Positions 1 to 64,000 are shown, counted from the first letter of the stretch. The stretch is DNA of 64,000 bases from a virus (IMGVR_UViG_3300033069_002007:1-64000), one strand, 5' to 3'. The notes: a model not told the origin generated them from the letters alone. Made by a program: numbers and translations.

Positions 1-633
1 TTATTTGTTTTCCCAGACTTCCCAACCTAGATGTTCTAAACATAATACCTTAAATGTTTTTTCATCGGTTTCAGTAAGACCTAGAACTTTAAACCATTGA
101 CTAAAATAAAATTCTAGATTTTGACACTTCCCTTTACCTCTATCCTCATAATGTTTTTGAATATTACCATAGTAGTCTTTTTGATTCTGTAGTTTATCAG
201 CAGCTAGTAAAACATTAACTTGTCTTAATGCTGACAGCTCAGGGTCAAACAAAGATGTTTCAGCAGTTTTAGGTAAATAAGAATTTGCTTGCTTTCTGTA
301 TTCCATAGCTAAAATTATAACCCTACCTGGAAAACTATCATAACTGTAAACACCATAATTGTTTTGTATATCTGAATCATTTTGTAATATAGGGTGAAGA
401 ATAAATGCTCTTTTTTGTATCACTCCACACATCTTATGATCTAACCAAAGCAAACCTTCAAGTATGTGTATAATATAAGGTATACCTGTTGTTTTAGCTT
501 TTATACCTGAGGAAGTCTGAGTAACTTTATAGTAATCACAGAGAATATCAAACTCAGAACCATCCTTCCACTGGTCTAGTTCAAGTAGAATTGACTTCAA
601 CTTTTCATTTGTTGCTATTTGATTTAGATTCAT
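1..633 (-). CDS. HD-superfamily (Mesh1/SpoT-hydrolase-like) protein with degenerate HD motif
   Basis: PYIIH...AFILHP...LAADKLQNQKD parallels Mesh1 PYINH...ALLHD...LADKLYNLRD; Asp of HD replaced by Pro; likely start is MNLNQ at 633 rather than 669. Confidence 0.45.
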   Translation of the reverse strand: MNLNQIATNEKLKSILLELDQWKDGSEFDILCDYYKVTQTSSGIKAKTTGIPYIIHILEGLLWLDHKMCGVIQKRAFILHPILQNDSDIQNNYGVYSYDSFPGRVIILAMEYRKQANSYLPKTAETSLFDPELSALRQVNVLLAADKLQNQKDYYGNIQKHYEDRGKGKCQNLEFYFSQWFKVLGLTETDEKTFKVLCLEHLGWEVWENK

Positions 634-634
634 T

Positions 635-940
635 TTAACACCTTGGTTGCATATATGGGGGGATGCCAACCATGCAGATAACTAAGTATGTAACCTTCCT
701 CTGGACAAGGCCCCATTTAGCTAGTGCCTCCTCTTCTGTCGTAGGGAAATGTTTGTTATGAATATTATTCAACTCAACCTGATGTTCTTTTGGCCCCATT
801 GAAGGATCAATATCATGTGCAAATACGAGGTTTAAATGTCTTTTAACTAGTTCAGTTTGTTCTGGGGTTAATCCTTTTCCATCATCTTTAGTTAATTCAA
901 AGAATCCTTGTAACCAATATGCGAAATCTCTTGCTGTCAT
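635..940 (-). CDS. conserved phage hypothetical protein
   Basis: N-terminal RDFAYWLQGFFEL is a recurring phage motif; coupled to neighbouring ORFs. Confidence 0.6.
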   Translation of the reverse strand: MTARDFAYWLQGFFELTKDDGKGLTPEQTELVKRHLNLVFAHDIDPSMGPKEHQVELNNIHNKHFPTTEEEALAKWGLVQRKVTYLVICMVGIPPYMQPRC

Positions 941-1332
941 TCTGTAAACCTCTTGCGTTGAAAATAAAGAAAAGGAGTCTCAAAGTGCTCCCTATACTCT
1001 GGGCTATCATCTATATGTAAATCAATTTGATTCTCTTTACAATATAATGCCTTTGCTTTATCCCAGAGCCAATCAGGATAAAGTAGTTTACCATCCATTA
1101 AATTCAGACCAATATTCTCATGATAGTATTTGTCATTCAGGTAATCTTGAATAGAGAAGAAATGGGTATAAGGAAAACTTAATTTATTGACTTGATCTTC
1201 AGTTCTCTTCTTGTCCCCACCAGTTATAACATGAACCTCTCCATTACATTGAATAGTCATAAATGCTAATTTACGAAGATGGTCAGGAATATGGTCTATG
1301 ACTCCATGAACATCTAGACCTAATCTAATCAT
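937..1332 (-). CDS. HAD-like phosphatase/nucleotidase
   Basis: LGLDVHGVID (motif I-like) and LHIDDS (motif IV-like). Confidence 0.5.
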   Translation of the reverse strand: MIRLGLDVHGVIDHIPDHLRKLAFMTIQCNGEVHVITGGDKKRTEDQVNKLSFPYTHFFSIQDYLNDKYYHENIGLNLMDGKLLYPDWLWDKAKALYCKENQIDLHIDDSPEYREHFETPFLYFQRKRFTE

Positions 1333-1700
1333 ATCTTTCCTTCTTGAATTTTGAGTTTTAATTCCTCTACGTAAGACAACCCATTAGGTGATAAACCTTT
1401 GTTGTCATTCCAAAAGGGATTATTGTCATGTAAATATTGTAAAGCTCTCCAAAAGTCAAATGAATAACCTTTGTATTGATCTTTAAAGAATTTTTCCATA
1501 GTAGTGGAGTATCTAGTGTTGCCATACTCCGCTTGAACTATTTCAGGATATTTAAAACATCTACCGACTGCACAAGATTTATCGTCATAACTATATTGAC
1601 ATGCTCCAACAAGATTTATAGCCCTTCTTGTTGTATCCTCAGAATAGAAATTGATTGTCTCCTCAAGTAATGCTAGTTGTTCTTTTTTAGTTCTTTTCAT
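1329..1700 (-). CDS. hypothetical protein
   Basis: ORF with GGGG-type SD before MKRTKK at 1700. Confidence 0.55.
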   Translation of the reverse strand: MKRTKKEQLALLEETINFYSEDTTRRAINLVGACQYSYDDKSCAVGRCFKYPEIVQAEYGNTRYSTTMEKFFKDQYKGYSFDFWRALQYLHDNNPFWNDNKGLSPNGLSYVEELKLKIQEGKI

Positions 1701-1705
1701 ATCTA

Positions 1706-2107
1706 TTACCCCCTTTTTGAAATACATTGTTGTACAAACTCAGCATTGATACGTCCGAATGCTTCAATTGTTGAGAGAAAATTTGTGGAGATCAAAACAA
1801 TAATATGTTTATTAAGTCGTTCAGCATATTCCTTCTCTGCTTGACATCCTTCTGAGAGTTCCCAATCAGGCATGAACACTACGATATCACACCTGCTCAT
1901 TAATTCCTTTGTGCCTTCAACAAACTCAGTGTAATCTGTAATGAATCCATCAATAAATGCTGAACTCAAATTAGGACAAACAATTGGGAAACCTGCTTTG
2001 GAAAGATGTTTGTAAATGACTCGCATCAAATATAGATTCTCGTATATTCCATCTGATCCACCTTCAGGTGATCTATAACGACCTGCTAAAAAGATTACTG
2101 GTTTCAT
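1706..2107 (-). CDS. DUF4406 / nucleoside 2-deoxyribosyltransferase-like protein
   Basis: IFLAGRY...VCPN...LMSRCDIVVFMPDWELSEGCQAEKEYA pattern. Confidence 0.65.
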   Translation of the reverse strand: MKPVIFLAGRYRSPEGGSDGIYENLYLMRVIYKHLSKAGFPIVCPNLSSAFIDGFITDYTEFVEGTKELMSRCDIVVFMPDWELSEGCQAEKEYAERLNKHIIVLISTNFLSTIEAFGRINAEFVQQCISKRG

Positions 2108-2109
2108 TT

Positions 2110-2337
2110 TTAAATATCCTTAATGAGATCAGCTAGTTGTTCTCTAGTTACTATCTGACCTATCGAACCATTGTTGTTCTTTAAGACTTCAAAATTTAGA
2201 CCGACATGATGAATTAGAACTAGTTTAGCTCTTTGTATTGTTTCACCCAAATCTTTGTTCAAGAAATGATCTAATGTGATTGGTCTTTCATCTTTCTTAC
2301 TCTGAACCATATCATCTTTTGTTAATACTACTATCAT
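2110..2337 (-). CDS. hypothetical protein
   Basis: ORF with TAGGAGTT SD. Confidence 0.6.
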   Translation of the reverse strand: MIVVLTKDDMVQSKKDERPITLDHFLNKDLGETIQRAKLVLIHHVGLNFEVLKNNNGSIGQIVTREQLADLIKDI

Positions 2338-2370
2338 AATTTTTAACTCCTAGTTATATTTTAAATAATA

Positions 2371-2404
2371 AATAAAAAAGCTGGGAATGTGACCTCCCAG
2401 CTTT
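2371..2404 (-). terminator. Rho-independent terminator after NAMPT
   Basis: AAAGCTGGGA-8nt-TCCCAGCTTT stem followed by T-tract on the minus strand. Confidence 0.8.
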
Positions 2405-2416
2405 GAAAAAGTTTAC

Positions 2417-3835
2417 TTAAGCTACTTTTCTAGCTCTTTCTCTCACATTTTCAAAAGGTTGGAAGCGTAATAATTTACCGTTATCGTAAACATCTTCTAA
2501 CACTTTTTTAACATTTGGATTTGTTATTTGATCTCTTCTGACGGTTGTAAATTCACCATCAACTTTAATCAATTCAAGTAAACCTTGTTTGCTTTGTTTA
2601 CCTGGATCATCGATTGGATTTTTAGCTAATTCTCTAAGCACCCCACCTACTTCCAATGCACAAGCCTTCATTGCAAACTTCTGAGTATCTCGATCTACTT
2701 TCTGAAGTAATGCACCACCCATTCCGAAAGCAATATTAGTCGCACTATAACCTAGTTTGAAAATAGCTTCGTAGATCTTTTTGATACTATCTTCATCAAT
2801 ACCATCACCTTGAATCATTCGGACGTTGTTTAGGACTTTGTATCCTTTATCGTTAGGGACACTTCCAAATTGTTCGTCAAGGATTTTCATAACTCTTGGT
2901 ACAACTTTCCAAGGCGTTCCACTGTCAGGTCGTATAACAAAAGTTGTTTTACCTTCAATAATCATAGGCTTCAATTTTCCACCAATGATTTCTCGACAAG
3001 CCTTATCAATGTTATAAGCATCAAGAACCATTGCTACTAGCGGTACTCCCTTAGTCTTTTCGATGATTCTCTGAATCACACCAGCTTCTCCTCTTTCACC
3101 ATCTTGAGTCATAACAGAGTGTTCTGTTGCAATGATACTATATCCTGCCATATCCATGTCGTAGTAATTACGAGCAAAAACAAGAGCTGCTACAGTATCG
3201 GTTCCATTGAAGTTTACTAAATGAGCCATACCTCCAAGACCAGCAGATTCCTCAGAAGAAACTCCTCGATAGCCGAAGTCGTGTAGTTTGAAATCAATTT
3301 CAGACATTGGATCATTAGATGTTTTTTCAAGAGCATCTAGAATTACGTTACGAATACTGTTACTCCCAGTAGATATAGTAGTCGTATTCCAAACTTTAAG
3401 AATTAAAGTCTCTAACCAAGAGACCACCCATACCACTTTAGGATCTTTTACAGCGGATTCGATTGTCATCAAAACATTTTTATTTTTAACAATTGTACCC
3501 TCAGGAACTGCACGAATTTTAACAGGTAGAAATCCATTATACACTTTTAAAATTCTTTCCCAACCTTCTCTATAAAATGGTAAGCCATGAGCTGTTATAA
3601 TTTGCTCCGCTTCATCTATATCTTCCATAGTGATTGGTTTCATAAGAAACCTTAACACGTAGTATTGAAGCCCAAAGAATAGAGTGTAGTCATACTTTCC
3701 ACCCCGACTTTCAATATAGCTCATCGCATAGTCAGCATTCTGTGGTAAAAACATGAAGTGACTATACTTGTAACTATCTGACTTGAGGATAAGATTATCC
3801 TCGTTAATTTTTTTAAACCTTCTTTTGTAAATCAT
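2417..3835 (-). CDS. nadV: nicotinamide phosphoribosyltransferase (NAMPT)
   Basis: KSDSYKYSH, LHDFGYRG, ATEHS, IRPDSG, IQGDG, FGMGGALLQ motifs; 472 aa. Confidence 0.95.
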   Translation of the reverse strand: MIYKRRFKKINEDNLILKSDSYKYSHFMFLPQNADYAMSYIESRGGKYDYTLFFGLQYYVLRFLMKPITMEDIDEAEQIITAHGLPFYREGWERILKVYNGFLPVKIRAVPEGTIVKNKNVLMTIESAVKDPKVVWVVSWLETLILKVWNTTTISTGSNSIRNVILDALEKTSNDPMSEIDFKLHDFGYRGVSSEESAGLGGMAHLVNFNGTDTVAALVFARNYYDMDMAGYSIIATEHSVMTQDGERGEAGVIQRIIEKTKGVPLVAMVLDAYNIDKACREIIGGKLKPMIIEGKTTFVIRPDSGTPWKVVPRVMKILDEQFGSVPNDKGYKVLNNVRMIQGDGIDEDSIKKIYEAIFKLGYSATNIAFGMGGALLQKVDRDTQKFAMKACALEVGGVLRELAKNPIDDPGKQSKQGLLELIKVDGEFTTVRRDQITNPNVKKVLEDVYDNGKLLRFQPFENVRERARKVA

Positions 3836-3868
3836 TGTTGTTCTCCTTGAACTTCTAAATTTTGTTTC

Positions 3869-3881
3869 GCTCTACCTGAGC
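3869..3881 (-). promoter_or_regulatory. 5'-UTR hairpin with AGGUA loop upstream of NAMPT
   Basis: GCTC-AGGTA-GAGC, 33 nt before ATG; same loop occurs upstream of NMNAT-Nudix. Confidence 0.45.
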
Positions 3882-3885
3882 ATTT

Positions 3886-4266
3886 TTAATTTTCGCTTAA
3901 TACTAACCAAACATGATCTATTGGAATAATTTCAACCGCTATAACACCTTCTCGGGTAAATAGGATCTCCATTTCTTTTTCATACCACTCAGTTACTTCA
4001 AACTTGTAGAGATGAAATCCATTCGCTACTAAGTTCTCAGCGTCTTCTCGACTGAACCATTGATTCATGTTCTCAATGTTCTTTCCAGCAGATTGCCATC
4101 TCTTTCCTTCTCTCTGGTGATCATCACAGAAACCCATTGGAAAATCTTTAGCAATCGCATTCGGACAAAGAAGGTGTATTGTAGGATTAAAGTTACCTTC
4201 ACCATCATACCACATTCCACCTTTGTCTTTAGGGTTTTCAATTCTGTAAACTATTCTGGTTTCCAT
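3886..4266 (-). CDS. hypothetical protein, possible ADP-ribosyltransferase-fold (R-S-E)
   Basis: VYR near N-terminus, WQS centrally, ExEILF near C-terminus; lies between the two NAD salvage genes. Confidence 0.35.
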   Translation of the reverse strand: METRIVYRIENPKDKGGMWYDGEGNFNPTIHLLCPNAIAKDFPMGFCDDHQREGKRWQSAGKNIENMNQWFSREDAENLVANGFHLYKFEVTEWYEKEMEILFTREGVIAVEIIPIDHVWLVLSEN

Positions 4267-4268
4267 CT

Positions 4269-5312
4269 CTAAACCCTTCCTTGCTTATACATAAAGTATT
4301 CTATGATATGAACATGATCTTCAAAGAATTTATCCAAATTAGCACCGACTTCATGAAAAGGCATCCATAATGCTTCTTCTGCATCATCTCCTCCAATTAC
4401 GAAGGGTAAGCTTCCTTGGTCACCTAAATCGAAATTAAAAGCAGTTGTAATAGTTCTACCTCTGAGACTTCTATCAGGGTGATCAAATACTTTTGAACCT
4501 ACTAAATTATTAATAATTTGATCTTTAGGATAACGAATATTAGTTTCCTCATCTAACTCTCTAAGAGCTCCTTCAAACAAAGATTCTCTTTTTTTGATGT
4601 CTAAAAATCCACCAGGAAGAGCATATAATCCTTTACCAGGATTTTTTTTCCGTTTAATGACTAATACATGCCCAGCTTTAAATACAACTGCATCTACAGT
4701 CTGAAAACAAACAGGGAATGGAGCGTCCTTCCATAACCTTTTGTAGGATTCGATGTAACTAAATTCACTTTCTAATTCCTGTAATAGTTCTCTATTTTTG
4801 AGAGAAAAATTAAGAAGAAATTCTCTAGTTACCTCAGAAATATTTTTGATATCTCTTGTACCGTTTAGAGGATTAAACCAAACTTCTCTTATTTTAGTAG
4901 AATCGACTCCAGGAACCGTATTGAATAGATCCTGCTTCCATTGAGGAAACATTTGAAGGTAGTAAGAAGAAGCGTCCTTCATACTTCCTGTAATTGCAAT
5001 CTTCTTGTCATCAGGTCTAGTCATTTGAGAGACCTTATACATCAGTTGATTTGACCAAACTTTGTCATTGTAAAGATAATCTCTAACTGAGATAAAGTCT
5101 ATTGGTGCTCTACAATCAAAGTTCTTTTGAATTATATCAACTCTTTCTTTGACAGTAAATGGATTCTTTATTGTTCGAGGAGAATTGTCTCCTCCGATTA
5201 CGAAAAGAAGTCGTTTAGAATTCTCTAAGGCTTTTTCCGCTACCTCTTGGTGGGCATTATGGAATGGTTGGAATCTACCGATATAGATAGACAAATCATA
5301 TAGTTTACTCAT
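4269..5312 (-). CDS. natV: bifunctional NMN adenylyltransferase / ADP-ribose pyrophosphatase (NadM-Nudix)
   Basis: IGRFQPFHNAH (HxxH), STKIRE, and Nudix box GGFLD...E...ALRELDEET. Confidence 0.93.
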   Translation of the reverse strand: MSKLYDLSIYIGRFQPFHNAHQEVAEKALENSKRLLFVIGGDNSPRTIKNPFTVKERVDIIQKNFDCRAPIDFISVRDYLYNDKVWSNQLMYKVSQMTRPDDKKIAITGSMKDASSYYLQMFPQWKQDLFNTVPGVDSTKIREVWFNPLNGTRDIKNISEVTREFLLNFSLKNRELLQELESEFSYIESYKRLWKDAPFPVCFQTVDAVVFKAGHVLVIKRKKNPGKGLYALPGGFLDIKKRESLFEGALRELDEETNIRYPKDQIINNLVGSKVFDHPDRSLRGRTITTAFNFDLGDQGSLPFVIGGDDAEEALWMPFHEVGANLDKFFEDHVHIIEYFMYKQGRV

Positions 5313-5333
5313 CTTGGATCTCCCTGATCACTT

Positions 5334-5365
5334 GGGAACTAAAGTTTCTACCTGAAACAATTCCC
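5334..5365 (-). promoter_or_regulatory. 5'-UTR bulged hairpin with AGGUA loop upstream of NMNAT-Nudix
   Basis: GGGAA-TT-GTTTC-AGGTA-GAAAC-TTTAG-TTCCC; inner hairpin ends 31 nt before ATG. Confidence 0.5.
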
Positions 5366-5425
5366 GCTTCTATTTAGTATAATAAATAGGACTAGACAAA
5401 ATACATAAAAAAAGTTAAACTTTTT

Positions 5426-6496
5426 CTAATTCCAAACGTACTTTTTACTCCTAATTTTAGCCGAAAGTGACTCAAAACCATTATCTACTATGATTCCCTC
5501 ATTACTAAGTCTTTTAAATCCAACTTGAACAGCTTGTCTAAATCCCATATCCTGAGTATCAAATCCAAATCGATTCATAAATCCATAGAGACTAAATCCA
5601 TCAGGGAATTTCTCCTTTATTACAAACCAATACTCCTCAATAAATTTTCTAATCGGATGTATTTGAGCCTCTCTAACTTTTTGTTTACAAGAGTCAGTAT
5701 TGTGTGATGTCTTAAACTTAACTTTGTATTCCTCAGTTTGTCTTACTGACTTCATCGTCTCTTTTTGTTTAGCTCGTGCCTCAGGAGTATGAACGAAAGT
5801 AATCATATTTTGTCTAGATTGATTTCTTATTTGTTCTTTCTTTTCATCTGAGTGATTACCCCAAATTCTCCTTGCTTTATCACCTGCAGCAGCTTTTCTT
5901 TTGAAATTATTTTTCCAACCTTTCTTTTGTCCTAGTGATAAAGCCAGTTTAACTTCTGGTTTTTGTCTCGATAATTTCTGCACTCGAGACCTCATAGCTT
6001 TAACTTCAGGTCTTGAATTATATTCTTTCATCTTACTTTTCCATTCACTAGTTTGTTTAGTTTTACTTATACTAAAACCTCTTTTTATATTTGTTAATTT
6101 ATCGTTTTGTACTACTTTCATCTTTGCACAGTGAGCAATATGCTCGTCTACTGTCATACTATGAATATAATTTTGTCCTGGTTCCTCAGTTCTAAAATTA
6201 TAACCTCTAGAATTGTGAGTACTATCATACCACTCAACAATATAGAATAACTCTGCCCAATCTAGATCCTTTCTGCTATAACATTCAGTTAAAATAGTTA
6301 CAGTAAAGTTATCTTTACCATGAGATTTAATAGCTGATCCTAGTCTTTTGTTTGTTTTATCAGGATGGTTTAAATGATTGAATGGTCGAATTTTAGGATG
6401 TACTGTTTGACCGATATATACTTTACCGTTAGTTTTATTTTGTATCCGGTAAATATATCCTATTGTAAAGTTTTTCGTACCATTGAACATAATCAA
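5426..6496 (-). CDS. GIY-YIG homing endonuclease (Seg-like) with NUMOD3-like repeats
   Basis: GYIYRI...KVYIGQT, AELFYI, RGYN; C-terminal HSDEKKEQI/HTPEARAK-type repeats; free-standing, downstream of capsid gene. Confidence 0.85.
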   Translation of the reverse strand: MIMFNGTKNFTIGYIYRIQNKTNGKVYIGQTVHPKIRPFNHLNHPDKTNKRLGSAIKSHGKDNFTVTILTECYSRKDLDWAELFYIVEWYDSTHNSRGYNFRTEEPGQNYIHSMTVDEHIAHCAKMKVVQNDKLTNIKRGFSISKTKQTSEWKSKMKEYNSRPEVKAMRSRVQKLSRQKPEVKLALSLGQKKGWKNNFKRKAAAGDKARRIWGNHSDEKKEQIRNQSRQNMITFVHTPEARAKQKETMKSVRQTEEYKVKFKTSHNTDSCKQKVREAQIHPIRKFIEEYWFVIKEKFPDGFSLYGFMNRFGFDTQDMGFRQAVQVGFKRLSNEGIIVDNGFESLSAKIRSKKYVWN

Positions 6497-6505
6497 ATAA
6501 TAAAT

Positions 6506-6536
6506 AAAAAACCCCGACTTTTTTAGGATCGGGGTT
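6506..6536 (-). terminator. Rho-independent terminator after major capsid gene
   Basis: AACCCCGA-11nt-TCGGGGTT followed by TTTTATTT. Confidence 0.8.
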
Positions 6537-6572
6537 CAAACTCTACAGTTTTTAGAAAACTTTTATTTATTA

Positions 6573-8003
6573 TTAAAGGTTTTCTAATTGAATCAAGCGG
6601 CTGAAACGACTGTTAATGTCACGCATATCTTCAACTGTAGCCAAAGTTCCTTTTCGGTAAAGTTCTGGATAATCAAGAGCAGCATAAAGTTCAGTAAGAA
6701 CTCCGATTGCAATGTTAACATCACCATCTTCATCTGGGTTACGATAAGTTCCAAGGATCTCATTGTTTCTAATCGCAGTATCAGATTTAGGAGCAACATA
6801 AACTTCTTTACCATCAAGTTTACCTGCCATGTATGAACCACCGATTCGTTTTTGAGAACTATCATTCTCCCAAAGCTTATGCATTTTCATGAAAGCTAGG
6901 GCTTGAGTTCCAACTACGAATTTGTTTAATTCACCTCTCTTCAAGTCATCATATAGATTTCCATCTACTTTAGTGATTGTTTGAAGTAAAGTTTGAGCAT
7001 GGTTATAAAGGTTATCTGCACCAGCATTTGTGAAAGAAGCATCGAAAGTAGTGATAGCATTGTTAGTTGCTTGTTCACGAAGTCTTTCAAAGAATTTAGC
7101 ATCCTTTCTCATAGCGTGAGTATCACCAACACGTTTGATCAACATCTCTTCAGCATCACCTACTCCTGTTGTATCCAAAACTAATTGGAACATTTTAGAG
7201 TATTGGTAAGTCAAAGGCATTGGTCGAGCATTGAAACGTGCTCTACGAAGATTAAGCTCAATCATACCCCATTGGTCATAATTGTCTGCTTCTTCAGAAT
7301 CCCATTGTGCTCTTAAAAGAACTGATGCACCACTTGCAGGGGCAGTAGCAAAAGTAATAGATGCTGTACCACCAGAATAAGAAATTGTTCCTGAAGATAC
7401 TCCAGAACCAGAGAATGAACCTTCTCCATCATCAACTGCTACTCGTTTTCCACCAACTACAACATATGCTGTAAGAGGAACGATTGGAGTCACAGGGAAT
7501 GTGAAAGTGAAAGTTGTAACAACACCATTTGCTGTTTGAGCAGCAGAAGCTTTGTCATACTCTGTTGAATAATCAGGGTTCATGTTTTCATAAACTAGAT
7601 CACCTTCAGTTGCACCACGTTTAGTAGAACCGAATTTTGTATCTACGAAATAGAAAGCATCATCAGGAGTAGTTAATTGCCACTCATGACCGATCTCAGC
7701 TCTATTTGATTGACCAACACCGATACGAATAATACGAAGTACATTCTCTGGGCGAGTAGAGAAAACAGATTTAATCTGAGTTCCATCTTCTTTTAACTTA
7801 CGAAGGTGAGCATGTTCATTTCTGATTCGAGCTCTTTGAGGATCTTTAGCATAGAGTTTATCTAGTTTAAATCCTACAGGAGTTTTACTAATTTTTTCAA
7901 CTAGAATATCCCCTTGTACTGACATTCGAGCCAAATGCTCTTGCATTTGGGCTTTAGAATAGCCATTAACTTTTGGTTTTTGTGATTTTGCAGCTGTTGC
8001 CAT
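6573..8003 (-). CDS. major capsid protein (T4 gp23-like HK97 fold) with beta-rich insertion
   Basis: ARPMPLTYQYS...GDAEEMLIKRVG resembles gp23 KSRKLKA...LDAEAEL; directly follows prohead protease; strong terminator after. Confidence 0.85.
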   Translation of the reverse strand: MATAAKSQKPKVNGYSKAQMQEHLARMSVQGDILVEKISKTPVGFKLDKLYAKDPQRARIRNEHAHLRKLKEDGTQIKSVFSTRPENVLRIIRIGVGQSNRAEIGHEWQLTTPDDAFYFVDTKFGSTKRGATEGDLVYENMNPDYSTEYDKASAAQTANGVVTTFTFTFPVTPIVPLTAYVVVGGKRVAVDDGEGSFSGSGVSSGTISYSGGTASITFATAPASGASVLLRAQWDSEEADNYDQWGMIELNLRRARFNARPMPLTYQYSKMFQLVLDTTGVGDAEEMLIKRVGDTHAMRKDAKFFERLREQATNNAITTFDASFTNAGADNLYNHAQTLLQTITKVDGNLYDDLKRGELNKFVVGTQALAFMKMHKLWENDSSQKRIGGSYMAGKLDGKEVYVAPKSDTAIRNNEILGTYRNPDEDGDVNIAIGVLTELYAALDYPELYRKGTLATVEDMRDINSRFSRLIQLENL

Positions 8004-8045
8004 ATTTAATTTTACCTTTTATGAGTACTTGTTCGTTCTCCTATT

Positions 8046-9791
8046 TTAGTATTTGTTGTCTCCTATCCAATCATATCGTCCAGGATTAACTCTGGATTCA
8101 CTGATTCTAAGTGGCTTCTCATCTTCTTGTTTGAAGAATTTTTCAATAAACTTAGTTGCTTGAACTAAATTTGGTTGAGCAAGAATACCTTCTTTTATTT
8201 TTTTAAGAACTGGAGTTTTTACAACTCGTTCATTATAAAAATTCAATACATCTCGGTTTATAGTTTTTGGTTTAGTAGCTGATTCTTTAATAGTTTGTTT
8301 AGCAGGTTTTCCACTTTCTAAATAACCAGATTCATCATTATAATCTTCCCAAGGAACTCCACCATAATCTTCATCGTCAGCTCTATATGCAATCATAGGA
8401 TCTACGATATCACCGTAATCCTCATCAGGATAAGCAGAGTTTTGAACGAGGTCAATATCTAATACATCTGGTTGACCAATTTCATCCTCAACCATAGTTT
8501 GAGTGTCAGCAGTTGTATTTTCTTTTTTTAATTCTTTGTTTTCTTTACGAAGACGAGCAATGTCTTCAAGCATAACTAGTTTTTCAGACAATGCTTGACG
8601 AATATCTTTTAAAAGGATTCCCCTTTCAGAGATAAGACCATTGATGTCATTTCGTGCTACTTTAACATCTTCCATTAAAGCCGTGATATCGTTTTCCATT
8701 AACTTACTGTCTTCAACCAAAGCAGTTAAGTCAGTTTTAAGAATCTTTTCGTTTTCACTAATAGTCTTAATAACTTCTTTTGATTTAGTTAATTGTTCTT
8801 TAATTTTAGTTAACATAACATCTGAAGTCTTAGCTTTCTCTTTAAGATCACTAATAGATTCTTCGGATACTTTTAGTCTTTCAGTATTTTCTTTAATTTC
8901 AGACTTAATCATAAGATCAAGGGAAGCAATTTCTTCAACTAACTTAGTTCTTTCATTACCGAAGGACTCAGGAATAAGCTCAAGGGTTTCTTCGATGTCT
9001 CGTTTAGCCTCTATAAGAGAAGCTCCTTTGTTTTGTTTTGCTCTTTCTGATTCTTTAAGAGCAACCTTTACATTGTTTCTAACTGTTAATGCTTGAACGC
9101 CTTCTGTCGCCATATTATGATTCCTTTCTTGTTGATTTATTTTTTCTTCTATTATATTAGTATTACTTTCGACTTTCGTCTTTACACTTTCAGACATCGA
9201 TACTGAATTGGTATCAATATTATCTTGTTCAGCATATACCCCTTGAGATGGAGTTAATACCCAATCAGACAATCTAATAAGTTCATAAGTTCTAGGATTT
9301 ACTGTTCTTTCGTCTTCCATTAGTTCACCGAAACCAACAGTTGAAAGACCATTCTTTCCACCAGCTTGTAGTACTTCTAAGAAATGTTTTCCATGTTTAC
9401 CAACAAGATATAGATCAGCAGTGCAATTAGATTCGTTGATTTTGAAATTTCTCCAAACACCAACAATATCTTTAACTGATCCATCTGAGTCATCTCCTGG
9501 ATGATCAGCGAGACAAAGAGTTCCTTCAGCTACCTTAGCTCGATATACATTTTCCCAAAGCTCTTTAGAATATACCCTACCGTTTAGATTTTCAGTAAAT
9601 CTAGTTACGGGAACATTTCTTACTATAGCTACTGCTTTAAACTTCTCACCTTGAAACGATTCAACTAAAGGACGTTGACCTTCAGTTAAGACTTCAATAC
9701 TGGTAGATGGGATAGTAACAGAAAAAGACTCAATAAAAAGATGTTTTCCTTTTTCTTGAGCAATCTCTTTTAATGTTTTTCTTTTTTCCAT
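8046..9791 (-). CDS. prohead protease (gp21-like) fused to coiled-coil scaffold-like region
   Basis: NLNGRVYS, LADHP, GLSTVGFG, DWVLTPS in the N-terminal ~190 aa; long heptad-rich then acidic C-terminal region. Confidence 0.85.
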   Translation of the reverse strand: MEKRKTLKEIAQEKGKHLFIESFSVTIPSTSIEVLTEGQRPLVESFQGEKFKAVAIVRNVPVTRFTENLNGRVYSKELWENVYRAKVAEGTLCLADHPGDDSDGSVKDIVGVWRNFKINESNCTADLYLVGKHGKHFLEVLQAGGKNGLSTVGFGELMEDERTVNPRTYELIRLSDWVLTPSQGVYAEQDNIDTNSVSMSESVKTKVESNTNIIEEKINQQERNHNMATEGVQALTVRNNVKVALKESERAKQNKGASLIEAKRDIEETLELIPESFGNERTKLVEEIASLDLMIKSEIKENTERLKVSEESISDLKEKAKTSDVMLTKIKEQLTKSKEVIKTISENEKILKTDLTALVEDSKLMENDITALMEDVKVARNDINGLISERGILLKDIRQALSEKLVMLEDIARLRKENKELKKENTTADTQTMVEDEIGQPDVLDIDLVQNSAYPDEDYGDIVDPMIAYRADDEDYGGVPWEDYNDESGYLESGKPAKQTIKESATKPKTINRDVLNFYNERVVKTPVLKKIKEGILAQPNLVQATKFIEKFFKQEDEKPLRISESRVNPGRYDWIGDNKY

Positions 9792-9801
9792 TATGATATC
9801 C

Positions 9802-9827
9802 TTTAGGGTTGATTTCTCAACCCTAAA
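9802..9827 (-). promoter_or_regulatory. 11-bp GAAA-tetraloop hairpin abutting the protease RBS
   Basis: TTTAGGGTTGA-GAAA-TCAACCCTAAA then GGATATCATA ATG; no U-tract. Confidence 0.7.
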
Positions 9828-9838
9828 CTTAAATTTTA

Positions 9839-10570
9839 TTAAGCTCCATCACCAGAAGCATTTTCGTCATCATCAGCATCCATCCCTCTGTCAGAAGGAG
9901 CATTACCCATGTTATCAAGTGACATAGCATCATAGTCAGAACCTGTATCATCACTGATTAAGCTGTCGCCTTCGTCAGTTTCAGACTCTTCATCAAAGAT
10001 ACTTTTATAGGTATTAGATTTCATACCTGTAATAGCTTCTTCCATATCATCCTCATCGGAATCGTTAGACTCTTCCATATCTTCTTTATTGTCTTTATTG
10101 TCTTCTTCCTCATCTTCTTCCTCAGAAATTTGAGTTCGATTTTCAAGTTTAGCAGCCATTTCTTTAACTCGTTTAAGGCGAGCTTTTTCTTTCATTTCTG
10201 CATCGTCTTTCTTGTCATCTTTTTTATCGTCTTCTTTTTTATCATCAGTAGTTTCTTCTGCTTCAAAAAGAGACTTATACTTAGCTGATACTTTAGACTC
10301 AAGCATACCGATTTCGTCAACGATAGAGTTTTGAGCATTTAGGGTTTTAACTGTGTTTGAAAGGGAATCAACAACCGCATTGTCAACACCATGATCATCG
10401 ATAACATCAGTTATAACTGATTCAATTTTATCCACTACGCTATCTATGACTGCAGGCGCCATACTTTCTTTCAAAGCTTCTTTTAATTTAAGTGCAAGCT
10501 TTGAATCTTTTTTGTTTTCTTGTTTTGAAGTTTTATTTTCAAACAATGACTTATATCGTTTCATTCCCAT
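9839..10570 (-). CDS. acidic prohead core/scaffold-like protein with three YKS[LI]F motifs
   Basis: very D/E-rich; KRYKSLFE, AKYKSLFE, NTYKSIFD; immediately upstream of protease. Confidence 0.55.
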   Translation of the reverse strand: MGMKRYKSLFENKTSKQENKKDSKLALKLKEALKESMAPAVIDSVVDKIESVITDVIDDHGVDNAVVDSLSNTVKTLNAQNSIVDEIGMLESKVSAKYKSLFEAEETTDDKKEDDKKDDKKDDAEMKEKARLKRVKEMAAKLENRTQISEEEDEEEDNKDNKEDMEESNDSDEDDMEEAITGMKSNTYKSIFDEESETDEGDSLISDDTGSDYDAMSLDNMGNAPSDRGMDADDDENASGDGA

Positions 10571-10618
10571 GGTTCTAACCCATCCTATTGATAGTAATTA
10601 TTGCTGAAGTTCAGCATT

Positions 10619-10627
10619 TAATTAGTA
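10619..10627 (-). promoter_or_regulatory. putative late promoter TACTAATTA
   Basis: intergenic, upstream of core-protease-capsid genes; recurring motif. Confidence 0.55.
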
Positions 10628-10649
10628 TCAAAACTAATAGAATTAAGTT

Positions 10650-11789
10650 TTAATTTTTACTGTCTTTGTCTTTAATAAGAAGTGATCGTTTGACTAACTC
10701 TTTCCAGGAATCAGGATTTCTTAGTCGTTCTTTTATCGATTGTTCTACTGATCTTAAATCTAGTTTCTTAAATAGATTGGATATAGTCATTAGATAGTCT
10801 AGAACTTCTTGTCTTATCTCCTGAGACACTCTAGGATCGTCCTGACAAAGATATGGTAGAAGTCTTTGGACTCTCTTCAGACATTCTTCAGCAGATAGGT
10901 TTATTTCAGCAACTAGTGATCTAGTCAAAAGAGCTTTATCCATTTTATAAAATGGTTTATTTGTTACAACAATAATTCTACTCGTACATTCAAATGAGTT
11001 AGGGATTATAACATCCTCTCCTTCAGAATCAGCTTTCTTTAATATGATTGGTTTAGCACCATACCCTACTTTTCTGATTTTCTTTGAATCTAGAACTTTC
11101 TTAAGTATATCAAAATTTTTAGGATTATCTATCAGTGAATCGGCATCATCAAACAAGATTACTTTTCCATTTTCCCTATATAGGAAAATATAGAGGTTCA
11201 TAGTTTGAATCTTTGTTGGTCCTTCGATCCACTGTAGTTCCTCAACTTCTTCCTCTTCAGTGGATATTTCTACTTCGTAATTTTCTAATTCTTTAACTGA
11301 TATAAACTGTCTAGTGTCTGACTCGGGTCCAAGTAATTCTTTTAGAGTAGTAGTTATCTCTACCGTTTTACCTAGACCTGAATCACCTGAACAAATAAAA
11401 GCATAATCAGTTGAACAGGGATCACAAATACTTCTAGTATAGTTAACTACTTGTTTGAATATTTCTTCCTCGCCAATAATTATAGATTCTGATTCAACTT
11501 CAGGTATTGGTTCTTCCTCGACAACCTCTTGAATGACTTCGGGTACGATTTCTTCGACTATAACTGGTTCTGGTTCTGGTTCTAATTTTGGTTCAATAAC
11601 TACTGGTTCCGAGACATCCTCTATTATTTCAGATGTTGTACTCTTAAGCATTGTTTTAAATAAAGAAAAAGACTCAGGGTTTCCTAGTTGTTTGTCTCGG
11701 ACCCAAGTACTATATGACTTATATAATACTGGAGTGGATTGGGTCGTATCTGGTAATGTTCTACTTACCCACTGTTGTATCGTCTTCAT
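10650..11789 (-). CDS. AAA+ ATPase with acidic Pro/Glu-rich N-terminal linker
   Basis: Walker A GDSGLGKT, Walker B ILFDDAD, sensor-1 IIVVTN. Confidence 0.75.
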   Translation of the reverse strand: MKTIQQWVSRTLPDTTQSTPVLYKSYSTWVRDKQLGNPESFSLFKTMLKSTTSEIIEDVSEPVVIEPKLEPEPEPVIVEEIVPEVIQEVVEEEPIPEVESESIIIGEEEIFKQVVNYTRSICDPCSTDYAFICSGDSGLGKTVEITTTLKELLGPESDTRQFISVKELENYEVEISTEEEEVEELQWIEGPTKIQTMNLYIFLYRENGKVILFDDADSLIDNPKNFDILKKVLDSKKIRKVGYGAKPIILKKADSEGEDVIIPNSFECTSRIIVVTNKPFYKMDKALLTRSLVAEINLSAEECLKRVQRLLPYLCQDDPRVSQEIRQEVLDYLMTISNLFKKLDLRSVEQSIKERLRNPDSWKELVKRSLLIKDKDSKN

Positions 11790-12228
11790 GTATAATTAGT
11801 CGCTTCTGATTGTACTTGTTCTCTAAATGCTTTATATACTCTAATATTTTGTTCATACATTTATCAGGGTTCTTAAATATTTGTCTTCCTGTAAATCTAA
11901 GAACATACCAATCATTCATAGCAAGGTATATTTGTCTCTGGTAATCATGTTCTCTTTGATGTAAGTAACTATGAAAGTTAAGTCCATCTATCTCGATATC
12001 TATTTTAAATCTTGGTCTACTAGATGATTTGTCGAAATATGCAAAATCTAGTTTATAAGGACCAACTGCAAACCCTGATTCCAAAATTATAGGATAAGTT
12101 TTGGAAAAATTATAGAATTCTTTTTCTAACGGAGAATCCCAATCTATATTGTCTGTTTGTTGTTTAGTTTTATTTTCTTTCTTAGGTCTTACGATTCTTT
12201 TCTTAACTGCTTTTTTGAAACGTTTCAA
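11761..12228 (-). CDS. DUF559 / Vsr-like endonuclease
   Basis: PYKLDFA...IEIDGLNFH...DYQRQIYL...WYVLRFT; TTG start. Confidence 0.8.
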   Translation of the reverse strand: MKRFKKAVKKRIVRPKKENKTKQQTDNIDWDSPLEKEFYNFSKTYPIILESGFAVGPYKLDFAYFDKSSSRPRFKIDIEIDGLNFHSYLHQREHDYQRQIYLAMNDWYVLRFTGRQIFKNPDKCMNKILEYIKHLENKYNQKRLIIHEDDTTVGK

Positions 12229-12231
12229 ACA

Positions 12232-12912
12232 TTATTCCTTTGGAGGCATTAACTTAGCGATACGAAACTTAAATAAATTTTGATTACCTTTATTTGTCTT
12301 GACTTGAGGTTGATTATTATCGTCCACATCAAAACCTGTTACGGTCATCCTTTTATTCTTAAATTTTCCACCGAGGATTTCATCCCCGACTTCAAAAGGG
12401 ATTTCCATATTCTCATAAATTGACTTGTATGGTTTTAATTCCACACTTTCAGTTGTAATCTGTGAACTACTAACCAGTATAACGCTACCTATAACATATT
12501 CACAACCAGATTCTATCTCTTTAGCTACTCTATGATGTCCATCCAGAAGATAATAGAATTCACCAAACTTCATAAGTTCTGGGTAATTTGCATCCTGATC
12601 TTTAGAAGAGAATACCCACTTCTCAAGTTTGTCTCGTTTCAAGAATCTCTGAGTCGGAACTATCATTTTAACATCTATTGATTCCTGACCAGATGTTTTG
12701 AAGTAATCCTTATATTTATTTGGATCTGAATTACACTCTAGTTTAAAAACAATATTTGTTGCATGCTCTACTTCAAGAGGATATGCAAAAGGATTGCAGA
12801 AATATTCTTCGACTGAAACTAAATTGCTAGGATCTTCAGTTAATTCATAAGCACTCAAGTTCGTATAGTATGTCTTTTCTTTAAAGACTGACTTATAAGA
12901 TTTAAGCATCAT
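12232..12912 (-). CDS. ParB/Srx-like domain protein with two YKS tags and a C-terminal beta-domain
   Basis: YYLLDGHHR; KSYKSVFKE at the N-terminus and ELKPYKSIYE internally. Confidence 0.6.
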   Translation of the reverse strand: MMLKSYKSVFKEKTYYTNLSAYELTEDPSNLVSVEEYFCNPFAYPLEVEHATNIVFKLECNSDPNKYKDYFKTSGQESIDVKMIVPTQRFLKRDKLEKWVFSSKDQDANYPELMKFGEFYYLLDGHHRVAKEIESGCEYVIGSVILVSSSQITTESVELKPYKSIYENMEIPFEVGDEILGGKFKNKRMTVTGFDVDDNNQPQVKTNKGNQNLFKFRIAKLMPPKE

Positions 12913-12914
12913 AA

Positions 12915-13676
12915 CTAATTAGTAGATCCCGTCATTCTTGCTGGTTGTAGAGGTAATGTTTTATCCTGTACTAGTTTCAATACTTTATCGGAGGCTTTAA
13001 AAACTATTGGTACAATACCAGCTAAGTGTTTACAAAGGTAATCACTACCACCATGAACTTTTCTCCAAACAGGATCGGAAATACTTTGAGGATATATTGC
13101 TGAATCAACTTTAGTTGCTCTATATCTCTTACCTTGCCAGTTAAAGGATGCACAATTACAATCAACTTTTATGTTAGATACTTTTAATATCTTTCTAAAT
13201 GTTGAAGCAGATAGGTTCCAAATATTAATAGTTCTTTTTTGCTTCTCCGACGCTTGTCTCGTATATTTTTTAAAGTCAGTAAATTGAATCTTCACCGTAT
13301 ATGATCTCAATCGCTTCCATGAGTTGGTTTTATTATTATAACCTTGTGTCGAAGAAAAGTAAGTAGGATTAGTTTTGAGAGTCAGAATGTCTGTATCTGG
13401 ATCGTAGTCAAATATCTTTGCTACTTTCTTTTCCTGACCTAGAATACCATTACGTTCATTTTTGTAATATCTAGTTACTCCAGATATATGTTTGCTCCAC
13501 TGATCGATTGAAAATTCTTTTAATAGACTACCATGGTTTAATTCTTGTAGCTCTTCCTCAGATAATAGTTCACTTATGTCGGTCAGACTTAACTCATACT
13601 TTTCTTTACCATTAAAGATTGTATAAGTTAAATCATCATTTGACTTGACTATTTCTGATAACTGGTGGGGCATCAT
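12915..13676 (-). CDS. SWIM zinc-finger protein
   Basis: KVDCNCASF...YLCKHL. Confidence 0.65.
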   Translation of the reverse strand: MMPHQLSEIVKSNDDLTYTIFNGKEKYELSLTDISELLSEEELQELNHGSLLKEFSIDQWSKHISGVTRYYKNERNGILGQEKKVAKIFDYDPDTDILTLKTNPTYFSSTQGYNNKTNSWKRLRSYTVKIQFTDFKKYTRQASEKQKRTINIWNLSASTFRKILKVSNIKVDCNCASFNWQGKRYRATKVDSAIYPQSISDPVWRKVHGGSDYLCKHLAGIVPIVFKASDKVLKLVQDKTLPLQPARMTGSTN

Positions 13677-13678
13677 TA

Positions 13679-13975
13679 TTAAAGTACTACTTGTATATCA
13701 GTTCCATTTTTAAACACTATTCTTATTCCTGATCTATTTGCAACAAAAAACTCAAAAGCTTCCTCATAAAAGTAAAGCTCAAAATTATTATTCCCAAATA
13801 TTATACCTTTTTTATGAGCCATTTTTACCATGACTTTTTCAACTGACATAGTAAACACCGTTGTCACGTCTAATTTGAACTTATTACTGTCTTCCATAGG
13901 TGACAGTACTGCAATTAAACCTTCCCAACTTTTATTATTTGATTCTTCTTTGAATACGCTTTTATATCTTTCCAT
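13679..13975 (-). CDS. putative internal head protein (YKS tag)
   Basis: N-terminus MERYKSVFKEES. Confidence 0.55.
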   Translation of the reverse strand: MERYKSVFKEESNNKSWEGLIAVLSPMEDSNKFKLDVTTVFTMSVEKVMVKMAHKKGIIFGNNNFELYFYEEAFEFFVANRSGIRIVFKNGTDIQVVL

Positions 13976-13977
13976 AG

Positions 13978-14232
13978 TTATACTCCAATACTATTTTGGT
14001 AAAACTTTTCTATTACTTCTCTTAACTTAAGTGGTAATCTAGCATTTGTAGTCTTAGACATCTGAAGTAGTTTAAAAGCATATTCAGCGGTGTCATCTTG
14101 CCACATAGGTGATACCCCAAAAGAATGGGCTAGTCTTGCTATCCCACCTTTTATCTTATCTACTAGAGAAACTCCATCTTCTGACATCATTTCTTGTTTT
14201 TCCTCTTTATAAATAGAGTTATACCTTTCCAT
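13978..14232 (-). CDS. putative internal head protein (YKS-tag variant)
   Basis: N-terminus MERYNSIYKEEK. Confidence 0.55.
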   Translation of the reverse strand: MERYNSIYKEEKQEMMSEDGVSLVDKIKGGIARLAHSFGVSPMWQDDTAEYAFKLLQMSKTTNARLPLKLREVIEKFYQNSIGV

Positions 14233-14242
14233 GTTTAAATCC

Positions 14243-14683
14243 TTATTTTAATGTTAACAAATAACTTAATTTCTGTGTTTCACCAATCATTTCATCAATT
14301 ATATTCTGTAGAGCAGTTGAATTGAAAGGTACTTTATTTTCAAAACTCTTTCTTAATTCTTTGAGCCAAACTAAAGTGTTACCAATATAATCTTTTGGTT
14401 GATCGGAATCTAAACTATAATCACATAAACCAATTAGGTCTGATTTTCCAAATGATTTTATATATTCTCGACCAAACTCACCCTGATAAGATTCAACAAA
14501 GGAATCAATAAAGTCTGACATTGCATCATAATAACTTCCTAATGCTGTATGTTCAGCATATCCATAAGTTTGCCAATGAAATATTTTAACTTGAGCTAGT
14601 ATGCCAAGAAATTCTTTTACAAATGAGTTTTCAGGACTAACGTCAAACTCTGATTCTTTATATACTGATTTATAGGGTTTCAT
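14243..14683 (-). CDS. Dps/ferritin-like (DUF5856-type) protein with YKS tag
   Basis: KIFHWQT...EHTALGSYY...IDSFVESYQG, LQNIIDEM...YLLTLK; N-terminus MKPYKSVYKE. Confidence 0.75.
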   Translation of the reverse strand: MKPYKSVYKESEFDVSPENSFVKEFLGILAQVKIFHWQTYGYAEHTALGSYYDAMSDFIDSFVESYQGEFGREYIKSFGKSDLIGLCDYSLDSDQPKDYIGNTLVWLKELRKSFENKVPFNSTALQNIIDEMIGETQKLSYLLTLK

Positions 14684-14691
14684 AATTTATT

Positions 14692-15378
14692 TTACCACGT
14701 ATGCTTCTTCATTGATATCTTTCTTTTTCGATTGGTTGCTGTTTGCTTACTTTTAATTTTTCTGGCACTCTTTTTAGCAATGATACTTTTCTTTCTAGTC
14801 TCGGAAGGTTTCTTTCTAACTAGTTTTTTCTTACTACCTGTTCCTTTGACTCCATATTGTTTATTAGTGCTGTAATATTTTATGGTTTTCTTTCCGTTTC
14901 GAATAACGAATTTTTTCTTTATACCTTCTTCTAGTTCATCGTCAATACAATAGTCATCCCTGATTTCCTCAACGAAATAAACTGATTTGTATGGTTTTAA
15001 GTAAGGCATCGATTCTTCTAAGTTAAGAATAATATCACCATTGCTTTTCATGATTACATCCATTCTCTCATCTTTTCTCTTGAAATACTTTTGTATGAAA
15101 TCGATTATAACTTTAGGCCAAGGAAGAGAAGCATCAAGTAATGGATATTTAAGTGAGTTATCTTTAATATATTCAGCTATTGTTTGAAGTAATTCTTTTA
15201 CTTCAGGATAGAATTTAGAAGTTAGAATTTGTTTAAACTCCATTGGGTCACTATTATTATATTGAACCCAAACTTTATTACCTTGAATCCAAAATTCAAA
15301 AGTATACATCCACGCTTTTGAATTCCTTATGGTTCTAATTTGATGATACTCATTAAGTGATTTTAAATTTAAATCCAT
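14692..15378 (-). CDS. gp68-like prohead core protein (C-terminal part) with internal YKS tag
   Basis: basic tail RKKSIIAKKSARKIKSK...RKRKISMKK resembles T4-type gp68; internal ESMPYLKPYKSVYFVEE. Confidence 0.55.
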   Translation of the reverse strand: MDLNLKSLNEYHQIRTIRNSKAWMYTFEFWIQGNKVWVQYNNSDPMEFKQILTSKFYPEVKELLQTIAEYIKDNSLKYPLLDASLPWPKVIIDFIQKYFKRKDERMDVIMKSNGDIILNLEESMPYLKPYKSVYFVEEIRDDYCIDDELEEGIKKKFVIRNGKKTIKYYSTNKQYGVKGTGSKKKLVRKKPSETRKKSIIAKKSARKIKSKQTATNRKRKISMKKHTW

Positions 15379-15625
15379 ATCTAGTTAGTATCCTTTCAAC
15401 TTCTTTTTTTCTTTTAGAAAAATCCTCAAAGGGTTTAGTATCGATTATAACTATATCCTTAACTTCTTTTGTCTTCATAATTACACCAAACATTTCTTCC
15501 AAATCTCTGAAGAATCTGTTCAATCTAAAATTATGATTGTATATTATTATTTTTTGAAATGATTTTTCAAAATAGTCACTTACAAGTTTATCTAAGGATA
15601 TAGTTTCATACATATTACTTTCCAC
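15353..15625 (-). CDS. hypothetical protein
   Basis: coupled ORF in head operon. Confidence 0.55.
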   Translation of the reverse strand: MESNMYETISLDKLVSDYFEKSFQKIIIYNHNFRLNRFFRDLEEMFGVIMKTKEVKDIVIIDTKPFEDFSKRKKEVERILTRYGFKFKIT

Positions 15626-16130
15626 TACCTAGAGTATATTTTTGTTTTCCAAATCTTTTTATTTGTCTAATCTCTGGCTTTAGAGCAGCAAGTCTATCCT
15701 TAGCTAGTTTTAATTTTCTAGAAGACATCAATAGAACTAACTTCTCTTTTGGTTCAGTACTATTGTCATCTACTCCTTCAACTAAAATAGGTTTCATATC
15801 TTCCCATGCTAACATATCACCTAACTTAGAAGGATAGTAACACATTTCTTTTTTCCCATTACGGGTAGAGAAACGACTCAATAGGTTTTCAGAGAACTCA
15901 CCTTTAGCCCCTAATCTAGGAAGACCACCAAACTCTTGTTCAGGATTAAGATATAACTCTACTTCGTCAGCTATGTCTGCAATAATAATTTCATGAACTA
16001 ACTCTTCACAATCTTTAGTTGGGTCATCCCAAAGAATAACCTTCTTTTTCTTTTTAGTTACATCAGAAGTAAGAATATCGTATTGATAATTTTCTCCATA
16101 TATTGATTTGTAAGGTTTCATTTCCATCAT
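15615..16130 (-). CDS. putative internal head protein (YKS tag)
   Basis: N-terminus MEMKPYKSIYGEN. Confidence 0.55.
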   Translation of the reverse strand: MMEMKPYKSIYGENYQYDILTSDVTKKKKKVILWDDPTKDCEELVHEIIIADIADEVELYLNPEQEFGGLPRLGAKGEFSENLLSRFSTRNGKKEMCYYPSKLGDMLAWEDMKPILVEGVDDNSTEPKEKLVLLMSSRKLKLAKDRLAALKPEIRQIKRFGKQKYTLGSGK

Positions 16131-16531
16131 TATACTCCAATAATATTATTTATGTCAGTTATATCAACACCAGTAGGTATTGAAGGTTCAGCTAGTTTTA
16201 ATTTTGATTTCGTTGACAATACTCTATTTGATAGAATAGATTCTCCACCTAAATCTCTAACCACTATATATGAGTTCGGTAATAGATTACCTGAAAAATT
16301 ATCTAGTTCAACCGGGGGAGTCAATTTAAACTTCTCCAATCCTTCTAGACCTACTCGATATCCTTGAGTTGTTAAGTTGTTTTTTAATACTTTAGACGGA
16401 ATAAATTTTTCAGGATATCGTGAATTAATCGATACCAAATATAAACTAACAGCAGATCCTAAAACTTTCTGAATATAACAATTCATATAGTTGTCAAATC
16501 CTAGAGTTGCTCTTAATTCATTACCAGTCAC
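16130..16531 (-). CDS. hypothetical protein
   Basis: GTG start, coupled ORF. Confidence 0.55.
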   Translation of the reverse strand: MTGNELRATLGFDNYMNCYIQKVLGSAVSLYLVSINSRYPEKFIPSKVLKNNLTTQGYRVGLEGLEKFKLTPPVELDNFSGNLLPNSYIVVRDLGGESILSNRVLSTKSKLKLAEPSIPTGVDITDINNIIGV

Positions 16532-16532
16532 C

Positions 16533-16805
16533 CTAATTAGTATTGAAATTGAACTGTTTAAATAAGTTTTGAATTTCTAGTTTTTGTTCCGGTTTTAAAA
16601 TCAGTGGTGGGCAGTCATTTGTTTCTTCTTGTAATATTAAGTCATTTGAATTTAAAAATTCTGTAGTTATTTTAAATCTATAGTTTTCAGTTACTATAAA
16701 AGTTCCTTCATCTGAGTCTACTAGTAGTTTACAATTATTTAAATCTATGCCATCAAGATTAAACTCAAAGTCTTCTTGTTCTGGAGTAAGGATTTCCGAA
16801 AACAT
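16533..16805 (-). CDS. hypothetical protein
   Basis: ORF with GGAGG SD. Confidence 0.55.
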   Translation of the reverse strand: MFSEILTPEQEDFEFNLDGIDLNNCKLLVDSDEGTFIVTENYRFKITTEFLNSNDLILQEETNDCPPLILKPEQKLEIQNLFKQFNFNTN

Positions 16806-17184
16806 TTTTATCCTCCCACTTTTTTAAACTATCAATCAACTTATTCTTACTACTTACATAAGGGTCAATTGGTGGTTTCTTTTCATTTAAACCAACTAAT
16901 GTTTGAAAGTTTGCATTGAAAGCTTCCTCATAGATAGATATAGTTTGAAAGTCTCCAGTTATACCATCTAAGTGAACGAACTGATGGGAATCAAGATTGA
17001 ATAGTATTCCTTCTATGTCATTTATTTTAAAACTAGTTAGAAGGAACTTTCTAAAGTCAGAGTATATAAGATATAGTTTTCTTCCATCCTCTTCCTGATG
17101 TTCTGTCATATAGTAAACCAAGGGTTCACTCAATGCTGGTTTCATAAAGAAATCTATATACTTAAATTTGCTAGACTGAATCAT
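16765..17184 (-). CDS. hypothetical protein
   Basis: ORF in head operon. Confidence 0.55.
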   Translation of the reverse strand: MIQSSKFKYIDFFMKPALSEPLVYYMTEHQEEDGRKLYLIYSDFRKFLLTSFKINDIEGILFNLDSHQFVHLDGITGDFQTISIYEEAFNANFQTLVGLNEKKPPIDPYVSSKNKLIDSLKKWEDKNVFGNPYSRTRRL

Positions 17185-17581
17185 TTAATTTACTATCTAA
17201 GTTTTGATACAATACACCTTTACAGAAGTCTTCTATCCAAGTAGTCTGTTTAGTTTCTATTTTTGAAATGATATCATGAAAAGCATTACTGGATTCAATT
17301 TTATACTCTTCTTGTAATTCAAAACCTTTAGGTACAACAACTTTCTTAGTTTTAACTTTAACTTTAAATAAGTAAGGAATAACGAATTCGTTCTTACCTT
17401 CATAAAAGTTTAAAGTTATATATGCTATCAATGCTAGAAATACTTCTTGAACTTCCTTAGGATCCTTACCTAGAGCTGATGCTATTCTTTCAACATGATC
17501 CTTCTCATCTCTTGATAACTTTACTCTTTTTTTAGCAGGAGTATTGTTTTCAGATTTTAATGTTGGAGGTTCGTATATCAT
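17171..17581 (-). CDS. HU/IHF-like DNA-binding protein (putative)
   Basis: helix-helix (RIASALGKDPKEVQEVFLAL) followed by beta-arm FVIPYLFKVKVKTKK. Confidence 0.4.
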   Translation of the reverse strand: MIYEPPTLKSENNTPAKKRVKLSRDEKDHVERIASALGKDPKEVQEVFLALIAYITLNFYEGKNEFVIPYLFKVKVKTKKVVVPKGFELQEEYKIESSNAFHDIISKIETKQTTWIEDFCKGVLYQNLDSKLNDSV

Positions 17582-17584
17582 TAA

Positions 17585-17731
17585 CTATCCTTTCATTTTT
17601 TCTAAAACAGTATATTCATTTTCTGAAATCTGTTTTAATTTTTTACTGTTATCATCTTTCAATGATTCTTTCAAAGAGTTAAACTCTTCATTTGAAACTT
17701 CTTTACCTTTAACTTTTATTGTAGGTTCCAT
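17585..17731 (-). CDS. small 48-aa protein downstream of portal (not in ORF track)
   Basis: MEPTIKVKGKEVSNEEFNSLKESLKDDNSKKLKQISENEYTVLEKMKG; GAGG SD; fills the intergenic gap. Confidence 0.6.
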   Translation of the reverse strand: MEPTIKVKGKEVSNEEFNSLKESLKDDNSKKLKQISENEYTVLEKMKG

Positions 17732-17732
17732 A

Positions 17733-19730
17733 TTAATCCTCGCCTTTATTTAATGTTTTCATATCTAATTCCCAATCTTCAGCATCATCTTGTTTAGGTT
17801 TAGTATCCTCAAACATGTTTGATATTTTTCTGAGTTGTCTCAATTTATTATTCTTATGAATTTTTTCTTTGAACTCAGAATATTTACCTTGATTCTTAAT
17901 TTTTAACTCTTCATTCATGAGTTGAATTTTTGACTCAACTTTAAACTTCTCAAACAATGATATGTCAAAATCACTATTTTTCTTTCTTGACGATAAATAA
18001 TGTCTACCGTTTGCTTTATGTTCAGTTGCAAAACCAATTCTACCTTTGGTTATTTCTTCCTCAACTATAGATTCAATTAGTTTAGGTGAAGTCTTTCTTC
18101 TCAATGATTCAAAAGTAAAGTCTCTATTATCTTGTTGTTCAGTATCATCTACTTGTTGTTCATTCTGAGATTGAGCTATATCTGCTTGTTCTTTTTCTAT
18201 TTTATCTCTTTGTTCAACGAAATCATTTATCCACTTATCAATAGTTTCAGGATCGAATGCTGTTACTTTTTTATATACTTGTTTGATCAAATCAGGAGGT
18301 AATGGGATTTCATCCCCTCCCCCAACTCTTTCCTTTATCCCATCAAGTACTTCATTAGCTAATGCAAATAAATCTCTTTGTGATGAAATGAGCTCTGGGT
18401 TATTTTGTGATTCAGGATAAGGCATTGATAATTTAAAATCAATTTCTTCCATATTGAAGTCGCCTGATTGAATCATATCAATCTTTATCATTTGTGAAAC
18501 TTGTTCTAAGAAAATTGTTTGATACTTATATACTTTTCTTGCAAAAGGTTTATGTTGTTGGATCAAGGATACTCCTGAATTTCCAAAACCCCCATTGTTT
18601 GGATCCAAGAAGTTTCTCGGTAAACCAGTGGATATTACTATATCATCTCTCATTAACTCGATATCATCTATTCTACCCAAATTGATTTGAGGAGATTGTT
18701 GTTCATATTCAAACAAATCCTTAATAGTTATTTTTGCTTCACCTAAACCGTCATTCTCCTTTCTAACTTGTTGAAGTCCAGAGGCTTGCCAATATCTAAT
18801 GAAATTTGCAGCTAATTCAACTTTATCTGTAGGCATCCCACCTTGAGGGAAATTTAAAGTATAGACATCAATAGGCATATTTGCTTGTCTTGCTAATACT
18901 GCCATACCTAGAGCCATATCGTACATCTTAGTTGGAGCAAGTGAATAAATAAATGCTGGTATACCAAATGGAGCAAAGAAGGAGTTAGTATCGTAGTTTC
19001 TAAAATGTAAGAATCTCCAAGGAGGTAAAACAAATGAACCGACTTGAAATCCAAATAAGTAACTTCTAAAAAATGAAGCATAATCACCTTGATCCATAAT
19101 GTTCTGAGCAAGTAGTTGCATTTTCTTGTCATTACTAATATTTTTAAACATTGAGTTGAATCCAGTTGATCTCAACTCTTTCTCTACATCATGGGGTGTA
19201 AATTCAATTCGATCATCTATATCGAAAGGGTCAACATTTAAAATTTCAGATATTCCTTTATTATGGAATGTTAATATCCATCCTGCATCACCAGTAGTTA
19301 TTAAATTGTTTATCGTTGGAAAAATATATGAGTCAACATTTAATCTTATCAATAATTTTTCAATATATATTCTTTGTTTTTTATCCTTAGCTTCAACTGA
19401 TATGATTTGATTATTTGTGTCACCTTGTACTACTTCATGCCCTAACATCTCTCTTGCTGCTTGCATCAAAGCACTACTTTCAAACATCCTATACATATCC
19501 TTATACATAAGGATTCTATCTTCAAAATCATATATTAAACTCTGATTTTGATTCCAGGTGTTCCATAATTGTTTTACATACGGAGGAAATTGTTGAATAC
19601 TATCGGTATCACTTATTTGACCTCGATTATCGAATTTCTTTTGTAATGGTACTACTCTACCCTTGTCTACTTTAAAAGAATATTTGGAAAATAATGAGTT
19701 TAGTTTACCTTGAAAGTTTAAGTCTGCCAT
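17733..19730 (-). CDS. portal protein (T4 gp20-like)
   Basis: 665 aa; FLHFR...PFGIP...KMYDMALGMAVLARQAN...VYTLN resembles the gp20 core; upstream of core/protease/capsid genes. Confidence 0.8.
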   Translation of the reverse strand: MADLNFQGKLNSLFSKYSFKVDKGRVVPLQKKFDNRGQISDTDSIQQFPPYVKQLWNTWNQNQSLIYDFEDRILMYKDMYRMFESSALMQAAREMLGHEVVQGDTNNQIISVEAKDKKQRIYIEKLLIRLNVDSYIFPTINNLITTGDAGWILTFHNKGISEILNVDPFDIDDRIEFTPHDVEKELRSTGFNSMFKNISNDKKMQLLAQNIMDQGDYASFFRSYLFGFQVGSFVLPPWRFLHFRNYDTNSFFAPFGIPAFIYSLAPTKMYDMALGMAVLARQANMPIDVYTLNFPQGGMPTDKVELAANFIRYWQASGLQQVRKENDGLGEAKITIKDLFEYEQQSPQINLGRIDDIELMRDDIVISTGLPRNFLDPNNGGFGNSGVSLIQQHKPFARKVYKYQTIFLEQVSQMIKIDMIQSGDFNMEEIDFKLSMPYPESQNNPELISSQRDLFALANEVLDGIKERVGGGDEIPLPPDLIKQVYKKVTAFDPETIDKWINDFVEQRDKIEKEQADIAQSQNEQQVDDTEQQDNRDFTFESLRRKTSPKLIESIVEEEITKGRIGFATEHKANGRHYLSSRKKNSDFDISLFEKFKVESKIQLMNEELKIKNQGKYSEFKEKIHKNNKLRQLRKISNMFEDTKPKQDDAEDWELDMKTLNKGED

Positions 19731-19771
19731 TTATAATTACTCCATAATAATAAATAAAAATATTTTGTTTT

Positions 19772-21007
19772 CTATAAAAAGTCCACATAAAATGGATGTT
19801 TTTTATTTATGTTAACTGTTGATTTACCTAAATCAAGTGATGTTATAGCTTCACCATTTTCATCGATCCCATGAGCACATTCTAATATTAACCAGTTACC
19901 AGAATACTCAGTCGCTTTATTGTCCTTCTGATCATCGATCGATCTAAATCTTGTCTCAACTACTTTACCGGCACATAGAGAAGCGTTTAAATTTATATTA
20001 ACTTTTATCCTGTAAGGAAATGTTAAACTATCGATGTAGTTATTATTGACCCAACCTTTATAATGAGACTGTTGATAGAAATTATCCACTATACCAAAGT
20101 TTCTAATGGATCGAACCTTATCTAAATATTGTCGACGAACAGAATATTTGTTTTGTCCGAATCTATTACCACCAGATAATTTATCTGACAGCTTAATTTT
20201 AACTTCTACATATGTTCCTGTAGAATCCAATTTGTAATATGTTGAATTATAATCATCCATATTGTTAGGAGCACCTAACATTTGAACTGAATATTCTGTT
20301 ATTACATCATTTCTTACATCCTTATTAAACTGAGTTACTTCATCTTGTAAACCAAAATACAGTATAGTTTCTGGCTTTTGATTCATTAAATCAGTTGATG
20401 TTTCGAAGTGAAATTTTCCTTTTGAATCAATGAATGTAAAAAAGGGACTATTAATATTAGTTTCACTATAAGCATATTTAGACATCCTCTGTATGAACTG
20501 ATAATCATACTCATTGGATTGATACCATATATCATAGTTCGTATCTGAGGATATTTTAAAATCTGGTATATTGTTAGGATACTGATACGTAGTCATTATT
20601 TGACTAACTATTGAACTTATAGTTCCTCGATATGATTTATTCTTAGTCTCATCTTGTTTTAAAAAATTAGATTTTAGAGGAAATATTTCTGCACCTGCTA
20701 TAATTTCCTGAGAAGTAGGATCATTCATTTGAAATTCAGACCAATAGTAATTATGGTTTATTTTAAACTTTTCTGTTGGGTCAGAAAGTTTCATTTCAAT
20801 GTCTATACCTTCAGTGAAATAATTAGTTTCAGTAAATATAGATGCTTCATCCATAATAACTAATTCACAATAAGGGAAATAATTATATATTGAGTCCATA
20901 ACCATGACTCGATGTACTACCCCGGGAACAAAATCCTCTATACTAAACAAACTAGGATTAGTTTTAAAAGAAAGTTTAAAGGGATACGATTTGGTAACAT
21001 CACCCAT
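19772..21007 (-). CDS. contractile-tail baseplate hub-like protein (gp27/GpD-like)
   Basis: YQSNEYDYQFIQRM, FIDSKGKFHF, SGNWLILECAH pattern. Confidence 0.55.
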   Translation of the reverse strand: MGDVTKSYPFKLSFKTNPSLFSIEDFVPGVVHRVMVMDSIYNYFPYCELVIMDEASIFTETNYFTEGIDIEMKLSDPTEKFKINHNYYWSEFQMNDPTSQEIIAGAEIFPLKSNFLKQDETKNKSYRGTISSIVSQIMTTYQYPNNIPDFKISSDTNYDIWYQSNEYDYQFIQRMSKYAYSETNINSPFFTFIDSKGKFHFETSTDLMNQKPETILYFGLQDEVTQFNKDVRNDVITEYSVQMLGAPNNMDDYNSTYYKLDSTGTYVEVKIKLSDKLSGGNRFGQNKYSVRRQYLDKVRSIRNFGIVDNFYQQSHYKGWVNNNYIDSLTFPYRIKVNINLNASLCAGKVVETRFRSIDDQKDNKATEYSGNWLILECAHGIDENGEAITSLDLGKSTVNINKKHPFYVDFL

Positions 21008-21013
21008 ACCCTC

Positions 21014-21029
21014 AATTAGTATACTAATT
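21014..21029. promoter_or_regulatory. palindromic back-to-back putative late promoters
   Basis: perfect palindrome AATTAGTATACTAATT in the 26-bp gap between divergent genes. Confidence 0.6.
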
Positions 21030-21033
21030 TCCT

Positions 21034-21657
21034 ATGAGTAGGTTTAACGATAAAATATCTATAGCTCAGGTTTTCTATACATCCCTGAAACTATATAAAA
21101 CACAAGTTGACAATAAAGCAAGAAGAGCTCAAAAAGATATACGATCAGCTAAAATAATCAACAAAAACAATTTTGAATATAATCGATCAACTAAAACTTG
21201 GGAACAAACTGGTAGATCAAGTAAATTGGTTATAGAAGTCAGGTCTGATCCTAGATCATATCCAGCAATAGATACGATAAGAATACATAAGTATCCTATA
21301 GTGTTTGAGTTTCAGGATATATTTAAAGGTGCAGAAACTCCTTTTAAATGGAGAGAAGGATCTCAGAAAAAACCAGTATTTAAAGTTCCAGGTAAAGATT
21401 CCCAAGATATAGCTGACATAAATATTAGAGCACAGATACAGATGCAATTCTTCTTTGATATGGTTTGGGTTGCAAAACAAAACAATTTACTTTGGGGGAT
21501 TTGTCATGCTAATAGACCACCATCAATTAGGAACCCTAAAAAATTGATATACTTTGGTAAGCATGCTTATTGGGCGGTTAAAAATATAGTCATTCCGCTT
21601 TTGAGTAGTGATAAGTTAAAACAAGGTGTTGTGAAGAATAAATACAGACAGGATTAA
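21034..21657 (+). CDS. hypothetical protein, cysteine-less SWIM-like paralogue
   Basis: RPPSIRNP...FGKHAY aligns by eye with the SWIM CKH region, but the Cys ligands are absent. Confidence 0.5.
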   Translation: MSRFNDKISIAQVFYTSLKLYKTQVDNKARRAQKDIRSAKIINKNNFEYNRSTKTWEQTGRSSKLVIEVRSDPRSYPAIDTIRIHKYPIVFEFQDIFKGAETPFKWREGSQKKPVFKVPGKDSQDIADINIRAQIQMQFFFDMVWVAKQNNLLWGICHANRPPSIRNPKKLIYFGKHAYWAVKNIVIPLLSSDKLKQGVVKNKYRQD

Positions 21658-22277
21658 AATCTCAATGCTCTAATTGCTTTCTTTTCAGCATTTAATTTTT
21701 GTATGAATTCATTAACTATAGGTTCCATATCTTTAGGAGTTGGCCCTCGATACAAAGCCAGTTGAACTCTTTTTGATACTATATTTTTCCCAAAAAAGGA
21801 ACCCAGAAACTTAGTTATTTCTAATATCATGGGAATAGCATTTTGTCTCTCATCATAGAATACGTCAACTATTTTGTCATGTTGATTCAGGAAAACAGGA
21901 TCTTTATCGTATTCACCTTCAAATACTAGTTCTCCTTCAATTGGAAGTATATCCATAATATCTATACCTGTTACCGGAGAGTCAGTAGTAGGCATATCTC
22001 TTTTTTGGAATATCTCGATGCGATTAAAAGGATAATTAATTCTAACATTGGTTAATTCGTGACTATCTAGTCGTTCCTTAAAGTCTCCAAGTACTGATTT
22101 CTGTTGAAGCGTTCCTCTTTGTTTATAATAAGGTTTAACTACTTTATATACTCTTAGTAACTTAACATTAGTACCGGTTACATTTGCTTGAACATCTGAC
22201 AATCTTCGTATAACCGGAGATACTGAATCAGATACTCTGTCTAATATAGAATAGTCACGAATTGTTTGCTCAGACAT
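21654..22277 (-). CDS. hypothetical structural protein (possible neck/head completion)
   Basis: context only. Confidence 0.45.
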   Translation of the reverse strand: MSEQTIRDYSILDRVSDSVSPVIRRLSDVQANVTGTNVKLLRVYKVVKPYYKQRGTLQQKSVLGDFKERLDSHELTNVRINYPFNRIEIFQKRDMPTTDSPVTGIDIMDILPIEGELVFEGEYDKDPVFLNQHDKIVDVFYDERQNAIPMILEITKFLGSFFGKNIVSKRVQLALYRGPTPKDMEPIVNEFIQKLNAEKKAIRALRF

Positions 22278-22777
22278 TATTTTGCTACTAAATCGTCTTC
22301 CTCTTCTTCGTCTTCCTCGTCTGAATCCTTATCGTTCATGTTGAGTTCTCTGTCTTCACCGTCTTCCTCATCTTGTAGGTCATCAGTAGCAAACTCATCG
22401 TCGTTTTCCATATCTGAGTCGTCTTCGGAATCATCTTGTGAGTCATCATCTAGTGTTGTTTCCATACTTTCAACTTCAGAATCATCTAGATTAAAATCTT
22501 GTCCTTCTTCTGGAACTACATCAGCATATTCCTTCGCTAATGCTTTCATCTTGATAATGACTTTGTCAAGCATGTTTAGACCACTAGTTGAGGAATCACC
22601 ATCTTCAGCAAACGCCTCAGACATTCCTAAAAACATACCAATAGCTAAACTGTTAATTGAGATTGATGGATTTTCTTTGTACTTTAAAATGAATTTTTTT
22701 ATTTGATCGGCTAACTGCATTATTGATTGCGAATTGGAAGCCGTTCCTTCTGTAATAGAAGTAAGAGTTTTTTTCAT
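22277..22777 (-). CDS. acidic hypothetical protein
   Basis: D/E-rich C-terminal half; TACTAATTA upstream. Confidence 0.55.
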   Translation of the reverse strand: MKKTLTSITEGTASNSQSIMQLADQIKKFILKYKENPSISINSLAIGMFLGMSEAFAEDGDSSTSGLNMLDKVIIKMKALAKEYADVVPEEGQDFNLDDSEVESMETTLDDDSQDDSEDDSDMENDDEFATDDLQDEEDGEDRELNMNDKDSDEEDEEEEDDLVAK

Positions 22778-22794
22778 ACTAATTTCCTCACAAG

Positions 22795-22803
22795 TAATTA
22801 GTA
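22795..22803 (-). promoter_or_regulatory. putative late promoter TACTAATTA
   Basis: 17 nt before ATG with GAGG SD in between. Confidence 0.55.
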
Positions 22804-22818
22804 TGAAAAAATAATTAG

Positions 22819-23079
22819 TTAAGTTAAAAAGATTTGAACTCGATCACCTTTAGTGAGTTGAATTTGTTGATTCTTCCATTCAAGACCATTGTTGATAACT
22901 TCATAAAGTCTTACTTTAGAATCACCAAAGTTTTTCTTGATTCGTTTCAACCAATGATTATGTCTAAGGTCTAACTCTTTGTCTGAATTAAAGATTTCAT
23001 TCTGGGAAATTTGTAAGATTCCACCACTCTTTTTCAACTCTTGAAATGATTGTTTGTCTTTAGGTTCTTGTTTAGCCAT
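22819..23079 (-). CDS. hypothetical protein
   Basis: ORF with TAGGAG SD. Confidence 0.6.
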   Translation of the reverse strand: MAKQEPKDKQSFQELKKSGGILQISQNEIFNSDKELDLRHNHWLKRIKKNFGDSKVRLYEVINNGLEWKNQQIQLTKGDRVQIFLT

Positions 23080-23145
23080 TGTTATCTCCTAGTAAAAAAT
23101 AAGTCTCAATTCGTATCCTCTAGAGACCAACGAGGAAAGTAGGAG

Positions 23146-24000
23146 TTATTTACTTCGTTTCACTTTCTTTTTAGCAGCTGCTTTTTTCTTTGCAACTGGT
23201 TTAGCCTTTTTCTTTTGAATAGGTAAAGACTTCTTAACTGCTGCTTTTGAAGGAATAGTTACAACTTGTTCAGTTCGACTAGATTTCACAATTTTGAAAA
23301 CTTCATATTCACATACTCTCATTTTTGAATTGTTATAGTCGTTAGGAACAGCAACTACATCTTTTGGATTCACTAGGACTTCAACGATCGTATCTCCACT
23401 AAAGCTAGAAACATAACCCCATGCACCAACATGTAGACCATAGGAACAAGTTTGGTTTGCATCAGGATTAACTCTTGATCGTTCCATCTTAACTACAGAA
23501 CCAACATTATTCACAATGGTTTGAGAGTAAGAATCTAATAATTTTTTCTTCTTACCTTCTCCACTAGAAGTAACTTTCTTATATCCAATGAATCGACCAT
23601 CTTGAGTGAAAGCAAAATGGTTTGCTTCAAGGAAGCCAAACAATTGTTTTTTACTGTCTTCGGATGGATTCTTTTTAAGATTTGCCCAGAAATTTAAAAG
23701 ATATCTGTGACTGATTCTTTTCTTCTTCATTTCAATGAGGCGTCTTACTAAGACTTCTGGCATTACATCGCCTTCATACTTAACAAATCCATCAGCTACT
23801 TTGATTTCTCCTTTTGTATAAGCTTCAACACCAGCTGCTTGATTAAGTAAGGCTTCTAAGGCTTTCCAATTAGATTCCTTAATAAGTTTTCTAACTTTTA
23901 GGATTTTAGATTTCTGAGACTCTTTAGAAAGAATGTATGGTGTCTTTCCGAAGATGATTGAAATCTGTGATTTTGTTTCAACGATATTTGGTTTTTTCAT
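23146..24000 (-). CDS. rIIB: RIIB lysis-inhibition/anti-Rex protein
   Basis: FLEANH...DGRFIGYKKV, TCSYGLHVG, VNPKDVVAVPNDYNNSKMRVCEYEV. Confidence 0.9.
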   Translation of the reverse strand: MKKPNIVETKSQISIIFGKTPYILSKESQKSKILKVRKLIKESNWKALEALLNQAAGVEAYTKGEIKVADGFVKYEGDVMPEVLVRRLIEMKKKRISHRYLLNFWANLKKNPSEDSKKQLFGFLEANHFAFTQDGRFIGYKKVTSSGEGKKKKLLDSYSQTIVNNVGSVVKMERSRVNPDANQTCSYGLHVGAWGYVSSFSGDTIVEVLVNPKDVVAVPNDYNNSKMRVCEYEVFKIVKSSRTEQVVTIPSKAAVKKSLPIQKKKAKPVAKKKAAAKKKVKRSK

Positions 24001-24022
24001 AGTTTTTTATTTACTCCTACTT

Positions 24023-26326
24023 TTAAATAATAAATAACTTTTTACAAATTTCTAATATTTTTTCCTTATATTGGTTAGATGAGAATAATCCTTGTCCCCC
24101 TCGATCATAACAATACATTAGAGACGACAGTATCATATTAGTTTTGATACCAAGATTCAAATCGAGTATACCATCATATATGGTTTTACTCCTGGTTTTA
24201 ATAACTGTCGGTTTATCTAGTTGTTTTAACTCAAAATTACAATTTTGTTGAGTTGAAAATATATTTTTATCTCTATTCCGCTTATTGAATATTCTGGCTA
24301 AAACTATAGGTTTGTAATCACTAAATACCTTTCTTAACTCATCATGTGAATAAGAACTATTCCAGGATTTAAGCATGGTATTGTTTAAAAAAGTAGAATA
24401 AGTTTTTATAAACTCTTTGGATTTCCAAATTTGTTTCAACTCAACCATTCCAACTTGATTTTCAAAGATATCTTTACTAGATTGTTTGACAATATATATT
24501 GGAATATTTATTTTCAAATGTCTTAAAACTTCTAAACTTCTACCTACTAATAATTCAAAATCACTGGAACAATTTCTAATCAACCAATTAGGTGAATATT
24601 CTCGAAAATTTGACAAAACATTATCATTAAGTAATATGTAAATTCCTTCAGTTACTTCTTGAGTTAGCATCTCATCGCTAAACAATTTTTTAGTTCGTCT
24701 CTGAAAATAAAGTGTATTATCTTTTATTCTATCATTATTGCTAAAAAATACATACTGAAGTAAATTAATATGTACAGATTTTGGAATTTCTACTGGGACA
24801 GCAGCTGCAACTCCATTATGTATCACTTGAACTTCAGCTTTCTTTTTTGGTAAAGGCGTTGGGGCAATAGAGGAATAATTCACCACATCTATCCCATACT
24901 CCCTCAGTAATTGAGTTGCAGCTTTTAAGTTTTTAAGATATTCCTTTTTTATTGCATCATCTTTAAGTTTAGTTAGATCAAATGGTTCAATAAATATATC
25001 ACTCTTCTTTTCATTATATATCGTATAGTTTATAGTCGCTTTACTTCTTATATCTTTGACGATCAATCTAATATTATCCATTCCTTCTGTTAGAATTCTG
25101 TCAACAATATCAATAGTTTGCTTATTTCCCCATCTATGAGGTGCAACTCTAACAGAAAATCCCCCAACTTCAGAACTGTAATCTCTATCTACTATCATGG
25201 TTCTATTCTGAAAAACATTATTGATAATGTCTAAACTTTTAAATTTGTTTCCCTTCCAAGCTATCGACTCAATCTGAGATGTTTGTATTCCAAACAAACA
25301 ATACAAATTATTGTTTTTGATGGTTTTAAAAATAAATCTATGAGCCTGAATCAAAGAGGGTTGTGCATCTAGCTCCTTCTCTAAATCCAGTAGTAGTTTT
25401 TCACTAACTTTTGAGATTTTAGTTTTTAGTTTTGTTATCGTGACCTCATAAAAGAATAATGTTTCTCTATTTGCTGATATACTTAACTCTCCATTTGAAA
25501 AGGGGAAACATATAACCGTGTTATTCATACCAATATTTGCATTTAATCCTATAGTTCCGAATTGATTCAATGGAATAGGGTATTGAATGTCGTCAATAAG
25601 AATTATCAAACTGTTTAGAGTAGATTGATAATTATTGTTTCTGTATATTCTATACGCTGAGTTTATTTCTACTTCATCTAATTTAAGTTTGGATCTAGTA
25701 AAACCAATTAGAGTTGGTTGAATCTTCCAAAAAAGAGTTGAATGTAAAACTCGATCCTGAAAAGTTGATTTGTCTTGACTCTTAATTGGGATGATAATGC
25801 TGGTTCCATTTGGATCCTCAGTTTCAATTTCAGACAACAGAATCATTTCTCCTGTTCCTGCTGAATTCAGAGCTGCTGAATAGATGTACTTTATTTTGTC
25901 AACATTTGTTTCAACGAAGAAAGTATCAGTATAACTAAAAGGAGTCTTAGCCCCTAATCCAAAACCACCAGTTTGTTTGTTAGAATTTGTTTTTGTAGAT
26001 GATCCATAATTACAGAACACATCTTCCATTCTCGAAGGAGAAATTCCTGGTCCTTCATCTGTAAACATAATGACTGTTTCACTATCTGCGAATATCCAAG
26101 AATCCCTGATCGCAATAGTGATGGGCTTATTTGGTTTTCCAGCTTCTCTATTTGCATCACGAGCATTACAAGCAACTTCTCTACAAATTGCTCCAATTGG
26201 ATCCTCATACATTTTAGCTCTAAGGAACTCAAGAATTTTCCCAGTATCCTCTTTTCTGATACCAAATTCTATGGATTTAACATGACCATTTGTTTGAACT
26301 ATTTCTTTGGATTCAGCTAACTTCAT
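24023..26326 (-). CDS. rIIA: RIIA protein (N-terminal GHKL ATPase)
   Basis: REVACNARDA, DEGPGIS, YGSSTK, GGFGLGAKTPFSY; adjacent to rIIB. Confidence 0.88.
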   Translation of the reverse strand: MKLAESKEIVQTNGHVKSIEFGIRKEDTGKILEFLRAKMYEDPIGAICREVACNARDANREAGKPNKPITIAIRDSWIFADSETVIMFTDEGPGISPSRMEDVFCNYGSSTKTNSNKQTGGFGLGAKTPFSYTDTFFVETNVDKIKYIYSAALNSAGTGEMILLSEIETEDPNGTSIIIPIKSQDKSTFQDRVLHSTLFWKIQPTLIGFTRSKLKLDEVEINSAYRIYRNNNYQSTLNSLIILIDDIQYPIPLNQFGTIGLNANIGMNNTVICFPFSNGELSISANRETLFFYEVTITKLKTKISKVSEKLLLDLEKELDAQPSLIQAHRFIFKTIKNNNLYCLFGIQTSQIESIAWKGNKFKSLDIINNVFQNRTMIVDRDYSSEVGGFSVRVAPHRWGNKQTIDIVDRILTEGMDNIRLIVKDIRSKATINYTIYNEKKSDIFIEPFDLTKLKDDAIKKEYLKNLKAATQLLREYGIDVVNYSSIAPTPLPKKKAEVQVIHNGVAAAVPVEIPKSVHINLLQYVFFSNNDRIKDNTLYFQRRTKKLFSDEMLTQEVTEGIYILLNDNVLSNFREYSPNWLIRNCSSDFELLVGRSLEVLRHLKINIPIYIVKQSSKDIFENQVGMVELKQIWKSKEFIKTYSTFLNNTMLKSWNSSYSHDELRKVFSDYKPIVLARIFNKRNRDKNIFSTQQNCNFELKQLDKPTVIKTRSKTIYDGILDLNLGIKTNMILSSLMYCYDRGGQGLFSSNQYKEKILEICKKLFII

Positions 26327-26449
26327 ATTTTAACTCCTACTTTACTTAAATAATAAATAGAAAATTTAACTTTTAATTAACAATATTGTTACTTTTTGTA
26401 AAAATAAAATAAAAATCAACAAAATACTAAATAGAGTCGAGGAATATTA

Positions 26450-28171
26450 ATGTCGAATAAAGAAAAAAATCCTAATTCTTTTCAACTTCCTAAACAATTA
26501 CAAACCAAATTCGATGAATTTTCTACTAAAAAACATTTAACACAAACAGATAAACAGAGAAGATTAAAAGTTGTAGAAGAATGTATTGATGAGGCCATTA
26601 AGTATTTTATAAAAAATAAAATATATCCTTCTAGGGCCTTGTTAAGAAATGTTCTAGGTAAAGGTAGTATAACTTATCTAGAAGGAGCAGGGATAAAATA
26701 CTCACAGTATGTAAGTAACAATTTTTCAAAAGAAATAGAAAGTTTAGTTGAGAAAGGCCATATATCAAAATTAGGTGGAAACTCAGCGGCAGGGAACTTA
26801 GCTCTGGGAATGAAGAGGAGGGATGACATTGAAAAATCATCTCATAATACCCAAGAAGAAAAAACATTCTTTGTTTCAGCTATTGTTCCTGGTTTCACTA
26901 TAGATGCTAACTTCTTTAAATCGGTTGAGAATTTCTGTAAGATAAAAAATGCAACCCTCATTCTTCTACCTATGAAAGGTTTAGGTCCAGATGCAGTTTG
27001 GTTTAAAGGCGATTGGGAAAAAATTCAAGAATATGTTTACACCACTTATCAATTCAACTCTTCACTAAAGGCATTTGATATTCTTCTAAATGCAAACCAA
27101 ATCAATCCTTTAACTGGTCTAGATAGATTTGGTCAAAAAGATTTCTCATTGATAGTTGCTAGTCCTAAACAACAGATGAAGTCAGTTGCTGTTTCAGTTA
27201 ATAAACCACCTCACATATTATTGACAACTGGGACGATTTGTAAAAATGAAGATTATACAAACAATCGAATTGGAATGTTAGCTCTTCAGGATCATATCCT
27301 TGGAGGATTAATTGTTGAAGTTAAAGGTAAAACCTTTCATGTTAGACAAGTTCAAGCTGATCAAGATGGTTCTTTCGTTGATATAGGAACAGTTTATAGT
27401 TCAAATAAAACTAAAAAAGTTATCCCTAAGTTGTATCTAGGTGATAGCCATGCTGGTTGGCAAGATGAAAAGGCATTGGAGTCAACATTTGAACAGATTG
27501 AACATCATGGTTGTGAAGAAATATTTATTGGAGACTTATTTGATGGAACAAGTATATCTCATCATCACATAAAAAACATAAAAGCTCAATTAGATAGACC
27601 TCATCATCTTAACACTTTAGAAAAAGAACTCAATACTGTAGCAAGCTATCTGAAACGATTTAGAGACAAATTTCCGGATTTAAAAATAAATATCGTTCGT
27701 TCAAATCATGATGAGCACTTAGACAAATACCTGAACGATGGTCGATATGTAGATGATAGATGGAATCACAGATTGGCTCTAGACCTCGCTATTGATCTCC
27801 TAGAAGGTAGAAACCCTATTGAATGTTGGGTCGTAAAAAATTATCCTGAATTGAAACATAATATAACTTGGTTAAAACGAACTGACTCATACAAAGTTAA
27901 ACATATTGAATTAGCAGCACATGGTGATAAAGGTTCAAATGGATCCTTTGGAACCGCTTTAAATCTAGAGAATTCCTATGGTGCCTGTGTAGTCGGACAT
28001 CAACATACTCCTCAAATTCTCAGAGGTGTTTATGTAGTAGGAACATTGACTAAGTTACAACTTCCTTACACTGAAGGTAGCCCGTCTAGTTGGCTTCATG
28101 CAAATTGTAGTATCTATGATTCTGGTCAGAGACAAATGTTAATAATAGTAAACGGTGAATGGAAAATATGA
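26450..28171 (+). CDS. calcineurin-like metallophosphoesterase with N-terminal extension
   Basis: GDSH, GDLFDG, SNHD, HGD, GHQH motifs. Confidence 0.7.
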   Translation: MSNKEKNPNSFQLPKQLQTKFDEFSTKKHLTQTDKQRRLKVVEECIDEAIKYFIKNKIYPSRALLRNVLGKGSITYLEGAGIKYSQYVSNNFSKEIESLVEKGHISKLGGNSAAGNLALGMKRRDDIEKSSHNTQEEKTFFVSAIVPGFTIDANFFKSVENFCKIKNATLILLPMKGLGPDAVWFKGDWEKIQEYVYTTYQFNSSLKAFDILLNANQINPLTGLDRFGQKDFSLIVASPKQQMKSVAVSVNKPPHILLTTGTICKNEDYTNNRIGMLALQDHILGGLIVEVKGKTFHVRQVQADQDGSFVDIGTVYSSNKTKKVIPKLYLGDSHAGWQDEKALESTFEQIEHHGCEEIFIGDLFDGTSISHHHIKNIKAQLDRPHHLNTLEKELNTVASYLKRFRDKFPDLKINIVRSNHDEHLDKYLNDGRYVDDRWNHRLALDLAIDLLEGRNPIECWVVKNYPELKHNITWLKRTDSYKVKHIELAAHGDKGSNGSFGTALNLENSYGACVVGHQHTPQILRGVYVVGTLTKLQLPYTEGSPSSWLHANCSIYDSGQRQMLIIVNGEWKI

Positions 28172-28689
28172 AAGAGAAAGATAAATTCAACGAAATTAGG
28201 GAAGTGTTTCTTATTGGAGACATAGAACAAAAAACCTATGAGATAATGGAAGACCTCATTAAGGATAGAAAGAACTATAGCACTATTAAATTGTACATAA
28301 ATAGTTTTGGTGGTGACACATGGATCGGATATTCAATTATCAACACTCTAAGGATGTTGAAAAAGAAAATCATAACTGTTAATTGTGGAAACTGCTATTC
28401 AATGGCTTACAATATTTACATACTTGGAGACGAGAGATTAGCGTTTAAAGACTCAATGTTTATGATTCATGATGGGTCACAACAATTAAATGGCAGCACT
28501 CAAACAGTAAGACGAGTCATGGAGTTAGATAATTGGATATGCCAGAAGTTGAATAAAGACATTATCAATTTAACTAAGTTCAATGAGAAGAAGTTAAAAA
28601 TAATTCTAGACAAGAATGAGGACTACTACTTCTTTGCAAAAGAAGGTATCCTCAATGGAACTTGTCATAAGATTATATCTAGTATTTAG
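28168..28689 (+). CDS. clpP: ClpP-like serine protease subunit
   Basis: LYINSFGG, CYSMA (Ser), FMIHD (His), EDYYF (Asp); start at 28168 by ATGA overlap. Confidence 0.8.
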   Translation: MKEKDKFNEIREVFLIGDIEQKTYEIMEDLIKDRKNYSTIKLYINSFGGDTWIGYSIINTLRMLKKKIITVNCGNCYSMAYNIYILGDERLAFKDSMFMIHDGSQQLNGSTQTVRRVMELDNWICQKLNKDIINLTKFNEKKLKIILDKNEDYYFFAKEGILNGTCHKIISSI

Positions 28690-28694
28690 AAAGT

Positions 28695-28997
28695 TTAGTA
28701 TGATATTTTAAATTGGTTTCCTGGTAAAATATCTATTGTTTGAAAATGTTCATTATATGAGGTATTGAATCTTTCTAAGTTATCTTTCAACTCATCAATA
28801 GTGATCCCACTAACAATAAATAACTGTTTATTCATAACTTTAACTTTCTTAAAAAATTTATTCAAAGCTCGTTTCAAAGCATCTGAATTTTTCCATTTAT
28901 AGTTTTTAGGATCAGATAACCCAGCTCGTTTTTCTGTTTCCCTATCAACTGAATAATATTCAGACTCTGAATAAATTGATTTGTATCTTTCCATCAT
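28695..28997 (-). CDS. putative internal head protein (YKS tag)
   Basis: N-terminus MMERYKSIYSESE; TACTAATTA directly upstream. Confidence 0.55.
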   Translation of the reverse strand: MMERYKSIYSESEYYSVDRETEKRAGLSDPKNYKWKNSDALKRALNKFFKKVKVMNKQLFIVSGITIDELKDNLERFNTSYNEHFQTIDILPGNQFKISY

Positions 28998-29001
28998 AAT
29001 C

Positions 29002-29010
29002 TAATTAGTA
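29002..29010 (-). promoter_or_regulatory. putative late promoter TACTAATTA
   Basis: 4 nt before ATG of a YKS-tagged gene inside an otherwise early cluster. Confidence 0.55.
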
Positions 29011-29011
29011 T

Positions 29012-29266
29012 TTATCCATTTAAACGTTGATATCTTTTTCTATATTCCTCCCAAATAAGAATTGGATTATGTTTAATACTAGTTTTAATTCTACCCAATT
29101 TATCCTTTTCTGAGAAGTCTCTGTACTGTAAGTATAGTTTGAAGGAAATAGTTTTCAACTTAAGTTTTTTCCTTTCTCCATTATGGCATGCCCAAGCATT
29201 TCTTAACGGATTCTCTTTAAAATACTTTTTAAGTTTCTCTCGTCTTTCTTCAAGTGTAGCTGCCAT
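29012..29266 (-). CDS. hypothetical protein
   Basis: ORF with GAGGAG SD. Confidence 0.55.
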   Translation of the reverse strand: MAATLEERREKLKKYFKENPLRNAWACHNGERKKLKLKTISFKLYLQYRDFSEKDKLGRIKTSIKHNPILIWEEYRKRYQRLNG

Positions 29267-29267
29267 A

Positions 29268-29603
29268 TCACTCTCCTCTTAAAATGTCTAATGCTAGATT
29301 TACTCGTTTCAACTGATTCTTGTGTTGTTCAACTCTCTTGGACTTCAGTGGATCGATAATACTTGACATCAATTCCTTCTGTCTTTCTTCTAATTTTTCA
29401 ATCGTTCCGTACTTATGCAACCACATAAGAGGAAATCTTTTATCAGGTTTGTTCCAATCTGGTTTGAAGCTACCATCTTTTTTCTTCTCTCCATCTTTTC
29501 TTGATTTCCAAAACTCATCGACTGTCATAAAAGGTTTACCTGCTTTTTGACATCTCCAACGATAGGAGAAATACGCGTCGTTTTTTGATCTTAATTTAAC
29601 CAT
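29268..29603 (-). CDS. hypothetical protein
   Basis: coupled ORF. Confidence 0.55.
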   Translation of the reverse strand: MVKLRSKNDAYFSYRWRCQKAGKPFMTVDEFWKSRKDGEKKKDGSFKPDWNKPDKRFPLMWLHKYGTIEKLEERQKELMSSIIDPLKSKRVEQHKNQLKRVNLALDILRGE

Positions 29604-30055
29604 TGTGGAACCTCTCTAAACTTCCAACTATGAAGATGTGACTTACCTAACTTATAATAATTTCTGTAACTCTGAAGTGAATCACCAGGAATCTTATATT
29701 CGTCAGGCATAGCTGGTGTTGGTTGAGTCCAACCTAAACTTGGTAGATCAGGCACATTATCTTTAGCCCACTCGATAACATAACTAGACTTATGCTTCCT
29801 ACCATATCTATACTCATATTCTTTAGCAACTTCTAAACCTAAACAACATAACCATAAATAATTTTCTCTCGACTGTCTTACCCAAACAGCTGAAGGATGA
29901 TTTACGTGAGTTTTCTTATACCATCCTTCTGATCCTGTCACCCAATGAGTTGTAGAAAGTAATTGTGCGTATTCTAAAAGCATTTTTACAACATGACGAT
30001 CTACATGATATCTTGCTGACTTTTGTAAATCATTGTCCAAATAAAATATGTTCAT
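29591..30055 (-). CDS. pyrimidine-dimer DNA glycosylase (DenV/Pyr_excise-like)
   Basis: MNIFYLD...HVDRHVVKMLLEYAQLLST...THVNHPSAVW. Confidence 0.75.
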   Translation of the reverse strand: MNIFYLDNDLQKSARYHVDRHVVKMLLEYAQLLSTTHWVTGSEGWYKKTHVNHPSAVWVRQSRENYLWLCCLGLEVAKEYEYRYGRKHKSSYVIEWAKDNVPDLPSLGWTQPTPAMPDEYKIPGDSLQSYRNYYKLGKSHLHSWKFREVPQWLN

Positions 30056-30084
30056 TGTAACTCCTACTTAAATAATAAATGAGT

Positions 30085-30636
30085 TTAACCCATTCGTTTA
30101 AACAATTCTCTGGTCATACGAACATCATTCATTGCTTCATGAATGTCTCCAGTTTGTTTTATACCCAAATATTTACAAACTGTTGCTTGTTTGAAGTTTT
30201 CCATATTTGGTCTATCCATCATGAGTTTAAAAGCTGACAAATCCATAACATCAATAGCCGGGCTCCAGAACCAGGAACCAAAATATTTGTCGTCGTTTAG
30301 GAGAAACCATTCTCTCAGGAATTTTTCATCGAATCCAATATTGTAACCTATTAGGAAAGCTTTATCTCTCGGATTATATGGATCAATTACTGACCCTAGA
30401 AATTCTTTGAAAATTTTAAATTGATCAGTGTGATGAGGTAAACTCATCAAGTCATCTATTTTTAGACCAACTAAATCAAGTGATTCCTGATTGAATTCCC
30501 TATTATCCCAAGGTCTAAGTTTAATTTCAAACTCAAGAGTTTTGTTAAAGTCTTCATATATCAATCCTAGTTGATATAATGAGTTTTTCTTCTCATCGAA
30601 TCCTGTTGTTTCTGTATCCAGAAATATCAATTTCAT
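30085..30636 (-). CDS. DEDDh 3'-5' exonuclease (DnaQ-like)
   Basis: FLDTETTG, GYNIGFD, HEAMND. Confidence 0.9.
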   Translation of the reverse strand: MKLIFLDTETTGFDEKKNSLYQLGLIYEDFNKTLEFEIKLRPWDNREFNQESLDLVGLKIDDLMSLPHHTDQFKIFKEFLGSVIDPYNPRDKAFLIGYNIGFDEKFLREWFLLNDDKYFGSWFWSPAIDVMDLSAFKLMMDRPNMENFKQATVCKYLGIKQTGDIHEAMNDVRMTRELFKRMG

Positions 30637-30752
30637 TTTTTGTTTTTCTCCATCCAAGAATTAGACATATACATTTCAGATGTATTGTCTTTTGATTTAT
30701 GCCATAATTTTATGGCTATGAAAGTTACCGTCAGTAATCCCAGTGCTAACAT
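30633..30752 (-). CDS. small single-TM peptide (not in ORF track)
   Basis: MLALGLLTVTFIAIKLWHK...; GGAG SD; stop overlaps exonuclease ATG. Confidence 0.4.
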   Translation of the reverse strand: MLALGLLTVTFIAIKLWHKSKDNTSEMYMSNSWMEKNKK

Positions 30753-30912
30753 TTTGTGTCTCTCCTTTTTTAACCTGATGCCCTATTATTGCTTTTCTCT
30801 CAACGTCAGTGAGTTTTTTATTCCAACATTCGTATATCCAATGACCAATCATTATATCAGGCCTTGCTTTGTAACACTTACTAAGGATAAAATATTCTCT
30901 TACTGCGTTCAT
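30697..30912 (-). CDS. hypothetical protein
   Basis: ORF with AGGTG SD; 3' end uncertain (overlaps the next small ORF). Confidence 0.45.
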   Translation of the reverse strand: MNAVREYFILSKCYKARPDIMIGHWIYECWNKKLTDVERKAIIGHQVKKGETQNVSTGITDGNFHSHKIMA

Positions 30913-30918
30913 TTCGGT

Positions 30919-31041
30919 TCACCTTCCAAATAATAAATACAAGTCACGAATAAACGAGTCGGGTAGGATAGTTGGTTCGATATATATACCGTAAAGAACT
31001 CCCAAACCAAACATCGTCATTAAAAATAAAAACGATTTCAT
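30919..31041 (-). CDS. small hydrophobic peptide (not in ORF track)
   Basis: MKSFLFLMTMFGLGVLYGIYIEPTILPDSFIRDLYLLFGR; fills gap. Confidence 0.4.
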   Translation of the reverse strand: MKSFLFLMTMFGLGVLYGIYIEPTILPDSFIRDLYLLFGR

Positions 31042-31047
31042 AAAATT

Positions 31048-31371
31048 TTACGCCTCCATTATAGTAATATTTTGTCTCTTATCTGAACCTGGACTATCAT
31101 ATGTGAACTGAAAAGCTTCAACTGAATCCATTATATCCTCTTGTAGGTTGTAAAGATTTGAAATTTTCAAATCTGCAACTAGAGTAAAATCATCTGGACT
31201 CAAATTAATTGATTTCCCACTGACAGTTTTTTTCTTCCAGAGTTTAAGTCGTCCTTCAGAGTCAGTAAAGTAGTCAAAAACTTTATTTGTTCCATCTTCA
31301 AAACAGATGGTCCACATGTAATGTTTTCTCAACAACTGTTTGATTCTAGTTTTTGTCGATACTTCTTTCAT
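31048..31371 (-). CDS. hypothetical protein
   Basis: ORF with AGGAG SD. Confidence 0.6.
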   Translation of the reverse strand: MKEVSTKTRIKQLLRKHYMWTICFEDGTNKVFDYFTDSEGRLKLWKKKTVSGKSINLSPDDFTLVADLKISNLYNLQEDIMDSVEAFQFTYDSPGSDKRQNITIMEA

Positions 31372-31379
31372 ATACTCTC

Positions 31380-31517
31380 CTAGTTGTTTCTGTAATTTTT
31401 TGCCAAACCAACAATTAGTTCGGTTTCTCTACGGGAAGCATCTCTACCAATCAAGTAAGATACAATCTCCCATTGAATTATTTGTAACATTTGTTTGTCA
31501 GAATTTCTTTCTCTCAT
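31380..31517 (-). CDS. small 45-aa protein (not in ORF track)
   Basis: TAGGAGTT SD; MRERNSDKQMLQIIQWEIVSYL... Confidence 0.5.
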   Translation of the reverse strand: MRERNSDKQMLQIIQWEIVSYLIGRDASRRETELIVGLAKNYRNN

Positions 31518-31531
31518 TTCTAACTCCTATT

Positions 31532-31821
31532 TTAATTTGCGAATCTTGGTAAAAAACGATCATTCAGTGTTCCCGTTGAATCTCTGTTAATATTATCACG
31601 GATTCCAAAAATATCATGACAGAAATCAAAATCTGAAGAATTTAATAATTCTTCTAGTTTTAAACCAGAATTATAGTAAACGCTAGAAATATCCATTACT
31701 AAAATTCGTCTAGGGTAAACTGTTTCAGGGTCTTTGTCCAAGTTGCAAATAATTCGTTCTACCCTATCTGCTATTTTTTAATCAAGTTGTCTATATCTTT
31801 TTCCACAAATGTAGTATTCAT
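31532..31821 (-). pseudogene. DUF6874-like gene interrupted by a frameshift in an A6 run
   Basis: SD and ATG at 31821 give MNTTFVEKDIDNLIKK then TAG; the -1 frame continues IADRVERI...DFDFCHDIFGIRDNINR...FLPRFA. Confidence 0.55.
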
Positions 31822-31893
31822 ATTTTTAACTCCTACTGATTCAAAGAATCATTCCAACTAGCTATCTCTAACTAGTTGAAGGATTTCTTGAGT

Positions 31894-32343
31894 CTAACCT
31901 TTGACTTTAGCTTCTACGAGTTCAGCCTTCGTCATCTTGCTAACTGAAACAATCATTTTATCAGAAGGAGTAACAGTTTTGCTAGCCTCTACAATCTTGT
32001 ATTCCTCGTCAGTCAAGACCTTTTTAGCTTTACCATCAACTACAGTTACAATCTCAACAAACTTGTAAAGTGGTAAAGACATTCCGATTTTAACTGCATC
32101 ATATTCAGTCTTAGCATTTCCAGGAATGATTTCGAATTTCATTTCCTTTTCAACTAACCATTTAGATGCAATATTTCTTACAAGAGCTTCTGCTTCAAAA
32201 AGGTCATAAGCTTCTTTTAATTCAGCTTGGAGTTTCTTGATAGAAACTAGACCATCTCTGATCTCATCAGCTTTTACATTTTTGATATCTTGAGCCAATG
32301 CTACTAGACTCATTGTTTCTTTTACTTGTGTTTGATTTAACAT
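31894..32343 (-). CDS. hypothetical protein
   Basis: ORF with GAGG SD. Confidence 0.65.
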   Translation of the reverse strand: MLNQTQVKETMSLVALAQDIKNVKADEIRDGLVSIKKLQAELKEAYDLFEAEALVRNIASKWLVEKEMKFEIIPGNAKTEYDAVKIGMSLPLYKFVEIVTVVDGKAKKVLTDEEYKIVEASKTVTPSDKMIVSVSKMTKAELVEAKVKG

Positions 32344-32385
32344 TTGTTATCCTCTACTTTAATAATAAATAAATTTTTCAAAAGT

Positions 32386-33330
32386 TTAACTTCTAGGTAA
32401 ATATTTTGAATCGTAACTGATTTTATTTTGTCCTAGAATTGTTGAACACATAATCAGATCCTGAGTATGAGCATCCAAAACTGAGTCAAAATGCTTCTCT
32501 CTATATCCTCCAAAAAGAGTCAAGATTAGAGGAAAAGGTTTACCTAACTTGTCAGTTACTGATTGTATCATAGAATAAACCATTCGTTTAGCTTCTAACC
32601 ACTCTTCTAGACTTAACTGACTTCCCATATCATCATCCTTCAGAGAATCTGCTCCCGAACAGACAACAACATAATCGATCTTTTTATCGAGAATTGCAAC
32701 CCTTAACTTATACAATTCATTGAATAGATTTGCTAAATATCTTTTTCCAGTATGTTTAGGATTGATATTGAATCCTATTGGTACTGCTCGATTTAAATCC
32801 TTACAGAAATCTCTAGAATCTTCTATTGAATTTCCAAAATGACCATCAAGATCAACATATGACCCTGATAAACCAAACTTCTTGAGTATTTTCAGAGAAG
32901 AAATAACTTGACCTGAAAATGTACAATAACCACTCCCCTCATTTGGTTGAGCATGGTGAAAACCAGATGTTGGACTAAAGGTTATTACTTCAGGTCTCAG
33001 AATAGCTTGTCTAATCGCATTATACAGAGAAGCATTTGTATACTTAACTGTTTCTGCAAATTCAGGACTCCAATCTAAACCATTAGTAGAACATTCTGGT
33101 TCTATACCTCGAAAGAAATTCGTGACATATTCTTGAGTATGAGCGATTAAAAAATCACTTTCCTCAAACGGCCCCCAATCTCGATCGAATGTAAAATATT
33201 GTAACAAATCATTCTGTTGTAACCAATCGAGTAATAACTTCGGTTTAAGCGGTGATTTTGAGTAACCATTATCACTACTTAAACTCTGTTCATCTCGGTA
33301 AACAATACTTATCTTGTTGTCGTACATCAA
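32386..33330 (-). CDS. Zn-dependent histone-deacetylase-family amidohydrolase
   Basis: GFHHA, GYCTF, VDLDGHFGN, GADSLKDD, GGY. Confidence 0.9.
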   Translation of the reverse strand: MMYDNKISIVYRDEQSLSSDNGYSKSPLKPKLLLDWLQQNDLLQYFTFDRDWGPFEESDFLIAHTQEYVTNFFRGIEPECSTNGLDWSPEFAETVKYTNASLYNAIRQAILRPEVITFSPTSGFHHAQPNEGSGYCTFSGQVISSLKILKKFGLSGSYVDLDGHFGNSIEDSRDFCKDLNRAVPIGFNINPKHTGKRYLANLFNELYKLRVAILDKKIDYVVVCSGADSLKDDDMGSQLSLEEWLEAKRMVYSMIQSVTDKLGKPFPLILTLFGGYREKHFDSVLDAHTQDLIMCSTILGQNKISYDSKYLPRS

Positions 33331-33590
33331 GCCTTAACTAGTTCAACATGAGTTCTGTCGTAACAACTTGCTTCTTTTTCTTCATAGGATTTTTGAAGAT
33401 TAGAGACGAAAGACCTGATCGTCTTAGGTTGTCTGTTAATTTTCCTGTTCCAAGAGTTTCCGACTTCAAGAGTATAACCGAAGTAGTCAATTAATTCAGA
33501 AAGGGTTTTGTTTTCAACTAGTGACTCTCTATTGCCACCGCTCATTCTGTGTTTCACCGTTTTGATAGAGTATCTTTTTTCTGTCTTCAT
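33327..33590 (-). CDS. hypothetical protein
   Basis: coupled ORF. Confidence 0.6.
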   Translation of the reverse strand: MKTEKRYSIKTVKHRMSGGNRESLVENKTLSELIDYFGYTLEVGNSWNRKINRQPKTIRSFVSNLQKSYEEKEASCYDRTHVELVKA

Positions 33591-33600
33591 TTTTTATCTC

Positions 33601-33825
33601 CTAAATTAAATTGTATTCTTTGATTGCTAAGTCAATATTGGTAAACTTTTCTTCTACGAGTTTTGTTTTCACGATGAAATAGTTGTTTAAGAAATCATAC
33701 TGTAACTCTTTCCAAGCTTGACTACCATCATTTCTTTTACCATATTCACCACAGATAACTACTGGTTTTGGTGCGAGTTCCATTTGAGCCTTTATGACTC
33801 GTTCTTTTGAAATCGTATGCTTCAT
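33601..33825 (-). CDS. hypothetical protein
   Basis: TAGGAGTT SD; first gene after a sigma70-type promoter. Confidence 0.6.
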   Translation of the reverse strand: MKHTISKERVIKAQMELAPKPVVICGEYGKRNDGSQAWKELQYDFLNNYFIVKTKLVEEKFTNIDLAIKEYNLI

Positions 33826-33845
33826 TTCTAACTCCTACTCTGATC

Positions 33846-33868
33846 TCTGAGAGATTCAATCTCTCAGA
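33846..33868. repeat. 11-bp perfect inverted repeat in the early leader
   Basis: TCTGAGAGATT-C-AATCTCTCAGA between promoter and SD. Confidence 0.7.
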
Positions 33869-33881
33869 ATCTTATATACTT

Positions 33882-33910
33882 ATTATAGAGCAAGTTTGGA
33901 TTAAAATCAA
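33882..33910 (-). promoter_or_regulatory. sigma70-type early promoter
   Basis: TTGATT-17 bp-TATAAT on the minus strand, intergenic. Confidence 0.75.
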
Positions 33911-33938
33911 GCACTTTTTATTTAGAATTCCCGATTTT

Positions 33939-34862
33939 TTACGAAACTAGCGAAAAAAGTTCGGAAATTTTGGATTTTACTGGAGTCCTGATCTCTAAAT
34001 CTTTCTGAAAATCATCAAAATTTGATTCCAGAGAGAAGTTCATAAACTCTTTTTGTTCATTGTAAGTTACAACAGCAGTCTCACCTTTCAGTTTAACTCC
34101 TTGTAATCTTATATGAAGTCCTTTATACTTTTTTAGAACTGCTGAAACTGATGGAGCATCAATGATGTTTAGAATTGAATCCTTAGAAGTTGGGTTGTCA
34201 CCAAAAGTTACTGTTTCAAATGTTACAAAATCAGAAGTATTAACAAATGAATGTTTTCCATTTTCTATCAGTACCAATCTTTTTTGCCAATCTTGTTCTC
34301 CATGTCTAGTTGTATTAGGAACTCCGACTAAATGATGTTGACCAAAATCTTGAGGATCATGTATATGACCATAGAACCAATTCTTAGCTCTTATATTACT
34401 CAAGTTGACTTCATCTATTGAACCTCTATTTGTTCCAGGATAGGCGACATGAGATACTACATAATCAACTTCATTTGTAAGTGTTTCATATTCTTCTTTC
34501 ATCTTTTTAACATTGTACAAATAAGGAAGTAGTAAAAATTTAACTCCTTCGAGTTCTACTTCGGTAGGTTTTCTATAAATAGATAAGTTAGGAATTCTAT
34601 TCAGAGGAGCAAGAGGATTACCAGTTCTAGACGATAACTCATGATTACCTGTTACGATATGAACATCTGGAAATCGTAGAATATAATCTAATGCTTCATC
34701 TATTTCGTCTTCACTATGAGGATTTGACTTATCAAAAAAGTCTCCAGTAAATATTACAGTAGCAGTAGGATAGGTCAGATACAACCAATCGAAGTATTCA
34801 CTAATCTTTTTACGATATGGTTGTTTAGATTTCCAATGAACATCCCCTATAATTAAAATCAT
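33939..34862 (-). CDS. SbcD/Mre11 (gp47-like) nuclease subunit
   Basis: GDVH, TGDFFD, GNHE, VSH, GHIH. Confidence 0.8.
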   Translation of the reverse strand: MILIIGDVHWKSKQPYRKKISEYFDWLYLTYPTATVIFTGDFFDKSNPHSEDEIDEALDYILRFPDVHIVTGNHELSSRTGNPLAPLNRIPNLSIYRKPTEVELEGVKFLLLPYLYNVKKMKEEYETLTNEVDYVVSHVAYPGTNRGSIDEVNLSNIRAKNWFYGHIHDPQDFGQHHLVGVPNTTRHGEQDWQKRLVLIENGKHSFVNTSDFVTFETVTFGDNPTSKDSILNIIDAPSVSAVLKKYKGLHIRLQGVKLKGETAVVTYNEQKEFMNFSLESNFDDFQKDLEIRTPVKSKISELFSLVS

Positions 34863-35047
34863 GTTTCTACCTCAACATAGTAATTTTTATCTTCGTCAAA
34901 AATAAGAACTTTAACCGTAGTGCATGAAAAACCTACTTCCTTATCTACTTCCTCTTGTTCCTCTTTAGTAGGGACATGATCAAACAACTTAACTATTGTT
35001 CCACTAGTACAATTTGAACATTTATCAACTATAACCATATACTTCAT
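34859..35047 (-). CDS. hypothetical protein
   Basis: coupled ORF. Confidence 0.5.
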   Translation of the reverse strand: MKYMVIVDKCSNCTSGTIVKLFDHVPTKEEQEEVDKEVGFSCTTVKVLIFDEDKNYYVEVET

Positions 35048-35238
35048 TTTACTTTCTCCGTAGTTAAGCGAAGGTCTCTTTGAACCTTATTATATATTTC
35101 TCCTTTTAGTTTGGTAATATCATCGGCATCTAAATCAGATACATCTAACTTACCACCAGTTTTAACACTGAGATAAACTAAATCTTCAAACCTACCAATA
35201 TAATTTTTATATTTTAGTTGTAATTCTATAGACCCCAC
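35044..35238 (-). CDS. hypothetical protein
   Basis: coupled ORF. Confidence 0.5.
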   Translation of the reverse strand: MGSIELQLKYKNYIGRFEDLVYLSVKTGGKLDVSDLDADDITKLKGEIYNKVQRDLRLTTEKVK

Positions 35239-35468
35239 TCATCGGTAAACTGCTCTGAATTGTAAGCGGGTGAAAACTTAGATTTACTAGTCTTTACGTA
35301 AATAAAAGATATTTCAAAAGAATCATCATCTTTAAGTTTAGTAACTTTTGGTAACTTACTTTCCTTATCTTTAGGATTATACTGATACATAAAGTATTTT
35401 TGCAATTGTTTCTGAAAATAATCTCTATTAAAAATAGGATTCACTGCTTCTTTTATTTCATTCTTCAT
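35226..35468 (-). CDS. hypothetical protein
   Basis: coupled ORF. Confidence 0.5.
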   Translation of the reverse strand: MKNEIKEAVNPIFNRDYFQKQLQKYFMYQYNPKDKESKLPKVTKLKDDDSFEISFIYVKTSKSKFSPAYNSEQFTDEWGL

Positions 35469-36831
35469 AATCTCTGACGAAAGGTCTTACTCTCATCTTT
35501 TCTCCTTCAAAAATAAATTCATTTAAAAATAAACCACCATCATTTTGTTTGACACAATGAAACCCTAAAATATCTGGTTCTGCTTCAAATATATGTAACA
35601 TATGGGGAAAGATTCTTTCTTTCAGAAACTTAGGACGATGTAGAATAGATACCATCCTAGCCCTCTGTGCATAAGCGGACCCACCATAGATATCTTCTAG
35701 ATTTGGTCTATAATGATCAAGCTCATCTGGATCTCTCCAGATTTTACCACCTCTTAGTTTAGACTCATTTATTTGACCAATACCTAAACAATGAACTCGA
35801 TGCTTCTTCACTAGTTTATGAAGTCTATCCATTGCTTTTAATATTGTTCTTGGTTCTTGATCACCGAAGTCTGAGACCATATTTAAAACATCTATAGTGA
35901 TATACATATATTCTTCACTATCTTTAAATATTCCTCTCTTCCTAAATATCTCTCTGGCCTTATATAGACCCAAATCGATAGAATCAAATGACAAATCTGG
36001 TTCATCGGTAAACAAGTAATTTTGAACTAAACTATATTCATCACGAATTCTTTTGTAACGAGGATCATTGTAGACATCCATTGGTTTCTTGTTTAGATCC
36101 ATCATAGATATACCAGTTTTCATGGCCATCTGTCTATCACTAGTTGATAGTTCAGACATTTCAATACTAAAGGATACTACAGGGATACCTCGAACAACCA
36201 AATTGTTTTCTAAAGTTTGCTTAACCGCACTTTTACCAGTTCCTCTGAGTGAAACCATCATATGTATTTCACCAGCTGCACCTGGTCTAGTTACATTATC
36301 ATCGATACATTTAAATCCTACTGACTTTTGTTTATCTGGATTTGCTCTATCTAATAGAGTCTTATCCATATTCTCCATCAATTCTTTAGGAGAAAGAAAT
36401 TGTATACCATCGTTCTTTTTTAAAGTAGTTATAATCTGTTCTAGATCAGCAACTATTTCTTCACTGGATACTTCACCTGCTGAGTTTACTTTAGTTGAAA
36501 AAGTTTTAAGTAGACCGACTGACGCTACATTCTTATTATAATCGGTTTTTAAATCACCTAAGTGAACTTCTATATTTGTGAAATCAGAATAACTCTCTTT
36601 TAAATTCTTGATGTCTTTTATAGGAATCGACATCTTTTCTTTTGCTAAAATTATATCCAATGATTCAAGATTGAACCCTAGACCCTCAACTTTCATTATC
36701 TCCAATCCATGAACTATTTTAGAGAGAGTTTCATCTTGAAACAACTCTTTTTGAAAATAATCAACTGAAGAAAAGTTATTTAAATAGTAGGATACTATAA
36801 ACGATTCATTTTTTATATTGTAGTTTTTCAT
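35458..36831 (-). CDS. DnaB/gp41-like replicative helicase
   Basis: Walker A RGTGKS, FSIEMS, ITIDVL, GQINE, GGSAYAQRAR, VKQNDG. Confidence 0.85.
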   Translation of the reverse strand: MKNYNIKNESFIVSYYLNNFSSVDYFQKELFQDETLSKIVHGLEIMKVEGLGFNLESLDIILAKEKMSIPIKDIKNLKESYSDFTNIEVHLGDLKTDYNKNVASVGLLKTFSTKVNSAGEVSSEEIVADLEQIITTLKKNDGIQFLSPKELMENMDKTLLDRANPDKQKSVGFKCIDDNVTRPGAAGEIHMMVSLRGTGKSAVKQTLENNLVVRGIPVVSFSIEMSELSTSDRQMAMKTGISMMDLNKKPMDVYNDPRYKRIRDEYSLVQNYLFTDEPDLSFDSIDLGLYKAREIFRKRGIFKDSEEYMYITIDVLNMVSDFGDQEPRTILKAMDRLHKLVKKHRVHCLGIGQINESKLRGGKIWRDPDELDHYRPNLEDIYGGSAYAQRARMVSILHRPKFLKERIFPHMLHIFEAEPDILGFHCVKQNDGGLFLNEFIFEGEKMRVRPFVRDYEE

Positions 36832-36855
36832 TTTACCAATGAATAATAAATAAGA

Positions 36856-37785
36856 TTAGTCAAAAAAGTCGTCGGTTAATTCTTGTTTACTTTTTAAAAA
36901 GTCAGGTATTGGTAGACCAACACTTTCAAAAAACATTCTGTATTGTATAGGTTGTAAAGAACAATTTTTTATATATGTTTGTATACTTATATCAATAGGT
37001 ACGAAATCAATAAGACTATAATTTCTTCTAACTGTTTTTAGATTTTGTTTTAAACTATTTACTGTTTTAACTTCTAATTTGTTAGGTTGTTGTAAATATG
37101 AAACGAAGTCATCCCATGATTTAAAATTATATGCATCATTACAAATGAGTTCAACATCAGACTTAGGTACATGTGAACAACCAACTGGTATGTGATCTGA
37201 AGGATCACCCTTAATTGCTTTATATATTTTTATTCCTTCTTCACTAGGAAAGAAATTAAACTTAGAGAAAAACTCATCTACAGTATAAAGTATATCCCAG
37301 TTAAACCAATGTATATTGGTACTCAACATTCTAGACCAATCTAAGTCATTGGATACCAATAAAACTTGATTGTTTAGATCAATACTAAGACTTTCAATCA
37401 ATGGTTTTACAAGATCGTCTGCTTCTAATGACCCTGCCATCAATATTTTATACTTATCTGAGGATACTTTAAGCATCTCAATAAAGAAGTTGTGATATTT
37501 GTATAAGTCTTTATCTGCTAATATTTTATCACGATTAGACTTATAATTAGGATCGATCTCTTTTCGTAAGTTTATCTGAGATTGTGAATTATCAAAAAGG
37601 AAATATATTAGTGTATCGTCTGTTGACCATTTACTAGTTAAATCTTTAACTAACTGCGAACAACACTTTATGACATAATAACCTAAACTATGTTTTTGTA
37701 TCGCAGAATATTCTAATCCACCTAAGTAAAAACATCTATGAAAAAGATTTGATCCATCAACGATTAAATATTTATACTTATTCAC
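36856..37785 (-). CDS. 5'-3' exonuclease / flap endonuclease (T4 RNase H-like)
   Basis: IVDGSNL, LEADDL, SNDLDW, KGDPSDHIP. Confidence 0.88.
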   Translation of the reverse strand: MNKYKYLIVDGSNLFHRCFYLGGLEYSAIQKHSLGYYVIKCCSQLVKDLTSKWSTDDTLIYFLFDNSQSQINLRKEIDPNYKSNRDKILADKDLYKYHNFFIEMLKVSSDKYKILMAGSLEADDLVKPLIESLSIDLNNQVLLVSNDLDWSRMLSTNIHWFNWDILYTVDEFFSKFNFFPSEEGIKIYKAIKGDPSDHIPVGCSHVPKSDVELICNDAYNFKSWDDFVSYLQQPNKLEVKTVNSLKQNLKTVRRNYSLIDFVPIDISIQTYIKNCSLQPIQYRMFFESVGLPIPDFLKSKQELTDDFFD

Positions 37786-38281
37786 TATCAGTTTCTACTT
37801 CAGGAAATTCGCCAGAGCTTTCAATTTTGTTTATAAAACTGATAACATTCTTAGCTTTATTAAATTGTTCAGAACTTATATTTTTAATTTCCTTTTCTTT
37901 TGGTTTTGGTTCTACTTCACCTCTTTCGCCTATCGGAGCAGAAGGGGTTCCTTTACTAGCTTGAAGTATAGATCCTAGTAAATCAGAATCTACTTTAGAT
38001 AACTCCTTTATAAGTAATATAAGAGTTCCTGTTGAAATATCATTTAAGTTCTGTTCATTTTCAGGATCAGGATTCAGTCGAGAACTTAAAATCTCACTAG
38101 CTCTTGTTATCAAACTCTGAGTAGTTTCAGCTTTTCTCATTTTAGCTCTAGTTAATCTAATGAGTTCTAAGTTAGCTAGTTGCTTTTCTTTAACTATCTG
38201 ATCCATTAAGTTGACTTCTCGTTTAGTCACTTCTTCAAAAAAATCATCACCTGACAAAATTTCTTTTTTATTCTCGTCCAT
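37778..38281 (-). CDS. hypothetical helical protein
   Basis: coupled ORF. Confidence 0.55.
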   Translation of the reverse strand: MDENKKEILSGDDFFEEVTKREVNLMDQIVKEKQLANLELIRLTRAKMRKAETTQSLITRASEILSSRLNPDPENEQNLNDISTGTLILLIKELSKVDSDLLGSILQASKGTPSAPIGERGEVEPKPKEKEIKNISSEQFNKAKNVISFINKIESSGEFPEVETDSE

Positions 38282-38675
38282 TTTGTATGTCCTCTATAAC
38301 ATTTAGTATCCTATTTGCTAACTGTTTCCTTAAACTGGATACTCTTTTACCTAAACTAATTGAATCGTCTTCAATTTTGTAACCATAGGATTCTATTATT
38401 GTCTTGGATTCAGAAAAGGATAAGTTTTTAACATCCATCAGATAATAAAATAGACCTAATATGGTTGATCGTTTAAAATCTTCAACTGTAGGTATTCTTA
38501 TGTTTGCACCGTTGTAATAGTTTATAAGATTGTTTAAACTTTCTTCATCTAATAATTTAGATAACATAAACAAGTCATTCTTATTACCGCTTTCCAGTTC
38601 ATATACTAAAAAGGTTATGGAGTTCAACATTTGTAAATTTAGTTCTGATACTAAATCTTTTACTTGTTCTGTCAT
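38268..38675 (-). CDS. Mor-like helical protein (putative)
   Basis: LINYYNGANIRIP resembles Mor-family LxxxxGGxxIYIP. Confidence 0.35.
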   Translation of the reverse strand: MTEQVKDLVSELNLQMLNSITFLVYELESGNKNDLFMLSKLLDEESLNNLINYYNGANIRIPTVEDFKRSTILGLFYYLMDVKNLSFSESKTIIESYGYKIEDDSISLGKRVSSLRKQLANRILNVIEDIQNGRE

Positions 38676-39463
38676 GATTTTGCTGATGCTATAATCTTAT
38701 TTTTTAATCTATTCAGTAGTCGTAAGAATCTACTCTTACCTTCTATACCTGAGGATTGAAAAAACTTATTATATCCTTTCTCTCCATTCTTTAAAAAATT
38801 ATTTAGAGCTAACAATAGTTTGAATTGTATTTCTTTGTGAGAATAAATATCCTTAACTAATGTCTCATATAAGTCACGTATGAAATCACTTGATTCAGTA
38901 TTTCTAACCGTTTCTAAATTGATTTTACAATAGTGTCCGACAACGAATTTATCCTTACCGTCATCATCAGTTTCATGTATTGAATGACTTCCAGTATCAT
39001 GTTCTGATTTATGGAAGATACTTTCTTTCAGTTTATACATTGCGTATTCAGCAAAACTTGAATTTATTTTGAATTCTGGTTTTTCGTAATAGTTAAAAAA
39101 TATTTTACAAGTAGCAGCATGCGAATGATATTCGATGTCGTCAGGATCATTGACTATATTTGTGAAGTGTTTTAAAAGAAGGGATCGATTATATGTTTTG
39201 TAAAGAATATATAGGTTAGTTGATGCTTCTTCTGTTCGATTTTCTAAGAAGATATCTTGTAATACTTTTAATTTTATTTCTGTTTCAGGTAATACACAAT
39301 AGATTTGTCTACAAGAAGGACAAGCTAATTGTTCTTGTTTCCAAGCTAACTTTTCTTCTTTGGGGACTCTAAATTGAAATGAGCAATACCTACAAGTTAT
39401 AGGTTTACCTTTTACTGGGGAAACTGATTTGTCATCTGCGGGATAAAATTTGAATTTTACCAT
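38672..39463 (-). CDS. zinc-ribbon plus sigma-region-2-like protein (candidate phage sigma factor)
   Basis: CRYC/CPSC; SSFAEYAMYKLKESI resembles sigma region 2.3-2.4 KFSTYATWWIRQAI. Confidence 0.4.
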   Translation of the reverse strand: MVKFKFYPADDKSVSPVKGKPITCRYCSFQFRVPKEEKLAWKQEQLACPSCRQIYCVLPETEIKLKVLQDIFLENRTEEASTNLYILYKTYNRSLLLKHFTNIVNDPDDIEYHSHAATCKIFFNYYEKPEFKINSSFAEYAMYKLKESIFHKSEHDTGSHSIHETDDDGKDKFVVGHYCKINLETVRNTESSDFIRDLYETLVKDIYSHKEIQFKLLLALNNFLKNGEKGYNKFFQSSGIEGKSRFLRLLNRLKNKIIASAKS

Positions 39464-39468
39464 TATGT

Positions 39469-39494
39469 AAGACTTGGGAATTACCCCAAGTCTT
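39469..39494 (-). promoter_or_regulatory. 10-bp hairpin between SD-like GAGGT and ATG
   Basis: AAGACTTGGG-GTAATT-CCCAAGTCTT. Confidence 0.6.
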
Positions 39495-39505
39495 GTACCT
39501 CACTT

Positions 39506-40336
39506 TTAATTTAACACGAATTCACCAACCGTAAGCTTCGTATTTATTAGATCCCAAAATCTTGTGTTAAAATTGATTTCTACATCAATATTTCTCAATT
39601 GTTTTGTTTTGATGATTCTAATACTACCATCTTTAGTTGTTTTAAAACCTTCACCTTCAAGTCCACCTTTAACTAAATTCTCTTGAATTCGATTGTAGAC
39701 TTTCCAGAGGTCATTTCCAACATCCTCTTTTCTTCTAGGAGCTAGAATCTTTTCAACTAGAATTTTAGGAATATAATTACTCCATCTGATTTGACTAGCT
39801 AATTCAGCAAGATAAACTTGCTCATCTTGGGAAAGATTGACTGCTTTCAAAGCATCTACTCTATTTGCAACATTTGAAAAATTATCAACGAATTGATTTA
39901 ACATCGGTTTGATATCTTTAATGTTTTTTATAGAGTGTTTGATATCGATTCTACCAAAGGATGAATCTCTAACAATTAATCCATTTAAACAAGCTAATCT
40001 CATAAATCCGGTTTCAATCTGAAGTTTAGATGATCCATCATGTGAATTGACTAGATACAATTCAGGAACTAACTCACCAACAATAGCTGGTTTAGTCTGG
40101 TCTTTAAGTCTAAACTTTGCATAATGCTTTGAAAACGAATTTACTTTGGAAACATCTAATGTCCTCTTGTTATGACCTTTCTGACCATAAGAATATGGAT
40201 CCCAACCTTCAGTATCTAGGAAATCCAGAATTTCTTTCGTGTTGAAATGACCATATTTCTTAGTGACTTTAGGTGATGGAACATTAGAAAAGAATGCAGG
40301 GGTGGTAGTAATATCTAGGGTTTCAAAATTTTTCAT
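39506..40336 (-). CDS. DUF932/DUF945-family protein
   Basis: LVNSHDGSS...RLACLNGL...PRRKED..NDLWKVYNRIQENL. Confidence 0.85.
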   Translation of the reverse strand: MKNFETLDITTTPAFFSNVPSPKVTKKYGHFNTKEILDFLDTEGWDPYSYGQKGHNKRTLDVSKVNSFSKHYAKFRLKDQTKPAIVGELVPELYLVNSHDGSSKLQIETGFMRLACLNGLIVRDSSFGRIDIKHSIKNIKDIKPMLNQFVDNFSNVANRVDALKAVNLSQDEQVYLAELASQIRWSNYIPKILVEKILAPRRKEDVGNDLWKVYNRIQENLVKGGLEGEGFKTTKDGSIRIIKTKQLRNIDVEINFNTRFWDLINTKLTVGEFVLN

Positions 40337-40398
40337 ACTTGTACCTCAAAACTATTTAATCTCATATTTAAATCATAAATAAGTTTTTTCAGTTTTAA

Positions 40399-41037
40399 TT
40401 AAAAAAGTGAATTTTCCTCGGAATTTGAATAAAATTTCCACTTAAATCCATAAGCGGTCTCTCTTTCTCCCTGACAACATTCGGAAATATCTGCTTTATG
40501 GCCTAGAATCCCTAAATACTTCTTAGCTTCAGCAATACTGGAATAACTCTTGATTTCCTCATTTGTAATCGGATCAATCTGAATAACTCCTTTTTTTGAA
40601 AAATCAAATGAGTCCTTCGATCTATTTGCTGCAATATATTGATTCCATTTATCTTTACTATCCTTCATTTTTAAAATGATTAAGTTGCCAAGTTTAAAAA
40701 ACTCATCTAGATCAACTCTAGTTATAGTAGGATAATTATCAGCATGAAAATTTGATTCCATGAATTCATCCAATACTAGTTTCAGGGATTCTAGTAAATT
40801 TGTTTCAATATATTCTTTTAATTCTTTTTTAGTAAAGTATAGTTTACTTTTTTTACTAATACATAATTCTTGAATATTAGAATACTGATCATGTATCCAA
40901 AAATCAAAGGATAATTTATCCAAATCATTTACAGTATTAGTTTTTTGTTTTCCTCTGAGTTGATTATTGGAAACTTGACTTGCTAAATACTTATTTGTTG
41001 AATGTTGAAATAGCGTCTCAATACTGTCTGTTACCAT
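40399..41037 (-). CDS. NUMOD1 DNA-binding domain protein (homing-endonuclease-related)
   Basis: KGVIQID...YSSIAEAKKYLG...ISECCQGERETAYGFKWKF; no recognisable nuclease motif in the N-terminal part. Confidence 0.65.
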   Translation of the reverse strand: MVTDSIETLFQHSTNKYLASQVSNNQLRGKQKTNTVNDLDKLSFDFWIHDQYSNIQELCISKKSKLYFTKKELKEYIETNLLESLKLVLDEFMESNFHADNYPTITRVDLDEFFKLGNLIILKMKDSKDKWNQYIAANRSKDSFDFSKKGVIQIDPITNEEIKSYSSIAEAKKYLGILGHKADISECCQGERETAYGFKWKFYSNSEENSLF

Positions 41038-41477
41038 AAAACTGATCCTTCCATTTCTTTATTTTTATAAATTGTCCAATCCCAGGTTAACATCTTGATC
41101 CAACCGATCATGTCCTGTCTAGGAAAAGGTGAATTCATTTTTAGTAATTCAGCTTCTCCTAGTTTTTCAAACTGTTGAATGATAGGAATCGGATCTAACT
41201 TCTTATCAAATAGGTTTAGTTCTAATCTGGTTCTAATATAATTGTCAGTTGTTATTTGTTTAACTAAACCTTGAGTCATTCCCAAGTCAGTTAAGATTTG
41301 ATACATTTTAAAACCATCAACAATATTATTATTCTGATCTATGATTATTGGTCTCAACTGACCAAATTCAGTAATTGATCGTCTCAGACAAAAATCATCG
41401 CTTTGACAATTATATCTTAGTTCAAAAACTAAGTCAGTCTTTAAAGTATTTAAGTCTTGTTTAATCATTCCATTCAA
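41031..41477 (-). CDS. ParB/Srx-like protein
   Basis: SITEFGQLRPIIID...IVDGF. Confidence 0.65.
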   Translation of the reverse strand: MNGMIKQDLNTLKTDLVFELRYNCQSDDFCLRRSITEFGQLRPIIIDQNNNIVDGFKMYQILTDLGMTQGLVKQITTDNYIRTRLELNLFDKKLDPIPIIQQFEKLGEAELLKMNSPFPRQDMIGWIKMLTWDWTIYKNKEMEGSVLW

Positions 41478-42333
41478 CCCCTCTGATCTTCCAAAGATCA
41501 GTTAATATCTGTTCGTATTTCGTATAGAAGTCTATACTGTATATCAATCTATTATTGTAATTTAACTTTCCCTTTTCAGGGAAGTGATCATAGAAATCAG
41601 GAGGAAATAGTTTAGTCTTGAATGAACTAAAGTCAATATCATATCCTTTATATTTCATCATGTCTTGAGCATATACCGAACCAGTCTTAGTTCCATTTAA
41701 CCAAGAAGTTGAATCAACACTATACCAAGGATAAGTTTTCAAGACTTCATCTGCTGTTTGACCGAGACCATGAAACTTTCTTTTATATTTAGAATTGATT
41801 TTAAATACGATATCTAGATACTCAAACATTTGTTTTCTAGAGATAGCATTTCCTGATGATGAACCACCTAGAAAAACATACTCATATTTTTCCAAATAGT
41901 CTTCCAATATATCTAATCGATTCCATCTTCTTTGATATACAGGAACAGGAGTCAGACCTGCTTCCTCAAGAGCTTTTGTATTCTCATCAGTAACTCTAAT
42001 TGAATAGTCAATGTATTCTTGTGATACTATTCCTTGCATCGGAATATCTAGAGTTACATATGCACAGAATTTACTACCATGCTTATGAAGGAAGTCAATA
42101 TAATCTTGTAGCGAGAAATCAATTACCCCAGTACTTCTAGAGAAGGCTCCTGAATCTAACATGATTCTCTTTCCACCACAGTAGGTAAAAAGATCATCAA
42201 CCATTTTATCTACTCTATCTGGATTGGATTTACTTCTAACAAAGAAAGCAAACGTAACTAAATAGTTATTATGTTCTCTATTTGTAAAGTCAAGTATACC
42301 TTTACCTTCTATACCTGCTAAGTGTATATTCAT
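41461..42333 (-). CDS. dpdA: DpdA/TGT-like 7-deazaguanine DNA transglycosylase
   Basis: MLDSGAFS, YVTLDI, PVPVY, FLGG, FHGLG, PWYSVDSTSW; in a folE/queD/queE cluster. Confidence 0.7.
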   Translation of the reverse strand: MNIHLAGIEGKGILDFTNREHNNYLVTFAFFVRSKSNPDRVDKMVDDLFTYCGGKRIMLDSGAFSRSTGVIDFSLQDYIDFLHKHGSKFCAYVTLDIPMQGIVSQEYIDYSIRVTDENTKALEEAGLTPVPVYQRRWNRLDILEDYLEKYEYVFLGGSSSGNAISRKQMFEYLDIVFKINSKYKRKFHGLGQTADEVLKTYPWYSVDSTSWLNGTKTGSVYAQDMMKYKGYDIDFSSFKTKLFPPDFYDHFPEKGKLNYNNRLIYSIDFYTKYEQILTDLWKIRGVEWND

Positions 42334-43493
42334 GTTCTTTCCATTATAGTTCGTATATAATCATAATCTGTCCAGATATTGAATTCTTTTTCTATATCAT
42401 TATACATAATATAACTTTCAAATTTTCTTCCCATATCTGAGACTTCTAAAATATTGTGATTATAGGCTGAACCTTGGTCATAACTAGTCATTTGATCTAA
42501 CGCTTTAACTGCAGTTTTCAATACAAATGGAACATACAACTCATGACTACCAACTCTAGACATACATTCAGGGAAACTTCTAAAGTTAGGGTATACTAAA
42601 TTGCAATTAAAATTTGCTGCTTCTAGAAGAGTCCAAGATACATAATCTTGAAGAGAACAATTAAATTGTATATTTGACTCACGTAAGATGCTGTAATATT
42701 CTTCTTTGGATAAATCATTAGCTAAAATAAATCTTGGTTGTCTCTTAGCTAAGGCATATAACTCATAAATAATTCTAAGATCATCTGACCTAAACTTAGA
42801 ACTTGAAGTAGTACAAATCCAAGTATAACTTGGTTGCCATTTTAAAAATTCTTCTGCAACTTTAATCATAAATGACGGATTCTTTTCAGTATTCATTCTT
42901 GATGAAAATACTACTTGTTTTTTCTTTACTATTTTACCCTCAGGTTTTACATCCTCTTTATCTATCGGTAAAGACATAACATGAATAGGAGCTTTGAATC
43001 CTGCTGCTCGTAGTTGATCTCTATGAATAGTTGAACCAACAAATATACCAGAATGAACTTTATCTATTCCTAATTCAAAGTCTCGCATCCATGATTTCAT
43101 AGAGTAAGTGAAATCATACTCATCTACTGATTGTGCATGAAGCATACTATAAGTCTTTACTTTGATACCATAGAGATTCAAAGCATAATAGATAGCTTCT
43201 ATACCAGGAGTCCAGAAGTCCTGAAAAAAGAGGATATCATTCTCTCGAACTAATCCTTTCTCCAAGAAATTCTCCAAGAAGTTTTGTATCTGAGAGAATG
43301 AATATACTGAACGACCAACTGAATCTAAAACGTGACCTACGTTGATATCCTTCTCTTGAAGTTCTTTTCCCTTAATAGTTTCAACTTTCCAAGGGAATTG
43401 TTTGAATGAGTTAGGCATCCAGATTTCACAAAGTTGTTGGGTATATCTTGATTTAACTGATTCTAAAGGAAAGTAAAATAATGTTCTACTCAT
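42330..43493 (-). CDS. GT-B (GT4-like) glycosyltransferase
   Basis: VFSSRMNTEKNP, EYYSIL, WTLLEA...LVYPNFRSFPE; start MSRTLF at 43493 by ATGA overlap. Confidence 0.75.
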   Translation of the reverse strand: MSRTLFYFPLESVKSRYTQQLCEIWMPNSFKQFPWKVETIKGKELQEKDINVGHVLDSVGRSVYSFSQIQNFLENFLEKGLVRENDILFFQDFWTPGIEAIYYALNLYGIKVKTYSMLHAQSVDEYDFTYSMKSWMRDFELGIDKVHSGIFVGSTIHRDQLRAAGFKAPIHVMSLPIDKEDVKPEGKIVKKKQVVFSSRMNTEKNPSFMIKVAEEFLKWQPSYTWICTTSSSKFRSDDLRIIYELYALAKRQPRFILANDLSKEEYYSILRESNIQFNCSLQDYVSWTLLEAANFNCNLVYPNFRSFPECMSRVGSHELYVPFVLKTAVKALDQMTSYDQGSAYNHNILEVSDMGRKFESYIMYNDIEKEFNIWTDYDYIRTIMERT

Positions 43494-43828
43494 CTTGATA
43501 CTCCACCACAATTTTCCATATCTTCCCAGACTTCACATTCGAGTAGATCAAACTTATTCAAAAGAGTTTCTGCTAACATTTCACAAGAAGTTGATCCTAG
43601 TTGTAAAGCATGATTACTCATTGTATAAGTATAATTTATAAAGTGTTTAATATCATGACCTAACTTTATGAACTCAACATCTCGATCTAGATGTTTGACT
43701 TCTTTCTTTGCTATGATTGTAAATATATGACGATGTGGATATTTTAAATAAGCTACTTCTTCTAAATGACAACTTGCCCAATTATGAATACCTTCAAATG
43801 AAACTTTTGCTTTTATGAACTTTTGCAT
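43490..43828 (-). CDS. second QueD-like T-fold protein (candidate DpdL-type)
   Basis: FEGIH, PHRHIF, SCEMLA, VWEDMEN. Confidence 0.55.
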   Translation of the reverse strand: MQKFIKAKVSFEGIHNWASCHLEEVAYLKYPHRHIFTIIAKKEVKHLDRDVEFIKLGHDIKHFINYTYTMSNHALQLGSTSCEMLAETLLNKFDLLECEVWEDMENCGGVSR

Positions 43829-43844
43829 CTTATAACTCCTAGTT

Positions 43845-43872
43845 AAAAACCAGGGTTACGGATAACCCTGGT
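43845..43872 (-). terminator. Rho-independent terminator inside the deazaguanine cluster
   Basis: ACCAGGGTTA-TCCG-TAACCCTGGT followed by TTTT. Confidence 0.8.
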
Positions 43873-43883
43873 AAAATTAAATT

Positions 43884-44102
43884 CTAAACTGAATAGAAAA
43901 CCATTTTTCCTTTAGTCGATTTGTCTCGACGACAAAGACCTTTCTTTTCAAGGTTTCTAAGATTTGTTTTTGCCTTAGAAATTTCAACGCCTGACTCTTG
44001 AACTAGAACGTCAATAGTCTTTCCTTCAGATGATAGAAGACCTTTAAGCTTTTCAGCAGTCTCACTCAATTTTTTTTCTTTTGCTTTAGTTTCTGTTTCC
44101 AT
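43884..44102 (-). CDS. small winged-helix HTH protein
   Basis: KTIDVLVQESGVEISKAKTNLRNLEKKGLCRR. Confidence 0.6.
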   Translation of the reverse strand: METETKAKEKKLSETAEKLKGLLSSEGKTIDVLVQESGVEISKAKTNLRNLEKKGLCRRDKSTKGKMVFYSV

Positions 44103-44173
44103 CAGAACACTCCTTTAAGACTTTATTACGTATATCATAAATAGGAAAAGTTAAAAGTTTATAGTTTAAGTAA

Positions 44174-44755
44174 CTATTTTAATTTTTCAACAAAAAAGTA
44201 AAATTCTTCACGAGCCTCAGGACGATCTTTAAATGCTCCTGATAGTTTTGAAGTCTTCATAGTTGAATCATGTTTGACTCCTCGAACACATGCACACATA
44301 TGATTTGCTTCCAGAAGTACTGCTACTCCTAAATTCTCTTCACAGATTCTATTTATGTAATCATGTATCTGCATAGTAAGATTTTCTTGTACCTGAGGTC
44401 TACGAGCAAACCATTCAACGATACGATTCAGTTTTGATAACCCTATGACTTTTCCTTCAGGACTAGGAATATATGCTACATGTGCTTTACCAATGAATGG
44501 AAGAACATGATGACTACACATACTATTGAGTACAATATTACCTTGAAATACAATACCATCATATTTGTCTATGTTTGGAAATGCTTGAGCATTTGGTTCT
44601 TTCTCATAACAACCTTGAAATAAATCCTCTACAAATGCTTTTGATACTCTCTTAGGAGTATCTTTCATGTGAGGATTTGTTTTCCAATCATCGAACCCTA
44701 GTGCTTCTAGGAACTGACCGTAGGCTTCTTGTGCTTTTTCTAAATTGTAATTCAT
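44174..44755 (-). CDS. folE: GTP cyclohydrolase I
   Basis: [38 protein letters not shown]. Confidence 0.95.
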
Positions 44756-44788
44756 TTAAGTTATATTACCCTTATTGTATATGTATTA

Positions 44789-45505
44789 TTATACTAATCG
44801 TTTTGAGTCATAAATAAAAATATGAAGTCTAGGACTAAATTGCCAACTCATTTCAAATGCTTTGTCCACTACAAAGGCTGACTCCTTAATCATTTCCTCT
44901 CTAGTTGTCCCAAGAGGCATTAGATATATTTTGTGATCAGGAATATCATAATTCTCTACGAATTGTAAAATGGATTCTTTATCCTTTTCCCAAGTAGCTT
45001 CTGAAGTTACGACTTTAAGATTATACCAAGCTGGTAATTTTTCAAAAAGTTTCCAATCTTTAACCCTTGCTCCTGATTCAAGTGATCCAATTTTTGGACT
45101 CAAATCGAAGTGAACATTTTCATTACTTATTACTTCTTCAGGCCAAGATACTGATCCTGTTGTTTCAATATCAAAATAAATTTGTTCCGGAGAGTTTGTT
45201 TGTAAAGATTTTATGAGTTGAGAAATCTGTTCCCGATAAATTTGTGGTTCGCCACCAGTAATCAAAACAGTATCTATATCATTTGCTAATAAATTAAGAT
45301 ACAAATCATTATGTAAATCTATTATCGATACTTCTTGTCTATAGGATGAAAGTCTTGTTTTATCCCAAGTATGATAACTATCACATTGAGGGCATTGAAT
45401 AGGACAACCGTGAACTCTAAGGAGAACCATTTTTCTCCCTATGAGTTCACCTTCACCTTGTACAACTAGATGTAACGGTTCGGACAATATAATTTTTTTA
45501 TTCAC
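44789..45505 (-). CDS. queE: 7-carboxy-7-deazaguanine synthase (radical SAM)
   Basis: QGEG, CPIQCPQCD, TGGEP, IETTG, LSPK, PRLH. Confidence 0.92.
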   Translation of the reverse strand: MNKKIILSEPLHLVVQGEGELIGRKMVLLRVHGCPIQCPQCDSYHTWDKTRLSSYRQEVSIIDLHNDLYLNLLANDIDTVLITGGEPQIYREQISQLIKSLQTNSPEQIYFDIETTGSVSWPEEVISNENVHFDLSPKIGSLESGARVKDWKLFEKLPAWYNLKVVTSEATWEKDKESILQFVENYDIPDHKIYLMPLGTTREEMIKESAFVVDKAFEMSWQFSPRLHIFIYDSKRLV

Positions 45506-45933
45506 TAGTATTTCTCCCAGAAAAAGTCAATCCAAGTGTTGTGAGGTAGTTCTTTGTATGATATTATTTTTTTCTCAGAAGTTATATTAGGATTATTGAA
45601 TAACATACAGTAGTCAATATTCTTTTTACCTTCAAAGTATGAAATAGTCTTACCGGAATCAATCAAATCGTCAACTAGTAAGTAATTCTTGTAACCTTCA
45701 AATCTAGGTATTATTATGTTTCCGCCTTGTAAGTTTGAAGTATCTCTAAATGATACATGACATACCATATAAGGAATATTTAAATCCCTAGAAAGGGCAT
45801 CAGTGAGATAAAATCCGCCTCTGAGATTACCAACTAAATAATCATACTTTGTTTTCGACTCATAAATTTTCTTTTTTAAAATATTTTTAGCTTCTACAAA
45901 TTCATCCGAAGTGAACAGGTATCTTTCTTTCAT
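45505..45933 (-). CDS. type I phosphoribosyltransferase (Gpt-like)
   Basis: PRPP loop LLVDDLIDSGKT; RGG; C-terminal WIDFFWE. Confidence 0.85.
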   Translation of the reverse strand: MKERYLFTSDEFVEAKNILKKKIYESKTKYDYLVGNLRGGFYLTDALSRDLNIPYMVCHVSFRDTSNLQGGNIIIPRFEGYKNYLLVDDLIDSGKTISYFEGKKNIDYCMLFNNPNITSEKKIISYKELPHNTWIDFFWEKY

Positions 45934-46409
45934 TTAAATAAATCCTCATTATCCTCTCTATGCCCAGTTCTACCAGCCATATTGTTATCAGTTTCTCTGA
46001 CTTCGACTTTACAACACCAAACTCTTTCTGCTTCCTGTTGACCGTATTCAGGAAGTAAAATACCATTGATGTATTTATATAGAAAATCAGCTATACCTTC
46101 ACAACCAGTTTTAGGAACTCTGGTTATATTAGCAAGACCTAACGATTCTAATTTATACAATTCTTCTCTCTGAGGATCATCATCAGCTACCAAGAGTTTA
46201 TGGTCAAACCATTCTTCAAGTTTAGCTTTTAAAGGACGTAGACCACCAAAATCCTGACACCAGTTACGAGCATCTAAGGTGTCACATTCAAATTCTAGAT
46301 GAAAAGTTAGAGCATAACCATGAATTTTATTACAATGAGAATCAGCCTTCCATTGCCGATATGCTACAGGAGCTATTTGTTTATACGTTTTTGTTGAAAA
46401 ATATTTCAT
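45930..46409 (-). CDS. queD: 6-carboxytetrahydropterin synthase
   Basis: SHCNKIHGY, DFGGL, FDHKLL, TGCEGIA, VRET. Confidence 0.88.
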   Translation of the reverse strand: MKYFSTKTYKQIAPVAYRQWKADSHCNKIHGYALTFHLEFECDTLDARNWCQDFGGLRPLKAKLEEWFDHKLLVADDDPQREELYKLESLGLANITRVPKTGCEGIADFLYKYINGILLPEYGQQEAERVWCCKVEVRETDNNMAGRTGHREDNEDLFK

Positions 46410-46429
46410 TTAACCTTTCCCATAAATTT

Positions 46430-46867
46430 TTAAATTGGTTCTAAAACATCAATTCCAGGAGTTATCCAATACTTTTTAGAGTGAGTGTATTGATCTCTTA
46501 TTTGTACTTCATTCTTTTTAACAGCAATGACTTCAATTAGAGCTCCTTTCTTTAAATCCTGAACCTCATTAACTAGATAGAATCGATCATGGACTTCAAA
46601 TACTTCATCACCTAGAGTAAAAGTAGAGGAATCTTTTACTTTCTCTACTCCATCCTCATCCTTAAATGTAGTAGACTCGACTTTTCTTCTTCCTTTTTGT
46701 TTTCTAGGAATTTCGAACTTATCAAGTTTAGCTGAAATGAGATTAGATTGACACTTAAAAATCAAAGCAATAGGAACAACTCCTAAATCTTCAGTATGAT
46801 ATTTTTGTATCAACCAATCTTTAGTTATTTCATCTACTGTTTTAGGTTCTATTATTTCAGTTTCCAT
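46430..46867 (-). CDS. hypothetical protein
   Basis: ORF with AGGAG SD. Confidence 0.6.
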   Translation of the reverse strand: METEIIEPKTVDEITKDWLIQKYHTEDLGVVPIALIFKCQSNLISAKLDKFEIPRKQKGRRKVESTTFKDEDGVEKVKDSSTFTLGDEVFEVHDRFYLVNEVQDLKKGALIEVIAVKKNEVQIRDQYTHSKKYWITPGIDVLEPI

Positions 46868-46912
46868 ATTTGTATCTCCTATCTATTATGAATAATAAAT
46901 AGGAAATCCTTG

Positions 46913-47113
46913 TTATTTTAAGAAAATGTAACTTAAATTAGCTAGACCGAAACCAATTAAAACCGAAATCCTAGTAATTGTTGCATCTGACTTTTCATCA
47001 AAAGTCATAAATACTTTATATTCAATCCCTCCTTGCACTACAAGTGCAAGGGAAATTAGAGTCATTACATAACTTAAAATTGGTTTTAAATACTGTACGA
47101 TTACATCAATCAT
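46913..47113 (-). CDS. small two-TM membrane protein
   Basis: two hydrophobic stretches. Confidence 0.55.
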   Translation of the reverse strand: MIDVIVQYLKPILSYVMTLISLALVVQGGIEYKVFMTFDEKSDATITRISVLIGFGLANLSYIFLK

Positions 47114-48288
47114 TCTGCTGCCTCTTGTAGTATTGGTTCAGAAGGAAGTTCTTTTTGTTCCTTAGCTGATTCAACTGCAGTTGCTGATGCACTATCAGTT
47201 ATATCTTTAGGGGTTCTTTTTTTCGGTTCCTCATCAGTTAAATTAACTTCAACATCAGATAATCCTTCAGAACTAACTTTCTCCAATACTTGTTGTCTTA
47301 ATACTGTTATTAGTTCGGGATTAGATTTCAGATATGCTTTTATACCAAGTAAACCTTGGAACTTTTCTTCTTTATAAGTATACCATGCTCCACCTTTTTT
47401 AATGAAACCATACTTAACTGCCTCCTCAATAACTGATCCTTCATAATCATATCCTTCTTTGAAGATAAGATCGAAGTAACATTCAGTAAATGGGGATGCT
47501 ACTTTATTTTTAACAATTTTAACTCTTGTTTTAACTCCATAAGCTTCTTCACCTTTTTTCAGAGTTTCTTTTCTTGCGATATCAAATCGAACTGAAGCAT
47601 AGAACTTCAAAGCATTACCACCAGTAGTGGTTGTAGGAGAACCATATCCTCCGATTTTATCTCTGGTTTGGTTTAAGAAGATAACTATAGCTCCTGATTT
47701 AGAAATAGAACCAGTTAACTTCCTCATTGCTTGAGACATCAATCTGGCTTGTAATCCCATTGAAGATTCACCCATATCTTTTTCTAGTTCAGCTTTAGGA
47801 ACTAGAGCAGCTACTGAGTCAACTACAATAATACCGACTTGATTTGTAACAACTAAATCGTCAACGATTTCAAGTGCTTCTTCACCAGAAGAGGGTTGAG
47901 CAAATAATAATTCATCAATATTAACTCCATTGAATTTAGCCCACTTCCTATCGAAAGCATGCTCAACATCAATGAATGCTGCTAGACCACCTCTTCTCTG
48001 GGTTTGCTTAATGAAGTTAAGGGATAATGTTGTTTTACCTGCTGAATTGTCTCCGTAGAACTCAATGATTCTTCCTTTAGGAAGACCACCAATTCCAAGA
48101 GCTAAATCAAGTGATAGAATCTCTGAAGGAATATTAGGTATATTTAAGTTAACCTTACTATCCAAGATAGTCATTGATTCCTTACCATGATTCTTTTGAA
48201 TCAAAGAAGAAATTGATTGTAGAGCGTTCTTTCTTTCTTGCTCGTTTTTAAACTGATATTCGTTTGCTAATTGGGTTAGAGTTGTCAT
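47110..48288 (-). CDS. recA: RecA recombinase
   Basis: GGLPKGRIIEFYGDNSAGKTT, IVVDSVAALVP, ARLMSQAMRK, GGNALKFYAS, KNKVASP. Confidence 0.97.
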   Translation of the reverse strand: MTTLTQLANEYQFKNEQERKNALQSISSLIQKNHGKESMTILDSKVNLNIPNIPSEILSLDLALGIGGLPKGRIIEFYGDNSAGKTTLSLNFIKQTQRRGGLAAFIDVEHAFDRKWAKFNGVNIDELLFAQPSSGEEALEIVDDLVVTNQVGIIVVDSVAALVPKAELEKDMGESSMGLQARLMSQAMRKLTGSISKSGAIVIFLNQTRDKIGGYGSPTTTTGGNALKFYASVRFDIARKETLKKGEEAYGVKTRVKIVKNKVASPFTECYFDLIFKEGYDYEGSVIEEAVKYGFIKKGGAWYTYKEEKFQGLLGIKAYLKSNPELITVLRQQVLEKVSSEGLSDVEVNLTDEEPKKRTPKDITDSASATAVESAKEQKELPSEPILQEAAE

Positions 48289-48464
48289 ATTTTATTTTCC
48301 TGTCTTTTTATTAATTCTTTTATAATTTCGTAGGAACAATCATTTAAAGTATTTGCATTTTTTAAACTAAATGATGATAGGTTCACCAATTCAAAATTAT
48401 CTTTTAGTTGTAAAAGTAATTCGTGAGTTGATAAGTATGGAACTTGAAGTTGATTATTTAACAT
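48285..48464 (-). CDS. small 59-aa protein (not in ORF track)
   Basis: MLNNQLQVPYLSTHELL...; ATGA overlap with recA. Confidence 0.5.
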   Translation of the reverse strand: MLNNQLQVPYLSTHELLLQLKDNFELVNLSSFSLKNANTLNDCSYEIIKELIKRQENKI

Positions 48465-48500
48465 ATTGACTCACTGTAGAGATTATATAATAAATAGTTT

Positions 48501-49043
48501 TTATTGAACATATCTTATTTTATCACGAGCTGACTCCAACCATTGTTGTACTTCACTAGATGATATATGTTTTTTAGTTACGGGATGTAACATATCAGTC
48601 AATCTACGGTGAAAACTATGAGCAATCAAAACAACATTCTCTAATACCTTTCGTTCACTACCATGAGTTGATTTAGGTTTTATATGAGCTATTTCTAATT
48701 TACTGTTTAGAAATAATTCATCATCGTAATTTTCCAAATATATTTTCTCATCGGGGGTTAATACTTGCCATAGTCTACAATATCGTTGCCAGTTTTCTCT
48801 AGTAGATGAGTTACCTTTTACCTCACCGGTATCTCTCAACCAGACTTCATTATCGAAATCTGCTTGTTCATTCCAATCTTGTTTGTTCTGTTGTCTCTTT
48901 TCAACTTTCTTTGATTCTAATCTAGTGTATGATTTAAAGCAGTTAGTTTGTTTTGATGTTTTCCAACAAGTCTTAGCATCATATCTAACTCGTTTCAAAC
49001 ATTTTTTATTGTTACAACTTTCTTGAAATTCTTCTAGTTCCAA
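48501..49043 (-). CDS. hypothetical protein with HNH-like motif
   Basis: AHIKPKS...ENVVLIAHSFH. Confidence 0.4.
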   Translation of the reverse strand: MELEEFQESCNNKKCLKRVRYDAKTCWKTSKQTNCFKSYTRLESKKVEKRQQNKQDWNEQADFDNEVWLRDTGEVKGNSSTRENWQRYCRLWQVLTPDEKIYLENYDDELFLNSKLEIAHIKPKSTHGSERKVLENVVLIAHSFHRRLTDMLHPVTKKHISSSEVQQWLESARDKIRYVQ

Positions 49044-49045
49044 AA

Positions 49046-49297
49046 TTAATCCTCAATACTTTTAGGTAAAATATTTATTGAATAAGTTCTTGATTCGTAA
49101 TTAGGAACGACTTCAAATTTTACCAATTCTTGTAAATAATAATATATAGATTCTCTTATTTTGGTATCAATATAATGTATTATTTTGCCTGTAGTTTCTT
49201 TAGACATTATTGAGAATTGAAAATAATTGTGAACTTCTTTTATAAGAAGTAAGAAGAAGGAAATCTCTTGACTGTTTAAATCTAACTCTTTATACAT
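49046..49297 (-). CDS. hypothetical protein
   Basis: coupled ORF. Confidence 0.45.
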   Translation of the reverse strand: MYKELDLNSQEISFFLLLIKEVHNYFQFSIMSKETTGKIIHYIDTKIRESIYYYLQELVKFEVVPNYESRTYSINILPKSIED

Positions 49298-49341
49298 TGT
49301 TTTTAAAAACCAAGCTATATTTCAAGCCTGGTTTAATCCTT

Positions 49342-50685
49342 CTATTTAAAAATCTGCCCATCAATCGGGCAACAGAATACATCATCAGGAAAACCAATTT
49401 TCTTACCACAATCACATGCGATAAGATTTGTTCCATCTTTGAATTTAAATACTTCACCTTCAACGCTGATACAATTTGCAATCATTGATGCTTGATCTTG
49501 ATCACTTAAACTATTCCAAGCAGGTAATGCTTTCAACTGCTCTACTACACTTACTGAAGTAGGAGCTTCGTCTGGCTTTCTACGAGAAGGCTTATCTTCT
49601 GTTTTTTCAGAAGGTTTAGCTTCAGCTTCAGGTGAATCTGTTTCAACATCATCATTAGGAGAACCAGTAGAATGTTGAGTTGTATTGTTTTCAGCATTTT
49701 CTTTTTCTCGTGCAGCTTTTTCAGTTTCATATAAGTCTTTTAGTTCAGGATAAAATTGAGTATTCAAATCTAAGTCAGCTTGTTTGAATAATTTTTCCAA
49801 ACCATTATATAGTTTATAATAACCACTAGGTTTGAATAGTTTTTCAAAATCATATAATTGATAAGTTTTCTCTAATTTAGACAACGGTTGAACATTAACT
49901 AACTTCTTAATATCTTCCTTAATTTTATCTTCCATACCATCACGAAGAATATATTTTTTGTCTTCTTTATGAGTGATAAGGTCTAAATCCCAATGACCTC
50001 GATACTCAATAACTTGTGACCATAACATCTTATAAAACTGTTCAGGAATACCAATATCAGTAAAATAAATAGTTTTTGGTCCTTGTTCAGTCGGAAACTC
50101 AAAAGGAGAATGACTCGAAGTCAAAATCTTACTATGTTTATTCTCGACACACCAGTCATCCATTCTATCAATAACATTGAATAGAACTCTTTTCTTAGGA
50201 TAGAAGTGACCAAATTGTTTTGATCCTTCTTTTTGATTTTTATCGATACGATTATGACTTAATTTTCCTACATGAAGATCAACGAAATAACCTTTATCAT
50301 TTGATTTTGGTCTGAGTGGATCTCGGACTTCATCTGGTTTGTAATCATACCATTGTGATTCCATTACTTTTTTATGAAGTCTGTAAAGGATCCAATCTTT
50401 ATCTAGTTCACCATCAGGAGTAGTTGGCCAGTAAATATTCATCCAATTCTTACCAGCATCATTGATGATTTTTGACCAATATACTAGCATAGCATCTGTA
50501 GGTAATTCTCTTGCTTCTACTGGATTACCAACGATTCTAAAAACTTTAGGTTTATCAGTTACTCCTGCCCAATGAAGTTCCTCATAGTCTTTAGAGTAGT
50601 TTCTATTTTTCTTTTCTTCTTCTTTTTTCTTGTTCTCATCTTCTTGTTGAAGTCTTAATTGTTTTGCTTTTTCAAACGGGTTCAT
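49342..50685 (-). CDS. single-stranded DNA-binding protein (gp32-like, putative)
   Basis: KVFRIVG...PKKRVLFNVIDR OB-like core, acidic linker, C-terminal CxC...CC; next to recA and helicase. Confidence 0.55.
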   Translation of the reverse strand: MNPFEKAKQLRLQQEDENKKKEEEKKNRNYSKDYEELHWAGVTDKPKVFRIVGNPVEARELPTDAMLVYWSKIINDAGKNWMNIYWPTTPDGELDKDWILYRLHKKVMESQWYDYKPDEVRDPLRPKSNDKGYFVDLHVGKLSHNRIDKNQKEGSKQFGHFYPKKRVLFNVIDRMDDWCVENKHSKILTSSHSPFEFPTEQGPKTIYFTDIGIPEQFYKMLWSQVIEYRGHWDLDLITHKEDKKYILRDGMEDKIKEDIKKLVNVQPLSKLEKTYQLYDFEKLFKPSGYYKLYNGLEKLFKQADLDLNTQFYPELKDLYETEKAAREKENAENNTTQHSTGSPNDDVETDSPEAEAKPSEKTEDKPSRRKPDEAPTSVSVVEQLKALPAWNSLSDQDQASMIANCISVEGEVFKFKDGTNLIACDCGKKIGFPDDVFCCPIDGQIFK

Positions 50686-50741
50686 ATTAACCTTTTTCCT
50701 TATGTGTTAAAATCATTTAACTTGTTTATAATAAATAAAAC

Positions 50742-52505
50742 CTATTGGATTTTATCAGGGAACAATTCTTTAAGTAGGGAAAATAAATCTTCCTGTTCTA
50801 AACGAGGAAGAGTTTTTCTTCTACCATTTTCATCCGTGATTTCAAACCAAACAGTATTATTTTCTTTTGAAACTGTAATTATATTATTGTCAACTTTAAT
50901 TTGTCTAGATATAGTTGTGTCAACATCATCATTAAAAAAGTCATCGTTGTTTTTATTAATTTCAGATTCATTATTGTTATTAGTATTGAGTTCAAATTCT
51001 GACAACCAAGGAATATTATGTATTAAGTTAACTTTAGCTCTAGTGACTGCAACATAATAAATATTTAGTTCCTCAACCCATTGTTTTCTTTTATAATCTC
51101 GTTCCTCATCAGTTAATTCGATACTAATAACTTTACCATCTTTACCTTTCTTGGAAATACTTTCAGGAACTTTATTAGGAAAACCCTCTTCAAACATATC
51201 AGGAGATAATATTTGAACTTGATCCCATTCATTACCCTTTGCTTTATGTATAGTTGAGAAAGTATAGTCACAATATTCTTTACTATCTGAAATTCTTTTC
51301 TTTAACTGATCCAACTCAATAAGTAAAGTATTCTCAAACTTAGTTAAAAAGTTAACGAAAGAATTTATCGATTGATCATCTATATCCTCATAGTATTCTT
51401 GTAACTCACCTAAACTTCTAAAAGTTTTAATAAAGAAATTTTGAATTTTATCTTTTTCACCTTTTTTGAGATAGTAGATATCTAGTAAACTAACTCCTGA
51501 ATTAGTTTGAAGTAAACCATCTAACCCACCTTCAATATAAGGTTTTTTATAAACCATTTTTTGAGTAAAGAGTTTTTCCAATAGAGCTATATTACTTCTA
51601 GAAATTATAGCTTTAGTTTCAATTTTAGAATGTTGACCTTTACCTAAAAGTCTCAGTTTTGAAAAATCGAAACCATCCTCTTTACCTTCTTTGAAAGAAA
51701 GAACTTCTAAACCTAAGTTTGCAACTGATTGAGGAAATCTAAAAGATTCAGTTAAAGTAAACCTTTCGTATGATTCAGGAGCAAGCTTTAAAGCATTGAT
51801 AGCTCCTCTCCATGAATAAATAGCTTGGTGATTATCTCCTACCATAATTTTTCTACCTTTTTGGTTAAAAAAGATATCCAATATAACTGGGTTTAAATCT
51901 TGAGCTTCATCACAAAGTATAATATCATAGTTTAAAACTGGTTTGGTTAACTGATACATCTTTAAATAGGAACTATGAGTTGAGTCAATTTTCTTCGCTA
52001 CTATATCTTTCCATATAGTGTTAGAATACTCATCAATTTTAGCTTTATGTTCTCTGTAAAAAGAAATAGCTCTCTCTGAAGACAAACAATCTTCGTAGTT
52101 TAAAGTATTAATATCCATATCAGCTGAGTTACAAAATAACTCAACCTTTTTAATACTATGAGCTACCAACTTATTAGCTACTCCTGTACCAGTAGTTTTT
52201 AAGTATTTTGATAAATGATAAGTTGAAAGATTATAACCTAACTTATATTGTTTACCTATAATGATTGACTTATAAGCTAAACCATGAGCAGTAGATATGG
52301 TTATATTTTTAACTCCTTTAGCATTAAATTTAGATTTAGCTTCCTCAGATATACCTTTGTTAAAAGCTAAGTAAATCTTTTTAGCTTTTTCATTTCGTAA
52401 GGAGTATTCTATAAGAGTTGTTGTTTTACCAGTTCCAGCTCTAGCTTCTATACAAGCATCATTGTTACAATCTAGTATTTTCTTTTGTTCTTCCGTTAAA
52501 TTCAT
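50742..52505 (-). CDS. UvrD/Rep-family SF1 helicase
   Basis: ARAGTGKT, CDEAQD, VGDNHQAIYSWRGA, TIHKAKG, YVAVTRAK. Confidence 0.92.
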   Translation of the reverse strand: MNLTEEQKKILDCNNDACIEARAGTGKTTTLIEYSLRNEKAKKIYLAFNKGISEEAKSKFNAKGVKNITISTAHGLAYKSIIIGKQYKLGYNLSTYHLSKYLKTTGTGVANKLVAHSIKKVELFCNSADMDINTLNYEDCLSSERAISFYREHKAKIDEYSNTIWKDIVAKKIDSTHSSYLKMYQLTKPVLNYDIILCDEAQDLNPVILDIFFNQKGRKIMVGDNHQAIYSWRGAINALKLAPESYERFTLTESFRFPQSVANLGLEVLSFKEGKEDGFDFSKLRLLGKGQHSKIETKAIISRSNIALLEKLFTQKMVYKKPYIEGGLDGLLQTNSGVSLLDIYYLKKGEKDKIQNFFIKTFRSLGELQEYYEDIDDQSINSFVNFLTKFENTLLIELDQLKKRISDSKEYCDYTFSTIHKAKGNEWDQVQILSPDMFEEGFPNKVPESISKKGKDGKVISIELTDEERDYKRKQWVEELNIYYVAVTRAKVNLIHNIPWLSEFELNTNNNNESEINKNNDDFFNDDVDTTISRQIKVDNNIITVSKENNTVWFEITDENGRRKTLPRLEQEDLFSLLKELFPDKIQ

Positions 52506-52755
52506 AATACGTATATAATAAATAAAATTTTTTTGTACTTTTTTTAAAAAAAGTGTCTAAACTCTATAAAAATGAAAAATTCTTATTTATTACTATATAT
52601 TATAGTGAGCGGAAGATAGTTAAGGTAGAAAGCAATAATATAATAATAAATATAATATTAAGAAAATAAAATATTATAATATATATTATTAGCGTCTAAC
52701 TCAACCCATGAAACTTTAATATTATGTCTACTGGTAAGTTGGTTTAGGAGAGTTT
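52506..52755. other. AT-rich divergent intergenic region at the strand switch (candidate origin/promoter hub)
   Basis: 58-nt run with a single G (52634-52691); perfect palindromes at 52537-52554 and 52676-52689. Confidence 0.45.
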
Positions 52756-53001
52756 ATGTGGAGATTGTTTAGATGGAACCTGTTAAAAAAGTTTCCTGAT
52801 TTAAAATTTGAATTCAAAAAGATAAACACAACAACTTTTCAAGTTGAAGTACCTACAAAAAATATTTCAATACAACTTCACTATGATAAAAACTTAACTA
52901 AAGATTCCGATATGTATAATCTTTTATTGAACTCATTAATCTCAGACATAAAAAATCAAGTTTTTGAAGTAAAAAGAAAAAAGAAATTTTTAAGACGATA
53001 A
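52756..53001 (+). CDS. hypothetical protein
   Basis: AGGAG SD. Confidence 0.55.
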   Translation: MWRLFRWNLLKKFPDLKFEFKKINTTTFQVEVPTKNISIQLHYDKNLTKDSDMYNLLLNSLISDIKNQVFEVKRKKKFLRR

Positions 53002-53021
53002 GTTTTATTTATTATAGTCGT

Positions 53022-53714
53022 ATGGAAAAATATTTATACGACATGAAAGATGGAGAAGAAGTTGCTCGTCTCAATCCTGAATGGTTAAAACATATACAGA
53101 ATTTAAAATACGAGTTCTATCTTAAGGAGTCAGGGATACCTATTGATTATTGGAACCTGACTTATGATGATTGTGGTATAGGTTCTAATGAACGAGTAGT
53201 TACTGTATGTAGAAACTATATAAATCGAATCAAAACCGGAACTATAAAAAATCTTTATCTATATGGTTTAAATTCTACTGGTAAAACAACAGCTATGAAT
53301 TGTATTGGTAAAGATGCAATAAAAGAAGGACTTAAAGTTAAATTTATACTATCCAATGATTTAATAAATATCTTACAAAAGACTTCTGGTTATGGTATCA
53401 ATGATGAGTTCGAGAGAAAGAAGAATGCTTTATTCAATGCTGACTTAGTTTTGGTCGATGAAGTATTTGATGCTTCTAAATCTACTCTTTGGAAAGGTGA
53501 ATCCAGAAATCTTATAGTTTCAGATTTGGATGGTTTTTTCAGACATGTAATTTCAAATAATAGAAGAATAGTTACGACTTCAAATATCTTAAAGGAAAGA
53601 ATTGCTTCAGATTATTCTCCTAGCTTGTTTGAGTTGATAGATAGAAATTTTCAGGAACTAAAGTTTACAGAATCGGTAAAAGAAAATCGTAAACGAAAGT
53701 TGATGGAAAATTAA
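53022..53714 (+). CDS. DnaC/IstB-like ATPase (helicase-loader-like)
   Basis: LYLYGLNSTGKT, DLVLVDEV, IVTTSN. Confidence 0.75.
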   Translation: MEKYLYDMKDGEEVARLNPEWLKHIQNLKYEFYLKESGIPIDYWNLTYDDCGIGSNERVVTVCRNYINRIKTGTIKNLYLYGLNSTGKTTAMNCIGKDAIKEGLKVKFILSNDLINILQKTSGYGINDEFERKKNALFNADLVLVDEVFDASKSTLWKGESRNLIVSDLDGFFRHVISNNRRIVTTSNILKERIASDYSPSLFELIDRNFQELKFTESVKENRKRKLMEN

Positions 53715-53715
53715 A

Positions 53716-54480
53716 ATGGATTTATCTATTTTTGAAAATCAATTTGAAGACATTGAGTTTGATGATGAAACTCATTCCTATAAAGTAAAAAATGCGACTG
53801 ATACTTTAATATCCGTTACAACTCTTATTCATAAATATTCACAACCTTTTGACTCAGATAAAATAGCTAGTCGAGTAGCTAAAGATAGAAAAGTAGATAA
53901 GGATGAATTATTAAAATCTTGGCTGGATAAAGGTGAAAGCTCAGCTAATAAGGGTAAACATTTACACAAATTTATTGAAGAGTATTGTAAACATCAACAA
54001 GAATTTAAAATGGATTTGTACTCTGAGGAGAAAGCTCAGTTTATAAAATTCTATAACGATTTCCTGAATGATAAAGTAATAATTTATTTAGAAAAAATAT
54101 TATACCTAAGGTCAGCTAATCTAGCCGGAACTATTGATTGTCTTATCTATAGTCCTATAAATGATATACTTTACTTTATTGATTGGAAGTCAAATGAGAA
54201 GATTTCAACATTCAATAAGTTTCAAAAACTTAAACCTCCCTTGTCAAGATATGATCAATGTAGTAAAGAAATATATACTATACAACTTTCATTATACAGA
54301 TATATAATTGAAGAAGTCATACTAAATAAGTCCCAGGGGTTTTCATCGAAAACTCAGGTGAAAAATTTACTCATACACTTTTCAAAACTCAACGAATCGT
54401 ACGTAATTATGGAATTACCATATTATAAGTATTCGACAATTGAGTTATTGAAACATTATAACAACTTAAAAGGAAATTAA
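53716..54480 (+). CDS. PD-(D/E)XK exonuclease
   Basis: SVTT, LEKIL, AGTIDCL, IDWKS, QLSLY. Confidence 0.8.
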   Translation: MDLSIFENQFEDIEFDDETHSYKVKNATDTLISVTTLIHKYSQPFDSDKIASRVAKDRKVDKDELLKSWLDKGESSANKGKHLHKFIEEYCKHQQEFKMDLYSEEKAQFIKFYNDFLNDKVIIYLEKILYLRSANLAGTIDCLIYSPINDILYFIDWKSNEKISTFNKFQKLKPPLSRYDQCSKEIYTIQLSLYRYIIEEVILNKSQGFSSKTQVKNLLIHFSKLNESYVIMELPYYKYSTIELLKHYNNLKGN

Positions 54481-54483
54481 AGA

Positions 54484-55941
54484 ATGGCCCAAACTTCTAC
54501 GATCGACGATATTGACTCTAAACCTGAAATAGATTTCTTAGAAGAAATTAGTAACTTAATTTTTACCGCTAAATATGCTAGATGGAACGAAAAGAAAAAA
54601 AGACGAGAGACTTTAAATGAAGCAGTAGATAGAGTCTGTAAGATGCACCTTGAAAAATATTCATTCCTACCTGAGGAAGACAAAGAGAGGATTAGATGGG
54701 CATTTGAAATGGTAAAGAAGAAACGAGTAGTTCCTTCAATGCGATCTATGCAATTTGGTGGTAAAGCAGTGTTCGCTCACAATGCTAGAATGTATAATTG
54801 TGGAGTAAGACACATTGATTCACTTCGAGCATTTGCTGAAGTATTTTATTGTCTACTATGTGGAACCGGAATGACTTTAGGTCTATCTGAAAAAGTTATT
54901 TCTTTACTTCCTAACTTAGTAAATAAAAAAGATAAAACTGGTTCTGTTGTAGCTTACGTTATTGAAGACACTATTGAAGGTTGGGCGGATGCAGTAGAAG
55001 CTCTCCTAATGTGTTACCATAAAAATACACCATTCACTGGTAGAAAGATAGTATTTGATTATTCCAAAATAAGAACTAAAGGAACACCTTTAAAAACTGG
55101 TGGTGGTAAAGCCCCTGGTCACGAAGGTCTAAAACAAACTCTTGAAAAGATTAAACAACTTCTCGATTATGCGATTGAAGAATTACATCTACAACGTCTT
55201 CGTAGTATTGATATCTACGATATTCTTATGCATTGCGCTGACGCTGTGCTTAGCGGGGGTATTCGTCGGGCTGCAACTGCTGTTATATTCGATCCTACAG
55301 ATGATCTAATGATGAACTCAAAAGTTAATTTTTCAATATCTTCCTACAAAAGATTTGAACAATTACCTTCTGGATTCTGGGAAGGAACAGTAGTAGTTAA
55401 TAAGAAAAAATATGAAGTCGTTATTTCTGACTGGGAATTTGAAAACGACGTAAAAGGAAAATCTGAAATTAGTTGGAGACATATTGAACCACAGAGAGCT
55501 AGATCAAACAACTCAGTTTTATTACTTAGAAGGGAGACAAATATTGATCAGTTAAAATATATAATCAGTAAGACGAGACAATGGGGAGAACCAGGATTTG
55601 TTTTTGCTGATCACCCTTTAACTCTTTTTAATCCTTGTATTACTGAAGACACTATACTAGAAACAGATAAAGGTAAATTGTCAGTTAAAGAAGTTATGAC
55701 TAAGTTGAATAACAATGAACTAGTCTTAGTTAAGTCATTTAATCATTCCAATTCTAAATTAGAATTTCAGCAAATATTACATGGAGAGCTAACTAACTCA
55801 GATGCTGAAATATACGAAATTGAATTAGATAATGGGGAGAAAAAGAAATTTTCAAAAGGTCATAAAATATTTACTCAAAATAGAGGTTATGTTGAAATTG
55901 AAAAGTTAACTACAGAAGATGAGGTTATATTATCATGTTAA
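54484..55941 (+). CDS. nrdJ: class II (B12) ribonucleotide reductase, N-terminal fragment fused to split-intein N half
   Basis: PSMRSMQFGG, YNCG, VLSGGIRR, RSNNS, GEPG, LFNP followed by intein C1. Confidence 0.93.
   Translation: MAQTSTIDDIDSKPEIDFLEEISNLIFTAKYARWNEKKKRRETLNEAVDRVCKMHLEKYSFLPEEDKERIRWAFEMVKKKRVVPSMRSMQFGGKAVFAHNARMYNCGVRHIDSLRAFAEVFYCLLCGTGMTLGLSEKVISLLPNLVNKKDKTGSVVAYVIEDTIEGWADAVEALLMCYHKNTPFTGRKIVFDYSKIRTKGTPLKTGGGKAPGHEGLKQTLEKIKQLLDYAIEELHLQRLRSIDIYDILMHCADAVLSGGIRRAATAVIFDPTDDLMMNSKVNFSISSYKRFEQLPSGFWEGTVVVNKKKYEVVISDWEFENDVKGKSEISWRHIEPQRARSNNSVLLLRRETNIDQLKYIISKTRQWGEPGFVFADHPLTLFNPCITEDTILETDKGKLSVKEVMTKLNNNELVLVKSFNHSNSKLEFQQILHGELTNSDAEIYEIELDNGEKKKFSKGHKIFTQNRGYVEIEKLTTEDEVILSC
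55636..55938 (+). mobile_element. split intein N-fragment (101 aa)
   Basis: CITEDTILETDKG block A; FSKGHKIFT block B; ends at a stop codon. Confidence 0.9.
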
Positions 55942-56612
55942 TCTATTGTGTAAACAATAATATAACCGGTCAAAATTATATAGGTCAAACTACTAAAACT
56001 TTAACTGAACGATTTGAGGAACATTGTTTAAATGGTTTTAAGTTATATAAGTCTATATTACAATATGGACGGGATAATTTTTCAATATTTCAGATTGATT
56101 CAGCTTCATCTAAACAAGAGTTAAATATTAAAGAAAAATACTGGATTAAAAAGTATGAATCTACTGATGACACTATGGGTTTAAATATTCAAAAAGGTTC
56201 ATCTAGACTTTATTCTACTCACTCAGATAAAGTTAAACAAACGATAAAAGAGAAAACTAAACAAGGTATGTTTAACCTCTCTGACGAACGAAAAGAAACT
56301 AGAAAAAATAAATCAAGACAAACACAAATAGATAATAATATCTATGTTAAACAAGCTGAAGTCAGAAAGGTTAAGTATCTAAACTCTGGTAATCCTAGAG
56401 CTACTCAATTATTAATAGTTGACAAAGATGGGGTAGAGTTGGAACGGTTTGAAACAATTAAAAGTTTTATTGAGAAGTATCACTTGAATATGTCGGTTGT
56501 GATTAGTAAAATCAAAACAGGAACTAGTATCAGTAAAGGTCAATTAAAAGGTTTATTTTTAAAGACTTTGAAACCTTTAAGAACTATGAACCGTAAAACT
56601 AAAGGAGTTTAA
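55935..56612 (+). CDS. free-standing GIY-YIG homing endonuclease between the nrdJ halves
   Basis: LIYCV...NYIGQT...RFEEH...KEKYWI...GLN. Confidence 0.88.
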   Translation: MLIYCVNNNITGQNYIGQTTKTLTERFEEHCLNGFKLYKSILQYGRDNFSIFQIDSASSKQELNIKEKYWIKKYESTDDTMGLNIQKGSSRLYSTHSDKVKQTIKEKTKQGMFNLSDERKETRKNKSRQTQIDNNIYVKQAEVRKVKYLNSGNPRATQLLIVDKDGVELERFETIKSFIEKYHLNMSVVISKIKTGTSISKGQLKGLFLKTLKPLRTMNRKTKGV

Positions 56613-56613
56613 T

Positions 56614-56829
56614 ATGGAAATAAAAAAAGTAGTATTAGCAAATGACTTAGATGGTAACGTTTTAGTTAAAAAAATTATTAATTCTGAAGTTGAGGGATAT
56701 GAAGCAGTTAACCAAACTTATAAGACTGTTAAAGTTAAGTCAGTTACGAAAATAAAAAATGAAGCGGTATACGATATTGCAGTAAATAATAATCAAAATT
56801 TCTTTGCTGATGATTTGTTAGTTCATAAT
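56614..56829 (+). mobile_element. split intein C-fragment (72 aa)
   Basis: block F VYDIAV, block G LVHN/C. Confidence 0.9.
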
Positions 56830-57834
56830 TGTTTCGAGATTGGATTCATACCAGTAACTAAAGATGGTAGATTTGGAGTTCAGTTCTGTAACCTTTCTGA
56901 AGAAAATGGAGCAAAGATTACTTCATTACTTGAATGGGAAGAGTCAACTGAAGCAGCGACTATTATTGGAACCCTTCAAGCAGGATATACTGAATTTCCT
57001 TACTTGAACAAAGCTTCACAAGAATTAACTGAAGAGGAAGCACTTCTTGGTGTCTCTGTAACTGGTTGGTTTGATAATCCTGAAGTTTTATTTGACGCTA
57101 AGAATGAATTCTTTATGGCTAAGTTGTCAACAAAGATTAACAAAGAATGGGCTGCTAAAATTAATATTAACACTGCTGCTAGAATAACATGCACTAAACC
57201 TAGTGGAACAGCTAGTATCTTTCTTGGTTCATCTTCCGGTATTCATCCTCATCATGATCACAGATATTTCCGTAGAGTTCAAATGAATAAGTTAGATAAT
57301 ATTCATCAATACTTTAAAATGTTTAACCCTCATGCTGTAGAAGAATCTGTTTGGTCAGCAACTAAAACAGATGATGTTATTACTTTCCCTCTAACTGTTC
57401 CCAAAACAGCTAAGGTTAAAAATGACATCACTGCTATTCAACACCTTAATCTAATCAGACAAGTTCAAGAGAATTGGGTAACACCTGGAACAACAGAAAA
57501 TAATAAAAAACCAGTTTCTCATAATGTGAGTTGTACCGTTGAAGTAGATGAAGGAGAATGGGATGATGTAATTGATTACTTATTTTTAAATAAGAACTCA
57601 TTTGCAGCAGTAGCTCTACTTGGTAAAACAGGAGATAAGGATTATCCTCAACCTCCTTTGAGTCGAGTCTATCCTGAATTAGAAGAAGCTTGGTTAAATC
57701 TAAAATCTAATTGGTCTAAAATGGATTACACCAAATTTGAAGAAACAGAAGATATGACATCACTTATTGAGAACCTAGCTTGTGCTGGTGGAGCTTGTGA
57801 TGTAACAAATTTACCAGTAGATAAAAAGGAATAA
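56614..57834 (+). CDS. nrdJ: split-intein C half fused to class II RNR C-terminal fragment
   Basis: VYDIAV...FFADDLLVHN then CFEIG, QFCNLSE, TCTKPSGT, HNVSCT, C-terminal LACAGGAC. Confidence 0.93.
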   Translation: MEIKKVVLANDLDGNVLVKKIINSEVEGYEAVNQTYKTVKVKSVTKIKNEAVYDIAVNNNQNFFADDLLVHNCFEIGFIPVTKDGRFGVQFCNLSEENGAKITSLLEWEESTEAATIIGTLQAGYTEFPYLNKASQELTEEEALLGVSVTGWFDNPEVLFDAKNEFFMAKLSTKINKEWAAKININTAARITCTKPSGTASIFLGSSSGIHPHHDHRYFRRVQMNKLDNIHQYFKMFNPHAVEESVWSATKTDDVITFPLTVPKTAKVKNDITAIQHLNLIRQVQENWVTPGTTENNKKPVSHNVSCTVEVDEGEWDDVIDYLFLNKNSFAAVALLGKTGDKDYPQPPLSRVYPELEEAWLNLKSNWSKMDYTKFEETEDMTSLIENLACAGGACDVTNLPVDKKE

Positions 57835-57851
57835 TTTTTAAGGAAAATTAT

Positions 57852-58139
57852 ATGGAAGAAAAAATAATACAGGATTTTAGTTGGGCACTTAAATGTCTCA
57901 AAAGAGGTGAAAAACTTCAGAGACAAGGTTGGAACGGTAAAGGATTATGGATTGTATTACAAGAAGGTTATCCTGATGGTGTTGCAGCAAATAAAAATTC
58001 ACAAAAAGCATATGGAGTTCCAGAAGGAACTATAATTAAAGTAAGACCATATTTAGTTATACGTTCTATTGATGGATCATTTGTTCCTTGGCTCCCTTCT
58101 CAAACAGATATCTTAGCAGAAGATTGGGAGACAGTATAA
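57852..58139 (+). CDS. DUF2829 / Thoeris anti-defence 2 (Tad2)-like protein
   Basis: FSWAL..LKRG....RQGWNGKG...VPWLPSQTDILAEDW. Confidence 0.8.
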   Translation: MEEKIIQDFSWALKCLKRGEKLQRQGWNGKGLWIVLQEGYPDGVAANKNSQKAYGVPEGTIIKVRPYLVIRSIDGSFVPWLPSQTDILAEDWETV

Positions 58140-58627
58140 TGACAGAACAACAAGAATTTGAAAAAAGAATGGCTGAGTATATAGATCGACAAAACAGACC
58201 GACCGTGAAGTTTAAAAAACTTCACGACGATGCTAAAATACCTGAATATCAAACTGAAGGATCAGTAGGTTTTGATTTCTATTGTATAGAAGATTTTGAA
58301 ATTCATCCAACAGAAACTGTGATTATCAGAACAGGATTGAGTTGTGAAATTCCTAAAGGTTATTTTCTAGCTATAGTTCCTAGATCATCAACTGGAGTTA
58401 AAACTCCACTCAGGTTGTCAAACAGTTTAGGAGTAATAGATCAGGACTACCGGGGGGAAATAGGACTAATATTCACTCACTATGGTATTAGTGGACTGAA
58501 AGTTAAAGTGGGTGATAGATTAGCTCAAGGTTTAATTTTACCTGTTAAGCAAGCTAGAATTGAACAGATTGAGGAACTCTCAGTGACAGAAAGAGGTGAA
58601 GGTGGATTCGGGAGTACTGGGAAATGA
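58139..58627 (+). CDS. dut: trimeric dUTPase
   Basis: GSVGFD, PRSS, GVIDQDYRGEI, RLAQ, RGEGGFGSTG; start MTEQQ at 58139. Confidence 0.95.
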   Translation: MTEQQEFEKRMAEYIDRQNRPTVKFKKLHDDAKIPEYQTEGSVGFDFYCIEDFEIHPTETVIIRTGLSCEIPKGYFLAIVPRSSTGVKTPLRLSNSLGVIDQDYRGEIGLIFTHYGISGLKVKVGDRLAQGLILPVKQARIEQIEELSVTERGEGGFGSTGK

Positions 58628-59097
58628 TTGAAATCCAAGCTCCTAACGAATTACCTTTATCCACCAATTTATATAAAGTTTTTCTAGCTGGTTCCATTGA
58701 AATGGGAGCAGCAGAAAAGTGGCAAAGTAAGTGTGTAGATGAACTTAGAGAATACACTGGTTTTATTTTCAACCCTAGACGTGACGACTGGGATTCTTCT
58801 TGGAAACAAACTATTGACGATCCTAAATTTAATGAACAAGTAACTTGGGAATTAAATGCTTTAGATTTAGCTGACAATATAATTTTATACTTTGATCCAA
58901 ATACTAAATCTCCTATTTCACTTCTAGAATTAGGACTTCATGCTAGTTCAGATAAATTAATAGTTTGTTGTCCTGAAGGATTTTGGAGGAAAGGTAATGT
59001 TGATATTGTTTGTAAAAGATATAATATTCCTTGTTTTGATAGTTTAGATCAAAGTTTAGATTATTTAAAATATCAGTTAAGCGGAGAATTATTCTAA
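58624..59097 (+). CDS. nucleoside 2-deoxyribosyltransferase-like protein
   Basis: VFLAGSI...WQ...NPRR...QVTWEL...SPISLLELG. Confidence 0.85.
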   Translation: MIEIQAPNELPLSTNLYKVFLAGSIEMGAAEKWQSKCVDELREYTGFIFNPRRDDWDSSWKQTIDDPKFNEQVTWELNALDLADNIILYFDPNTKSPISLLELGLHASSDKLIVCCPEGFWRKGNVDIVCKRYNIPCFDSLDQSLDYLKYQLSGELF

Positions 59098-59292
59098 ATG
59101 GACGAGTTAAAAAATGATATGGATAATTGTCATTCTTGGGTTCTACCTAAAGGAACAGTTATTCAATATTACGGAATACCTTATTACTTAGCTGAAGATA
59201 CTGAAGTTCTTGGTAACACTGATCCAACTAAAGTTGTATTTGTACCTCCTAGTGATGACGATATTCGGAAATTTTTTGATGATGTCGACTGA
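59098..59292 (+). CDS. hypothetical protein
   Basis: coupled ORF. Confidence 0.45.
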   Translation: MDELKNDMDNCHSWVLPKGTVIQYYGIPYYLAEDTEVLGNTDPTKVVFVPPSDDDIRKFFDDVD

Positions 59293-59785
59293 TACCAGTA
59301 AGATAACAACTAAAGATATAGAAGGTAGATTGTTTGAATTTGCACTTCGGGATCTCAAACAAAATCTAGCAGTTCTTAGATGCACTGCTATGGGTCCCGA
59401 AGCCGATCTTCTAACTCTCAGTTCGACAGCCTATTTAACAGAATATGAAATTAAAACATCATATTCTGATTTCCGAGCTGACTTTAAAAAGAGTAAGTGG
59501 TTGACATATTTGGATGAAAAATTACAAGTTAAAAAGACTTATCATGGTAATCCACATATGCCAAACTACTTCTATTATTGTTACCCTAAAGGATTGATTA
59601 AATTAGATGAAATTCCTAACTATGCAGGAGCAATTGAAGTATCTAAAACCAAATATGGTTTCCGATTTGATATTTTAAAACGTGCTCCTAGATTATCTAA
59701 AGTAAAATGCAACCCTAAACTTATGCGAACGATGATACGGTCACTTAGTTTTAAAACTATGAATTTGCTAAGAAAGGAATCATGA
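59279..59785 (+). CDS. MmcB-like PD-(D/E)XK nuclease
   Basis: EADLL...EYEIKTSYSDFRADFKK...PNYFYY. Confidence 0.65.
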   Translation: MMSTDTSKITTKDIEGRLFEFALRDLKQNLAVLRCTAMGPEADLLTLSSTAYLTEYEIKTSYSDFRADFKKSKWLTYLDEKLQVKKTYHGNPHMPNYFYYCYPKGLIKLDEIPNYAGAIEVSKTKYGFRFDILKRAPRLSKVKCNPKLMRTMIRSLSFKTMNLLRKES

Positions 59786-59807
59786 TTTTTTATTTATTAT
59801 TCAATGA

Positions 59808-61688
59808 ATGAAAATTCCTAAAATAGATGACTGTATAATATCTCCAAAAAGTAAATTAGGATATGTTTATGACGTAGAGACTTATCCTAACTTTTTTTGT
59901 GTATCTTTTTATAACGGTCGTGATCATATTCAATTTGAAATCAGTAGTAGAAAAAATGAATTACCAGAAATTCTAGAATTTATTAAAAACAAAGTTCTAA
60001 TCGGTTACAACAATTCTAAGTTTGACGATTTAATTATAAACTACCTATTACAGGAAGAAGTTTATCTGAAAAGATTTAAAGGTGAGGAAATAGCTAAAGG
60101 TTTATTTTCTATCGCAGGTATGGTAATTAATTATTACCAGTCAGGATCTAAAGATGAAACTATCAAGAAGTTAAAATATTTAGATAAACCATATACCTCA
60201 CTTGATTTGATGAAAATAGGAAATATTCAGAAGGGTTTAAAATTAGTAGGAGTATCCCTCAAGTGGTATAATATTCAAGACCTTCCTTTTAAATGGGATA
60301 TTCCTTTAGAGACAGAAGAGCAAATGGATTTCGTAATGTCATACAATAGAAATGATACTGAAATGACTTTACTTCTAACTCATAAATTAGAAAAAGAAAT
60401 TGAGTTGAGAGTTAACTTATCCAAGCTATATGCTGTGGATGTTATTTCAGAATCAGATTCAGGTATCGGTAACATTCTCTTCGAGAAGATGTATAAAGAG
60501 AAAGCAGTTCAGAAAAACTTCTCTGACCTAAGAACTCATAGATCAGTTGTTCATTTAAGCGATTGTATATTTGATGACATCAAATTTGAAACCAGACAGC
60601 TTACTAAAGTCTTAAATGATTTAAAAGCAATCAGTATTCCTAAAGGAGAAAAAGGTTTTAAAATTAGCGTTCCAGCTATTGAGTTTAATAATGCTCGATA
60701 TCAATTAGGAGTAGGTGGTATTCATAGTGAAGATGAGGCAGGTATATTTGAATCAACTGACGACTTATTCATTATTGACTCAGATGTTACGTCATACTAT
60801 CCTTCGATGATCATAAATAAAAAAGTAAAACCTGCACATCTAGAAGATTGTTTTGTTCAAGTTATGTATGATATTACTCAAGAAAGAGTTGCTGGTAAGA
60901 AAGCAGGGGATACAGTTAAAGCTGATGGATTAAAAATCGTTATCAATTCAGCTTTTGGTAAATTAGGATTTGAAGGATCATATTTGTATGATGAGCAGGC
61001 CTTATTAACAGTAACTCTAAATGGTCAACTCTATTTACTTATGCTTATAGAAATGTTAACCGGTAAGAATTTTCAAGTCATATCAGCTAATACTGATGGT
61101 ATCATAACTTTGGTTCCAAAGGATCGTAAAGAGGAATATGATTCTATTTGTACTGACTGGCAGAATAAAACTAAACTTAATTTAGAGTATACTTTTTATC
61201 GAAAGTATGTCAGAAAAGATGTTAATAACTATATCGCAAAAACTATAAATGATAAGATTAAATCCAAAGGTTGTTTCCTACAAGACATAGATATTAAAAA
61301 AGGTTTTGATGCTCCTGTTGTAAACTTCGTATTGAAAAAATATTACATGGATGGGTTACCTCTGGAAAAATCATTGATGGAACATAAAGATATTTATGAT
61401 TTCTGTATTGCTCAAAAGATGGGTGGTCAGTTTGAAGCTGAATATGGTGGTCAGTCGGTTCAAAAAAGTGTTAGATTTTATGTCTGTAAATCAGGTAAGA
61501 AATTACTTAAGTGGAAAACAAATGAAGATGGTAGTAAGAGTTCTACTGACTTATGTGTAGGTAAATCAGTTCAACTATTCAATCAATTTGAACAAAGAGA
61601 CGATTATAATATAGATTATGATTATTATCTCAGAGAGTTAAGAAAGATAACAGGAGAACTTAATAAAGCAGAGGAAACATTATGGTAG
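59808..61688 (+). CDS. family B DNA polymerase
   Basis: Exo YDVET, GYNNSKFD, YNRND; Pol DVTSYYP, KIVINSAFGK, NTDGI. Confidence 0.92.
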   Translation: MKIPKIDDCIISPKSKLGYVYDVETYPNFFCVSFYNGRDHIQFEISSRKNELPEILEFIKNKVLIGYNNSKFDDLIINYLLQEEVYLKRFKGEEIAKGLFSIAGMVINYYQSGSKDETIKKLKYLDKPYTSLDLMKIGNIQKGLKLVGVSLKWYNIQDLPFKWDIPLETEEQMDFVMSYNRNDTEMTLLLTHKLEKEIELRVNLSKLYAVDVISESDSGIGNILFEKMYKEKAVQKNFSDLRTHRSVVHLSDCIFDDIKFETRQLTKVLNDLKAISIPKGEKGFKISVPAIEFNNARYQLGVGGIHSEDEAGIFESTDDLFIIDSDVTSYYPSMIINKKVKPAHLEDCFVQVMYDITQERVAGKKAGDTVKADGLKIVINSAFGKLGFEGSYLYDEQALLTVTLNGQLYLLMLIEMLTGKNFQVISANTDGIITLVPKDRKEEYDSICTDWQNKTKLNLEYTFYRKYVRKDVNNYIAKTINDKIKSKGCFLQDIDIKKGFDAPVVNFVLKKYYMDGLPLEKSLMEHKDIYDFCIAQKMGGQFEAEYGGQSVQKSVRFYVCKSGKKLLKWKTNEDGSKSSTDLCVGKSVQLFNQFEQRDDYNIDYDYYLRELRKITGELNKAEETLW

Positions 61689-61954
61689 AAGATACTAAGA
61701 AAAAACAAAAAGCTAGAATTTATATAGCTAAACGTCGATTAGAAGATCCTATTCAAAATAGTTTATACTCAGTTAATTCCCAGAGACGAGTTAAAGGTAA
61801 GAAACCAATCACTCGTTCTCAATTACAAGAGTATTTAAACTTTTGCTTTAAAGCTAAGTTGTTTAAAGATTTTAAAAATAGACGAAGTAATAATGGAAAG
61901 TTTTCAATCGATACTTTTCTACTCTTGAAAAAACAAAACTTACTAGTATTATAA
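61682..61954 (+). CDS. hypothetical basic protein
   Basis: coupled ORF. Confidence 0.5.
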   Translation: MVEDTKKKQKARIYIAKRRLEDPIQNSLYSVNSQRRVKGKKPITRSQLQEYLNFCFKAKLFKDFKNRRSNNGKFSIDTFLLLKKQNLLVL

Positions 61955-61980
61955 TAAAAGTCAGGTAATATACTAATCTT

Positions 61981-63765
61981 ATGAAACTAGTGTTTTACCT
62001 GGAAGAATATTCAAGAAGTTACTCATTACGAGTAGATAGATTTTTAGACGCTGAAGATTTTAAACTAATCAACGACGATCTTAAGTCCATATATATATTT
62101 TATGACAAAGAGTTGAAAGGTTGGAAGATACCTAAAAAGAATGCTCTTGAGTCTGTATTATTTATAACTAGAAAATTTGGTTGGGATGTTGATCTTGGAT
62201 CAATAGTGGTTCAAGAACCAACTATTGAACTTGAAACTAAATTTTTAAGACGAGGTAAATCACCAGTATTTGAACCTGATGTCCTAAGAGTAAATCTATT
62301 TAAGTATCAATTAGAGGATGTAAATTGGGGGCTTCAAAGAAATAGATTTTTTATAGCCTCTGATCCTGGGGTTGGTAAAACAATAGAGTCTATAGCTATA
62401 TTCTCTCAATTAGCTAAACAAAACTTAATTGATTCGTTATTTATTTTAGTAAAAAATAATCTTCCTTTTCACTGGGAAAGGGAGATAGTAGAGTATTCAA
62501 ATGTTTTTAGTGAGGAAGATATTTGCATATTAACGAATAAAAACAAAAAATATTTCTTTGAAGAAAAAAGACCGAGAATAGTTATTTGTCCCAATCACCT
62601 ATTGACTGATGTACTTGATAGTTACTCTAATTTTAATTTGAAAAAATTATGGAAAAAAGAAAGTATAGGACTTATAGTAGATGAAAGTCATGAGTTTAAA
62701 AATCCTAAAGCTCAAAGAACGAAAGCTCTTTTTAAAATAATCGATTCATTTAGTTATAGAGGTCTCTTAACTGCTACTCCTGCAATTAATGGTTTTGAAG
62801 ATTGGTATCACCAAATGAAACTATTAGACAATGGTAGTATTTCTTATTCGGAAAAACTATTTAAACTAGATATTGCAAAGAAAATAGGAACTAAATATGA
62901 CCAGTGGGGTATAAGAGAATATAATACTGATAGAGTTGAATTTTATCTAAATTCTTTTAAACCTTGGGTTGTCAAAAGACTGAAAGTTGATCTTCCAGAA
63001 ATGAAAACTAAACAATTTGTAAAACCTGTTTGGTTGGAGATGAGTCAAAAACATATTAATTTATACAACATGATTAAAAAGTTGTATCTAGAAAAGTATA
63101 AGGAAGTTGATGGAAAACAAACTCTCCATGAAATAGAAAACAAATACCCTTATTTAATTATGTGCTTAGAGAATCCTCTAATGTTATTAGATAAAATTTT
63201 AGACGATGATAAAGCATTGTTTAAACCAGTAGAAACTGCACTGAAGAATTGGAAACTAGATGATCACAATAAAGTAAGTTATCTAGATGAGTTTTTACTT
63301 GAGAAAGTAAAACATCAAAAGGAAAAGGTTATAGTTTTTGATAACCATCCTAAAACTTTAGACTTACTACATGCTAGATATCCTGAATATCGTCCTTCCC
63401 TTATACATGGTGCAGTAAAACTCTCTCAACTAGAGAGACAAAAAATAGTAGATCGATTCAATGATAAGTATGATGAAACTAAAGTTATATTTTTAAATCC
63501 TCAAACCGGTGGAACAGGTATAAATTTAAATAAAGCATGTAAGTATACCGTATTTTATTCTACTCCAAATGATGGTACCCTCTACCGGCAAGCGTTAGAT
63601 AGAACTCATAGGATATCATCTATTTGGGATTCTTTTGTTTACATTTTGACTTTTGGTAAAACATTAGATGAAAAAATAATGAAAAGAAATCTAGCTAAAG
63701 CTGACCTAAATGATTTTAGTTTTAAAAATGATATTAACAAAGAATACCTTTTGAGTCAAATATAA
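61981..63765 (+). CDS. SNF2-family helicase/ATPase
   Basis: PGVGKT, VDESH, LTATP, GGTGINL, QALDRTHRI. Confidence 0.9.
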   Translation: MKLVFYLEEYSRSYSLRVDRFLDAEDFKLINDDLKSIYIFYDKELKGWKIPKKNALESVLFITRKFGWDVDLGSIVVQEPTIELETKFLRRGKSPVFEPDVLRVNLFKYQLEDVNWGLQRNRFFIASDPGVGKTIESIAIFSQLAKQNLIDSLFILVKNNLPFHWEREIVEYSNVFSEEDICILTNKNKKYFFEEKRPRIVICPNHLLTDVLDSYSNFNLKKLWKKESIGLIVDESHEFKNPKAQRTKALFKIIDSFSYRGLLTATPAINGFEDWYHQMKLLDNGSISYSEKLFKLDIAKKIGTKYDQWGIREYNTDRVEFYLNSFKPWVVKRLKVDLPEMKTKQFVKPVWLEMSQKHINLYNMIKKLYLEKYKEVDGKQTLHEIENKYPYLIMCLENPLMLLDKILDDDKALFKPVETALKNWKLDDHNKVSYLDEFLLEKVKHQKEKVIVFDNHPKTLDLLHARYPEYRPSLIHGAVKLSQLERQKIVDRFNDKYDETKVIFLNPQTGGTGINLNKACKYTVFYSTPNDGTLYRQALDRTHRISSIWDSFVYILTFGKTLDEKIMKRNLAKADLNDFSFKNDINKEYLLSQI

Positions 63766-63774
63766 TACTAATTA
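63766..63774 (+). promoter_or_regulatory. putative late promoter TACTAATTA
   Basis: precedes a YKS-tagged ORF. Confidence 0.55.
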
Positions 63775-63803
63775 TAAAAGATTACCGATAAGGTCACCAA
63801 ATT

Positions 63804-64000
63804 ATGTCAACACATATTTATAAGTCATTAAAACCATATAAATCAATTTATAAATTCTCTGAGAATTCATTCTCTAATACTGTAGTATCTAGAATATTAG
63901 TTTTATTTAATCGAGTTTTACAAAAAAGAATTCATAAACCTTTATTTGGTTCACCTGAACTATATGACTTAATTAAGACTCCTGAAGGTAAATTTTATAC
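63804..64000 (+). CDS. partial ORF with YKS tag (runs off window; not in ORF track)
   Basis: MSTHIYKSLKPYKSIYKFSENSFSN... Confidence 0.55.
   Translation, partial: MSTHIYKSLKPYKSIYKFSENSFSNTVVSRILVLFNRVLQKRIHKPLFGSPELYDLIKTPEGKFY

Follow-up and report, generated by a model that had tools for sequence, protein, structure and literature searches.

An expanded T4-type leader peptide on unrelated proteins of an uncultured phage is a probable capsid targeting sequence

Ten otherwise unrelated proteins of an uncultured phage share a ten-residue leader which we read, by analogy with T4 and with a probability of about 0.7, as a T4-type capsid targeting sequence (CTS) that also serves as a prohead-protease site. 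Judged on sequence, the leader belongs to the T4 system, here greatly expanded in a distantly related lineage. In T4, the CTS is found on IPI, IPII, IPIII and Alt and is removed by gp21 (Mullaney and Black 1996, as related in PMC8442874 and PMC5694885), which cuts after Glu, and the same two papers describe the biology of these leaders. The leader described here follows the consensus [ML]-[KE]-x-Y-K-S-hydrophobic-aromatic-x-E, and no published description of it was found in the literature. All coordinates refer to the window, i.e., the whole 64,000-nt stretch of DNA that was analysed, and are collected in Table 1.

The tag was defined as [ML][KE][PRS]Y[KN]S[IVL][YF]x(0-3)E, and the window was scanned in six frames for its core, Y[KN]S[IVL][FY]. 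The sequence-only reading had counted twelve copies in nine ORFs, and all twelve core matches (at 10555, 10279, 10009, 12897, 12429, 13966, 14223, 14674, 14991, 16112, 28985 and 63837) were recovered at the places claimed, in-frame with long ORFs. Its placing of seven of the nine ORFs between the portal and protease-scaffold genes also held, as did the internal copies in three proteins (two in the gene that starts at 10570, the others in those starting at 12912 and 15378). In the full genome (84,907 bp) there are 13 matches to the strict pattern, one of which is in a closed frame; shuffled sequences (n = 200) contained 2.8 on average and at most 8. A genome-wide matrix scan, as the sequence-only reading had proposed, returned 13 sites at 16–28 bits, with the next best in the proteome at 8.8. 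The thirteenth copy, MISLKPYTSIYQE, lies just beyond the window (genome position 65891) in a tenth ORF, giving a total of 13 copies in 10 ORFs, about 8% of ORFs. Top scores in shuffled proteomes averaged 10.8 but reached 20.1 in one case, therefore the two internal copies that score lowest (16.1 and 18.4) are supported by their context and not by score alone. The Ser residues of the tags are encoded by TCA, TCT, AGT and AGC, the Arg residues by CGA, AGA and AGG, and the 24-nt tag cores are 64% identical to each other, therefore the tag is conserved as a peptide and not as DNA. Once the tag was removed, the nine N-terminally tagged bodies gave no BLASTP match to one another at 1e-3, which agrees with the earlier description of these proteins as otherwise unrelated.

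Table 1. Head genes, tagged genes, tag copies and candidate promoter motifs in the window; tags were located by the core scan.
Feature	Position	Strand	Remarks
Major capsid protein (MCP), gp23-like	6573..8003	-	putative 72-residue helical N-terminal propeptide
Prohead protease fused to coiled-coil scaffold, 581 aa	8046..9791	-	protease residues 1 to about 200, T4 gp21 family
Very acidic protein, 243 aa, three tag copies	9839..10570	-	directly upstream of protease gene; fragment pI 4.1-5.1
Internal tag SNTYKSIFDE	9989..10018	-
Internal tag SAKYKSLFE	10262..10288	-
Tag MKRYKSLFE	10538..10564	-	N-terminal, after MG
TACTAAT, candidate late promoter	10621..10627	-	upstream of acidic tagged gene
Two-module protein, 226 aa	12232..12912	-	tag, ParB/sulfiredoxin-like domain, second tag, 59-aa basic domain
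Internal tag LKPYKSIYE	12412..12438	-	Leu replaces initiator Met
Tag LKSYKSVFKE	12877..12906	-	after MM
TACTAAT	12918..12924	-	12 nt upstream of 12232-12912
Tagged protein, 98 aa	13679..13975	-	no known relatives
Tag MERYKSVFKE	13946..13975	-
Tagged protein, 84 aa	13978..14232	-	no known relatives
Tag MERYNSIYKE	14203..14232	-
Tagged Dps-like protein (DUF5856), 146 aa	14243..14683	-	Pfam from residue 36
Tag MKPYKSVYKE	14654..14683	-
Protein with one internal tag, 228 aa	14692..15378	-	very basic 91-aa tail (pI 10.4) after the tag
Internal tag LKPYKSVYFVE	14968..15000	-
Tagged protein, 171 aa	15615..16130	-	no known relatives
Tag MKPYKSIYGE	16092..16121	-	after MME
Portal protein, 665 aa, putative distant relative of T4 gp20	17733..19730	-	upstream end of head module
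Tagged protein, 100 aa	28695..28997	-	outside head module
Tag MERYKSIYSE	28965..28994	-
TACTAAT	29004..29010	-	upstream of 28695-28997 (ATACTAAT 13 nt upstream)
TACTAAT	63766..63772	+	upstream of tagged AAA-like gene (ATACTAAT 38 nt upstream)
Tagged AAA-like protein, 525 aa	63804..64000	+	start only in window (to genome 65381); phrog_1250 E 4.2e-28
Tag LKPYKSIYKFSE	63828..63863	+	8 residues past first ATG

The head module is of T4 type, with a portal that is probably gp20-like, a gp21-family protease-scaffold and a gp23-like capsid protein. The gene order, i.e., portal, tagged cluster, protease-scaffold and MCP, parallels 20-67-68-21-22-23 of T4 and is also found in four relatives. Three of 27 aligned relatives of the portal (127 in all) match Pfam Portal_T4 (PF07230, best E 1.8e-7); the window portal itself gave no PF07230 match, and its hhalign profile comparison with T4 gp20 was not significant (probability 2%). 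The 581-aa protein joins a scaffold to a prohead protease homologous to T4 gp21 (MEROPS S77), and would be expected to cleave the tags. Its match to T4 gp21 by hhalign had a probability of 95.4% (E 1.8e-8), and the AF2 model of the protease (pLDDT 80) found gp21 (5JBL) as the top Foldseek match (probability 1.0, TM 0.64 by target), followed by herpesvirus proteases. Among 69 sequences, H97, S150, D176 and E21 do not vary, and hhalign places His97 and Ser150 opposite the NHPP and GVSSRG segments of T4. Searched on its own, the sequence had no Pfam match at E 0.01, so the link to the gp21 family needs a profile. There are 469 relatives of the protease-scaffold, and those listed are mostly 500–750 aa. 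The MCP fold matches T4 gp23 chains at VIA Z 18–18.8, and Pfam Gp23 (PF07068) is recorded on five of its relatives; its helices span residues 17–73, followed by a disordered stretch at 73–94, and [LMF]-x-E72 is found in 33 of 34 relatives and L-V-E36 in 31 of 34. A tblastn search with MCP and portal against 50,697 deposited phage records returned no match.

The leaders in the T4 record are MKTYQEFIAE (ipII and ipIII), MELITELFDE (alt) and MLKEQLIAE (gp22). The hydrophobic-x-Glu end ([LIFY]-x-E at tag positions 9–12), which is the rule by which gp21 cuts, is present in 13/13 tags and in 62/70 tags of relatives, compared with 91/481 untagged N-termini. A pattern built on the T4 IPII/IPIII leader, M[KE]x[YF]xx-hydrophobic-x(1,2)-E, fits all six Met-initiated tags of this phage and 32 of the 70 tags in relatives, but none of the untagged ORFs (0/481 and 0/108). 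The resemblance could be convergent, since few positions are shared (Y4, hydrophobic 7 and E10), and the exact cut site is uncertain because Tyr and Glu are 5–8 residues apart in the tags. A similar peptide begins the protease-scaffold protein across the clade (..R-Y-K-x-L-Q-E..), followed by an invariant L-L-I-E which aligns with L-L-I-E at residues 6–9 of T4 gp21. Counting against our reading, the matrix search found no tag in MCP or protease, and hydrophobic-x-Glu is all that their candidate sites have in common with it. The sequence-only reading had proposed an independent targeting code. We do not follow it on this point, since the tag has the layout of the T4 IPII and IPIII leaders and the expected cutter is a gp21 homologue, which together suggest that a distantly related lineage uses the T4 system.

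The tagged proteins themselves are diverse. The 243-aa acidic protein looks like an analogue of T4 gp67 in position and composition, the latter judged against the acidic tail of gp67 in the T4 record. A relative whose protease-scaffold is 79% identical retains both internal copies in this protein; its N-terminal tag has Gly at the expected Glu, which counts against a capsid tag. In the 226-aa protein, the C-terminal module, taken from the internal tag, has 52% identity to a separate 72-aa tagged gene of relative G002, whose start corresponds to the internal tag, and this tag marks a fusion between two tag-plus-cargo modules. Its earlier label of ParB-like amounts only to a lead from structure (a ParB/sulfiredoxin cluster in Atlas, TM 0.65), with no sequence match in Pfam, NCBIfam or PDB. 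The Dps-like label is well founded (DUF5856, Pfam E 4.7e-16), and homologues of this protein exist in two forms, untagged at 121 aa and tagged at 139–150 aa. The 91-aa tail of the 228-aa protein recalls the tail of T4 gp68. For the 525-aa AAA-like protein, the orthologue in relative G004 begins MALYESKFIRVEE, a variant of the tag. BLAST against three relatives found homologues for only 2 of the 10 tagged proteins. Fragment pI of the cargo spans 4.1–10.4, and is thus not uniformly basic, unlike that of T4 internal proteins, which also counts against the reading. The putative promoter motif ATACTAAT lies upstream of the genes for sheath and tube, as well as of five tagged genes, including all three outside the head module; 13/22 copies lie in sense upstream windows, compared with 1.06 expected.

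In distant relatives (portal identity 35–39%) a tag of the form "MKRYK..E" is found on about 17–30 genes per record, i.e., approximately 23/247 ORFs in a complete 155.6-kb relative and approximately 30/186 and 17/118 in two fragments. Seven further contigs have tag clusters just upstream of the protease gene, and a relative with a more distant protease that lacks the scaffold fusion (L049) has no tags nearby. A set of 79 tagged proteins fell into 66 unrelated BLAST groups, eight of them multi-member, and their folded domains include nucleotidyltransferase and PRTase. The earlier interpretation is supported in part: its capsid targeting with protease processing is favoured by all the indirect evidence gathered, from the gp21-family protease, the head gene order and the hydrophobic-x-Glu end to the clade-wide tag on unrelated proteins and the tagged and untagged forms of DUF5856.

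Compared with the T4 CTS, the tag, as known here from sequence, is likewise a leader of about ten residues on otherwise unrelated proteins, with a hydrophobic-x-Glu end, the M-K-x-Y-x-x-hydrophobic-x-x-E layout of MKTYQEFIAE, a gp21-homologue protease and head genes in the order portal, core proteins, protease, scaffold and MCP. However, T4 has a handful of such proteins, with ip genes outside the head cluster, whereas here ten are tagged (9–16% of ORFs in relatives) and mostly packed from portal to protease, tags also occur inside proteins where they join two cargo modules, protease and scaffold form one fused protein and the Y-K-S core is unlike that of T4. Encapsulin cargo-loading peptides are also short and portable, directing unrelated enzymes into an HK97-fold shell, and their cargo includes Dps/ferritin-like proteins, as does the tagged set; however, they are usually C-terminal, are uncleaved and bind the shell protein directly, with no protease, portal or DNA involved. 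The polymorphic internal-protein loci of T-even phages similarly encode diverse, fast-changing proteins with only the targeting leader in common, but in close T4 relatives infecting enterobacteria and not, as here, in an uncultured clade (PMC3012670). An N-terminal peptide of P1 DarB is sufficient to localise large cargo to the head, and no structure matches the MCP better than the P1 head protein (Z 20.7), yet the DarB signal is about 30 residues long, is known on one protein and loads in an ordered Dar pathway, and no short consensus across many proteins is reported (PMC9024508). In phiKZ, 201phi2-1 and SPN3US a gp21-family protease also cuts after Glu and the propeptides of head and ejection proteins are thought to target these to the prohead, but the propeptides are mostly 80–160 residues or longer and are no common short tag, and P3 is small (A/S/G) in their (S/A/G)-x-E sites whereas it is hydrophobic or aromatic in the tag (PMC5694885).

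Three other explanations of the shared leader were weighed. It is unlikely that the peptide is a protease site only, on core or scaffold accessory proteins which are later degraded and expelled without delivery to the host. The model for this is given by gp22, gp67 and gp68 of T4, core and scaffold proteins that are degraded and expelled, and it would suit the gp67-like composition and three sites of the acidic protein, the cutting rule at the end of every tag and the location of most tagged genes between those for portal and protease. However, M/L, K, R/P, Y and K before hydrophobic-x-Glu are conserved far beyond the candidate sites of MCP and protease, and in most of the tagged proteins a lone site at the extreme N-terminus is followed by a folded body, for example the four-helix Dps-like family and the AAA-like ATPase, or nucleotidyltransferase and PRTase domains in relatives. 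Furthermore, 66 unrelated, fast-changing families are easier to understand as accessory cargo than as components with a conserved part in building the head.

We consider it improbable that the leader is read by a non-capsid machine (an enzyme that modifies it, a chaperone or AAA+ unfoldase, or a pathway of membrane insertion or secretion) or acts on translation initiation. An AAA-like gene does lie inside the tagged cluster (10650-11789), but it has no BLAST homologue in three tag-bearing relatives, whereas portal, protease-scaffold and MCP are the constant companions of tag clusters and the relative with an unfused protease has no tags near it. Internal copies with Leu for Met and free synonymous codons speak against an effect at the start codon or on the mRNA, and the leader lacks any hydrophobic stretch or Cys suggestive of a signal peptide. 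That the shared N-termini are functionless leftovers of duplication or recombination among neighbouring genes is very hard to credit: tagged genes are clustered and some in relatives are paralogous (the eight multi-member groups), but the tag is retained on 66 unrelated groups across phages with portals just 35–39% identical, the copies are low in DNA identity (64%) and use both Ser codon families, and the nine N-terminally tagged bodies are mutually dissimilar.

If the tag is a T4-type CTS, then by analogy the leader would drive co-assembly of its bearer with the scaffold core in the growing prohead. After closure of the shell the protease would cut after Glu, freeing the leader and separating internally tagged modules, and the acidic three-site protein would be chopped up, as are gp67 or gp22 of T4. 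Folded cargo would remain in the head beside the DNA and enter the host with it. Ejection, which the sequence-only reading had considered probable for the cargo, is only one possible fate, since the 243-aa protein looks gp67-type and would be cut up, not delivered. Also weighing against the reading, with 8–17% of ORFs tagged, either the copy number per protein is low or not all of them are packaged.

More tentatively, and with rather less confidence, the tag may be a portable copy of the N-terminal assembly peptide of the protease-scaffold, and the loaded genes may be injected as a ready-made early proteome. If so, any gene gaining ten codons would become virion cargo, and about a tenth or more of the genes of this clade, from at least 66 unrelated families, would be head-loaded, protease-released and injected. 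This cargo would include AAA-like ATPases, Dps-like, ParB-like, nucleotidyltransferase and PRTase proteins, as well as two-module fusions cut at their internal tags.

The tag is a leader of about ten residues ([ML][KE][PRS]Y[KN]S[IVL][YF]x(0-3)E), carried N-terminally or internally by ten ORFs. The 12 copies listed by the sequence-only reading, which saw in them a capsid-targeting and cargo-loading code, were all recovered in place by a six-frame scan, each in the frame of a long ORF, and just past the end of the window, at genome position 65891, a 237-aa ORF starts with a 13th copy, MISLKPYTSIYQE. A genome-wide matrix scan, which that reading had suggested, separated the tag copies (16-28 bits) from the next-best site in the proteome (8.8 bits), and the strict pattern occurred 13 times in the genome against a shuffle mean of 2.8. 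A chance origin is ruled out by the shuffle counts and by this gap in matrix score. The likeness among the copies is at the level of the peptide and not of the DNA: their 24-nt cores are 64% identical and use both Ser codon families and three Arg codons. An mRNA or start-codon effect is ruled out by these varied codons for the same peptide, together with the internal copies that have Leu in place of Met. The tagged proteins had been called otherwise unrelated, and this stands, as the nine N-terminally tagged bodies have no mutual BLASTP similarity once the tag is removed. Across the clade, 79 tagged proteins treated in the same way fell into 66 BLAST groups. Plain paralogy of the tagged genes is ruled out because their bodies fall into such unrelated groups, and an origin of the tags as remnants of duplication is disfavoured, since the tag-less bodies are unrelated by BLAST.

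The window covers the opening 64 kb of the virus record, a single contig of 84,907 bp with a GC content of about 32%, and the phage is a myovirus with tail sheath and tube genes and a rIIA-like gene, the latter a further T4-like trait of this small myovirus. The rIIA-like gene (E 3.9e-68) adjoins a 'DNA transfer protein'/metallophosphoesterase-like gene, the pair lying at 24023-26326 (-) and 26450-28171 (+). The neighbourhood of the tag cluster is a T4-type head module (see table). In T4 the order is 20 (portal), 67, 68, 21 (protease), 22 (scaffold) and 23 (capsid), and because the two gene orders correspond, the tagged cluster occupies the place of the prohead-core proteins gp67 and gp68. Acidic runs like those of gp67 occur in the 243-aa protein adjoining the protease gene, and the tail of the 14692-15378 product is basic as in gp68. 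Comparison of the portal profile with T4 gp20 by hhalign was not significant, and the apparent relationship of the two portals is weak. A protein identical to the portal (P0001) also occurs on a contig of 131,180 nt, longer than the present record and perhaps a second assembly or a concatemer. Two endonuclease-like ORFs lie inside the module; that after the capsid gene recalls segD, which directly follows gene 23 in T4, and the close relative L051 has the other ORF too, at the corresponding place.

Coordinates of the head module, the tag-like sites and the candidate promoter motif (window positions unless stated otherwise)
Feature	Position	Strand	Remark
Portal	17733-19730	-	head-module gene order
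Four small ORFs	between portal and tagged cluster	-	head-module gene order
Tagged cluster	16130 down to 9839	-	head-module gene order
581-aa protease-scaffold	8046-9791	-	after tagged cluster
Major capsid protein	6573-8003	-	after protease-scaffold
GIY-YIG-looking endonuclease-like ORF	5426-6496	-	directly after capsid gene, inside head module
DUF559/MTES_1575 endonuclease-like ORF	11761-12228	-	E 1.5e-11; middle of tagged cluster
SWIM-type protein, 253 aa	12915-13676	-	C-x-C...C-x-H zinc-finger pattern; untagged; conserved in 3/3 relatives examined
Tag-like N-terminus of protease-scaffold	9729-9791	-	relatives P0122-P0256
Capsid residues 1-86 (propeptide)	7746-8003	-	conserved L-V-E36, [LMF]-x-E72; invariant T-x-P-E86
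Acidic protein of close relative L051	L051 2111-2848		N-terminal tag MKRYQSVFGN, Glu lost
ATACTAAT(T), window	10621-10627, 12918-12924, 16536-16542, 21015-21028, 22797-22803, 29004-29010, 61971-61977, 63766-63772		
ATACTAAT(T), genome	65877, 75321, 76641, 78480, 81833-81839, 81973		

In T4, a leader of about ten residues brings internal proteins to the scaffolding core and is removed afterwards (PMC8442874), and gp21 and the related proteases of giant phages cut C-terminal to Glu (PMC5694885). The leaders in the T4 record are MKTYQEFIAE (ipII and ipIII), MKTFKEF...ITE (ipI) and MELITELFDE (alt), and those of the head proteins are MLKEQLIAE (gp22), MNEPQLLIE (gp21), ..LRE (gp24) and ..LTE65 (gp23). 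Each of the 13 tags of the phage closes with [LIFY]-x-E (tag position 9-12), and the distance from Tyr to Glu varies. The IPII/IPIII leader has the same layout as the tags, M-K-x-Y-x-x-hydrophobic-x-x-E, a likeness that rests on few positions; a pattern derived from the T4 leader matched 6/6 Met-initiated tags and 0/108 untagged ORFs of the phage.

The enzyme expected of such a system is encoded next to the cluster. The N-terminal part of the 581-aa protein, to about residue 200, is homologous to the T4 prohead protease gp21, and the remainder is a long helical scaffold with an acidic tail. This protein had no useful match by sequence in Pfam, PHROGs or the PDB, and the homology was visible only by profile and by fold: a profile of 69 relatives matched gp21 with a probability of 95.4% (E 1.8e-8), and the AlphaFold model (pLDDT 80) matched T4 gp21 (5JBL) best and herpesvirus proteases next. 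His97, Ser150, Asp176 and Glu21 are invariant in the profile. There are 469 library relatives, and since those among the matches listed are mostly of 500-750 residues, the fusion of protease and scaffold is the rule in the family. The N-termini of these proteins in the clade are themselves tag-like (MNKYKTLQEQ.., MSRYRYLEDK.., MGRYKYLEDK.., MNRYKTLQEK.., of the form ..RYKxLQE..). This start is followed by AKxKGKxLLIE, in which the invariant Glu21 aligns with LLIE, residues 6-9 of T4 gp21; Glu21 is probably a site of self-cleavage.

From about residue 95 on, the model of the capsid protein matches T4 gp23 (Z 18-18.8) and, with a Z of 20.7, the P1 head protein; in the model, residues 17-73 are helical and a disordered stretch follows. 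L-V-E36 is kept in 31/34 relatives and [LMF]-x-E72 in 33/34. No weak tag copies were found with the position matrix in the capsid protein, portal or protease, and the candidate sites in the capsid protein and protease have only hydrophobic-x-Glu in common with the tag. After E72, the present subclade has QIKSVFSTRPE, which is similar to the tag core YKSVFKE, a resemblance that may or may not be meaningful.

The capsid and portal proteins had no match by tblastn among 50,697 deposited phage records, and have numerous metagenomic relatives. A scan of viral contigs with the single portal protein found nothing; as one sequence was insufficient, relatives were reached with a portal alignment (A1), and further contigs with a smaller protease alignment (A5). 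The contigs with portals 34-39% identical are full of small genes starting with MKRYKSLKE, MKRYKPFKFSE, MKRYKRFEE, MNRYKKILKE and the like. In three records fetched whole, ORFs with a tag-like start, counted after a simple filter, numbered about 23/247 in G004 (155.6 kb, a complete genome), about 30/186 in G002 (an 89.8 kb fragment) and about 17/118 in G001 (a 77 kb fragment). Besides the four residues used for selection, the relatives' tags favour Lys at position 5, Ser, Arg or Pro at 6 and hydrophobic residues at 7-8. In 51 of 70 the first Glu occupies position 9 or 10, and hydrophobic-x-Glu ends 62 of the 70 against 19% of untagged N-termini. The contigs reached with the protease have a series of tagged genes immediately upstream of the protease-scaffold gene, which is followed by the capsid gene. 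There were no tagged genes at this place in L049, a contig with a more distant protease relative that lacks the scaffold fusion. In L051 (79% identity in the protease-scaffold), both internal copies are retained in the acidic protein. For most tagged proteins there was no match to a known family, sequence searches for cargo functions being mostly without match; a few have nucleotidyltransferase, phosphoribosyltransferase or other domains, and the charge of the cargo is mixed.

To judge by sequence comparison, the tag is a module open to addition and fusion. Homologues of the Dps-like (DUF5856) protein (14243-14683) come in two forms, one of 121 aa that begins at the helical bundle and one of 139-150 aa in which some 25 extra residues, starting MK[KRP]YKS.. 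or a variant, come first. Over its last 68 residues, which start at the internal tag LKPYKSIYE, the 12232-12912 product shares 52% identity with a 72-aa gene that stands alone in G002; in the alignment, the internal Leu is paired with the Met of the MKRYKS tag of this gene (the seventh residue as called). In G004 and G001 a SWIM-like protein, a separate gene in the window, is fused behind a tag and the same small basic domain. On account of this match and these fusions, we read the internal tags as leaders of formerly separate cargo genes, with Leu for Met; cutting at them would free each module. The phage also encodes two paralogous AAA-like proteins, both phrog_1250. That at 10650-11789 (-), inside the head cluster, is untagged and has a degenerate 'LYKSYS' near its start, and that at genome 63804-65381 (+), in the replication region, is tagged; the G004 orthologue of the tagged protein starts with a tag variant, MALYESKFIRVEE.

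Of the 22 genomic copies of the motif ATACTAAT, 13 fall in sense orientation within the 70 nt before a gene, where 1.06 would be expected. Fifteen genes are preceded by ATACTAAT(T) at a distance of 10-60 nt, among them those for sheath and tube and five tagged genes. Other structural genes have the motif upstream as well, and the five tagged genes comprise all three located outside the head module. As a candidate late promoter the motif differs from TATAAATA of T4, and its placement is consistent with co-expression of tagged and virion genes.

The start of the T4 scaffold gp22 is similar to the T4 internal-protein leader, as the start of the clade's protease-scaffold is to the tag. We infer that the cargo leader would imitate the peptide through which the scaffold-protease enters the core; by virtue of this imitation, the leader would be enough for loading and would be removed by the same enzyme. 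The tagged proteins could instead be builders of the core that are merely degraded, and this is the likely state of affairs for the acidic three-site protein (9839-10570). The tag could also be recognised by a machine other than the capsid; however, head genes were the only conserved partner found. The AAA-like gene of the cluster (10650-11789) lacks conservation: three tag-bearing relatives are without a homologue, which rules its product out as a conserved tag receptor.

By the sequence comparisons made here, the tag system would work like T4 capsid targeting and belong with it. It differs from the T4 system in scale, with about 8-16% of ORFs tagged, in the gathering of tagged genes into a cluster that lies between portal and protease, in internal tags that give two-module fusion proteins, and in the fusion of protease and scaffold. 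Looser parallels are the DarB signal of P1 (PMC9024508) and, in phiKZ-like phages, long propeptides (PMC5694885); no description of the tag was found in the literature, including that on conserved N-terminal motifs with prohead proteases. If the reading as capsid targeting is true, T4 capsid loading is not peculiar to T-even phages; it would be an ancient and conserved trait of head assembly of the gp21 type, expanded in some lineages until at least a tenth of the genes take part. The pair of tag and protease would be a second natural one for loading foreign proteins into capsids. The reading also points to a mode of action, copying of the scaffold's own N-terminus, which is a proposal for T4 as well. 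The rule MKRYK..hydrophobic-x-E beside a gp21-scaffold gene would then predict injected proteins in uncultured phages, and these would be the likeliest source of new anti-defence functions.
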